Source: Macrostomum lignano | Lineage: Eukaryota | DNA: 64,000 nt | Direction of reading: 5' to 3' | NCBI GenBank assembly: GCA_002269645.1 | Contig: NIVC01002267.1 | Location: 94,247-158,246 of the forward strand | Shown here: in pieces, positions 1-64,000 of the stretch | How positions within the stretch are numbered: the stretch's first letter is position 1 | Layout of the letters: the number at the start of each line of letters is the position of its first letter | The notes under the pieces: generated by a model | Told to the model about the DNA's origin: nothing | Database searches by the model: none | What the model saw: the letters and a program-made list of their open reading frames with translations, nothing else | Made by a program: the position numbers and the translations under genes

Positions 1-1118
1 AGACAGAAATAACCTGTGACAATTTTGGTATTAGCAGTTGGAATTTTAATAGAGAGAAGTTAGCCCTACAACAACTTTGGTGGCAGCTTATATGATATTT
101 TAAAAGACAAAGGAAAACACCCTGTCATAGCTGGTATAGCATCAGTAGAACTTATTATATATCAGAAAAGAAAGATGCCTATCACACATTATTTAAAAAA
201 ATTGAAAGGATATACTATATCAGTTATTACTTCTGACTTTTGTGCCATTTGTGCACTGTTTCTGTGCCTTAAACCATAAAACTACACAAAACATATATAG
301 GAATTAAACAATTAAAAATCCAAAAAAAGTTTAACAAATAATTATACATTTTATATAACAAAGTTATAAAAAATGTATGTACCATGGACCCTTTATAGTG
401 CAAATTAATTAGTAAATAATATATTTTATTAATATAATTTTAAACCTAAAAAAATATTTTTATTGAATATGCATACACATGTACTAGTTCTCATTATCAA
501 TAAATAAGCTACTTAAACTTTTTGAACTACTTGACTTAACTAAACTACATAAATATCAAGATATATGATAAACTTTTAGATTTTTATTATTCAAAAAAAT
601 TGGGTTAAGTACTCAATTTTAAACTAGCAAGTCAGGTACTTATAGGGTATCTATAATAAATATTCCTAGATTAAGAGTAGGCTGCTTAGTGGTTTCTTGT
701 GAGCTTATGCCAAAAACTTAGGCAGCATATCTAGAAGTAAGCAATTAGCTAAATAAGTTTTAGCACCTAATTTGCCAATGATTATCTGTTCAATCACAAA
801 CTGAAAATGTGTCATGCAAACTGCAATGAGTAGTACAGGATCACATAGTAGTATATCAATATAAACTATAGCCATTTATTAGTCTAAATCACATGACTCA
901 ACAAGTTGCATTTTTTCCTATTTTTTTCATTTGAAGTATCCATACATTTATAATTATTGAAATTCTTAGGAATTTAATATTGCTATCAGTTCAAAAATTT
1001 GAGTAATCTGTAAGCATGGAGTCTGCAGGCTTTAGATATTGGTATTTTATGAAAATTTGAACCCTAGATACCAAATGGCAACTGTGCTTTTGACACTTTA
1101 GGGAAACTCAAAACTCAG

Positions 1119-2637
1119 TTGAACCCTATTCTATACAGGTCTTGCATATTTGATTATTGTCTTCAATCATTGACACTGCCACCTGTCTCTCATGCATGCT
1201 TCATTCTTGCCATCTTATGCGGGAGAAATTTTAAATTAGCCAATAACGAAACCAACTGGTCTTCAGTTATCGCAACAGAACAAGCCATGTCTAGTCTCTG
1301 TCCGTCAGGCATTGACAATGACAACGAAATTGATGGCACATTTGCTGCGCTTAATTCCGAACTGTTGAATGGAGAATTGACAGACGGCAGTGCAGCAGCG
1401 GCAGTGGTGGCAGCTGCAACAGCTTCTAGCAGTTGCAACGTGTGCCAGATGGTTGTAACGGGCGGTCGGCGCAACTTTGAGCGGCACATGCGCGAGCACA
1501 ACCAGCACTTTCTGGCGGCCATCACTGCGGCATTGAACCAGTCAGCTGAGGTGGCCTTGGCTGCTGCAGCATCGGCCACCACCACTGCTTCGGCTTCTAG
1601 TGCTGCTCCTGAAGCCTCTTGCTCTACTGCTGTTGACAAGGATGTTGAAGCGGACGCAACGGGTTTAAGCTCTAGCGATACTGTGGATTTAGAATTGCCG
1701 CCTGCTGAAGCTTCAAATACGAATGGAAATGCCTTCTATTGTTGCGGCTATTGTGAGAAACGATTTCGGTAAGCGCATTTAGCTTGTTAGAAAACCTTTA
1801 GGCTTAGTTAAATTCCTTGGTTGCATTCTGCAATGCTCTCAGCCAACCCTACCCCCAATGTACACTAGCTCTCAGCCAACCCCTACCCCCAATTTACACT
1901 AGCTCTCAGCCAACCCCTACCCCCAATGTACACTAGCTCTCAGCCAACCCCTACCCCTAATGTACACTATCTCTCAGCCAACCCCTACCCCCAATGTACA
2001 CTAGCTCTCAGCCAACCCCTACCCCCAATGTACACTAGCTCTCAGCCAACCCCTACCCCCAATGTACACTAGCTCTCAGCCAACCCCTACCCCCAATGTA
2101 CACTAGCTCTCAGCCAACCCCTACCCCCAATATACGCTTGCTCACAGCCAACTCCTACCTCCAATGTACACTACCTTCTAGCAAACTCCTACCCCCAATG
2201 TACACTAGCTTCTAACCAACCCCTACCCCCAATGTACACTAGCTCTCAGCCAACCCGTACACCAATGTACACTAGCTTCCAGCCAACCGCCGTCCACTAA
2301 ACTCAGATTCCCAGCTGCGCTGCGGCAGCACGAGCGCGTCCACCAGCTGGACCGGCCGTTCAACTGCGCTGACTGCGGCAAAGGTTTCGTGCAGAAGACG
2401 CACCTGATTCGGCACCGGCTTATTCATACAGGCGAAAAACCATTTCGTTGCTCTGAATGCGGCAAAAGTTTCAACCAATCGAACAATCTCAATCAGCACC
2501 TGATTACGCATCGAGGCGTGAGGGAATTTCCCTGTCGAGTGTGCGCAAAATTATTTACTCTGGCTGGCAACAGAAAGAAACACGAAGCTCGCTGCCATAA
2601 ATTCTATTGCGACGACAATCCAGAGAGAAAGTGTTGA
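1119..2637 (+). CDS. C2H2 zinc-finger protein (about 5 fingers); 5' end uncertain
   Basis: Exon ending at 1768 (CG|GTAAG) splices to 2307 (CTCAG|A), rebuilding CGYCEKRFRFPAALRQHERVH. It is followed by CADC..HRLIH-TGEKPF-CSEC..HLITH and CRVC..HEARCH; stop at 2635-2637. An atypical finger CNVC..HMREH lies upstream. The true start is unclear (possible acceptor near 1239, or Met near 1287). Confidence 0.85.
1845..2290 (+). repeat. 34-bp minisatellite (AGCTCTCAGCCAACCCCTACCCCCAATGTACACT) in the zinc-finger intron
   Basis: About 12 tandem units with 34-bp periodicity; same family at about 4490-4770. Confidence 0.95.
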
Positions 2638-2894
2638 GAAAAGCATGCATAATTGCTATTTTGGAAGCCAAAGGCTTTAGAATGGCGATTTTTCTTACTT
2701 GAAGTAGTACTACTCAATATTATGAGCCAATTAAAATCAAATCAGCTTGCCTCAAATCAAATTTTAAGTTCCATAGTTGCAAGTTAAAATCTAAGAATCT
2801 CTGTCTGAAACAAAAACTCCTTTCCTGAATACATAGATTCTCATCCTGAATACGTCGAGTTCCCCGTTCTATCCCATTCTGCGCCTAAGATCCC

Positions 2895-3500
2895 CATTCT
2901 ATGTCTAAATATCCCCATTCTATACATAAAGATCCTCATTTTATACATAAAGATCCCCATTCTATACATAAAGACCCTCATTTTATACATAAAGATCCCC
3001 ATTCTATGTCTAAATATCCCGATTCCGTACATAAAGATCCCCATTCTATACATAAAGATCCCCATTCTATACATAAAGATCCCCATTCTATACATAAAGA
3101 TCCCCATTCTATACATAAAGATCCCCATTCTATACATAAAGATCCCCATTCTATACATAAAGATCCTCATTTTATACATAAAGATCCCCATTCTATACAT
3201 ACAGGTTTCCATTCTATACATAGAGATCCTCATTCTATGCATAAAGATCTCCATTTATACATAAAGATCCCCATTCTATACATAAAGATCCTCATTCCAT
3301 ACATAAAGATCCTCATTTTATACATAAAGATCTCCATTCTATACATAAAGATCCTCATTCCATACATAAAGATCCTCATTCCATACATAAAGATCCTCAT
3401 TTTATACATAAAGATCCCCATTTTATACATAGAGATCCCCATTCTACACATAGAGATCCCCATTCTATACATAGAGATCCCCATTCTATACATAGAGATC
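2895..3500 (+). repeat. 21-bp minisatellite (TATACATAAAGATCCCCATTC)
   Basis: Direct periodicity; explains the repetitive ORFs 2841-3512. Confidence 0.95.
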
Positions 3501-4489
3501 CTCATCGCTTAAAAACGGAGGGGAATAAACTCTATCCAGGTTAAAAATAAAAAAAATTAGAGTTAATAACCAATCCCACAGATTAAGCTGGTAAAGAATT
3601 GTTTTGATAATCCGAAAACAAACTTGAAACGTTTCGCAAATTCGTGCCAAGAACTACTGACAAAATTTCAAATGAAGCTCAGAGCCCTGGCCGCAGCTTG
3701 CCAGATTTTTGTTTGTTTTTTATGCGCGCCTATTCTTATTGGCTGGCTCGTGAACTTTTTTGTTTACTTAAACCGTTGCGTTATTGACTTCCAAGTGTGC
3801 TGCTACAGGTTTTCTGCAGTGGGATGTCTTTTACTCTTGCTTGCTATATTTATTTATTTATTTAAGCTTTCTTTCTTTCAACTGTTTTTGAAGTATCCAC
3901 ATTAAATTGTTTTTTTTTCTCATTGTTTTGTGCCATTATATCTATATATTCTCAATTTGTTCATTCCAGCAGAGTCGTGCAGTGGTATTCTATTTTAAAT
4001 AATGTACTGTTATTTGCTGGTACAAACGCGTCTTCCATTAATTAAATTCCAGGAAAGGCTGTTTTGATAATTTTGTAAAAAAAATTGACGTTTCCTTATG
4101 GCGTACTACTTGCTCTCTAGCGGATTACCAGTAGTCGGAGCAGTGTTTTGTGGTCCTGTTTAATACAAGTATCGAATAGTTTGCTAATAGTATCGGACTT
4201 ATTTATTAAGATTGTACGTAATATCAAAAATTATGAAACTTGTCACTACAAATTGTAGTTTTATTACTAACAGTCAAATTTGTTTTGCGAATTTGTTCGT
4301 ACTGATTTGAGTCAATTTTCAATAACCCAATATTTTTGTTTTTTAACCGTTTTAGAATTTTCTCATTATTGTCTTCCAAGTCTGGGGTTTCCGAAAAATA
4401 GTGGACTAGGACTGCTTTCAACTTTTACGCTTGTTAACTTGTAGAGTCTGACCGTATGCTGCTAAAACTTTTATAATAACAGAGTCTCA

Positions 4490-4770
4490 ATCATCCCTAC
4501 CCCCCAGTGTACACTAGCTCTCAGCCAAACCCTACCCCCAGTGTACACTAGCTCCCAACCAACCCCTGCCCCCAATGTACGCTCGTACAGTAGCTCTCAG
4601 TTAACTCCTACCCCCAATGTACACTAGCTTTTAACCAACTCCTACCCCCAATGTACACTAGCTCTCAGCCAACTCCTACCCCCAATGTACACTAGCTTTT
4701 AACCAACTCCTACCCCCAATGTACACTAGCTCTCAGCCAACTCCTACCCCCAATGTACACAATGTACATT
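4490..4770 (+). repeat. Second array of the 34-bp minisatellite family
   Basis: Same unit as 1845-2290. Confidence 0.9.
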
Positions 4771-5786
4771 AGCTTTAACTTCATTCCCACGACCCGATCC
4801 TCAAGAAGCGATGCTTGGACCCACTTTTGGACAAACGTGTTCAGTACGTACGTATACGGTATTCTCTATTAACGCTGAACTTCGCCCTGATAACATTCAT
4901 TAACGCCTGCACGATTTCATGTAGCTATATTTCATTTCTTAGTTGTGTCATGACTTGTTTTACAAAATAATATCGACTTTGATTGGCTGTTAGTGTGTCA
5001 AAAAAGTCTAAAACCTTGCCTTTTGAATAATGTCCAAGATTTTTTTACAGTTTAATAGTTACTCTATTTGAATGTTTTTTGCCAAATATTACCTGCTGAA
5101 CTAAAAGAAGAATATGAAGCGATAGCTTATCCACCCATGTCTGTATTTTTAATAATGTTTCAATGTTTCCATTTATATTTTCTTGTTGCGTCTAAGACTT
5201 ATGGTAAGACAGATTTAAGAAAGTTATAGTGTTGTATATTATAGTTTAAAGACACTTTGTAGTCTTACTGTCCTTCTTTCATTACCTGACTACTGCTTAC
5301 TTTATTATACGAGTAATAAATCAAACAAACTTTGTCGTACAGTTTTTAGTCTCTTTTGATTGCCCCGATCAAAGATATTTAACAATACGCGAATTAGTGT
5401 AATTTCAACAAGCTTTCTAGGCCTCCGTTTGTTTTGGAGAGCCGACGAAAAAAGAAGAAAAAATAGAAATGGAAGGCCACGGAGGCTTTTGCTTGTCTGT
5501 TAAAAGATAAACAATTGTCCCGTGGTTGTTGCTGCAGCACACTTGTCTTTGTTGTTTATTATTAATTTTTTTTGAATAAGAAAAGGCTTTTTTTGAAAGG
5601 CAGTGTTTTAATGTATTTTATTGTAGTAGGCTTTTAGAATGCCCGCGTGTAACGCAGTTTAATATAGTTATTTAGTAGAGTTAGCTTGGGCAGTGACTAG
5701 GGGCTTGGCTCAAGTGATTTTGTTAGCTTAGTCTTTGTTTTTGCAAGTCTTTATTTTATCAGTTCCTTGGCGGCGTCGGCTTTGGC

Positions 5787-7232
<1,446 letters not shown>

Positions 7233-7307
7233 TGTTTCTGCTTTGAAATGGTAGAAAAGCTTTTGTCTGCCGGTGATTCGCTTTAACGGAAGCGGGATTG
7301 AGAGGTT

Positions 7308-7475
7308 GAATGAAAAGTGGAGCGGTACCGGGCTCTGTTAATATAGCCTGGGGCTTGGGAGACGAAAAAGGGGTGGGATGCGTTGCCATGGAAACCTGCG
7401 CGCGTGGCGGCTGGTCGCTTGAGGAGACTGTAGGCAGGGGGGGCAAGATGAGGCGTTCCGGTTGCCATGGGATAT
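7308..7475 (-). promoter_or_regulatory. Alpha-tubulin promoter: Inr-like TCATTC, TATA-like TATATTAA and two RFX X-boxes
   Basis: TCATTC at 7313-7308, TATATTAA at 7345-7338, GTTGCCATGGAAAC at 7382-7395 and GTTGCCATGGGATAT at 7461-7475. Confidence 0.7.
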
Positions 7476-8641
7476 CCTAGCTCTGAGGAGGAGGGCAGAA
7501 TTGTCCCCATCCATTCATCCTATATGCAGCTAAGCAAACTCTATGTCTGGTAGCTTATCTCATCATTTCCATTGCATCGGTTGGGGTGATGGGTGAGCCC
7601 TGTGGTAGAGGGGGGCTGATGCAAATAAAACTGCTTCTCAAACTCATTCCTCTCCACCACCCTCCCCAATTTACGTGGCTTTGTTTCTTACATTCATTTT
7701 CACCTGCCCATCCGTCCGTCCCACTGAATTTTGTATCAGTTGCTTTATATTACATACCTGCCTGTCTGTCTTGCCTAGCCTGGCTAGATGATGCTACACG
7801 GTTTGGAATGTGTTGTCACTAGCAACCGACCTCCCTTCCTCTGGCTCTGCTCCCCTCTTCAATCCCAAGCTCTGCCAGTCGCTGTCTCTCATTGACTAAG
7901 AGGATTAGTTGTATTGCTACAGCATTAAAGTGTCCATGCGCGTCGGTTAAGGCAGCTCTTCCCAATGCCCTTCTACCCATCTTGGCAAATTCTGGGTATA
8001 GACAGAAGCTGAAGCATTCACTTGACTGTTTCTCCCTGTTTAGTAGCAATAAAGAGAGACAGAATTCCAAGTGCGTCATCAATTTTATTGCGATGTAAAA
8101 CTTGCCACACTGCATCAAGGAGACCGATAGCCCTAGAGACCTAGAGTGGACGCGGATAGCAAAAACTCGTCATATTGTTAGGCTTTTCTTCAAAATTAAG
8201 TGCTACAAATAACTAATTCGATGACGAGGAATTTGTGTATAGCAAAATGGTCATAGTTACTCCCGCCGTGTACTCACGGCATTGCAATTTAGTGGGATCA
8301 GCAATTTCCTGTCCTGATTCTAGATTTTAGATCTCCTTATATATCGGCTGTATCATTCTTGCATCCCGCCTTACCTAGTTTGCCTGAATGAGTCAGGCAA
8401 TCCATCTGGGGATTTAAGAAAAAAGATTGAAGTCCGTGTCCGACTCGTAAATGCGCAGTGCGTCTCTGCCTATGCCACCATTAAGTTACTGGGAAACGGT
8501 TACAAAATCGATACAAACTTTGAAGCTTTTTTATCTGTCTGTTAAAAACGATGTCTAGGTATATTTCGTACTGATCAGTGCACCTATATTTCAGCCTGCT
8601 GCGGTAAACTGCTGTCTAAAAACTTCCCAATCAACGCTGCA

Positions 8642-15070
<6,429 letters not shown>

Positions 15071-15569
15071 GATTCTCGGCGCTACTCGCTTTTTTGCTAT
15101 AAGGGACAGTCTTTAAAGCTTTCTAATACTGTTAGTAGTGCATTTCAACTATAAACTGAATGCTTGTTTGTGCCGTTTTTTTATTTATTTAATCTTGAAT
15201 CTTTGCTTTGCTCTGTGAGCGGGACCAGCGTGTCTGTTTTTTATCTTTCAGTTCTTCCTATTTGGCACAATAATCACCAGGTATGCTGTCTATCCCCAAA
15301 TGCGTGTGTTTCATTACTCGCACAATGTAATACTCACTGCCTACAGTAGTAAATAGTAGTACATAAGCACGAACAGTACACCAAGCATAATTTATTCTGC
15401 TGTAAGCGACTCGTGAAAAATTTAGGGCAGCAATCTTTTTTTTCTTTTATTATTCTGTTTTCTTCTAAACCAATTGTTGAGGTAATTGGCTTTTAATTAG
15501 TCAAACTTTATTCAATTCAAATAGAGATGTGAATTGGATTTTTAGGGAAAGCTTAAATAGAAGATTTTC

Positions 15570-16320
15570 GGATCCCCAGTTGCTGGGCCAGCCTCCCAGA
15601 TCCCCAACAGTTACTGTGCCAGCCTCCCAGATCCCCAGTTGCTGGGCCAGCCTCCCAGATCCCCAGTTGCTGCACCAGCCTCCCAGATTCCCAGTTGCTG
15701 CGCCAGCCTCCCAGATCCTCATCAGTTGCTGGGCCAGCCTCCCAGATCCCCAGTTGCTGGGTCAGCCTCCCAGATCCTCAGTTGCTGGGCTAGCCTCCCA
15801 GATCCCCAGGTGCTGGGCCAGCCTCTCAGATCCTCAGTTGCTGGGCCAGCCTCTCAGATCCTCAGTTGCTGGGCCAGCCTCCCAGATCCCCAGTTGCTGC
15901 ACCAGCCTCCCAGATTCCCAGTTGCTGCGCCAGCCTCCCAGATCCTCATCAGTTGCTGGGCCAGCCTCCCAGATCCCCAGTTGCTGGGTCAGCCTCCCAG
16001 ATCCTCAGTTGCTGGGCCAGCCTCTCAGATCCTCAGTTGCTGGGCCAGCCTCTCAGATCCTCAGTTGCTGGGCCAGCCTCCCAGATCCTCACTCCTCAGT
16101 TGCTGGGCCAGCCTCCCAGATCCTCAGTTGCTGGGCCAGCCTCCCAGATGCTCAGTTGCTGGGCCAGCCTCCCAAGATCCCCAGTTTTTCGGCCAGCCTC
16201 CCAGATCCCCAGTTGCTGGGCCAGCCTCCCAGATCCTCAGTTGCTGGGCCAGCCTCCCAGATGCTCAGTTGCTGGGCCAGCCTCCCAAGATCCCCAGTTT
16301 TTCGGCCAGCCTCCTAGATC
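15570..16320 (+). repeat. About 28-bp minisatellite (CAGTTGCTGGGCCAGCCTCCCAGATCCC)
   Basis: Direct periodicity; the reverse complement recurs at 63705-64000. Confidence 0.95.
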
Positions 16321-16666
16321 CTTTCAAATTTTAAATAAATCAAGATCCATCTATTATCAATAAAAAGGAGTAGACTTTTTCTGCAATCAACCAAATTTTT
16401 TTCTTTTTTTTCTGAAATTTGGTTACACTGTAGATTTGAACAAACTTTCCTTTATACTACTTGTAGCCTCCATTTCTTAGTAGGATAATGCGTGCTAACT
16501 GTCAAAAACTTTCAAACCGATGAAAAACTTACTTTTTTCGTATATAGATTTTTTTTCTCAAACCTGTGCTTTTGCTCCGCCTGCCTGTAATATCTGACGG
16601 TTTTTTAATCTTTCCTTTTACTTGAACTGCTATTCTCAGCTGTGCACCAATTGGTACAGAAGCCGG

Positions 16667-16899
16667 ACAATTCACTGCCAACGATTTAGGTTATGGTTAG
16701 GACTAGGTTTAGGTCAGGGTTAAGTTTAGGTTCATTTAGGTAAAGTTTAGGTTAGGTTTAGATTAATGTTAGGTTAATGTTAAGGTTAGGGTTTGGGTTA
16801 TATTTAGGTTTAGGGTTTAGTTTATGGATTAAGGTTTCAGGTTTAATTTATGTTAAGGTAGGTAAAATATGTAAAATATTATATTTGGCTGTCAATTGT
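16667..16899. repeat. Small element with imperfect inverted ends and a degenerate TTAGGG/TTTAGG core
   Basis: ACAATTCACTGCCA (16667-16680) and TGGCTGTCAATTGT (16886-16899) are 12/14 inverted matches flanking a telomere-like tract. Confidence 0.55.
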
Positions 16900-17289
16900 T
16901 GTAGACTCTGCACTAACTTCCACATTTAGTGTAGTATAGTTATTTTGCACAGACAATTAAAATGTTTTATCACATAATTTATGATTAATCCACTTTTTGA
17001 TTGGTAAACGTACACTTGTGTTCGCTCTGTCACTTTTCCTAATTTTTATTAGTATTTGGAAGAGTAAAATTGTGATGCGATATGAATACACCAATCAAAG
17101 CTAAATCTCAAAGTCCATTAGTTATTTTTCTTTTTTCTAGGACGTTTAGGGTCTATTAAGATTTCAATGTTTTTGAGCCGTTTTACTTATCTGTACTCTG
17201 TACTCACTCTGATTATCGATTCGTCAATAGAGTTCTATTCAAATTTCATTTCCAATTCTCAAAACGTCACTCCTGCGCCAATCTACTTA

Positions 17290-17660
17290 TCACTGTATCA
17301 CTCTAATTGTCCCTCTATCACTCTAATTGTCACGCTATCACTCTAATTGTCACTCTGTCACTCTAATTGTCACTCTATCACTTTAATTGTCACTATCAGT
17401 CTAGTTGTTTCTCTATCACTCTATAATTGTTACTCTGTCACTCTAATTGTCACGCTATCACTCTAATTGGCACTCTGTCACTCTAATTTCACTCCTCTCT
17501 CTAATTGTCACTCCGTCACTCTTAACTGTCACTTTATCACTCTCATTGTCACTCCATCACTCTCATTGTCACTCTATCACTCTAATTGTCACTCTATCAC
17601 TCTATTTTTCACTTCATCGCTTTAGTTGTCACTCTATAATTTTAATCATCACTCTATCCT
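17290..17660 (+). repeat. Degenerate TCACTCTAATTG-type minisatellite
   Basis: Repeated TCACTCT(A)ATTG motif. Confidence 0.85.
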
Positions 17661-17833
17661 TTCAACTGTCACTTCAATGTCCTACAAGTCTCGCCCAATA
17701 TGGCACTCCAGTTTTCGGTTTATATTGTCACGATATTTAAAGCTAACCAACTCTTCGACTAGCTTACCACCTGTAACTATAATCAAAAGACATTAACAAG
17801 CAGATTTTGAACCGCAAATTTCAGTGAAGCATC

Positions 17834-19442
17834 ATGGCCAAATACCAGGGCATCCGCAATGAGAAGCAGCGCTATTGCTGCTCCAAAGAGTGCATCAAAG
17901 CCGTGCTAATCTTCTTTAATCTATTAGTAGCCCTCTGCGGTCTGGCCGTCTGCATACTTGGCGTCTGGCTGCTGTTGTCCCGACGCAACTACATCTCCGT
18001 GCTGACTGGGGAGATGTTCTTTCTCAGCCATTTCCTGCTCACCGCTTGCGGCGGCTTGATCTTCGCTTTCGCTGTGCTCGGGTTTGTTGGCATATTTCTC
18101 AATAGGATCCGCCTGCTGAGCGTCTATACCGGCTTCCTGGTTGCTCTACTCATAGTAGAGTGCGCCGTGTGCGCCATCGGATTTGTGTTCGCCGGCTCGC
18201 TGCAGGTTGGATTCTCGGATAGCTGCCTTTGGGGTGGAATTAGGGATTGCAGAGTGATAGTCTGACCCGATGAGAGGCAACGTCAGTCACGGATTGACAG
18301 CTTCTGAAACGGGGAGTGACAGTCTAAATTGGGGAGTGACAGTCTAAATTGGGGAGTGACAGTCTAAATTGGGGAGTGACAGTCTAAATTGGGGAGTGAC
18401 ATTCTGAATTGGGGAGTGACATTCTGAATTGGGGAGTGACATTCTGAATTGGAAAGTGACATTCTGAATTGGGGAGTGACATGAATTAAGAGTGACATTC
18501 TAAATTGCGGAGTGACATTTTGAATCTGGGAGTGACATTCTAAATTGGGGAGTGACATTCTAAATTAGGGAGTGACATTCTAAATTAGGGAGTGACAATC
18601 TAAATTTGGGGAGTGACATTCTGAATCGGGGAGTGACATTCTAAATTAGGGAGTGACATTCTAAATTAGGGAGTGACAATCTAAATTTGGGGAGTGACAT
18701 TCTGAATCGGGGAGTGACATTCTAAATTAGGGAGTGACATTCTAAATTAGGGAGTGACAATCTAAATTTGGGGAGTGACATTCTGAATCGGGGAGTGACA
18801 TTCTAAATTGGGGAGTGACATTCTAAATTTGGGAGTGACATTCTGATTTGGGGAGTGACATTCTAAATTTGGGAGTGACATTCTGAATTGGAGAGTGACA
18901 GTCTGAATCAAGCAGTGACTTTGTTAAATCAGGCGTGAAATTGTGAATTTGTAAGAGTGAAATTATAGTTCTGTGAATTTTGAACCCCAGTGCCCCATAA
19001 ACGGCCTCAACTCCGCCCCCAGACCCGCCTGCAAGAGTCTGTGAAGGAGTCTCTGCTCAATCGCTATCGTATCGATCCGGACGTCACTCGGGCCGTTGAT
19101 CGGCTCCACTCCGAGCTGAAATGCTGCGGCAGCGTATCGTGGCGCGATTGGCGCGAGTCGGCCTACTATTGGAACAACAGCCGGGCCACGACCACCGAGT
19201 ACACTCCCACATCCTGCTGTCGCAGCGACGCCCCCGGCTGCTCGAAAGAGTCCCATCCGTCTAATATATTTCACCAGGGCTGCGCGGTTCGCATGGCCCA
19301 GCAGCTCTATTTGAACCTGCTGGCTGTGGCCTTGTGCGCTCTGGGCATGGCTATTGTGCTGCTGCTGAGCATTGTGCTGGCCTGCTCGCTTATTCACACT
19401 CTGCGAGAGCTGCGCTTGGCTACTAAGAAGTCTTTTAAATAA
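17834..19442 (+). CDS. Tetraspanin (CD151/TSPAN11-like), 2 exons (17834-18205, 19023-19442), about 263 aa
   Basis: Four hydrophobic segments; the large loop has CCG (LKCCGSVSWRDW), PTSCC and a GC before TM4; phase-0 CAG|GT..CCCCAG|ACC junction. Confidence 0.93.
18310..18910 (+). repeat. 20-bp minisatellite (GGGGAGTGACATTCTAAATT) in the tetraspanin intron
   Basis: Direct periodicity. Confidence 0.95.
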
Positions 19443-19489
19443 GCCTTGCTCTGATTGGTTGCTTTTTCCGGGACTGACATTTTAGTTCT

Positions 19490-19930
19490 ACAGGTCTGAT
19501 ATGGGATCTGGGAGTGAGATTGGAGATCTAGGAGTGAGATTGAAGATCTGGAAGTGAGATTAGAAATCTAGGAGTGAGATTGGATATCTAGGAATGAGAT
19601 GAGAGATCTAGGAGTGAGATTGAAGATCTAGAATTAAGATTAGAGATCTAGGAGTGAAATTTGATATCTGGGAATGAGATTAGAGATCTAGGAGTGAGAT
19701 TGGAGATCTGGAAGTGAGATTAGAAGTCTAGGAATGTAATTGAATATCTGGGAGGGAGATTTGAAATCTGGGAGTGAGATTTGAGATCTGGGAATGAGAT
19801 TTGAGATCTGGGAGTAAGATTTAGGATCTGGGGGTGAGATTTGGGGATCTGGAAGTGAGATTTGGGATCCAAGAGTAAAATTGTAGCTCAATGGGTAAGA
19901 TTAAGGGTCTATGGGGTGAGATCGTAGTTC
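19490..19930 (+). repeat. 20-bp minisatellite (GGGAGTGAGATTTGAGATCT)
   Basis: Direct periodicity; resembles the 18310 array and 62870-63030. Confidence 0.9.
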
Positions 19931-20329
19931 AAATAGTAAGATATGAGATCTTCGAATGAGATTTTAGCTCAAAGAGTGAGACCCAATCTACTCGTAATAG
20001 TGGGTCTTTGCCGCTCCCTCTCTATTACCTTAATTTTTAGTTGTAGTTATTTATATCTTTTTTATAATATTCGTTTTGTTCTCGAATGTTTTTTATTGCA
20101 TTGTGTCAGTTTGAAAAATTCATAAGCAAGCAATTAACGCAAATGAAGTCGTTTTAAAGAGCCTGATTACATTAGTGCCGTGTATTTAAATACTTGTCAG
20201 TTTTACATAGCTAAACTGTTTCTGATGCTTGCACATGTATACATTTGCGTATTTGCCTTACATTTATGCTTTTTAGGAAATTTTTGTCAAAGGCTGTTGC
20301 GGTTAATAGCTACTATAGCTGCTGGCTTA

Positions 20330-20700
20330 TGACTAATGATCTATTTTTAGCAACGTGATTTCCATTAAAATGTACGCTACTGAGAAATAGCCAATTAGCG
20401 GCTGACGAAGTGTTGAATGAATGATCTATTTTCGGCAACAGGGGATTCCTATTAAATGTACGCTACTGGAACTAGCCAATTAGCGGCTATCGTAGGGTCA
20501 AAAGAATGATCTATTTTTAGTAACAGGGGATTCCTATTAAGATGTACGCTACTGAGAAATAGCCAATTAGCGGCTGACGAAGTGTTGGGTGAATGATCTA
20601 TTTTTAGCAACAGGGGATTCCGATTAAATGTACGCTACTAAGAAGTAGCCAATTAGCGGCTATCGTAGGTTCAAAAGAATGATCTATTTTTAGTAACAAG
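20330..20700 (+). repeat. About 86-bp tandem repeat with alternating A/B variants
   Basis: GATCTATTT recurs at 20338, 20423, 20508, 20595 and 20681. Confidence 0.9.
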
Positions 20701-20785
20701 ATATTCCTATTTCTTAAAGTATGTTGTCTTTAGGCCGGTCACAAAAAATTGACCACCAGCATTCGTATTTTCTAATAATACAACA

Positions 20786-22930
20786 TGTCTCACTCTCTCC
20801 CACTGTCTCACTCTCTCCCACTGTCTCACTCTCTCCCACTGTCTCACTCTCTCCCACTGTCTCACTCTCTCCCACTGTCTCACTCTCTCCCACTGTCTCA
20901 CTCTCACACTGTCTCACTCTCTCACACTGTCTCACTCTCACACTGTCTCACTCTCTCCCACTGTCTCACTCTCTCACACTGTCTCACTCTCTCCCACTGT
21001 CTCACTCTCTCCCACTGTCTCACTCTCTCCCACTGTCTCACTCTCTCCCACTGTCTCACTCTCACACTGTCTCACTCTCTCACACTGTCTCACTCTCACA
21101 CTGTCTCACTCTCTCCCACTGTCTCACTCTCTCACACTGTCTCACTCTCTCCCACTGTCTCACTCTCTCACACTGTCTCACTCTCTCCCACTGTCTCACT
21201 CTCTCACACTGTCTCACTCTCTCACACTGTCTCACTCTCTCCCACTGTCTCACTCTCTCCCACTGTCTCACTCTCTCACACTGTCTCACTCTCTCCCACT
21301 GTCTCACTCTCTCACACTGTCTCACTCTCTCCCACTGTCTCACTCTCTCACACTGTCTCACTCTCTCCCACTGTCTCACTCTCTCCCACTGTCTAACTCT
21401 CTCCCACTGTCTCACTCTCTCCCACTGTCTCACTCTCTCACTGTCTCACTCTCTCCCACTGTCTCACTCTCTCCCACTGTCTCACTCTCTCCCACTGTCT
21501 CACTCTCTCCCACTGTCTCACTCTCTCCCACTGTCTCACTCTCTCCCACTGTCTCACTCTCTCCCACTGTCTCACTCTCTCCCACTGTCTCACTCTCTCA
21601 CACTGTCTCACTCTCTCCCACTGTCTCACTCTCTTCCACTGTCTCACTCTCACACTGTCTCACTCTCACACTGTCTCACTCTCTCCCACTGTCTCACTCT
21701 CACACTGTCTCACTCTCTCCCACTGTCTCACTCTCTCACACTGTCTCACTCTCTCCCACTGTCTCACTCTCTCCCACTGTCTCACTCTCTCCCACTGTCT
21801 CACTCTCTCACACTGTCTCACTCTCTCACTGTCTCACTCTCTCCTGCTGTCTCACTCTCTCCCACTGTCTCACTCTCTCACACTGTCTCACTCTCTCACA
21901 CTGTCTCACTCTCTCCCACTGTCTCACTCTCTCACACTGTCTCACTCTCTCCCACTGTCTCACTCTCTCCCACTGTCTCACTCTCTCCCACTGTCTCACT
22001 CTCTCACACTGTCTCACTCTCTCCCACTGTCTCACTCTCTCCTACTGTCTCACTCTCTCCCACTGTCTCACTCTCTCACTGTCTCACTCTCTCCCACTGT
22101 CTCACTCTCTCCCACTGTCTCACTCTCTCCCACTGTCTCACTCTCTCCCACTGTCTCACTCTCTCCCACTGTCTCACTCTCTCCCACTGTCTCACTCTCT
22201 CACACTGTCTCACTCTCTCCCACTGTCTCACTCTCTTCCACTGTCTCACTCTCACACTGTCTCACTCTCACACTGTCTCACTCTCTCCCACTGTCTCACT
22301 CTCACACTGTCTCACTCTCACACTGTCTCACTCTCTCCCACTGTCTCACTCTCTCACACTGTCTCACTCTCTCCCACTGTCTCACTCTCTCCCACTGTCT
22401 CACTCTCTCCCACTGTCTCACTCTCTCACACTGTCTCACTCTCTCACTGTCTCACTCTCTCCTGCTGTCTCACTCTCTCCCACTGTCTCACTCTCTCACA
22501 CTGTCTCACTCTCTCACACTGTCTCACTCTCTCCCACTGTCTCACTCTCTCACACTGTCTCACTCTCTCCCACTGTCTCACTCTCTCCCACTGTCTCACT
22601 CTCTCCCACTGTCTCACTCTCTCACACTGTCTCACTCTCTCCTACTGTCTCACTCTCTCCCACTGTCTCACTCTCTCCTGCTGTCTGTCACTCTCCCTCA
22701 CTGTCTGTCATTCTCTCCCACTGTCACTTCCACTGTTTGTCATTAGCTCCCACTGTCTGTCACTCTCTTCCACTGTCTGTTATTCTCTCCCACTGTCTGT
22801 CACTCTCTCCCACAAACACTTTCACTGTCTGTCACTCTCTCCCACTGTCACTTCCATTGTCTGTCACTCTTCCACTGACTGTTATTCTCTCCCACTGTCT
22901 GTCACTATTCCTCACTGTCTGTCACTCTCC
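20786..22930 (+). repeat. 18-bp minisatellite (CACTGTCTCACTCTCTCC), about 2.1 kb
   Basis: Direct periodicity; explains the spurious 757-aa ORF. Confidence 0.97.
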
Positions 22931-23215
22931 CTCTCTATTCCCTAGCGTTTCCCAATCTAAGTTTAGCTGTTTCTGTGTTAAAATGCAAAACTGAAGTTTC
23001 GAAGCCAGGAAAATGAAATTTGGCTTTTATTAGAAAGGAAAAATCCTCATAGCCGAGCAGCTGATTTTGTCAGTTGCATTTCACGCAGATTTGCTTGCTT
23101 GGAGTTTTAAGGCTTACAAAAAAATGAAGATGGTATTTATCTCATAGGAAGACAAAGAAGAGCAGCTGGCAGTCCAGCCTTGCAGAGAGAGTTCGGATTC
23201 AATTGAGCCCATCCA

Positions 23216-23710
23216 TCAGCTGTTGTTGCACAAATCGTCGAAGTCGCTCGGGACGCTGCCGTAACTTGACGCGCCCGACTCTGAACTGTTCGAGCTTGTT
23301 GGGCCTCCGGTCTGCAGCGCCGGCGATGGGCCGATGAAGTTGCCCAGACTCAGTCGGGTCTTTCTCAGCTTCCTTGCTTGCGAGAGTCTGGCCAACCGTT
23401 TAGACGAGAACGGCTTGCTGCTCACGCATGACGGACGGCTGTCTCTCTGCGAGTCGGCCTCGTCGTCGGCCTCATCTAGTTCGGCTGCGCAAGCCCCGCC
23501 GCCCACTGCGCCAATTATCGCTTCATGATCTTGATCTTCGTAGGTGAAGCTTGGCTGATTGTCGTCTAATTGTTTTTGTTCCTGCTGCTGCTGCTGTTGT
23601 TGTTGTTGCTGCTGCTGCTTGGATGGTGGCGTCTTTTGCTGCTGCTGCTGTTGCTGCTGCTGCTTGTTATCCTGCGGTGTCGGTTTCGAATCCTGCCGCT
23701 CCTTGTCCAT
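23216..23710 (-). CDS. Intronless 164-aa low-complexity (poly-Q, acidic, Ser-rich) protein of unknown function
   Basis: ATG-to-stop ORF with a GC-rich coding-like composition like the neighbouring genes; no recognisable domain. Confidence 0.55.
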   Translation of the reverse strand: MDKERQDSKPTPQDNKQQQQQQQQQKTPPSKQQQQQQQQQQQQEQKQLDDNQPSFTYEDQDHEAIIGAVGGGACAAELDEADDEADSQRDSRPSCVSSKPFSSKRLARLSQARKLRKTRLSLGNFIGPSPALQTGGPTSSNSSESGASSYGSVPSDFDDLCNNS

Positions 23711-23849
23711 GATTGCTGCGGCGGCTGTTTCACTTTAAATTTAATCCTAGCTCTTATAGTCTGGTTTTCTTTGGTTCATTGAACGTGTTTTGTTGTGCTT
23801 TTTTAGTCAGAAGCTTTGGACCATAGAGATTGCAGTCAGCCTGAGGCGT

Positions 23850-24124
23850 GTTGAAATCATGGATAAATATAACCGACTGCTCAGCCGCAGCTATTTGCGC
23901 GGCGCATCTGAAGGCTGCGTACGGCTGTTCAGTCCAAGAACTGGGGAGTCGCCACACACAACCTCAATTATCCCAGCCAATGCTGGCACCCATTTTACAG
24001 CTGGGTGAACTGAAGCAACGGACACAAATTGTTTCTCAAGGACACAAACTGTTCCGAGTGGGTCGAGAATCGAACCCCGACCTTTCAGTCCTGAATCCGA
24101 TGCTCTAACCTCTAGGCTACAACC
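23850..24124 (-). mobile_element. tRNA-derived SINE with a CORE-like central domain
   Basis: Minus strand: GGTTGTAGCCTAGAGGTTAG (A box), GGGGTTCGATTCTC (B box), then GTGTCCTTGAG...TGCTTCAGTTCACCCAGCTGTAAAATGGG, resembling the CORE-SINE motif. The 3' end is approximate. Confidence 0.75.
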
Positions 24125-24180
24125 GTAGACGGTCTCTTACTGCAGACTCAATGGTTGGAACGAGGTCAAGAGACCATTGA
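24121..24180 (+). ncRNA. Flatworm spliced-leader-like sequence (SL RNA variant or pseudogene?)
   Basis: AACCGTAGACGGTCTCTTACTGCAGACTCAATG|GT: a CCGT..ACGG hairpin start, a terminal ATG followed by GT, and a close match to the recalled Macrostomum SL. No clear Sm site was seen. Confidence 0.45.
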
Positions 24181-24369
24181 TTCAGTGCAAAGTCAGCCCC
24201 GGGTAGGGGACGAGACGCGTTTACTGCCCGACGAGACTGTCTATGGTAAATACTCACTGTCTGCTGTTTTACTGTTCTAAGTACAACCTTGCTTGGATAG
24301 AAGCCGCACAGATGCTAGAATAACTATAAAAATGTCACTTGCAATCAATGCGTTTATTTACTTTTTCTA

Positions 24370-25290
24370 CACCAAGAGACAAGGGCGCCCACTAAGAGAC
24401 AGGGGCGCCCACCCAAGAGACAGGAGCGCCCATCAAGAAACGGGAGCGCCCACCCAGAGACGGGGGCGCCCACCCAAGAGACAGGGGCGCCCACCACGAG
24501 ACAAGGGCGCCCACTAAGAGACAGGGGCGCCCACCCAAGAGACAGGGGCGCCCACCCAAGAGACAGGGGCGCCCATCAAGAAACGGGAGCGCCCACCCAG
24601 AGACGGGGGCGCCCACCCAAGAGACAGGGGCGCCCACCACGAGACAAGGGCGCCCACTAAGAGACAGGGGCGCCCACCCAAGAGACAGGGGCGCCCACCC
24701 AAGAGACAGGGGCGCCCATCAAGAAACGGGAGTGTCCATCAAGAAACGGGGCGCCCACCCAAGAGACAGGGGCGCCCACCAAGAGACAGGGGCGCCCACC
24801 AAGAGACAGGAGCGCCCACCCAAGAGACAGGAGCGCCCATCAAGAAACGGGAGCGCCCACCAAGAGACAGGGGCGCCCACCCAAGAGACAGGGGCGCCCA
24901 CCCAAGAGACAGGGGCGCCCACCAAGAGACAAGGGCGCCCACTAAGAGACAGGGGCGCCCACCCAAGAGACAGGGGCGCCCATCAAGAAACGGGAGTGTC
25001 CATCAAGAAACGGGGCGCCCACCCAAGAGACAGGGGCGCCCACCCAAGAGACAGGGGCGCCCACCCAAGAGACAGGGGCGCCCACCCAAGAGACAGGGGC
25101 GCCCATCAAGAAACGGGGCGCCCACCCAAGAGACAGGGGCGCCCACCAAGAGACAGGGGCGCCCACCAAGAGACAGGAGCGCCCACCCAAGAGACAGGAG
25201 CGCCCATCAAGAAACGGGAGCGCCCACCAAGAGACAGGGGCGCCCACCCAAGAGACAGGGGCGCCCACCAAGAGACAGGGGCGCCCACCA
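24370..25290 (+). repeat. About 21-23-bp minisatellite (GAGACAGGGGCGCCCACCCAA)
   Basis: Direct periodicity. Confidence 0.95.
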
Positions 25291-26693
25291 ATACAAGCTA
25301 GACAGAGACAGCTTCTTTCTTTTAGAGTCGTCCTCCTACATCTACGTTCTCTAGCACCTTTTGATTTGCATTTGGCAATTTTTTCAATACAATATATAAT
25401 TTAAATTCTAATCCAAAAAAATCGATGAATTAAGCAGAGTTCGATACAATCAGTGTACCCATCCGATGGCCTCTAAATATCGAGAGTATATATATTTTGC
25501 ATTACATATGTTTGCATCATAAATAGACTTCTTAAAAGTATAATTAATCGTTAGCTCATGAAAAGGCACTTATCTCTGTGCGATCACTTTTTGCAAAATA
25601 GAGAATTTGGTAATTATTCATCAAAAGGCGGTTTTCGTGGAATTAGCAACAGTTAAAATTGGAAAAAGTAAAAATTATTGGCCTTTAAAAAATAGATCAT
25701 ATTTGCTACTACGAGTGCACATCTGCAGTACCACAAATCTAACTTCATGGATAGATCTATTTATTAAAAACTTTCATGTGCTACTGTTCATTTATTCACA
25801 GTATTTTTTTCGCCCGCAGATACTAGAATAGCTATAAATGTGTCAATCGAAAAATGCGCTTATCTACTATTTTTACATTAGAGAAAGGCCAGCCCTTTAG
25901 CCAGGCCGATCGATAAACAGTTTGGTTTTCCTCTTGCCCGCTTGTGTCTAAATTTGAACTCTGTCCTTACTGCTCTCTCATTGGCTGAGCTAGATTGAGC
26001 CTGCCCTCTTGGCTGAGTTTCGTCCCTCTGACTTTTCCCTCTCTCCTTACTGCTCTCTCATTGGCTGAGCTAGATTAGCCCTGACCCCTAGGCTGAGTTT
26101 CGACCATCTTGCGTTCACTTGTTAAATGCTTGTTCATTCTGAACCCCATATGCTCCTGAGTCCGCAAACTACAAGGAAGGCAAAGAAATTTTAGCTGCCA
26201 CATTAAATTTAAGTAGCGCTGCGCAGACAAACTACTGAATAATCAGTAGACGCACTGCTTTTTCGCAACTTAATTGCGAATGACATATCTATAGCTACTC
26301 TTGAATCTTTGGTGACCATCAAAATTTGATGCCTAAGTATCAATACTGGACAAAAAAATATTGCCAATTTATTGCTCGAGAACTTATTCATATCGATAGT
26401 GCATTCCGTAGCGAAAATCAGCATCCAGAAAAATTTTCGAAAGCTCGAAACTTCGTATAAACTCAAAACTTAAAAAGCTCGCAATTTCACATTTTTTCGA
26501 AGTCTTGCTAGTAAGTTTCATTAGCTCATAATTCTAAAACAAATTGAAACGATGTGGAATTTTGATCTCGTGAAAGTAACCTACTATTTGGGTTATTTTG
26601 AGTTTAAAAATTCCTTCAGATTTAGTAGTCCATGCTGCAATTATTAAAAATAGTTTTGTCAGGCAAGCAATTGCAGTTTGCAATTTGCAGGCT

Positions 26694-29600
26694 TCACTGC
26701 ACACTGCAAGTGCTTGACGCGTTCTTTCCCAGCGCGGCCTTGCGCTTCTCAGCAACTTCGGGCGCCGCGCCGAAGCCGCTGTAGACGGCCGACATCGCCA
26801 GAGCAGCCTGGCGCAGCTTCATCCGGCCCTGGCCGCCGCCCGGAGCTGGCGCAGACAGGACCTTGTCCAGGTTGTCCACCTGGTTGTTTTGACAGAGTTT
26901 TTAACTAATTGATTGCATGTCCAGTTCCTGCTGACTCCTGAACACACGCAAGAGCGTCAATACTGTACTCAGGCACGCACTCAGGCACACGTTCAAAATT
27001 ATTTTGAACAACTAACTAAAAAATTAAAGTGTTTAAGAATTTTGACAAATAAAATTAAAGAACTATGGAAATATTACAATTACAGCATAATTACATTACT
27101 TGATTAACTGCAATTACCTCGATAGTTTCGTTGCCTTGTTTCTTAGCATCGTTTACCATTGCTTGGAGCTGCTTCTGCAAAGAAAAAATCATGTGATATT
27201 TTCTTCAATGAGTGGTCAAGGCGTCAAGAGCCCCAAAATTGGCCATAGATTTGTATTGATCAGGAGCCCCAAATCAAGCATTGATTTCGTATAAGGCAAT
27301 TAGAGCCCCAAATCTAACCGTTGATTTCGTATTAGTCAAACCAACTATAGATTTTGTAGTGCAGGTCGAGAGCCCCAACTTGACGATAGATTTCGTATTA
27401 GTTAAGAGCCCCAAATCGGCACGCGAAGGTGTATTCAGCACGCCAGTGAAGTATGAGACAGACCAGGCCTAAGGGCTACGGTCTGCGATGCTTCACGCCT
27501 GCCCCTATATTCAGCAGGTCAAGGCTGGAGAGGGAGGTCTGCACCCGCTATTTGCCACTGGCAGCCGCAGACCCCCCCCCCCCTCACGCTGTTTCACAAG
27601 TCGACCCAGGGTACTCGTCCCCGCGTGTGTTCAAGGCAGACCCTAGGGCTGCTGGACAGACTGGGCTCCGACGCTGGCGACCCATCCAGTGGCTTCGGCC
27701 GAATTTGGGTATGCGGGTCTGGCTTGCCAGCCTGCAGGCCGTGGTACTGCTTAACGTACCCCCTAATGCCTAAGGTGTTTGACCGTGCCGATGGGCTGGA
27801 AGGCCGGGGGGTTGTCCGGTCGCTAGCGGTCCTTTTCTTTTTCTTCTTTCCTCTTTCTTTTGTGACTCAGCTCACTCCTTCCCGCTTTCAGCTATGGCGT
27901 CATCCGCCTCTTTAACCCCCGCTGAAGCCGGGGCCCCGGCAACTCCGGCCGGTGACTCTGGCACCAGCGCCGCCCCACCGGGGGCAGATGGGCTTGCCGC
28001 CGGCTCGGCTGGTGACATGCCCGCACGCGCAACCGGGCCCTCCGCTGAAGCCCGACGCACCCGCAACCAACGCCGCAACGAGCGGCGACGGCGACTACGG
28101 GGTACTGCGGGCCGGCCACCGGCGGAGGGGGAACCTAGGGAGGGCGAGGCTGCTGTTGGGCCGAAAGGAACCACAGCAACCCCTGCCCCCCAGGATACAA
28201 CCCCCGCTGGTGAGCCACCCAGTATACCTGCTACAAGCGCGGCCGGGCCTTCGGGAACCGCCGCCACCAACTACGCCTCAAAGGTCAAGCTCCAACCGGC
28301 GGTCATCGTCTTCGGGGAAGAGCAGGACCTCACGGCCGACGAGCTCGACAGTGCCTGGCGCACCATCGATGCTGCGCTCATCGACCAGCTCCTGGCGGGC
28401 CGCCCTGTGAGCGTGGTCAAGTCTGCCAAGACCGACGGCTGCATCTTCATCTGGTGCAGCTCGGAGGAGAGCAGCCGCAATCTACGCGAGCTTCTGCCAA
28501 AGCTGAACTGGCCCAAGAAGCTCGGCAAGCTCGTCTTCGCCAGCGAGGGCGAACGACAGAAGACCCAGCGCTTTCGCGTCTGGATCCCGGCCGGCAGTGC
28601 CATTAAGTCCGGAGATCAGCTTAGGCAAATATTGCTAAAGCTGCACCCCGACCTTAAGGTCAACGGGCTCCTACACCACGCCACTTCCCGCAAGGAGAAG
28701 GGGGCTACGGTGATCCTAGGGCTCTCTGATGACTGGGCTAAGCGCTTGCCGCTTAAGTCCACAATTCATATTGGTCTGACTCAGCTGACCATCCTCCGTT
28801 GCGAGGAGCGGAAAGCTGATGAAGCCAAGAATGCCAAAGCTTCCGAAACCGGAACTGGGGCCCAGGCTCCTCCGGCAAAGAAGCCGAGGCAAACGGCCGA
28901 TCCTATGCCCGGTAAGGCAGTTCGCGCTGCTGAAACCGGAAATCGCAATCGCAGACCCGCCAGGAGCACCCGGAGGTCCGGCCTGATCCAGCGCGCGCTG
29001 GACCAGGCCAAGAACCTTCGTGCGCATCGTGAGCGGGCCCGCGCTTCTCGCGCTCCACCCCAACAGCCAGAAGGCCAGACTCTAAGCGGGGAGGCTCCGA
29101 CCGACTGGTTCGAGTCTGTGACTCACCAGGAGGCTGGCGCCACCCGCATCGACCTGACCGACGAGGCAGAGGGGACGGGCAGTGACAGCACCGAAGCACG
29201 CAGGAGAGGCGACGGTAACGTCCACGCTGGGCTCACGTCCGCGGAGGACTCCACAGCCACCCTAACTGCTGAGGACGCTGAAACTCCCATGGAGGTCTGC
29301 GGGTCACCCACCACTGAAAAGGAGGAGGATGACCTGCTCAACGATTCCCCAACTGCGTGATAATGATCAGCAACCAGGGAATCCATTGCCTGCAGATTAA
29401 TCTGCAGCACTGCGTCGCAGCCTCGGTCAACCTTATGCGTTACGCCGAGCTCGACAAGCCGGGGCTCATCCTCGTCCAGGAACCCTGGACTCTCAGAGGT
29501 AAGCCTCAAAACGCCCCTGCTGGCTACAATTGTTTTTATACTTACCCTCGCGAGGCCAACCAGCCTCCCAGAGCTTGCATCTTTGCGAGCAAAACGCTCA

Positions 29601-32600
29601 GTGCGTGGCTCAGATCGGACCTGTCCAACAGGGACATCTGCGTCATCCAATCCGAGGACCTTCTTCCTGGGAAGACCACCCTCATTGCCTCGGTTTACCT
29701 ACCAGGCGATGCTGCGGTCGTCCCCAGAGCCCTCGCTACGCTGGTAGAGCTCTGCTCTGCCAAAAACTACGAGCTCATGGTTGCCGGCGACATCAACGCC
29801 CACCACACTCACTGGGGCAGCACTGGCATTAATCAGAGAGGCGAAGACCTCCTAGCCTACGTTGCCTCTACGACCCTCGAGTTCTGCAACTCTGGGTCCA
29901 CCCCTACCTTTGACAACGGACGGTGGTCGGAGGTGATCGACGCTACGCTCGCAACGCCCAGACTCTACCAGAGTATTGGGGCGTGGCGGGTGCTTCCAGT
30001 GTCCTCACTATCGGATCACAAGTTCATCTCCTTCAACCTAATGGCCGCGCGTAGCGCAACTCGTGTTATGTGGAGACGGAACGCCAGAAATACGGATTGG
30101 GAAACCTTCGGGCTCGCCCTGAAGGAATTCCATCGGTCTCCTGGCCAACCATCCACGATCACGTCGTGCCGAGAGGCGGATGAGTGCGCGACTGTTTTGA
30201 CAGAGACGCTAACCGCCGCCTTTGAGGCGTCCTGCCCTTTAAAAGCCTATAAAGGGAAAAAATCGGCGCCGTGGTGGAATCCCGAGCTCGGCAACCTCCG
30301 TCGCAGGGCTAAGAGACTCCACCGCAGAGCAACTAAAACTAAGAGCCCTGCAGACCAAACCGCCTATCATGAAGCAATTCATGAGTTTAAAAGGCAGGTT
30401 AGGAATGCAAAGGCTCAAAAATGGCGACAATACTGTGAGGAGCTAGAGGGCTCACGCCCCACCTCCAGAGTTGTGAAAGCGCTCACGCTGGACAAAATGT
30501 CTAAGCTCTCCTCGGTCAAACGCACCGACGGTACGTCCACGGACAACCCAGGGGAAACGCTTGATGTAATGCTCACTGCGTTTTTCCCTAACGAGCCAGC
30601 TAACCAGACCACTCCGGATCACTCGGAGGGAGGTCACGCGCTGGCTGCATCTATCATCACGGAGGACCGCATTGTGAGAGCGGCAAATTCCTTCAAGCCT
30701 TTCAAAGCCCCAGGACCCGACGGCATTGTACCGGCCCTTCTAAGAGAGGCGGTTAAATGCCCAGGCTTCCTGCGCAAACTTTGCAGCCTTCTTCGGGCAT
30801 GCATCACGCTTGGTTATGTCCCGCAGGCATGGACCGAGGCAAAGGTGATCTTTATCCCTAAGCCAGGCCGCCCGGACTACCATTCTATCAAATCCTTCAG
30901 ACCGATCAGCTTGACCTCCTCCCTGGTCAAGCTGATGGAGAGACTGGTGCTTTGGCGCCTTCTCTCTGTTGAGCTGAAGAACAAACCTCTCAGCGAGAAC
31001 CAGCACGCTTTTCGGGCGGGTCGCTCCACTGAAAGCGCGCTGCACGTCCTGGTCGATAAACTCGAGAAGGCCGTGCTTGGTAGTGGCTTTGCTCTGGGGA
31101 TCTTCCTGGACATCATTGGCGCCTTCGATAACGTCCTCTTTGAGGCGTTCCGAAGAGCTCTTTGTGAGAGGCTAACGCACTCACATCTCACCAGATGGAT
31201 CATGTACATGATCAGCCATCGCACGGCCACCGCCAGTCTGCTGGGCTACCAGAGGACGGTCCCCGTCTGCAAAGGTAGCCCGCAAGGTGGGGTGCTGTCT
31301 CCAGTTCTCTGGAATATGGTCATCGATGAGCTCCTCCGGGATGTTCGGCCTGACCCCATTCTGAAAGTTGGATATGCGGACGATGTCACCGCGGTGGCAT
31401 CTGGTCCGTCCCCTGATACCCTCAGGGACCTTCTTCAGAACTTCATCTACGCTGCTGAGCAATGGGCGGACCGCTGTGGTTTAAGGCTCTCTGAGACTAA
31501 GACCGCAGCGATCATGTTCACCAGCAGGACCAAGTGGCAGATTCGGCCGCTCACGCTTTACGGAAGGGAAATCCCCTTCTGCAAGCAGACTAAATGTCTG
31601 GGTATTACCCTGGACCACAGGCTGAACTGGTCTCCCCACGTTCAAACAAAAGCCAAAAAGGCCTTCGCAGTCCTCGCGCAATTGCGCAGGGCCGTCGGCA
31701 CCACCTGGGGGCTCACCCCAAGCGCCTCTGGTGGATCTACACTGCAATGGTTAGGCCCGCTATCTCGTATGGCGGCCTGATCTGGGCTAGCGCCCTGCAG
31801 ATAAAGACCTGTCTAGAGGCTCTCAGGAGAGCGCAAGGGCGCGCTTGTCGCACGATCATGAGCGCCCCTCCGTCTGCTCCTTACGATGGCCTCAACGCCT
31901 TCCTCAACATTCCTCCGCTGGACATCTTTGTCCGCAGGGAAGCGGCTAAGACTGCCCGCCGTCTAGCTGACGCTGGCATTCGAATCCAGCCCCATAGGGC
32001 CATGGCTAAGCGCAAGCTTCTGCCCCACGCTGACCTCTGCCTCAAGGACTTGAGAGACAGCGGCGGGCTCCACGTCCTATCTGACGGCGAACCCCGCACT
32101 CTCAACCTCTTTCAGCGCTACAAGGTCACCATCCCCTCTAGGGATGCTGCCAATGACCACTGGAATTTCCAGGAGGTCCATTGCTACACGGACGGATCCA
32201 TCAAAGACGGTCGCGCCGGCTTTGGGGTCTGCATCATCATCAACGGCCGCGTAATTGCCACGCATGCCCAGCACACTGGTAGACTCTCCACAGTCTTCCA
32301 GAACGAAGTCCTTGCCATCAGCTCTTGCGCTGCAGAGCTAAACGCCAAGGTTACGAGAGGAAAGACTATTGTCATCCACTCCGACAGCCAAGCGGCCTTA
32401 CAGGCCCTTTGCCACACCACAACGAACTCCCGGACAGTCGCCGACTGCGCCCGGCAGCTCAACCTCCTGGCCAGAAGCAATACTGTCAGGCTGAAGTGGA
32501 TCCCAGGGCACGCAGGGTTTCCGGGGAACGAGCTGGCAGACACCCTCGCCAAGAGGGGCGGCTCTGGCTCTTTTTTCGGCCCTGCCCCCCTGGTCCCTAT

Positions 32601-35600
32601 GCCCTTGACAGTCATCAATCGTCAGATCGACGACTGGGCTGACTCCCTCCACAGGGACAGATGGGCGGGCACCCAAAACTGCCGGCAATCTCGTGCCGCG
32701 GTTCCTTGCCCGTCTCACAGGCTCAGAAACATCCTTCTGAACCAGAATCGGAAGGATATTCGAGCCCTTGTCATGACCCTTACCGGCCATGGCTACCTCG
32801 CCAGGCACTGCTTCCTCCGAGGCGACCTCGAGAGCGAAATTTGCCCCTTTTGCGAGTGCGACAATGAAGATGCTCAGCACTTTGTCTGTCACTGCCCTTT
32901 CTTTAACAGAGACCGGCTACGCTACCTCGGGCCGAACCCGTCCATTGACGAGGTTTGCCAGCCCGACAGCATCCCACGGCTCATCCAGTTCCTTCGGGCG
33001 ACTAGACGAGCCAGTTTCTTCCCAACGGAAGATCACGCTGCAGGACGGACCGGCGGACCACCCTGACCGGCCCCACGCCTCTGCCTGTCTGCGGGCCTTC
33101 AGGGGCTAGCGGAATGGGCGACCCTCGCCTCCCCGCTGTGTCTACGGACCACCCTGCAGCTAAGTCAAGTAAGTCAAGAAGAGCCCCAAATCGACTATAG
33201 TTTTCGTAGTACAGTTTGAAAGCCCCAGATCGGCCATAGATATGTATTTAACTCAAGGACAACTTGATCAAGTTATCAAGGCCGATCTTGATTTAACTCG
33301 TATCTAGAGCCCCAAATAGATCATAGATTTCGTAGCGCAGGTCGGGAGCCCCAAATTGACCATTGATTTGGTATTAGTCAGCGCCCCACATAGATAATAG
33401 ATTTCGTAGTGCAGGTCGAGAGCCCCAACTCGACCATAGATTTCGTAGTGCAGGTCGAGAGCCCCAACTCGACCATAGATTTCGTAGTGCAGGTCGAGAG
33501 CCCCAAATCGATCATAGATAAATGTATCGGTCATGTAATTTCGCATCGGTAATGTAGCGGTCAAAAGAATACAGAAAAGTTTCCTACCAATTTAGCTTCG
33601 GATCGTTCATTCCTCTTTTTTAGCGAGTCCAGCTCCGCCCTAAGAGTTGCGACATCTTCACCTGTGGCTTGCTGGAATTAAACAGTTTTTTAAGGATTCT
33701 ATGACTTCTAAGACTTCTATGTTTCGAAAAAAAATATTTGATGAATAAATACTCGGTCGTTTCGACTCACTTTCGAGATGCTCTTCTTTTGAGCCTGCGG
33801 ATTAGCAAAGCGAAATGAAAAAAATCATGAACAGAAGTTTACAGAGTGCAATTAAAGTGCAATTAAGATATTTAAAAAGATCTTAAAAAATCAGCCCTTC
33901 ATCTCACCCCTAGAGCCTTCGCGCTCTCAGCTTGAGCCTTGCGCTTCTCCTTAATGAGCTCCTTGGTAGATTTGTTCACTTTCTTATCGCTACATCTCTG
34001 CTTGCCCCACAGCTCGACAATCGTGTAGGAGTGCTGCAGGTACTCCAGCAGTTGCTTTGTGGCCGGTTTAAACGAGTATTGATGCTCGAATTCGAAACGA
34101 GGATTCACTGGCTTAGCCACTTCGCCCGTTTTTGTGTATTGATCTTCCAGGTAGAACTTATACTGACAGAAGTACTGCAATGTGCGGTTGTGCGAGAGAG
34201 TGAGTTGTGGGGTGGGTGTCGCATAGTGGGTTGGGTGTCCCACAGTGGGGTGGGTGTCACATTGGATAGCGAGATGGGTGTCGCATTGGATAGCGGGGTG
34301 GGTGTCGCATTGGATAGCGGGGTGGGTGTCGCATTGGATAGCGGGGTGGGTGTCACATTGGATAGCGAGATGGGTGTCGCATTGGAGAGCGGGGTGGGTG
34401 TCACATTGGATAGCGAGATGGGTGTCGCATTGGATAGCGAGATGGGTGTCGCATTGGATAGCGAGATGGGTGTCGCATTGGATAGCGAGATGGGTGTCGC
34501 ATTGGATAGCGAGATGGGTGTCGCATTGGATAGCGAGATGGGTGTCGCATTGGATAGCGGGGTGGGTGTCACATTGGATAGCGAGATGGGTGTCGCATTG
34601 GAGAGCGGGGTGGGTGTCAATGCAAAAGTTCGGCAAGCACTTACGCTTGCAAACTTAGCAGACAGGTCTCTACCGCCGTGAATTTTAATTTTGAAGTTCA
34701 AGGCCTGTCCAAGAAGGTCTTCTGGCTCGGCGTACTCATCCGTCAGCTCCTCCCAGTTGTCGCCGCAGGGTCTCAGCTCGATGTCCAACTTGCCCTGGTC
34801 TTCGCCGCGGAAGTCGGTGACATTGAAACTTTCGCTAACCTCAATTAGGTAGGCAAGGCTCTGCAGGTACACGTGAATGGTGCCAATGATGATTGGGGTG
34901 TCCGGCGGGTCCCAGAAAGGATCTTTCTCTTTGGCCAGCTCCCAGTCTGCCCCCTCAGTGTAGTTCTGGTACATGTCCTGCATCAGGTACTTTCGGTCGC
35001 TGAACTTTTCTTTGGACCAAAAGAACTCGTTGTTGTTGTCCAGGTTTTGTACGCTGACGCAGACCTGAAATATTTATTGATAGGTCTTCTGAAGTCTAAT
35101 TTAGTCACTTAATTTGGTTGGGTGAATGCTCGGTTCAGTGAATGCTCGGTTCAGTGAATGGTCGGTTCAGTGAATGCTCGGTTCAGTGCATGCTCGGTTC
35201 AGTGAATGCTCGGTTCAGTGAATATCAAGTACAGAATGCTTCATCCCCAGGCTCACCTCAGTCCGGCCTTCGCCCTCTCTCAGTCCCCTGCCCTGGGCGG
35301 AGACCAGCACCAGTTCGAACCAAACCCGCCGGTCCATCTCCTCAGACATGGCGTTGGCCTCTTGCAGCTGCGGGTACAGCTTCACCAAATCGTCCATGAG
35401 TAGCATGTCCTCTGGAATGAGTAGCGAATCGGGGAAAGCTTGGGTTTATGCTTGTTTGTTGAGTTAGCAAAGAACAGATGCTGGCAAACACCCGACACTC
35501 GGTCCTCTGAAACTTCTCAGTAGCAATCCGACCCACTCAGATTAGCGTCTCTTCTCAGCTCTCCTCTCTTTTTTTCTTTCCTCTCCTCTCTCCTCTACCC

Positions 35601-38600
35601 TCTCCCCTCCCCCTCTCCCCTTCTCTCTCCTCTCTCTCATCTCCCCTCTCCCCTCTCCTCTCTTCCCTCCTCTCTCCCCTCCTCTCTCATCTCCCCTCTC
35701 CCTTCTCCTCTCTCAATTTCTCTCTCCCCTCCTCTCGTCTCTCCTCTCATCTCCCCGCTCGTCTCCCCTTTCCTCTCTCATCTCCCCTTCTCTCCCCTCT
35801 CCACTCTTATCTCCCCTCTCTCCTCCCTTATTCTCTCTCTGGCCCACAGTTATGCGGGCCAGATTCTATATCTGGCATTTAACTTAAAAAGTTTGCCGAC
35901 CCCAGACAGACTGACCTGCACTGTTGCTCTTGGCCTTGTCACCCAACAGTCCCATCACCCCGGAACTCTCAGCAATCTCAGACTGGGCCTCTTCAAATGT
36001 CGGCGGCGAGACGTCCTGCCCGGATTTGACCTGCTTCGCGTAGTCAACCGGATGATGGAAGACGTACAGGTGATTGGTCCCGAACAGGACTCGGTCGTGA
36101 TGGCGCAGCTGAGTCTCCTGGTTCACCTCCTGGCCGTTGACGAACACTTTGGCGAGATCGATAGGCGTTACCGTGACAGAGCCGTTGACATTCTTCAGAA
36201 CAGCGTGTCTGGCTTGGATGCTGTTGTTAAGGGCGAGGAGGTGGAACTTTTTAAGTTCAGTAGCAATCGAGTGGCTTGGTGTAACGGAGTGGGATGGGTG
36301 TCTAAATGATTAGGGTGGTTGTCTAAGGGAGTGGCTTTGGGTGTCTAAGGGAGTGGGGTGGGTGTCTAAGGAAGTGGGGTGGGTGTCTAAGGAAGTGGGG
36401 TGGGTGTCTAAGGAAGTGGGGTGGGTGTCTAAGGGAGTGGCTTTGGGTGTCTAAGGGAGTGGGGTGGGTGTCTAAGGAAGTGGGGTGGGTGTCTAAGGGA
36501 GTGGGGTGGGTATCTAAGGGAGTAGGTTGGTGTCCAAGGGAGTGGGGTGGGTGTTTAAGGGAGTGGGGTGGGGTGGGGTGGGTATCTAAGGGAGAGGGGT
36601 TGGGTGTCTAAGGGAGCTAGTGTGGTGGGTGTCTAAGGGAGTGGGGTGGGTGTCTAAGAAAGTGGGTGGGTATCTAAGGGAGTGAGGTTGGTGTGCAAGG
36701 GAGTGGGGTGGGTGTTTAAGGGAGTGGGTGGATGTCTAAGGGAGTGTGGTGGGTGTCTAAGGGAGTGGGGTGGGTATCTAAGGGAGTGGGTGGATGTCTA
36801 AGGGAGTGGGGGGTCTTTGTCAAACGAAACTTTGACTTTTCTCTCACTTGACTCCCTTCAGCTGGAAGTCGCCGTCTCTGCCCACAGTCTGCACGGCTCC
36901 GGGATCAACGAATTGCACGATCATGCCGGACAGAGCTGCGTCCTCGTTAAGATTCCACAGATGCGGCACGTTCTTCTTTCGCTCGCTCTCCGCTTTTCGC
37001 TCCTGAATTTGTTCCTGCGCTTCTGCCTGCGCCTGGGCCAGCTTCTCAGCCCAGGCTCGCTCCATCGCTTCCATCTCCTCTTGATTCTTCTTCATCAGCT
37101 CGCGCATTCGCTCCTCGGACTCAGCCTGGTCCTCGCCGGTGTCACCGCCGCCGTCGGTGATGTCCCCGCCGCCACCTCCTCCTGCCTTGAGCATCGCCAT
37201 CAGTCTGGAGTTCTCCTCTCTGAGCTCCCGGATCAGCTTATCAGTTGGGCTCTCGTTCACCACGGCTTTAGTCTTGATGGCTTTGGCTCGATCCGCGAAG
37301 CGCAGAGTTGACAGGGTCTCGTCGAAGTTGATGTCGGCGGGAGAGAGGGCGGCGATCTGCAGTAGGGACGTTTGATGGTGTGGGTTTTTAAATTTGATGG
37401 TGTGGGATTTTAGTTTGATGGTGTGGGTTTTTGGTTAAATGGTGTGGGTTTTTGGTTTAATGGTGTGGGTTTTTAGCTTGATGGTGTGGGATTTTAGTTT
37501 GATAGTGTGGGTTTTTGGTTTGATGGTGTGGCTTTTTGGTTTGATGGTGTGGGTTTTTAAATTTGATGGTGTGGGTTTTTTAATTTGATGGTGTGGTTTT
37601 TGGTTTGATGGTGTGGGTTTTTTAATTTGATGGTGTGGTTTTTGGTTTGATGGTGTGGGTTTTTGAATTTGATGGTGTGAGTTTTTAGTTTGATGGTGTG
37701 GGTTTTTGGTTTTATGGTGTGGGTTTTTGAATTTGATGGTGTGAGTTTTTAGTTTGATGGTGTGGGTTTTTGGTTTGATGGTGTGGGTTTTTTGGTTTGA
37801 TGGTGTGGCTTTTTGGTTTGATGGTGTGGGTTTTTGAATTTGATGGTGTGAGTTTTTAGTTTGATGGTGTGGGTTTTTGGTTTGATGGTGTGGGTTTTTT
37901 GGTTTGATGGTGTGGCTTTTTGGTTTGATGGTGTGGGTTTTTGAATTTGATGGTGTGAGTTTTTAGTTTGATGGTGTGGGTTTTTGGTTTGATGGTGTGG
38001 GTTTTTTGGTTTGATGGTGTGGGTTTTTTAATTTGATGGTGTGGTTTTTGGTTTAATGGTGTGGGTTTTTGGTTTGATGGTGTGGGTTTTTAGTTTGATA
38101 GTGTGGGTTTTTGGTTTTATGGTGTGGGTTTTTGAATTTGATGGTGTGGGTTTTTGGTTTGATAATGTGGGTTGTTGGTTTAATGGTGTGGGTTTTTAGT
38201 TTGATGGTGTGGGCTTTTGGTTTTATGGTGTGGGTTTTTGGTTTGATGGTGTGGGATTTTTAATTTAATGGTGTGGGTTTTAGTTAGATGGTGTTGGATT
38301 TTGGTTTGATAGTGTCGTTTTAATCGTTTTGTAGTGAGGGGGTTTGCTACAGGCTACATTCACCGCTGTCACAAATTGTCATCAAGAAGAGCCTACCATG
38401 ACAGTTTTACTGTTGCCTCCAAGAGCATTCTGCAGCAGCTTGGTCAGCACGGAGTCCCTGAAAGGGACTGGAAAAGGAACAAAAACGATTATAATCATAA
38501 TATTCACAATCAGAATATAATTAGAACGCACAAAGGTTGACACTGACCCATCACTTTGGAGTTTCCCGAGCTCTGATCCGCCAAAGCTTTGATGCAGTTG

Positions 38601-38904
38601 CCCAGCGTGCTGAGCGACAGATTGATGGCGGATCCCTCCTTCAGGCGGTCCCCTGTGGCGCCAGTTGATTCCGCTCGCTCGCTGCCGGTTGGTAAGTAGT
38701 TAGCAGTAGTGTGTTTCGCTTGTTTAGGTTTCAATCACTTATAATTTATTTAGACATATAAATAGGCGAATAACTAACTTACTAACTGACTGACTAACTA
38801 ACTAACTAACTGACTAACTAACTGTCAAACTAACAGACTAACTAACTGACTAATTAACTAACTAACTAACTAACTGACTAATTAACTAACTAACTAACTA
38901 ACTG

Positions 38905-38935
<31 letters not shown>

Positions 38936-40414
38936 GACTAATTAACTAACTGACTAATTAACTAACTAACTAACTAACTTACTGACTAACTAACTAACTA
39001 ACTTTATCCTCACCTGCCAGCCAAGTCCACCAGATTCATAACCGAAGTTTTGGTCATGTTTTGACCACCGGCGCCTTGGCTCTTCTGCACGAAGCTGATG
39101 GCCACAATGGTATGCGCCCGGCTGCTGGTGGCGTTCATGTTGGTGGCCGCCACAGTGCGGTTGTGCGAGCCGTCCGCAATTTTGGCTTCAATCTGAGCAT
39201 AGCTGCTCACGGGTGCGATAGTCAGCTGCTCAACGTAGAAACCTTTTTTTGGATGCTGACGAACTTTGAGTCCGCCAACCGTGGATTTAGTTACTAGCAG
39301 GTCGCGCACCTGCTCATTGTAGATCTCAGTCATGGACAGGGACACTTGGAACTCCTCTCCAGCCTGCAAACTCGGCCGTTTCTCGTCTATTGCCCGGAAC
39401 AGTTCTTCGCACGCGACGGGCACAATGCCCTTGTTAGCGCCGTACCCAATCATTGAGTAGGATTTGCCGCTGCCAGTCTGACCGTAGGCGAACAGGCTGC
39501 AGTTGTAGCCTTTCCACGCGTTGTCAAGGACGCCCCGGCCAAGGTCGTCGAATACGCGTTTCTATGCATGTTATTCGGCAGCATGATTCGCGATCGAGTT
39601 ATCTTGATGGGGACTAAATCAGGGGTCGGCAAACTTTTTACCTCAAGGGCCCAGATAAAAAGATGAAAGAAGGTATGAGAGGTCGAGATAAGAGATCGAT
39701 GAGAGAAGAGATGAGAGAAGAGAGAAGAGGAAAGGGAAAAGACAAACCCTGAGCTATTGTGAAGTTCCAAAGTACCCGAGAGCCGGATAGTGAGGTTTTT
39801 CAGGCCGGAGTTTGCCAACCCCTGGGCTAAATTGATAAGTACCTCGTATAGGAAATTCATAAGCATTATGCATATTTGAGTTTATCCAGATAGTAATTAT
39901 TGCTGTACCGTAATTAAGACAAATTGGTTTATAAAGAACTCATCTTTTTGGCGGTTAACCTACAGTCTTCTGAGACATAATTGATTTAGATAGAAATCCA
40001 GCCAAAATGTTTCATTACTTAGCTAATTATTCTGAATTAAAACGAATGGGAAACCCACCTGATCAGCATATTTAGAATTGGCGGGCTCCAGGTAACCATT
40101 TGTCTTCTCTTTAAATCCATCGTGCGACCAATAGGAATAGTCGAATGCAAACTTTTTATCCTGACCTGAACTCGGATCCGTGATGCAGGTCTGGTTGCCG
40201 CTCATCTGAATGATCAGCTTGCTCTGCCGGCTGACTTCGCGGTCATTGTGTCAGAATATTAAGTTTGCGAATAGAGTTAAGGAGTTAAACATAAAAATAA
40301 TTTTGAGTTGAGCTCAACTTAAGTTAAACCTAGAGATAAAAAAATACATACCTATGAATACAGTTTCAATGGAAACACACAATTTCAAATAAAAACTAAA
40401 GGATATAAAATATA

Positions 40415-40445
<31 letters not shown>

Positions 40446-40816
40446 TTATAATAATAATAATAATAATATTAATAATGATATAAATAATATTTTACTTTAA
40501 CTTTTTACTAATTATTAATGATCCATCATACCCTTATTAATATTCGCTATTTGCCTGTAACAACAATGCCCATAAAATAAAGTAAGATTTTATAGATTTT
40601 TTACAATTTCTCATCTAGGTTTTTGCCCTGCAGAGTAGTGCTGCTTTCAATCGTATGCAAACGAGAACATTTTTGATCATACATTACATACATGGTATTG
40701 GTAAAAAAATAAACAAAATGAATTAAGTGGCATTGAAGTTTTAAGTATATTTAAATTGAATGACAAAAGGATATGAATGGCCGCACACGGACTGCAACCT
40801 TTACGTTGTCGGCCAT
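26694..40816 (-). CDS. KIF28: Kinesin-3 family, KIF28-like; 11 exons (40816-40775, 40247-40059, 39561-39014, 38681-38548, 38467-38397, 37356-36848, 36220-35916, 35411-35257, 35064-34645, 34174-33908, 26879-26694)
   Basis: [14 protein letters not shown]|[62 protein letters not shown], an FHA region ([16 protein letters not shown]) and EKDPFWD. All phases are consistent. Intron 1 is AT-AC, the rest GT-AG. The KIF28 subfamily assignment is by recognition, not by search. Confidence 0.9.
27220..27418 (+). repeat. About 39-bp GAGCCCCAAATC..ATAGATTTCGTA array, left part (interrupted by the LINE)
   Basis: The same unit continues at 33179-33520. Confidence 0.85.
27419..27672 (+). ncRNA. HDV-like self-cleaving ribozyme at the 5' end of the retrotransposon
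   Basis: P1 GCACGCG/CGCGTGT with a G1-U wobble, P3 GGG/CCC, L3 TACTCGT, P1.1 AC/GT, P4 GGCAG/CTGCT, J4/2 CAGAC and P2 CCCA/TGGG. Confidence 0.85.
27894..29360 (+). CDS. Retrotransposon ORF1 (488 aa; central DUF4780-like domain, low-complexity ends, no CCHC knuckle seen)
   Basis: Intact ORF directly upstream of ORF2. The central region [34 protein letters not shown] resembles the ORF1 of LOA/R1-type elements. Confidence 0.85.
   Translation: MASSASLTPAEAGAPATPAGDSGTSAAPPGADGLAAGSAGDMPARATGPSAEARRTRNQRRNERRRRLRGTAGRPPAEGEPREGEAAVGPKGTTATPAPQDTTPAGEPPSIPATSAAGPSGTAATNYASKVKLQPAVIVFGEEQDLTADELDSAWRTIDAALIDQLLAGRPVSVVKSAKTDGCIFIWCSSEESSRNLRELLPKLNWPKKLGKLVFASEGERQKTQRFRVWIPAGSAIKSGDQLRQILLKLHPDLKVNGLLHHATSRKEKGATVILGLSDDWAKRLPLKSTIHIGLTQLTILRCEERKADEAKNAKASETGTGAQAPPAKKPRQTADPMPGKAVRAAETGNRNRRPARSTRRSGLIQRALDQAKNLRAHRERARASRAPPQQPEGQTLSGEAPTDWFESVTHQEAGATRIDLTDEAEGTGSDSTEARRRGDGNVHAGLTSAEDSTATLTAEDAETPMEVCGSPTTEKEEDDLLNDSPTA
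29363..33066 (+). CDS. Retrotransposon ORF2: AP endonuclease, reverse transcriptase, RNase H, CCHC; one frameshift at about 31716-31719
   Basis: LQINLQH, LVQEPW, GDINAHH, SDH; KAPGPDG, RPISL, QGGVLSP, YADD; YTDGS, SDSQAAL, WIPGHAG..GNELAD; [14 protein letters not shown]. Confidence 0.95.
33179..33520 (+). repeat. About 39-bp array, right part
   Basis: GAGAGCCCCAACTCGACCATAGATTTCGTAGTGCAGGTC units. Confidence 0.9.
34240..34620 (+). repeat. 24-bp minisatellite (GGTGTCGCATTGGATAGCGAGATG) in a kinesin intron
   Basis: Direct periodicity. Confidence 0.95.
35120..35225 (+). repeat. 16-bp repeat (TCGGTTCAGTGAATGC)
   Basis: About 6 units in a kinesin intron. Confidence 0.85.
36290..36810 (+). repeat. 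About 22-bp minisatellite (GGGTGTCTAAGGGAGTGGGGT)
   Basis: Direct periodicity in a kinesin intron. Confidence 0.9.
37370..38310 (+). repeat. About 21-bp minisatellite (GATGGTGTGGGTTTTTGGTTT)
   Basis: Direct periodicity in a kinesin intron. Confidence 0.95.
38770..39004 (+). repeat. (TAAC)n microsatellite
   Basis: Direct. Confidence 0.95.
39620..39824. mobile_element. Non-autonomous hAT-type MITE
   Basis: TIRs CAGGGGTCGGCAAAC / GTTTGCCAACCCCTG (14/15 match) and an 8-bp flanking duplication GACTAAAT (39612-39619) / GGCTAAAT (39825-39832). Confidence 0.85.
40248..40774 (-). other. U12-type (minor spliceosome) AT-AC intron, kinesin intron 1
   Basis: 5' splice site ATATCCTTTT at 40774, branch site TCCTTAAC at 40283-40276, 3' end GACAC at 40248; removal restores RVRPF|NDRE. 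Confidence 0.93.
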
Positions 40817-42799
40817 CGAGTCGTTTGACCTTTGGGATGGTGTAAGACGGAGACAAAATAATAGTGCAATTCTTTTTCAGTTTGAAAAAACTAATATCCA
40901 TTGAAAATACTCAATACAGCTCCTACATGCATCTAAAGAAAACTATTAAGCAGTATAAAAAATAATAAACTACAAAAAAGTTTCAATTTTGTATTACATC
41001 AAAATTCCTAAAATAAATCGATTTTTTTGTTATAATTGCTTGCGTTGCAAACCGGGTACAGCAATCTTAATTTTCTATGGTGACGACCTACTGATCTGAA
41101 GCATTATATCTAATACTTACTTACTTAGACCTACCTACTTATGCTCCTTGGTTCCGTAGCGTACGTAACATAAAAAACGAATTAAAAATTTTCGGACAGT
41201 TTCTCATGAAAACGAAAAGTGCATGTAGCTCGGTAGTCCTTTAATTTATGCTCACAATTCCAGACTTCTTTATATGCAGTCGAAGCATTTAAACCATTAA
41301 TCAATGGATTTTTATCATACTTCAATTTAACTTGACTACTTGTAGAAGCTAAGATGTAACTCGAAATATAGACATAATTATTGGAAAATGTGTTATGCAC
41401 AAAATGCGTGTATTGCGCTTTGATACTCGTAGAATTCAGCTTGGATGGCATGCACGGCTTAGAAAATAGCAATATCTACTTAAATTTTACAGTGCATTTA
41501 CAGTTACCATGTTTGAAGTTTAAACTTCCAAATAATTACATGTGCACATACGTGAGTCAAAACATGCAGGGGGTGTTGTACGCGTACATCAGACACAAGG
41601 GCAACTAAAGCAACGTATATCATGTACTTTAGTAGTCTTTGATTCGAAATCAGTTACTGTAGTTACATGTATTCATACATATCAGCATGCAGCGTTCATC
41701 ATCAAGCTGATCTGTAATCCCACTGTCAAGTACTGCAAGAAAGTCAAATCTTTTGTCACATTGTCGTCTAGACATCAATGTACAACTTGCACTCGGGCGT
41801 GCAGTAAGAAAATTAACACGAGCATGTGATGAAGACTAATTGAGTCAGGCAAAAAATGTTCTGAGCACAGAAAAACAAAAAGAAATAATTTATATTTCAG
41901 GCCGAATGCTCAACGCCTAACTACATGTGTAAGGAACAAAAATTATTATATACATGTAGATTATTTTATACGGCATGTTCAGTATATATAAGCTCAGACC
42001 GGAACTCTGATTGCTCATTATTCAATATAGGACACAAATAAAGAAGTTTTCTGAAATGCTAAAAATGTAAATTGTTTACGATGCTTATATTTAGTAATTA
42101 TAGAATCAAGCAAATCTACACGTACCCTCGTATAGGCCCATAGTACGAAGTATTATAATTTTTTCTCTATAGATCAGCTATATAACTCAAGAACAAACGA
42201 CCCAGGAAACCAAAAAAATACGTGCAATTTCGTGACTTTTTATTAACAGCCTCCCGATAAAAACTGCAGTGTGAATCAACTATCACAGGAGATCGTGCTT
42301 ATTTACGCTTAGACAGTTGCAGTGGGGGTCTCAGGAGAGACGTCAGTTGGAGACGTCAGTCATCTCTGGGGAGACGTCAGTTGGCCCGATTGCAACGCTG
42401 CACACTATAAATTAGCAACTCTGTTGATTCATTACAGTTTTTTTCTGAACGTAATAAGTAAAAATCTCTGGAATTTTTCGACAATTTACTTTTAGTTGGG
42501 CAGGAGACTATGGGACACATTTATCAGATAATACGAATATTTAGAATCGCAACACGCGAGTATCAGATCGAGCATACACAGCTTGCTGACACAAATTTCA
42601 AGCGGGAAAGAGAGCGCAATTAAAATGAGATTAAGACGGCCGGACTGCGATTCGAAAAGTTGACAAGCAGATTTAGATTTTATATATTTAGAGATAAAAG
42701 CCTCAGTTAGGAGATGAGGGGAGAATTTGGGAGAGGATGAGAGGAAGTAGAGATGAAAAGAAGGAGAAAAGAAAAAAGAAAAACACATTGAGACGGTAA

Positions 42800-43650
42800 A
42801 AGTTGAAAGGGAGAAAGGGAGAGGGGGAGAGGAAGAGAGGGAGGGAGGGAGAGAGATCGAGAGGGGGAGATTATGAGAGAGAGGAAGAGATGTAGAGGGG
42901 GAGAGAGGGAGAGAGGGAGAGAAAGAGAGAGGGAGAGAGGGAGATAGGGAGAGAGGGAAAGAGTGAGAGAAGAAGAGGAGGGAAAGGAGAGGGAGAGAGG
43001 GAGGGAGGGAGAGGGAGAGAAGAAGAGGAGGGAGAGGAGAGGGAGACAGCAAGATTTGGAGAGAGATCGAGAGAGGGAGATTATGAGAGAGAGGAAGAGA
43101 TGGAGAGGGGGAGAGGGAGAGAGGGAGAGAGGGAGAGAGGGAGAGAGGGAGAGAGGGAGAAAGGGAGAGAGAGAGGGAGGGAGAGAGGGAGAGAGGGAGA
43201 GAGAGGGAGGGAGAGAGGGAGAGAGGGAGAGAGAGGGAGAGAGAGAGAAGGAGTGAGGGAGAGAGGGAGAGGGAGAGAGGGAGAGATGGAGAGAGGGAGA
43301 GGAGAGAGGGAGAGAGGGAGAGAGAGAGAGGGAGAGAGGGAGAGAGGGAGAGAGAGGGAGAGGGAGAGGGAGAGAGGGAGAGAGGGAGAGGGAGAGAGGG
43401 AGAGAGAGAGGGAGAGAGGGAGAGAGGGAGAGAGGGAGAGAGAGGGAGAGAGAGAGAAGGAGTGAGGGAGAGAGGGAGAGGGAGAGAGGGAGAGAGGGAG
43501 AGAGGGAGAGAGGGAGAGAGGGAGAGAGGGAGAGAGGGAGAGAGGGAGAGAGGGAGAGAGGGAGAGAGGGAGAGAGGGAGAGAGGGAGAGAGGAGAGAGG
43601 GAGAGAGGGAGAGAGGGAGAGAGGGAGAGAGGGAGAGAGGGAGAGGGATA
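42800..43650 (+). repeat. GA-rich (GGGAGAGA)n low-complexity tract
   Basis: Direct. Confidence 0.95.
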
Positions 43651-43681
43651 CAGGGTCTTGCAGAGCAGCTGTCAGTCCAGT

Positions 43682-44014
43682 TCACTTCTTAGCTCCGTGC
43701 TGATGCTGATGATGGATTTTCCCCACCGCATTGCCCACCCGGATCCCTCTCGGCCGACTGCCGTCGTTGGCGAAGTCGCTGGCGTCGGCGGCGCCACCGG
43801 CGGTATCACTGCCGCGACATTTTTTGCAGTAGCAGGAGACGGCGATGGCCACAATGAGCAGCAAGACGGCAGCCCCGATGATGAGGTAGTGCCACCATTC
43901 CAGCTTCACGGCCTGCTGCGCAGCGGCAGATTCTGGCTGTAGAAGCAGCAGCAGAAGCAGCGGTGGCCAGAAATTAGCGAAAGAAATCGCAAATTGCAGA
44001 CTGGCGGCTCGCAT
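43682..44014 (-). CDS. Small (about 110 aa) type I single-pass membrane protein of unknown function
   Basis: Signal-like [32 protein letters not shown], a tiny ectodomain [29 protein letters not shown], and juxtamembrane SCYCKKCR. Confidence 0.65.
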
Positions 44015-44360
44015 TTTGGCTAGATTGGACTCAGCTTCGGGAATCTGATAATCTGATAGATGAGGAGAAATCTTTTGTCTTCTGCTTTCAGCTAAAGCGA
44101 TGGGGTTGGTAGGCGGTTGCACCTGGCCCTAACCGGATTTTGATTGGCTCCCCACGTCATCCATTTTTATTAATTCGGAGTCGAAAAACTCCCACAATAG
44201 AAGTTGAGGGGAAAGCATATCGATCGGGAAGTTGTGGGCCACGGCCTTCTCTTGTGTATTTAGCTGCTATAAAAGTGCATCAATCTGTACGATGATTGCT
44301 GAGAACATGCTGTGTAGCAGTTGCCTCAAAGAGTTTGCCTGTCCTGTAAGATCGATGCAT

Positions 44361-44727
44361 AGGGGGGGCCGTAGCCCAGCGCGGTAGCGCAGCTGCTCTG
44401 GTGTGCCAGCGACCCAGGCTAGGCTCGATTCCAAGTGCAGTCACATTAATTTGGGGCTGAATTGGAATATCGGCTTGGCTCTGCTCGTGCAATTAACGGT
44501 CTTGAGAGCCAACCCCCCAAGGCGCAGTGAAGTGTACATGCCTAACGATAAAATAAGTTAGGGCCGCTGTACACTCCTGTGTGAGTGTGTGCCTGCGTAC
44601 GTATCCGCGCGCTTGTGTGCCTGCTCAGGGGAGTCGGCGGAATGGGCAGTAATGCCTCTCGCCGGTTGTGTGACAATGTCGCTTAAAGTGCGCCAGGGTG
44701 CATACAGCCCCCTGCCTCCAATAAAAA
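44361..44727 (+). mobile_element. tRNA-derived SINE (family B), copy 1
   Basis: A box GTAGCCCAGCGCGGTAG, B box GGCTCGATTCC, AATAAAAAA tail and a 13-bp TSD AAGATCGATGCAT (44348-44360, 44728-44740); second copy at 50421. Confidence 0.9.
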
Positions 44728-44974
44728 AAGATCGATGCATGAATCTGGTTATTAAATTCTGTTGACAGTCAAGCCTCTGGCTAACCTGGGACTTTGTATG
44801 CATTATTGTTTGCATTAAATTATTCAAACTGGCATGGCTTCTTTGCTTTGGGAAAAAATCTTTTTTAGGGGGGTGGGGATTAGATTATTTCTGGTTGAAG
44901 TCATTTACGCTGTAGGGCTTCTTCGAATTAGAGGTATAGTGGGATAATACTAGCATAGATTTGAATACGGACAC

Positions 44975-45770
44975 ACACAGGGGAGATAAGGACAGAGATA
45001 GAGACACACAGGAGAGATAAGGACAGAAATAGAGACACACAGGAGAGATAAAAACAGAGATAGAGACACACATGAGAGATAAGGACAGAGATAGAGACAC
45101 ACAGGAGAGATAAAAACAGAGATAGAGACACACAGGAGAGATAAGGACAGAGATAGAGACACACAGGAGAGATAAAAACAGAGATAGAGGCACACATGAG
45201 AGATAAAAACAGAGATAGAGACACACATGAGAGATAAGGACAGAGATAGAGACACACAGGAGAGATAAAAACAGAGATAGAGGCACACATGAGAGATAAA
45301 AACAGAGATAGAGACACACAGGAGAGATAAGGACAGAGATAGAGACACACAGGAGAGATAAGGACAGAGATAGAGACACACAGGAGAGATAAAAACAGAG
45401 ATAGAGACACACAGGAGAGATAAGGACAGAGATAGAGACACACAGGAGAGATAAAAACAGAGATAGAGGCACACATGAGAGATAAGGACAGAGATAGAGG
45501 CACACAGGAGAGATAAGGACAGAGATAGAGACACACAGGAGAGATAAAAACAGAGATAGAGGCACACATGAGAGATAAGGACAGAGATAGAGACACACAG
45601 GAGAGATAAAAACAGAGATAGAGGCACACATGAGAGATAAGGACAGAGATAGAGGCACACAGGAGAGATAAAAACAGAGATAGAGGCACACATGAGAGAT
45701 AAGGACAGAGATAGAGGCACACAGGAGAGATAAGGACAGAGATAGAGGCACACATGAGAGATAAGGACAT
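44975..45770 (+). repeat. 31-bp minisatellite (GAGATAAGGACAGAGATAGAGACACACAGGA)
   Basis: Direct periodicity. Confidence 0.95.
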
Positions 45771-46309
45771 ATTTGTGAATATTTCTCATCACTAACTTCT
45801 GCACAAATTGCAAGCCAGATGCCAAGTCTGCATAAATGGGATTACAGATAATAAAAGTGAGCTGACTGCCATATCAGCTGACCCAATACCCGATCAATTA
45901 GCTGACAAAGCGAGTAATATTTTAGCGGGCACAATGGACTTACTAACTTAATTATAGGTTAGCTTGGGGGTACATTGATCTATTCTATAAATACTTGTGC
46001 CCACACAATTATGCCAAAATGATTTGCAACCAGATCTTATGCCCTCACTATGTCCTCGCAGAATGGTAATTCCTAGTACCGAGAATCAATGCCCCCCTCT
46101 CAAATCCCACCCAGGTTTGTTTGACTAGCCAAGGGCTATTCATTGCTCAGGGGAAATTGTGTGTTTGCTGGGTAGGCATCGGTTCTTCTGGCCAGAAAGA
46201 GGAAGATATTCCATATAGGGGAATTCTTGCGGCTCTGTTGCATACCGATAGTGCACTGAAGATTGAATTCTTGGACGGCTGACTTCGGGAGTCTAGAAGT
46301 GGGTGAAAC

Positions 46310-47140
46310 AATTAGTGAGACAGTGAGAGAATGAGTGAGACAGTGAGAGAATGAGTGAGACAGTGAGATATTGAGTGAGACAGAGGGAGAATGAGTGAGA
46401 CAGTGAGAGAATGAGTGAGACAGTGAGATATTGAGTGAGACAGTGAGAGAATGAGTGAGACAGTGAGATATTGAGTGAGACAATGAGAGAATGAGTAAGA
46501 CAGAGGGAGAATGAGTGAGACAGTGAGAGAATGAGTGAGACAGTGAGATATTGAGTGAGACAGTGAGAGAATGAGTGAGACAGTGAGATATTGAGTGAGA
46601 CAGTGAGAGAATGAGTGAGACAGTGAGATATTGAGTGAGACAATGAGAGAATGAGTAAGACAGAGGGAGAATGAGTGAGACAGTGAGAGAATGAGTGAGA
46701 CAGTGAGATATTGAGTGAGACAGTGAGAGAATGAGTGAGACAGTGAGATATTGAGTGAGACAGTGAGAGAATGAGTGAGACAGTGAGATATTGAGTGAGA
46801 CAATGAGAGAATGAGTAAGACAGAGGGAGAATGAGTGAGACAGTGAGAGAATGAGTGAGACAGTTAGATATTGAGTGAGACAGTGAGAGAATGAGTGAGA
46901 CAGTGAGATATTGAGTGAGACAGTGAGAGAATGAGTGAGACAGTGAGATATTGAGTGAGACAGTGAGAGAATGAGTGAGACAGTGAGATATTGAGTGAGA
47001 CAGTGAGAGAATGAGTGAGACAGTGAGATATTGAGTGAGACAGTGAGAGAATGAGTGAGACAGTGAGAGAATGAGTGAGACAGTGAGAGAATGAGTGAGA
47101 CAGTGAGATATTGAGTGAGACAGTGAGAGAATGAGTGAGA
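46310..47140 (+). repeat. 20-bp minisatellite (GAGTGAGACAGTGAGAGAAT / ...GATATT)
   Basis: Direct periodicity with two alternating variants. Confidence 0.95.
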
Positions 47141-47864
47141 CTACAAGATGAGGTAGTGCGTGTCAGTCACGAATGGTTAACATGTGGGCAAGAAGTAGAA
47201 TCCCATGTTACTTCAGTCGCAGGTGTCAAATATAAATTTTTTAATGCTAAAGCGAATTTTGTCGGTGAGAATTTTAGGAAATTTTATTCCAACCAAAATC
47301 GCGCTTCCATCTCTGGGAAAAAAGTATCAAATTCCCCAACTGAAAGCCTCATCAACGCCCAGTTTCCTGCGGCAGAGCTGTAACGGGAGGAAAAATGCAA
47401 AAATGGGTGAAAATGTTCTCATACATGATACAGGATACAGGAAGTGCCAGAAGCCCGGCTGTCTGCTTCTGCTGGATCTGCTTTCCATTGTTTGACACTG
47501 ACGGCCTTCCTTGGCTACGAGCGGTGTCAGTATTTGTACTTCTATATAATCTCACTCATACTCTTTAAACACAAGCCTATCAGATCCCACAAGAACAGTG
47601 TACTGCTGGGAGATTGTATCTATCCATGTCTATGTGAGTCAATCATTATTTCCGCCTGAATGAACTGCAGTCAGTCAATTCAATCTGAGCTCTCTGTGCT
47701 CAGCTCACAGGAACAGGCCTATGAAATATTCAATAACTGCAGCATTGACCAACTGGGGTTGTGATGAATTTAACCACACTTTATTGTTGTTAAGACCGGG
47801 ACATGCGGAGTTCATTAGCAACCTGTACCTGTCTGTTTCCTATATAGGCATAGGAGAGTGGAGT

Positions 47865-48345
47865 CACACTGTGAGACAGGCAGAGAGTCACACTGTGAGA
47901 CAGGCAGAGAGTCACACTGTGAGACAGCCATAGAGTCACACTGTGAGACAGGCAGAAAGTCACACGGTAAGACAAGCAGAGAGTTACACTGTGAGACAGG
48001 CAGAGAGTCACACTGTGAGACAGGCAGAGAGTCACACTGTGAGACAGGCAGAGAGTCACACTGTGAGACAGCCATAGAGTCACACTGTGAGACAGGCAGA
48101 GAGTCACACGGTAAGACAAGCAGAGAGTCACACTGTGACACAGCCAGAAAGTCACACTGTGAGACAGCCATAGAGTTACACTGCGAGACAGGCAGAGAGT
48201 CACACTGCGAGACAGGCAGAGAGTCACACTGCGAGACAGGCAGAGAGTCACACTGTGAGACAGCCAGAAAGTCACACTGTGAGACAGCCATAGAGTCACA
48301 CTGTGAGACAAGCAGAGAGTCACACTGTCAGACAGCCATAGAGTC
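47865..48345 (+). repeat. 24-bp minisatellite (GAGAGTCACACTGTGAGACAGGCA)
   Basis: Direct periodicity. Confidence 0.95.
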
Positions 48346-48351
48346 ACTGCC

Positions 48352-50121
48352 ATGTCAAGCCGAAGCGCACCCGCCTGCAGTGACTCATTCTTTGACCCAT
48401 TCTCAACGACTTGCGTCGATCGGTGTGTCGGCGACAGCTTCAACATTTCTGTTCTGACGGTAGATGACGGAGAGATTAAAAGCAGAATCTGCAACAAGCC
48501 GTCGTCGGCCGCTGATGGTGCAGCCTCGGAGACTGCATTGATTGTTGTGCTGCTTGTGGCAGTCGTGGGAGTTTCCCGTGAGTGTCATAATTCGCATTTT
48601 CATAATTCTCCAATCCTCCAATCCCCAGCAGTCTCTTCACTAATCCCCCACAGTCTCTTCCTTAATCCCCACAGTCTCTTCCCTAATCCCCCACAGTCTC
48701 TTCCCTAATCCCCCACAGTCTCTTCCCTAATCCCCCACAGTCTCTTCCCTAATCCCCCACAGTCTCTTCCCTAATCCCCACACTCTCTTCACTAATCCTC
48801 ACAGTCTCTTCCCTGATTCCCCACAGTCTCTTCCCTAATCCCCCACAGTCTCTTCCCTAATCCCCCACAGTCTCTTCCCTAATCCCCCACAGTCTCTTCC
48901 CTAATCCCCCACAGTCTCTTCCCTAATCCCCCACAGTCTCTTCCCTAATCCCCCACAGTCTCTTCCCTAATCCCCCACAGTCTCTTCCCTAATCCCCACA
49001 GTCTCTTCCCTAATCCCCACAGTCTCTTCCCTAATCCCCCACAGTCTCTTCCCTAATCCCCCACAGTCTCTTCCCTACTCCCCACACTCTCTTCACTAAT
49101 CCCCACAGTCTCTTCCCTAATCCCCCACAGTCTCTTCCCTAATCCCCCACAGTCTCTTCCCTACTCCCCACACTCTCTCACTAATCCCCCACACTCTCTT
49201 CCCTAATCCCCACGCTCTGTTCCCTAATCCCCACAGTCTCTTCCCTAATCAGCAAAGCTTCATCTCCTCTCTACCCGAACCAACGCAGTGGCAGCTGCAG
49301 CCGTTCTGCTGTACCGCCATCGACAGCATCGGAGGCGTCGGGAACATGGACCAGTGAGCGACACGCAGGACAGCGTCAAAGGCGACGCAGACTCAGAAAG
49401 GTACAAGTCTACAACTGCTAAAGTCTGCAACAAAAACATGGTCACCAGCAGCACCAGCAGCAGCAGCAGCAACAGCAAAAGCAACAATATACCGCTGCCT
49501 CCGCCCCTGCAACTGAGCACAGAAGCCGACTCCGATGACACAGCGGCAGTTACAGTGGCTGCCGCAAAGTCTGTCAGCCTGCAGAGCATTCTCGGTCAGT
49601 TGGACCTGCTCAGGCCGCACCTGACTGCCTTCAAGGCGATGCTCTGGGAGCTGGAGAAGTGCCTGGATTCCGGAGCGCTTGAGCAGCCGTCGGCGCTCAA
49701 CGACTGTCGAGAGGCTCGCGACCGGCTCAAACGATCGGTAATGATGCTGGAAGGTCAAGCGGATGAAGCGCTGCTAAGCGACCAGCTGCAAGCTTATAAA
49801 GCCTCCCAGCTGCTGTCATGGAGCGAGCGCTGCCTGAAGCGGCACCTGGTGTCAGGGAAGACGTACGCTCCGCAGAGTCACGTGACAGCCTCCGTGGCCA
49901 GAAAAAACCCAAACACCAGACAGCAGAAGCAGCAACGGAACAACCCGAAGCAGAGCCGGAAGAAAGTGCAGCCAGCCAGACGTGCTCAATCGCAGCAAGT
50001 CGCTCGCCAGCAGCAGCGGGAGGGCCTGAATCGCCTGCCAAGTTTTTTGCAGCCGACTTCGACGGTGAATATTCGAAGGGCCCAGTCGTTGAGAGACGTT
50101 GAGATGTGCACTCAACTGTGA
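48352..50121 (+). CDS. Single-pass membrane protein with a small Cys-rich ectodomain (exons 48352-48577, 49289-50121); 5' end uncertain
   Basis: Phase-1 junction C|GTGAGT..ACGCAG|TG joins a continuous TM segment ALIVVLLVAVVGVSLAAAAVLLY followed by RHRQHRRRR; the N-terminus contains CSDSFFDPFSTTCVDRC. Confidence 0.7.
48620..49250 (+). repeat. 22-bp minisatellite (CTAATCCCCCACAGTCTCTTCC) in an intron
   Basis: Direct periodicity. Confidence 0.95.
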
Positions 50122-50420
50122 CCTCTGTATCTAGTATCAACTGGTCACCTTTTAATTTAACTATCAGCTTCTTGTACGAAACAAATATTTGCACTTTTTG
50201 AGTGCGAAAAGTACACGTTTAACAATAAAGTGTTGGAACACACACAAGACGCGCAAAATTCGATAGTGAGAAAATTACAAAGAGTACAAAATACGTATAT
50301 ACCCCCATAGCCTTATATGTACTGGTAGGTATATATTTTACAAAAGTACATATATTACAAAAGTACATGTATTACAAAAGTGCATATCCAACATAAGTGC
50401 CCAACACAAAATATCCATAC

Positions 50421-50745
50421 AGGGGTAGCCGTAGCCCAGCGGTCTGGCGCGGCGCTCTGATGTGCCAGCGGCCCAGGCTCGATTCCAAGTGCAGTCTCAT
50501 TAATTTGGGGCTAAATTAGAATCTCGGCTTGGCTCTGCTCGTGCAATTAACGGCCTTGAGGGGCCAACCCCCAAGGCGCAGTGAAGTGTACATGCCTATG
50601 ACTGCGTATGACTGCGTACGTATCCGCGCGCTTGTGTGCCTGCTCAGGGGAGTCGGCAGAATGGGCAGTAATGCCTCTCGCCGGTTGTGTGACAATGTCG
50701 CTTAAAGTGCGCCAGGGTGCAAACAGACCCTGCCTCAAAAAATAA
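50421..50745 (+). mobile_element. tRNA-derived SINE (family B), copy 2
   Basis: Colinear with 44361-44727, with a shorter internal segment after GTACATGCCTA and an A-rich tail. Confidence 0.9.
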
Positions 50746-51121
50746 AACATGAACATACATCACGAAAGTACAAATAACTTTAAACTCAAAATGAATTTCC
50801 AACTAGTCAAAGTTTTAATAACGCTGCTTATAGTCTACTGTTTCTCGTTTTCGGTGACTGCGTACGAGCCGTACTTAAGTGCGTAGACAAAAATGAAAAT
50901 AAAGAGTAAACTATTAATATAGTATGAAAGTAGATGTGCCTGTTTAAGGGGATGCATACTGCTTGATTTAAGTGCAGCCATCTGCAACAGAAGCAGCAGT
51001 TCCTGGTGTTTGCCTGTAGGATCCTGGCCGCTAAGCCGCAATAGGCTGCAGTATTTACAGAAAAGCTGCCACTCAACAAATGAGTTCGTTTAATCTCAGT
51101 GTTTGACTAAGCAGCACCGCT

Positions 51122-52225
51122 AGGAGAGGAGAAAGGAGAGGAGAGGAGAGGAGAGGAGAGGAGAGGAGAGGAGAGGTGAGGAGAGGAGAGGAGAGGATAA
51201 GAGTGGAGTGGAGAGGTGAGGAGAGGATAGGAGTGGAGAGGAGAGGAGAGGAGAGGAGAGGTGAGGAGAGGAGAGGAGAGGATAAGAGTGGAGTGGAGAG
51301 GTGAGGAGAGGATAGGAGTGGAGAGGAGAGGAGAGGAGAGGAGAGGTGAGGAGAGGAGTGGAGAGGAGTGGAGAGGAGTGGAGAGGAGAGGAGAGGAGAG
51401 GAGAGGTGAGGAGAGGATAGGAGAGGAGAGGAGAGGTGAGGAGAGGAGAGGTGAGGAGAGGAGAGGAGAGGAGAGGAGAGGAGAGGAGAGGATAAGAGTG
51501 GAGTGGAGAGGTGAGGAGAGGATAGGAGTGGAGAGGAGAGGAGAGGAGAGGAGAGGTGAGGAGAGGAGTGGAGAGGAGTGGAGAGGAGAGGAGAGGAGAG
51601 GTGAGGAGAGGAGTGGAGAGGAGAGGAGTGGAGAGGAGAGGAGTGGAGAGGAGAGGAGTGGAGAGGAGAGGTGAGGAGAGGATAGGAGAGGAGAGGAGAG
51701 GTGAGGAGAGGAGAGGTGAGGAGAGGAGTGGAGAGGAGAGGAGTGGAGAGGAGAGGAGTGGAGAGGAGAGGAGTGGAGAGGAGTGGAGAGGAGTGGAGAG
51801 GAGAGGAGAGGAGAGGAGAGGTGAGGAGAGGATAGGAGAGGAGAGGAGAGGTGAGGAGAGGAGAGGTGAGGAGAGGAGTGGAGAGGAGAGGAGTGGAGAG
51901 GAGAGGAGTGGAGAGGAGAGGAGTGGAGAGGAGAGGAGTGGAGAGGAGAGGAGTGGAGAGGAGAGGAGAGGAGAGGTGAGGAGAGGAGAGGAGAGGAGTG
52001 GAGAGGAGAGGAGAGGAGAGGAGAGGTGAGGAGAGGAGTGGAGAGGAGAGGAGTGGAGAGGAGAGGAGTGGAGAGGAGAGGAGTGGAGAGGAGAGGAGTG
52101 GAGAGGAGAGGAGAGGTGAGGAGAGGAGAGGAGAGGAGAGGTGAGGAGAGGAGAGGAGAGGAGAGGAGAGGGGAGGAGTGGAGAGGTGAGGAGAGGATAG
52201 GAGAGGAGAGGAGAGGAGAGGAGAG
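51122..52225 (+). repeat. (GGAGA)n pentanucleotide microsatellite
   Basis: Direct. Confidence 0.97.
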
Positions 52226-52769
52226 GGCAGCGGTGAGAGAATCTGGAGCCTACCTTACATGTCAATAAGGTGTAACGCTGTTCTTCATTTCTATTCTTCG
52301 CTCGCAGAACCAGCTTTAAGGTGCGTGAGGCTTCTGAAGCGATTTGACAGGCCTGACAATATCAATAAGCGTCAATCGCAATGTTTTAGAGCGCATGCAC
52401 ATTTGCTGTGTAAAAAACTGTTTACCAGCTTCAAATTGTACATGCAGTTTGCTGCCTCTGAGTAATTAAATACAGCTTTTGTCATACAGGTTAAGTCAAC
52501 TAAGTTGACAATTCCCATTTATGGCAGCAAGTAGATAATTCTGACCTCTACGGGCATGGAAGTCGGTGTTTAATCATCAGATTTTAATGTGCTCAAAAAT
52601 GCAATTTTACAGTTTTTTAAACTGGAAGACAGGATAAAGAGATAGAATTACAAACTTGCTTGCTGTTTTTACTCTGGTCTTTGTCTATAGACAAGACCAA
52701 GACCAAACAATTGAATTAGATGTACGCTCTGATCTCTAGACTATAAGCTGACAGAAAGAATCTCGATAG

Positions 52770-53330
52770 CTCGGTTGCTGGGGTGGATACATGTAGCTTT
52801 GTTGCTAGGGTTACTAGCTCGGTTGCTATGACTATATAGCTCGGTTGCTGGGGTGGATAGCTTGGTTGCTAGGGTTACTAGCTCGGTTGCTAGGAGTAGA
52901 TAGCTCGGTTGCTGAGGTGGATAGCTTGGTTGCTAGGGTTACTAGCTCGGTTGCTAGGAGTAGATAGCTCGGTTGCTAGGGATAGATAGCTCGGTTGCTA
53001 GGGCTGGATAGCTCGGTTGCTGGGGTGGATAGCTTGGTTGCTAGGGTTACTAGCTCGGTTGCTAGGAGTAGATAGCTCGGTTGCTAGGAGTAGATGATAT
53101 CTCGGTTGCTAGTAGATAGCTCGGTTGCTAGTAGATAGCTCGGTTGCTAGGGATAGATAGTCCCGGTTGCTAGGGATAGATAGCTTGGTTGCTAGGGCTA
53201 GCACGGTTGCTAGGGATGGAAGCACCCTAACGAGCTAGCTTAGTTAGGGTGCTTGGTTGCTAAGGCTAGAGATAGCTGGGTTGATAGGGGAAGATGGCTC
53301 GGTTGCTAAGGATAGATAGCTTAGATCGCT
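52770..53330 (+). repeat. TAGCTCGGTTGCTAGGG minisatellite family (also at about 54755-54990 and 55880-56460)
   Basis: Shared GGTTGCTA core in three arrays. Confidence 0.9.
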
Positions 53331-53999
53331 GGGTTGGCTGCAACATGATAGATATCAATTAATTTGAGTTTAAGAATCTGTAAAAAAATTAATTGTGTAG
53401 AAAATGTTGAATACGTCAGTAGCTTAAAGTAAGCTTTTTCCCAAGAAACAGGGTGCCGTCTACATAAGTGGTCATTATATTGGTGCACATTTTTACAGCT
53501 AATAGAAGTGGCTGCTTTTAGTCAAGGCAGAAATAGCCTTTTTGTGATCTGACCATGGAACAGCATTTTGTTTTTAACTTTCTCGCCTTTCAGAATTCCC
53601 TTTGAAATGCTTTCTGCACAATCAGACTAGAAGTACAATCGATGAGAACAGGAGGCTTGGGGTTAAATATCTCAACAGAATGGCGAAGCAACTTGACAGT
53701 TCTCAACCCAGCCAATTTTATATTTGGGAACGTGCTAATTCACCTGCGTGCACCGCCAACTTTAATAATTCCAACACAAAAAGACTCCACAAGCCACAGC
53801 CAATTGCAAAGATTGGGCTTAGGCAATTATCTCGACCAGCCTAGCCAGGTAATTGCTGTTTTCTGAGTCAACAAAGCTTTATTGCGAAGCAGGTGCAGTG
53901 GCGGCTAGTCTGTCTGCCCTGGGTTGGCTATTCAATGAAGCTCGTATATATACCTCTAAAGACGTCGAATTAGCAGAGCTTATAATATCGCATTGAAAA

Positions 54000-54330
54000 A
54001 TCCCAAATCCCAAATCCCATCTGATCCTAGAGCTCAATATCCCAAATCCTATCTATCATAGGGATAAATAATCCCATATCACATCTGATCCTACAGCTCA
54101 ATAATCCCAAATCCCATCTGATCATAGGAATCAATAATCCAAAATCCCATATGATCATAGGGATTAATAATCCCAAATCCCATATGATCCTAGAGCTCAA
54201 TAATCCTAAATCCCATGATCCTAGAGCTCAATAATCCCAAATCACATGATCATAGGGATAGATAATCCCAAATTGCATCTGATCATAGGGATCAATAATC
54301 CCAAATCCCATCCGATCCTATAGCTCAAAA
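54000..54330 (+). repeat. About 33-bp minisatellite (ATAATCCCAAATCCCATCTGATCCTAGAGCTCA)
   Basis: Direct periodicity. Confidence 0.85.
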
Positions 54331-55504
54331 TCCAAAATTCAATTAAAGCTGAAAAATGGAAGCAAAAATGGAAGCTGAACTCTAGCCAAGTAGCCATTGT
54401 CAACAAGAACCAGAAACAGACGGTTTTACTGAACTAAAACAGACACACCAGCACAAAACTCTTTATTTTTTGCGATTGCCCTCTGCTAAATAACTCACTC
54501 CTGTAAGATAATCAGTAGAACTATTTTACACGACAAAGGAAAATTAGACAATGAACAGGACAAACAGCCAAGGTTATGGTTAGGGTTAAACAAGATTAAA
54601 GCTGTGTTCAAACAAAATAACAATTAAATGATACAGAAATAATGTATTAATACTCGTAACATCGAAAAATTATTAATTAAGGCTAAATATCAGACTTGAA
54701 GCAAGCAGATTTTATTAAGCCTATTTCGAATGAAGTATTAGTTTGTGAGATGGATAGCTCGCTTGCTACGACTAGCTTGGTTGCTAGGGCCAGCTTGGTT
54801 GCTAAGGGTTCCTTGGTTGCTAAGGATATCTTGGTTGCTGGGGCCAGCTTGGTTGCTAAGGTTAGCTCGGTTGTTAAGGCTAGCTTGGTTGCTAGGGCCA
54901 GATAGGTTGCTAAAGCTAGCTTGGTTGCTAGGGCTATCTTGGTTGCTAGGGCCAGCTTGGTTGCTATGGCAGATAGCTCAGTTGCTAAGGTGTCAGCATT
55001 AGCTTTGAATTTTTTATTGACAGAAAAATTATCCAATAGTTTCCATTACATGTAGATAGAGTTCCACTGTTACGCAAACACTAAATGTAGTTAATAATTA
55101 AAACAAAACTAAATTGCCTTTTGGCACTTTAAAGCAATAAAAAGTACTAATTAAAAGCACATATTTTGTACGGTACATTAATAATCTATATTTAATCAAG
55201 CGGGAATTAGGATTCAAGAAATACGCAAAACTCTCAAGATAATATTTAAACAAAAAATGCCAATATTAAAAGCAGACAATAACACTTTCCCAGTCCATTT
55301 TCCCATTTAAACATACTAATGAGAAAAAAACTACTAACAGTAGGCAAAATGAACAAGGCACCACAAATTCGACAATAGATGACATTATACAGTACATCAT
55401 ATATTTTTATTAATTAAAACAAAACACAACAATCTCTTATTGGTTATCATGTGTCTTTGGAATTCACATAGGAATGTCACAAACATACGAAGAAAAGTGA
55501 ATTT

Positions 55505-58500
55505 TCACGTAACTTTCCAATGCTCCAACGGCAGAGACTCCAGACGCCTGAACGTGGCGCGAATTCGCAGCAGAACCACAATGCCCAGGATGAAGCACAG
55601 GCCAGACTGGATGTAGTACCCATCCACTAGGGTGATGCAGGACGACTCAGACTCCAGGCTTGGGGTGCTGCACGACTTGATTGATATGTAGTCAACCACG
55701 AATAGCAGGAAAGTGACTGGAGCGCTGCCGGCTGAGGGGAAATATTTATTAACAATAGTTATGTATCTGCATAAAGCTTAAGCATTATTGTTCAAGAAAT
55801 GTCTTATAAGGAAAAATAAGAAATAGAAAAGACTTCTGCTTGGATGAATTTTTGCTAAGGGAGGGATAATCAGTAGGTGGACAACTCGGTTGCTAGGGAT
55901 AGATTGATCGGTTACTGGGGCAAATAGTTGGATTGCTATGGATAGATATCTCGGTTGCTAGGGGAGATACCACGGTTGCTAAGGGTAGATAACTTAATTG
56001 CTAGGCTTAGATAGTTCGGTAATTCGGTTGCTATGGGGTAGATACGAGCGTAAGCTTGGTTGCTAGGGCAAACAGTTGGGTTGGGTTGCTATAAAATTGG
56101 TATATCTATGGCTAGACAGCTCGGTTGGTAGGGGTAGATAGCTCGGTTGCTATCGATATATAGCTCGGTTGCTATGGATATATAGCTCGGTTGCTATGGA
56201 TATATAGCTCGGTTGCTATGGATATATAGCTCGGTTGCTATGGATATATATAGCTCGGTTGCTATGGATATATAGCTCGGTTGCTATGGATATATAGCTC
56301 GGTTGCTATGGATATATAACTCGGTTGCTAGGGCGTAGTTAACTCAGTTGCTTGGGATTGATAGCTCGGTTGCTAGGGTAGATAGCTATAGGTTGCTAGG
56401 AGTGGATAGCTCGGTTGCTAGGGCTAGACAGCTCGGTTGCTAAGGCTAGATAGCTTAGGTAAGTGGGTTGGCTAAAATTGGTATATCTATAAATTTAGAA
56501 CTCAAGAAGATTCCAATAAAATCAGAATCCAACATTCGACAGTCTCACCTAGATTAGTAACGGTATTAAGCAGAGTCATATAAGTGCCGCCAACATTCGG
56601 ATCGGACACTTTAGCGTGGAAAGCCATCTGAGACACGAACATGGCGTACATGAACACCTGATGGGCCAGATAGGCAACGGTCACTAGCAGGAAATAGTGC
56701 CAAGGATAGCTGGCATCGTGGGCAGATTTAAACCGAGGCGTTATCCAAACTAAGCCGGCAAACAGCAGGCCCAACAGCAGCCTGGGCAGGGCACTCTTTG
56801 TGTACAAAGACAATGGCCGATTGCCAACGTGTCTACTTAGCAGCACAGGCAGAACCAGTTGAAACGGCGTGACAACAACGCCTAAAAGTGCCAGACGTTC
56901 TTTCGGCACACCGGCTTCGATGAGTTTCAATCCGGTCATGCCGTCGGCGGCAGCGAAAGCCGATTTCAACAGGCACAGGCAGAACAGGTACAGCAGGACT
57001 GGCCGCAGGCGCATGACCTTGGCTAGGATGGCATAGGTCTCCCTAACACCGAGATTGTCGTTATCAACTTCCGAGCTGCTGTTACTGCTGCTAGTTGATT
57101 CTTCCCGACGGAATAGCAGGCAAAATGTGGTGCCAAGGAACACTAGGCCCCAGAAACGGAGGAAACCCGACAGGCTCACCTGCGTGTGTGCAGTTTGGAG
57201 TCATACCGATATTTTATAGTTGGTATAAGCCGCTTTTAGCTACGAGACTCTTAGAATGACTGTTTTGTATGAGCATCCTACAATGACCATTTTGTATGAG
57301 TCTTTTACAATGAGCGTCATGCATGATCCTCTTACAATGACCGTTTTGCATGAGCTCCTTGCAATGACCATTTCATATGAGTCTCTTAGAATGACGGTTT
57401 TACATGAGCTTTTGACAATGACCGTTTTATATGAGTCTTTTACAATGACCGACATGCACGATCCTCTTAGCTCATACAATGATTTTTTTCTATGAGCTTC
57501 CTTAAATGACAGTTTTAATATGAGCCTCTTACAATAACCGTTTTGCATGAGCTCCTGGCAATGACCCTTTTACATGAGCCTTTTACAATGACTGTCATGC
57601 ATGATCCTCTTAGCTCGTAAGTCGTAAATGACATTTTTATATGATTCTCTGACAATGACGCTTGTTATGAAGATATGAGCCTTTTTTAGAAATGACTGTT
57701 TTGTGTGAGCCAGTTGCAATGAGAATTTTGCACCTTTCCAATGAGTCTATTAAAAAAAGCGATGACTCACCAGACCAACAGGCTCAGGCCTGCTCCGCAG
57801 CCAGGTGTTGCAAAAGTCGGCCGACTCCAACGCCAGGAACAGCACGTAGGCAATGAAATAGCCGGCAGTCTGACCAACCGAGTTGCAACCGGATGCCCAA
57901 GCAACATTGCGCCTGCTCAGCATAGTCAGAGCCCAGCCGTCAACAGCAATGTCCTGCGTTGCGGCCAGGAATGTTAGGGAGAAAAATCCCGCCGCCAGAG
58001 GCAGAACTCGAACCGGCCCGGGCGGGTTCTCGCCCAACAGCCAGTCCGTGTAGCTGGCCAATGTGGTCATAGCGGCCGCTAGGCCGAACTGCACCGGTAT
58101 TAACCAGGACTTCCGGCGACCAAATCGAGCCGAGTAGATCGAATCCACCAGCGGTGCCCACAGTAGTTTGAGCGAGAATGGCCAGAATACGAAGGAAAAT
58201 GTACCCTGAGCTGTGTAGCTCACCTGGGCGGCGTGCGGTTATGGGGGTTATTTGGCAAGAAAGTGTCATTGGATGTTAAAATGCTAAACATACCTGGCCA
58301 AAACCTTATCACGCTCAAAGCAATGGGGTCTAGTGGAGAGATTGAACAAACAAATAAAGTCTATAATCACGCGTTTAGTAGACAAATGATCACATTCATT
58401 GGGATCTTATTATTCCGGACAGAAAGTGTGAAGTCGTGAAGACTCCGGGCAGAAAGTGTGAAGTCGTGAAGACTCTGGGCAGAAAGTGTGAAGTCGTGAA

Positions 58501-58986
58501 GACTCTGGGCAGAAAGTGTGAAGTCGTGAAGACTCTGGGCAGAAAGTGTGAAGTCGTGAAGACTCTGGGCAGAAAGTGTGAAGTCGTGAAGACTCTGGGC
58601 AGAAAGTGTGAAGTCGTGAAGACTCTGGGCAGAAAGTGTGAAGTCGTGAAGACTCTGGGCAGAAAGTGTGAAGTCGTGAAGACTCTGGGCAGAAAGTGTG
58701 AAGTCGTGAAGACTCTGGGCAGAAAGTGTGAAGTCGTGAAGACTCTGGGCAGAAAGTGTGAAGTCGTGAAGACTCTGGGCAGAAAGTGTGAAGTCGTGAA
58801 GACTCCGGGCAGAAAGTGTGAAGTCGTGAAGACTCTGGGCAGAAAGTGTGAAGTCGTGAAGACTCTGGGCAGAAAGTGTGAAGTCGTGAAGACTCTGGGC
58901 AGAAAGTGTGAAGTCGTGAAGACTCCGGGCACAAAGTGTGAAGTCGTGAAGGCTCCGGACAGAAAGTGTGAAGTCGTGAAGACTCA

Positions 58987-59023
<37 letters not shown>

Positions 59024-59580
59024 TTGTGAAGGTGCAGTGTAGGGCTGATCACTGGGGCAACTTAGATCGCGAGAACCAGGATGATCTTGGTGAGAATCCG
59101 CAACTGCCTCACCTTCCTAGCCGTGAGAATGTAGGGCACAGAGCCGGCCAGACCCAGCGGTATGCCCTGCAGCACGTACAGAAATGTGAGCAACAGGACA
59201 GATCGCCGATCCTGCGAGCTCATCTCGCCTAGCGACTGAGCAGACAAGTCCCCCATGCCAGCGGGGCCGCCTTCCACGCTCGGCTGATGAGGATTCGAGT
59301 TTTTCACCGGCGAACGAGCCTGCCGTGCCTTCTTGAGCAGTTGAGCAGTTGACGAAGCGGCTTCGGCTTCTTCAGCTTCTGGCGATGTAGAAGTAGTGGA
59401 TCCGCTGGAGTTGTCGGCCTCTTCAATATCGTTATCGTCTGTGAGATCTCCGCTAGTGTTGAGAGGCACTTGTGAGGGAATTTCTATGTCCAAGCTGAGT
59501 CCTTCCACTCGCTGTTGCTGCCTGCTGCTTGACCGGCTGTTGCCGGCGACACGACGCTGGCGGGTGGCTGGGGATGGCAT
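55505..59580 (-). CDS. SLC33A1: Acetyl-CoA transporter 1, 4 exons (59580-59113, 58223-57771, 57179-56549, 55731-55505)
   Basis: LLTFLYVLQGIPLGL, FWPFSLKLLWAPLVDS, ATQDIAVDGWALTML, SDPNVGGTYMTLLNT and C..LVDGYY; GT-AG junctions in phase. Confidence 0.95.
55880..56460 (+). repeat. GGTTGCTA-core minisatellite in SLC33A1 intron 3
   Basis: Includes a homogeneous run of TAGCTCGGTTGCTATGGATATA at about 56150-56320. Confidence 0.9.
57250..57720 (+). repeat. Degenerate ATGACCGTTTT..ATGAG..TTACA minisatellite in SLC33A1 intron 2
   Basis: Recurrent motif with a period of roughly 27-30 bp. Confidence 0.8.
58415..58985 (+). repeat. Highly homogeneous 30-bp minisatellite (GACTCTGGGCAGAAAGTGTGAAGTCGTGAA)
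   Basis: About 19 near-identical units in SLC33A1 intron 1. Confidence 0.97.
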
Positions 59581-59599
59581 GCAAGGGAGTCAGGGGGGG

Positions 59600-60275
59600 G
59601 GCGGAATTGAGTTTAGGCGGGCGAAATCGAGTGTAAGGGGGGGGGCGGAATCGAGTCTAAGGGGGCGGAATCGAGTGTAGGGGGAGGGGCGGAATCGAGT
59701 GTAAGGGGGGCGGAATCGAGTGTAAGGGGGGCGGAATCGAGTGTAAGGGGGGGGCGGAATCGAGTGTAAGGGGGGCGGAATCGAGTGTAAGGGGGGAGGA
59801 ATCGAGTGTAAGGGGGGAGGAATCGAGTGTTAGGGGGCGGAATCGAGTGTAAGGGGGGCGGAATCGAGTGTTAGGGGGCGGAATCGAGTGTAAGGGGGCG
59901 GAATCGAGTGTAAGGGGCGAGGAATCGAGTGTAAGGGGGGAGGAATCGAGTGTAAGGGGGGAGGAATCGAGTGTTAGGGGGCGGAATCGAGTGTTAGGGG
60001 GCGGAATCGAGTGTAAGGGGGCGGAATCGAGTGTTAGGGGGCGGAATCGAGTGTAAGGGGGGCGGAATCGAGTGTAAGGGGGGGCGGAATCGAGTGTAAG
60101 GGGGCGGAATCGAGTGTAAGGGGGGCGGAATCGAGTGTAAGGGGGCGTAATTGAGTGTAAGGGGGGCGGAATCGAGTGTTAGGGGGCGGAATCGAGTATA
60201 AGGGGGGCGGAATCGAGTGTAAGGGGGGCGTAATTGAGTGTAAGGGGGGCGGAATCGAGTGTTAGGGGGCGGAAT
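59600..60275 (+). repeat. About 21-bp minisatellite (GGGGGGCGGAATCGAGTGTAA)
   Basis: Direct periodicity, immediately upstream of the SLC33A1 ATG. Confidence 0.95.
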
Positions 60276-60819
60276 CAGGTGTGCGACACAGTCAATACTA
60301 ATAGATAGTGACATTTTACTATGATAAAATTTCTTTTAAAACCAAAAGTAGCATAAAAAGCAAGTCTAACAACAAAGTATACAAACACGCCATAATCACT
60401 GACAAAATACAACTTTTATTTTTACTTACTCTTCACAAGCAAATCGAGTTTACATTTTGGCATTTGGAACACACCTTGATAAGATATTTATTGAGATAAG
60501 AATTTAAACATTTCTGAGCGGGATTAACACAATAATTTTAGTTCATTAAGCTAAAAACTCTTTCTTTGTAAGCCAGATTACGTAAGTAAAATAAATTTAA
60601 GCAGTAAAGAATCATTTTTTTCAGAGCGATCAAAACGCTTGCATTAGCTATATATAATAGTACATCACAACAGGAATGATTGGCTTTAGACAAAGTACAA
60701 GAATGTTGGCGCAAAAGCGCAGCCAACATGAGTGAAATTTATATTACGCGATCTTAAGTGCGCATAAGCCTAAAATTAATTGCGAAAATTTATGTAACTC
60801 GCGAGCGAACCGGAGAACG

Positions 60820-61175
60820 AACAAACTTTGCAAGTTCCTGCGAACTGAAGTACTAGCAAACTTTTCAAGCTCTCGCGAACTGAAGTACAAGCGAACTTTT
60901 CAAGTTCTCGCAAACTGAAGTACAAGCGAACTTTTCAAGTTCTCGCAAACTGAAGTACTATCAAACTTTTCAAGTTCTCGCGAACTGAAGTACTAGCAAA
61001 CTTTTCAAGTGCTCGCGAACTGAAGTACTAGCAAAATTTTCTACTTCTCGCGAACTCAAGTACTAGCGAACTTTTCAAGTTCTCGCGAACTGAAGTACTA
61101 GCAAACTTTTACTTTTCTAGTTCTCGCGAACTGAAGTACTAGCGAACTTTTCAAGTGCTCGCGAACTGAAGTATT
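60820..61175 (+). repeat. 35-bp minisatellite (CGAACTGAAGTACTAGCAAACTTTTCAAGTTCTCG)
   Basis: Direct periodicity. Confidence 0.92.
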
Positions 61176-61269
61176 TTAGAACTTTAAAAAGTACGCACGA
61201 ACTTAACAAGTGCGAATGAAGTAGCCAAAAAGTTAAACAGTACATTAGAACCGAAGTACCGGCGTACTA

Positions 61270-63654
61270 TTAAGGCATCTGGGTAACGCTGATACACTCG
61301 CGCAACAGTCGCGGTACGGATGCTTCGGTCAAGTCTCTGGGCTGTTTATAAAGTACGCGCCGACGAACGTCTTCGTAGGCGAAGGGCAGCCGCAGCACCC
61401 AAAGGTCGCCGGGGCCAAGCGGAATCGGCTCTGGATTGCCGGGCAAGAACACCGGAGCAGCCGAGACGGACGTCGCGGCCGATTCGCCGCCGGTTTCGGC
61501 TACAGCTGGCGCCGATGAGTCGGGCGACGGGGCAGCGAATCGAACTCGCGGATTGAGCCGAATCCGGACTGGAGCTTGAGGCGCAGCCACCCAGACTCGC
61601 ATTAGCTGAGCAAATGCGCCTTTGGATTTGTGACAATGACACGGTATAAATAGCGGCAGATCTTCGCTAAGCAGCCGTTGAACTCCCTCCTTAACCTGGG
61701 TAGCTTGCATCGCGCCGCGCATCATCTGGCCGGGACTCGATACAAAAAATCGGTGCCCAAACGGGCACTCGTGCTCGAAGCCGAACCAAGCTTTGGCTGT
61801 TGGCTCGCGTCGAGTGCTTCGATATTGAGATGATTGCTGTTGTTGCTGCTGTTGCTGTTGCCACAGTTTACTGGCTACAGGTACATTCCAGGGCAGCAGG
61901 TGATTAGAGCCGCTAGAGAAGCCCGGCTGTCCAATACCGTTAGCGTGGCTGTAGCTGTTGTAGCGGCCAACAGACAGCAGGCACCAGCTTTGGACCAACG
62001 GCAGATAGCGGCCGATCAGGTCCTCGGTCATCATTCCTTTTAATTGCCGGATTGACACCTCAGTGTTATTCGATGCTGATAGCCCAGTCTCTTTAGGCGA
62101 TTCAAGCTTCAAGCATTGCCGTTGTTTCCGCTTTAGATCTGCTTCTTCTTCTAATAATAATTGCTCATCTTCATCGTAGTTGCTGTGCTCGACGGCTAAT
62201 GCTAGGGAGTCCTGCTAGGCAATGTGGCTGACGGCTGGTCCAGCTCGACATCGTCCAACTCTGGACTGCGCAGCGGCGGCAGCAGGTCGCCACTGTTCGA
62301 CAGCTCCTCCGTGTACTGTGGCTGGGCTGCGGGTTTATGGTGGGCGTGGCTGGGGGTTTATGGTGGGCGTGGCTGGGGGTTTATGGTGGATGTGGCTGGG
62401 GGTTTATGGTGGGTGTGGCTGGGGCTTATGGTGGGTGTGGCTGGGTTTATGGTGGGTGGGCTGGGGTTTATGGTGGGTGTGGCTGGGGTTTATGGTGGGT
62501 GTGGCTGCGGGTTTATGGTGGGTGTGGCTGCAGGTTTATGGTGGGTGTGGCTGCGGGTTTATGGTGGGTGTGGCTGCGGGTTTATGGTGGGTGTGGCTGG
62601 GGTTTATGGTGGGTGTGGCTGGTTTATGGTGGTGTGGCTGGGGCTTATGGTGGGTGTGGCGGGGGTTTATGGGGTGTGGCTGGGGTTTATGGTGGATGTG
62701 GCTGCGGTTTATGGTGGGTGTGGTGGTTTATGGTGGGTGTGGCTGGTTTATGGTGGGTGTGGCTGCAGTTTTATGGTGGGTGTGGCTGCGGGTTTATGGT
62801 GGGTGTGGCTGCGGTTTATGGTGGTGTGGCTGAGGGTTTTGTGGTAAGATTAGGTCTGATGATTTAATATTTGGTGTCTGATGGGGTGAGAATAGATTTC
62901 TGGGTGAGATTAGATTTTCCATGGGGTGAGATTAGATGTCTGATGGGATGATATTAGATTTCTAATGGGTGAGATTAGACGTCTGAGGTGAGATTAGACG
63001 TCTGATGGGGTGAGATTAGGTGTCTAGTAAGGTGAGATTTAATGCCTAAATAACGAGGGAGATTAAGCATCAGTGGGTGAGATTCATGCTTTAGACAAAG
63101 CTAACAGTGATTACAATTAGAGCTTTAATGTGAGCTAGGTCGATACAATATACACACTTTTATCCTCGGAGCCTCTCCGCTGATAGACTGGCAGAGGCAC
63201 AGGCTGGTGCTGGCCGCAGCAGCTGTCAATCAGACGGCTATAAAAGTGCACATTGCCTCCTCCCAGTTGAAAGGATCTGTCGGCTTTCAACAGTCGGCCG
63301 CACGAGCAGGCGGCCGCATCGATGTGTAAGACGAATGCGGCATCGCCGGCAGCTGCTGCTGATCAGCCGAGTGCCGGCAGGCTGTGCCGCTCGTTAACGC
63401 ACGATGCGAGGTGACGCTCAGGGCTTCGCACATCTGCCGGCCGCGACAGCCAGACGCTGTTGCAGCGAGCCTCCAATTCAGCCAGGTATTTATCTGCCGG
63501 CCTCGGCATTGTCTAGGAACACCTGCTGGGCCTTGCGAATGCGCTCGGTGTGCACCGATGGCTGTAGTGGCTGCAGGCCCTCGCGATAGACGGACTCGGC
63601 CATGGCAGGGCGCTGGCGCACCGGGTCTCCGAGAATTGCGCACAATGTCGCACC
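61270..63654 (-). CDS. SMG8: SMG8 (NMD factor), 3' part: terminal exon about 62315-61270 and upstream exon about 63654-63150 with multiple frameshifts; the gene continues beyond the window
   Basis: FGFEHECPFGHRFF, LPLFIPCHC and AQLMRVWV in the terminal exon. The upstream exon pieces FSETRCASALP/MAESVY, GRQMCEALSVT, ACSCGR and NVHFY..CCG match SMG8 but lie in shifting frames. Confidence 0.85.
62325..62840 (+). repeat. About 23-bp minisatellite (GGGTGTGGCTGCGGGTTTATGGT) in an SMG8 intron
   Basis: Direct periodicity. Confidence 0.92.
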
Positions 63655-63704
63655 TGAAGTGAAGGGAGATTAAGGTGATAAGCGTTCTTCAGACGCCCCA
63701 GCAA

Positions 63705-64000
63705 CTGAGGATCTAAGAGGTTAAAGCTGACCAAGCAACTGAGGATCTGGAGGCTGACCAGCTACTGACACTCTGGGAGGCTGGCCCAGCACTGAGGATC
63801 TGGGAGGCTGCCCAGCTACTGAGATCTGGGAGGCTGACCAGCAACTGAGGATCTGGGAGGCTGACCCAGCAACTGAGGATCTGGGAGGCTGGCCCAGCAA
63901 CTGAGGATCTGGGAGGCTGACCCAGCAACTGAGGATCTGGAGGCTGCCCAGCAACTGAGGATCTGGAGCTGACCCAGCAACTGAGGATCTGGAGGCTGGT
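63705..64000 (-). repeat. Second array of the 28-bp CAGTTGCTGGGCCAGCCTCCCAGATCC family
   Basis: Reverse complement of the 15570-16320 unit. Confidence 0.92.

What the first reader, a model, noticed from the sequence alone, without database searches (positions are those of the whole stretch)
40248..40774. Textbook U12-type AT-AC intron splitting the kinesin RVRPF|N motif
Seen: the ORF track misses the kinesin N-terminus because exon 1 ([14 protein letters not shown], 40816-40775) is joined by an intron with no GT-AG ends. It begins ATATCCTTTT, has a perfect TCCTTAAC branch site (40283-40276) and ends in AC at 40248, restoring PF|NDRE in phase 0. The branch A lies about 29 nt from the 3' end and two earlier AC dinucleotides must be skipped; the first would add an in-frame TGA and the second a frameshift. 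Known: these are minor-spliceosome consensus signals, and the minor spliceosome has been lost repeatedly in animals, including, as I recall, several flatworm lineages. Inference: this organism keeps a functional U11/U12/U4atac/U6atac system, and annotation pipelines probably truncate this gene at MSGNQ.
Basis: partly seen in the sequence, partly recalled or inferred. Interest (0 to 1): 0.75.

Follow-up and report, generated by a model that had tools for sequence, protein, structure and literature searches.

The report
Conserved minor-spliceosome intron in a kinesin gene
The first intron of a kinesin-3 (KIF28-type) gene in this probably flatworm genome is a genuine, anciently conserved AT-AC intron of the rare U12 class; it is an ordinary member of a known class, except that its best branch site sits unusually far from the 3' end.

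Summary
On the minus strand, exon 1 (40816..40775, [14 protein letters not shown]) is followed by ATATCCTTTT. TCCTTAAC lies at 40283..40276 and the intron ends in AC at 40248. Joining 40775 to 40247 restores RVRPF|NDRE in phase 0.

An in-frame TGA (40253..40251), with no AG nearby, rules out a canonical acceptor.

Six orthologous KIF28 loci carry a U12-type intron at exactly this codon boundary: a coral, a priapulid, a scallop, a snail, a tubeworm and an acorn worm. Four are AT-AC and two are the GT-AG subtype. A nematode orthologue has no intron there.

The other five mapped introns of the window gene are GT-AG, and seven exons give an intact 599-residue kinesin-3 N-terminal part.

The host is probably a macrostomid flatworm but not M. 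lignano. Schistosomes, also flatworms, are already known to have the minor spliceosome.

One thing is not textbook. The consensus branch site is 29 nt from the 3' end, whereas orthologues have 10-14 nt and experiments give 10-20 nt. An AC 14 nt downstream of it would give a premature stop.

Verdict: a real U12-type intron, a new member of a known kind, of low to moderate interest. Splicing and minor snRNAs could not be tested here.

The parts
40775..40816 (-). Exon 1 coding part of the KIF28-type kinesin: ATG at 40816, [14 protein letters not shown] (beta-1 strand of the motor domain)
   Evidence: The same peptide precedes the orthologous intron in seven other loci.
40248..40774 (-). Intron 1, U12-type AT-AC, 527 nt, 77% A+T, phase 0
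40766..40774 (-). U12-type 5' splice site ATATCCTTT (9 of 9 matches to RTATCCTTT)
   Evidence: Consensus as given in PMC1635337 and PMC8199999.
40276..40283 (-). Consensus branch-site motif TCCTTAAC. The U12 pairing score is 17 of 19 for CTCCTTAAC. After branch A40277, 29 nt remain to the intron end.
40258..40266 (-). Degenerate branch-site-like motif AAACTTAAT (score 10). It lies 11-12 nt from the 3' end, which is where the orthologues have their branch site.
   Evidence: That it is used as a branch site is inference.
40263..40271 (-). Second weak branch-site-like motif TTCGCAAAC (score 12), 16 nt from the 3' end. Its terminal AC (40264-40263) is the first decoy acceptor, 14 nt after the consensus branch A.
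40251..40253 (-). TGA in the exon-2 reading frame. It forces the acceptor to lie at 40250..40247, so no AG acceptor is possible.
40248..40249 (-). 3' splice site AC (context cAC|AAT)
40059..40247 (-). Exon 2: [19 protein letters not shown]...KYADQ, followed by a GTGGGT donor
39014..39561 (-). Exon 3 ([10 protein letters not shown]...VDLAG, contains the P-loop GQTGSGKS); flanking introns are GT-AG
38548..38681 (-). Exon 4 ([17 protein letters not shown]...); GT-AG introns
38397..38467 (-). Exon 5 ([24 protein letters not shown]); GT-AG introns
36848..37356 (-). Exon 6 (end of motor, neck and coiled coil)
35916..36220 (-). Exon 7 (FHA domain)
33899..35406 (-). Further C-terminal exons of the same gene, including the KIF1B-domain region. 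Exon boundaries were not mapped.
40398..40406 (-). Second exact ATATCCTTT inside the intron, directly after an (ATT)n run. It is not preceded by coding sequence.

Best explanation
**What it is.** Intron 1 (40774..40248, minus strand) of a kinesin-3 gene of the KIF28 type is a U12-dependent (minor-class) intron of the AT-AC subtype. It was inherited from the common ancestor of cnidarians and bilaterians.

**How it most likely works (inferred).**

1. U11 snRNP pairs with ATATCCTTT at the 5' end.
2. U12 snRNP pairs with a branch-site element near the 3' end.
3. The U4atac/U6atac.U5 tri-snRNP completes the spliceosome.
4. Exon 1 is ligated to exon 2 at 40775^40247.

The product reads ...VRVRPF-NDRE..., so the first beta strand of the motor domain is restored.

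**Shown here.** The sequence signals, the impossibility of a canonical acceptor, the intact downstream gene, and positional orthology with U12-type introns in six other phyla-level lineages.

**Inferred here.** That the junction is used in vivo, and that the organism has the minor snRNPs.

**Open.** Which adenosine is the branch point. The candidates are the consensus TCCTTAAC, 29 nt upstream of the 3' end, or one of two weak motifs at 11-16 nt.
For: - **5' splice site.** ATATCCTTT matches the consensus at 9 of 9 positions, directly after the conserved RVRPF codon.
- **Branch site and 3' end.** TCCTTAAC lies within 40 nt of the 3' end, there is no polypyrimidine tract, and the intron ends in AC.
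- **No canonical acceptor.** The exon-2 frame is closed by TGA 40253..40251 and there is no AG nearby, so the conserved [14 protein letters not shown] can be reached only through a non-AG acceptor at 40248.
- **Orthologous introns at the same position and phase**:
  - Pecten: ATATCCTTTT...TCCTTGAC-9 nt-AC
  - Saccoglossus: ATATCCTTTT...TCCATAAC-9 nt-AC
  - Desmophyllum: ATATCCTTTG...TTCCTTAAT-9 nt-AC
  - Priapulus: ATATCCTTTT...TTCCTTAG-13 nt-AC
  - Biomphalaria: GTATCCTTTG...TCCTTAAC-10 nt-AG
  - Lamellibrachia: GTATCCTTG...TTCCTTGAC-9 nt-AG
- **Nematode comparison.** The Ancylostoma orthologue has no intron there. That nematodes lack minor splicing is background knowledge; it was not checked here.
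- **Spliced N-termini elsewhere.** NCBI models for Pecten, Biomphalaria and Priapulus, and an intron-free 2-kb assembled contig (P0004), encode the contiguous RVRPFN-x-RE N-terminus.
- **Rest of the gene.** Introns 2-6 are GT-AG. Seven exons give an uninterrupted 599 residues with full-length Kinesin, Kinesin_assoc and FHA matches.
- **Flatworm precedent.** Schistosoma has U11, U12, U4atac and U6atac, and has minor introns (PMC2770079, PMC10639083).
Against: - No transcript evidence is available for this organism.
- No minor snRNA gene lies in the 64-kb window. This is uninformative for the genome as a whole.
- The consensus branch site is 29 nt from the 3' end, outside the 10-20 nt range reported for minor introns (PMC8199999). 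Orthologues have 10-14 nt.
- An AC sits 14 nt after the consensus branch A, an ideal distance, and using it would give PF-LIF-stop.
- The motifs at an orthodox distance from 40248 pair poorly with U12: scores of 10 and 12, against 15-17 in orthologues.
Confidence: 0.85

Rival explanations
1. The intron is U12-type, but the consensus branch site mainly directs splicing to the nearby AC at 40264-40263, or to another A-N dinucleotide 10-20 nt downstream. The resulting mRNA carries a premature stop (PF-LIF-TGA). Productive use of 40248 would then be a minor or regulated outcome, so this would be an unproductive-splicing switch or a leaky gene.
For: - Reported rule: the branch-to-3' splice site distance is 10-20 nt, with an optimum of 11-13 nt (PMC8199999).
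- The terminal nucleotide of AT- introns is tolerant of substitution (PMC1635337).
- The AC at 40264-40263 lies 14 nt after branch A40277.
- All candidate sites in that range give TGA 40253..40251 in frame, or a frameshift.
- No RNA structure shortens the 29-nt spacer.
Against: - The gene is otherwise intact over at least seven exons, and its sequence is conserved. That would not be expected if most transcripts were null.
- The decoy sites have a purine at -3 (aAAC, tGAC), whereas the true site and all four AT-AC orthologues have YAC.
- Classifiers accept branch sites up to 40 nt from the 3' end (PMC11347168).
Confidence: 0.12
2. The signals are relics. The lineage has lost minor splicing, or this copy is a pseudogene, and the intron is not removed. 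Any protein would start at the internal Met (MSGNQ...).
For: Minor splicing has been lost or reduced in several animal lineages (PMC10639083). No snRNA evidence exists for this species.
Against: - The 5' splice site matches at 9 of 9 positions, and a consensus branch site and an intact exon 1 with its ATG are all retained. The one nematode orthologue examined has no intron at this position.
- A protein starting at MSGNQ would lack the beta-1 strand and the first 28 residues of the motor. The full Pfam profile match needs exon 1.
- There are no frameshifts or stops in 599 residues.
Confidence: 0.03
3. Exon 2 is joined to some other upstream exon by the major spliceosome, and the 40816..40775 ORF is a coincidence.
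For: None found.
Against: - The in-frame TGA at 40253..40251, with no AG between it and 40247, excludes any GT-AG acceptor that keeps the conserved NDRE... residues.
- Exon 1 encodes exactly the peptide that precedes this intron in all orthologues.
Confidence: 0.01

Closest known systems
U12-dependent (minor-class) introns of the AT-AC subtype, for example the conserved AT-AC intron in domain I S1 of animal sodium and calcium channel genes (PMC6259924; consensus in PMC1635337 and PMC8199999)
   Same: - The 5' splice site is ATATCCTTT.
- It has a TCCTTAAC branch motif, no polypyrimidine tract and a terminal AC.
- It is deeply conserved in position across animal phyla.
- It is a single U12 intron among GT-AG introns in the same gene.
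   Different: The consensus branch motif is 29 nt from the 3' end, not 10-20 nt. A second exact 5' splice-site-like nonamer lies inside the intron.
The orthologous intron 1 of KIF28-type kinesin genes in Pecten maximus, Saccoglossus kowalevskii, Desmophyllum pertusum and Priapulus caudatus (AT-AC), and in Biomphalaria glabrata and Lamellibrachia satsuma (U12 GT-AG subtype)
   Same: - Identical position (after the Phe codon of RVRPF and before Asn) and identical phase 0.
- The same class of splice signals.
- The flanking protein sequence is conserved.
   Different: - Orthologues have a single branch motif 10-14 nt from the 3' end.
- The window has the strong motif 18 nt further upstream, and only degenerate motifs at the orthologous distance.
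- Intron length varies from 110 to 1740 nt; here it is 527 nt.
The KIF28 paralogue group found in vertebrates and some molluscs (Callipepla L005, Lottia L008)
   Same: The same kinesin-3 N-terminus ([10 protein letters not shown]), with an intron in the same few codons.
   Different: That intron is U2-type GT-AG and lies 6 nt downstream: RPF-SQ|RE (gttagt...acag) and RPF-NQ|RE (gtagga...ccag). It is not a U12 intron.

Membership tests
U12-type (minor-class) spliceosomal intron | 5' splice site /RTATCCTTT at intron positions +1 to +9 | tested here: met
   ATATCCTTT at 40774..40766, 9 of 9 matches
U12-type (minor-class) spliceosomal intron | Branch-site motif TTCCTTRAY near the 3' end | tested here: met
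   cTCCTTAAC at 40284..40276, 8 of 9 matches, U12 pairing score 17 of 19
U12-type (minor-class) spliceosomal intron | Short branch-to-3' splice site distance (10-20 nt, optimum 11-13; PMC8199999) | tested here: inconclusive
   - The consensus motif leaves 29 nt to the 3' end. That is outside the experimental range but inside the -40..-1 window that classifiers use (PMC11347168).
- Only weak motifs (scores 10 and 12) lie at 11-16 nt.
- Orthologues have 10-14 nt.
U12-type (minor-class) spliceosomal intron | No polypyrimidine tract before the acceptor; terminal dinucleotides AT-AC or GT-AG | tested here: met
   The last 28 nt are TCTATTCGCAAACTTAATATTCTGACAC, with no pyrimidine run. The termini are AT...AC.
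U12-type (minor-class) spliceosomal intron | Positional conservation with U12-type introns in orthologous genes | tested here: met
   Six orthologous loci carry U12-type signals at the same codon boundary.
U12-type (minor-class) spliceosomal intron | Removal in vivo by the U11/U12/U4atac/U6atac spliceosome; junction present in mRNA | not testable with these tools
   - No transcript data or whole genome is available for the source organism.
- The window holds no minor snRNA genes.
- The exact proteins are not in the public collection.
Kinesin-3 family, KIF28 type | N-terminal kinesin motor followed by a neck/Kinesin_assoc region, an FHA domain and a KIF1B-type region; best reciprocal similarity to KIF28 | tested here: met
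   - Pfam: Kinesin 2.4e-102 (full profile), Kinesin_assoc and FHA; KIF1B.
- Top named homologues are KIF28P of Pecten, Biomphalaria, Ciona and Priapulus at 64-73% identity.
- No phylogenetic tree was built.

The most novel reading that the evidence does not exclude
This lineage may splice a U12-type intron from a consensus branch site about 29 nt from the acceptor, skipping a well-placed AC. That would relax the 10-20 nt rule established in human systems. Alternatively, it may use the strong distal and weak proximal branch sites as a switch between an unproductive (premature-stop) and a productive KIF28 mRNA.
Probability: 0.15. Interest if true: 0.45.

Novelty: new member of a known kind. Interest (0 to 1): 0.3.

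Why it matters
- **Annotation.** Exon 1, which encodes the first beta strand of the motor, is systematically lost from automated KIF28 models in many invertebrate genomes, including the closest named relative, Macrostomum lignano. The predictors evidently do not model AT-AC introns. This locus would be truncated in the same way.
- **Minor splicing in a free-living flatworm lineage.** The intact signals are indirect evidence that a macrostomid-like flatworm still has minor splicing. I found no paper in the held library that addresses this for Macrostomum. It fits what is known for schistosomes.
- **An evolutionary marker.** The six orthologous introns show that this intron dates back at least to the cnidarian-bilaterian ancestor. 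It has switched subtype (AT-AC to GT-AG) in a snail and a tubeworm, and it is absent from a nematode orthologue.
- **A test case for 3' splice site choice.** The odd branch-site geometry is a small but concrete case for testing how the minor spliceosome picks its 3' splice site.

Tried and rejected
- **Rfam scans.** I scanned the window at gathering thresholds and at E<=1. There were no snRNAs. The only hits were sub-threshold mir-580-like matches in a tandem repeat and one weak snoRNA-like match. This says nothing about the whole genome.
- **Identifying the organism.**
  - The ORF at 61270..62112 has no detectable homologues, so that search was wasted.
  - Exact look-up of ten window ORFs found none in the collection.
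  - The LINE ORF2 search gave its best named local matches in Macrostomum lignano, but only at 63-73% identity.
  - I conclude the organism is related to M. lignano but is not M. lignano.
- **DNA of the closest orthologue.** The M. lignano protein P0013 is not on record with a contig. Conservation of the two branch motifs in a close relative could therefore not be checked.
- **Other U12-type introns in the window.** The other RTATCCT[TC] matches are at 54829, 32759 and 213 on the minus strand, plus the internal 40406. None follows a recognisable exon.
- **A hairpin bringing the distal branch site closer to the acceptor.** None is predicted.
- **The intron as a repeat insertion.** No second copy of any part of it occurs in the window, so the target-site-duplication idea for the second ATATCCTTT remains speculation.
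- **Literature.** No paper in the held library mentions both KIF28 and U12, or both Macrostomum and the minor spliceosome. Dietrich et al. 2001, the primary source for the distance rule, is not held, so I cite the rule from the review PMC8199999.
- **A typing error, corrected.** A first Pfam run used a hand-typed protein with three wrong residues in exon 6. I repeated it with the programmatically assembled sequence and got the same result.
Full report
**1. The observation**

Reading the minus strand confirms each coordinate in the finding.

- An ATG at 40816 opens [14 protein letters not shown], ending at 40775.
- The next bases are ATATCCTTTT (40774 onward).
- TCCTTAAC occupies 40283..40276.
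- The sequence cAC ends at 40248, and AAT GAC CGC GAA (NDRE) starts at 40247.
- After the branch adenosine A40277 there are 29 nt to the intron end.
- The AC at 40264-40263 would append TTA ATA TTC TGA, an in-frame stop. The AC at 40251-40250 would add two bases, a frameshift.

The motifs are rare. RTATCCTTT is expected about 1.1 times and TCCTTAAC about 2.5 times in the whole window on both strands. Finding one exactly at a conserved exon end and the other within 40 nt of the required acceptor is not a chance event (roughly 1e-8).

**2. Why the acceptor must be non-canonical**

The exon-2 reading frame is closed by TGA at 40253..40251, and there is no AG between that stop and 40247. The residues just downstream ([14 protein letters not shown]...) are conserved in all homologues. 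They can therefore be translated only if splicing lands within three bases of 40248. This argument does not depend on any motif.

**3. The gene**

I mapped seven exons:

| Exon | Coordinates (minus strand) |
|---|---|
| 1 | 40816..40775 |
| 2 | 40247..40059 |
| 3 | 39561..39014 |
| 4 | 38681..38548 |
| 5 | 38467..38397 |
| 6 | 37356..36848 |
| 7 | 36220..35916 |

- Introns 2 to 6 all have GT...AG ends; only intron 1 is AT...AC.
- The assembled 599 residues contain no stop.
- They match Pfam Kinesin over the full profile (residues 10-355, E = 2.4e-102), then Kinesin_assoc and FHA. The motor match spans the exon 1/exon 2 junction.
- A KIF1B-type region follows in ORFs further downstream.
- The best named homologues are KIF28P of Pecten maximus and Biomphalaria glabrata (73%), Ciona (69%) and Priapulus (64%).

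**4. The organism**

- In the lineage-specific parts of the protein, the closest sequence is Macrostomum lignano A0A1I8GX08. It shares 75% identity over exon 2, 89-91% over exons 4-5 and 72% over the neck, against 51-81% for the snail.
- A non-LTR retrotransposon lies next to the gene (27894..33066, + strand). Its best named local matches are also in M. lignano, at 63-73%.
- Neither similarity is high enough for M. lignano itself. None of ten window ORFs is present verbatim in the public collection.
- The window therefore most likely comes from a macrostomid-like flatworm whose proteins are not in the databases. This is an inference.

**5. Comparative test of the intron**

I fetched the genomic loci of homologues and located the RVRPF exon and the following exon. 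Six orthologues have a U12-type intron at exactly the same codon boundary and phase.

| Species | Intron length | 5' end | 3' end |
|---|---|---|---|
| Pecten maximus | 1740 nt | ATATCCTTTT | GTCCTTGACtgtatctAC\|AAT |
| Saccoglossus kowalevskii | 860 nt | ATATCCTTTT | CTCCATAACatttcctAC\|AAT |
| Desmophyllum pertusum | 1014 nt | ATATCCTTTG | TTCCTTAATaattctcAC\|AAT |
| Priapulus caudatus | 471 nt | ATATCCTTTT | TTCCTTAGttcgcgtaatcAC\|AAT |
| Biomphalaria glabrata | 110 nt | GTATCCTTTG | ATCCTTAACaaagtattAG\|AAT |
| Lamellibrachia satsuma | 1581 nt | GTATCCTTGT | TTCCTTGACcacccgtAG\|AAT |

- The intron therefore predates the split between cnidarians and bilaterians. It switched from the AT-AC to the GT-AG subtype in a snail and a tubeworm.
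- The nematode Ancylostoma has no intron here; VRVRPFNDREKSRK is contiguous in the genome. Nematodes lack minor splicing, which is general knowledge I did not test here.
- A second paralogue group, seen in the bird Callipepla and in Lottia P0050, has an ordinary GT-AG intron 6 nt further downstream: RPFSQ|RE and RPFNQ|RE.

**6. Annotation consequence**

- The Mactra, Saccoglossus, Desmophyllum, Ridgeia and Argonauta models begin at the first Met after the junction.
- The Pinctada and Callipepla models splice in a spurious upstream exon.
- The M. lignano entry begins at RERTRGSK.
- For Saccoglossus and Desmophyllum, I found the missing exon 1 with its ATATCCTTT donor upstream of the annotated start.

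**7. What is not textbook**

- Reviews give a branch-to-acceptor distance of 10-20 nt for minor introns, with an optimum of 11-13 (PMC8199999). Another review gives 12-15 (PMC3291851). I recall the primary source, Dietrich et al. 2001, as showing that longer spacings activate nearer cryptic sites, but that paper is not in the library.
- The six orthologues have 10-14 nt. In the window the consensus motif is 29 nt from the end.
- I used the hydrogen-bond score of PMC8848931, on which TTCCTTAAC scores 19:
  - the distal motif scores 17;
  - AAACTTAAT, at 11 nt and positionally equivalent to the orthologues' branch site, scores 10;
  - TTCGCAAAC, at 16 nt, scores 12;
  - the orthologues' motifs score 15-17.
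- No secondary structure is predicted that would shorten the spacer.
- AT- introns tolerate several terminal nucleotides (PMC1635337). If the distal site were used under the human rules, every acceptor within range would give a premature stop or a frameshift.
- Three possibilities remain: the distal site works over 29 nt in this lineage, a weak proximal site is used, or a sizeable share of transcripts is unproductive.
- The intact, conserved gene argues that productive splicing occurs. The decoy sites have a purine at -3, whereas the real site and all AT-AC orthologues have YAC. Whether that matters is speculation.
- Classification pipelines would still call this intron minor, because they search for the branch site from -40 to -1 (PMC11347168).

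**8. The minor spliceosome in this organism**

- The window contains no U11, U12, U4atac or U6atac gene at curated or permissive thresholds. That means nothing for a whole genome.
- The claim that the machinery is retained rests on the preserved signals.
- Precedent supports it. Schistosoma mansoni and S. japonicum have all four minor snRNAs (PMC2770079), and Schistosoma is listed among lineages with minor introns (PMC10639083).
No held paper treats Macrostomum and minor splicing together.

**9. Verdict**

- The feature is real, and the interpretation as a U12-type AT-AC intron is well supported (confidence about 0.85, pending transcript evidence).
- It is a new member of a known kind. It is an orthologue of an intron already built into NCBI gene models of other invertebrates, although no held paper mentions KIF28 together with U12.
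- Its value is practical (annotation, and as a marker of minor splicing in a free-living flatworm lineage). The branch-site geometry is one modest curiosity.
- Interest: 0.3.

Noticed in passing
window 40398..40406 (-) and about 40418..40475 (-): A second exact ATATCCTTT lies inside the intron, directly after a long (ATT)n microsatellite. For this base composition the chance is about 1%. It could be a target-site duplication of a roughly 368-nt insertion at the 5' splice site, or a decoy U11 binding site. No second copy of the intervening sequence occurs in the window.
   Followed up: partly
L003 about 9040..9098, L004 8915..8944; proteins P0005, P0006, P0013, P0022, P0025, P0037, P0062: Public KIF28 gene models in many invertebrates lack exon 1. 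They begin at the first Met after the U12 intron or splice in a spurious exon. The real exon 1, with its ATATCCTTT donor, sits upstream of the annotated start in Saccoglossus and Desmophyllum.
   Followed up: yes
L005 7568..7603 and about 10110; L008 6025..6060 and about 12865: A KIF28 paralogue group (the bird Callipepla and Lottia P0050) has a U2-type GT-AG intron 6 nt downstream of the U12 position (RPF-SQ|RE and RPF-NQ|RE). It could be an old conversion with a boundary shift, or an independent intron.
   Followed up: partly
window 27894..33066 (+): A non-LTR retrotransposon lies just 3' of the kinesin gene. It comprises ORF1 (488 aa, no Pfam hit), an endonuclease plus reverse transcriptase ORF (807 aa) and a separate RNase H ORF (490 aa) in another frame, so ORF2 appears broken. 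The nearest named relatives are in Macrostomum lignano, at 63-73% local identity.
   Followed up: partly
window 5787..7040 (-); 10411..14203 (+); 17834..19442 (+); 56502..59580 (-): Neighbouring genes: an alpha-tubulin exon (417 aa ORF that lacks the first about 35 residues), exons of a protein kinase (Pkinase and Pkinase_C matches), tetraspanin exons, and an acetyl-CoA transporter (Acatn, SLC33A1-like).
   Followed up: partly
window about 2800..3500, 15500..16400, 20700..23000, 33300..34650, 36300..36850, 37400..38300, 42500..48500, 51100..52300, 58400..59000, 62200..62900: Very long tandem repeat arrays with strong GC and AT skew fill introns and intergenic DNA. They create long spurious ORFs on both strands. 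Composition swings between 33% and 62% GC per 2 kb.
   Followed up: no
window 11112..12801 (+): Several sub-threshold Rfam matches to mir-580 (27-35 bits against a gathering score of 83) recur at regular spacing inside a kinase intron. They are most likely a tandem repeat that folds into hairpins, not miRNA genes.
   Followed up: no
window 61270..62112 (-): A 280-aa ORF, with a poly-Q run and otherwise complex sequence, has no detectable homologue in the 5.8-billion-protein collection.
   Followed up: partly
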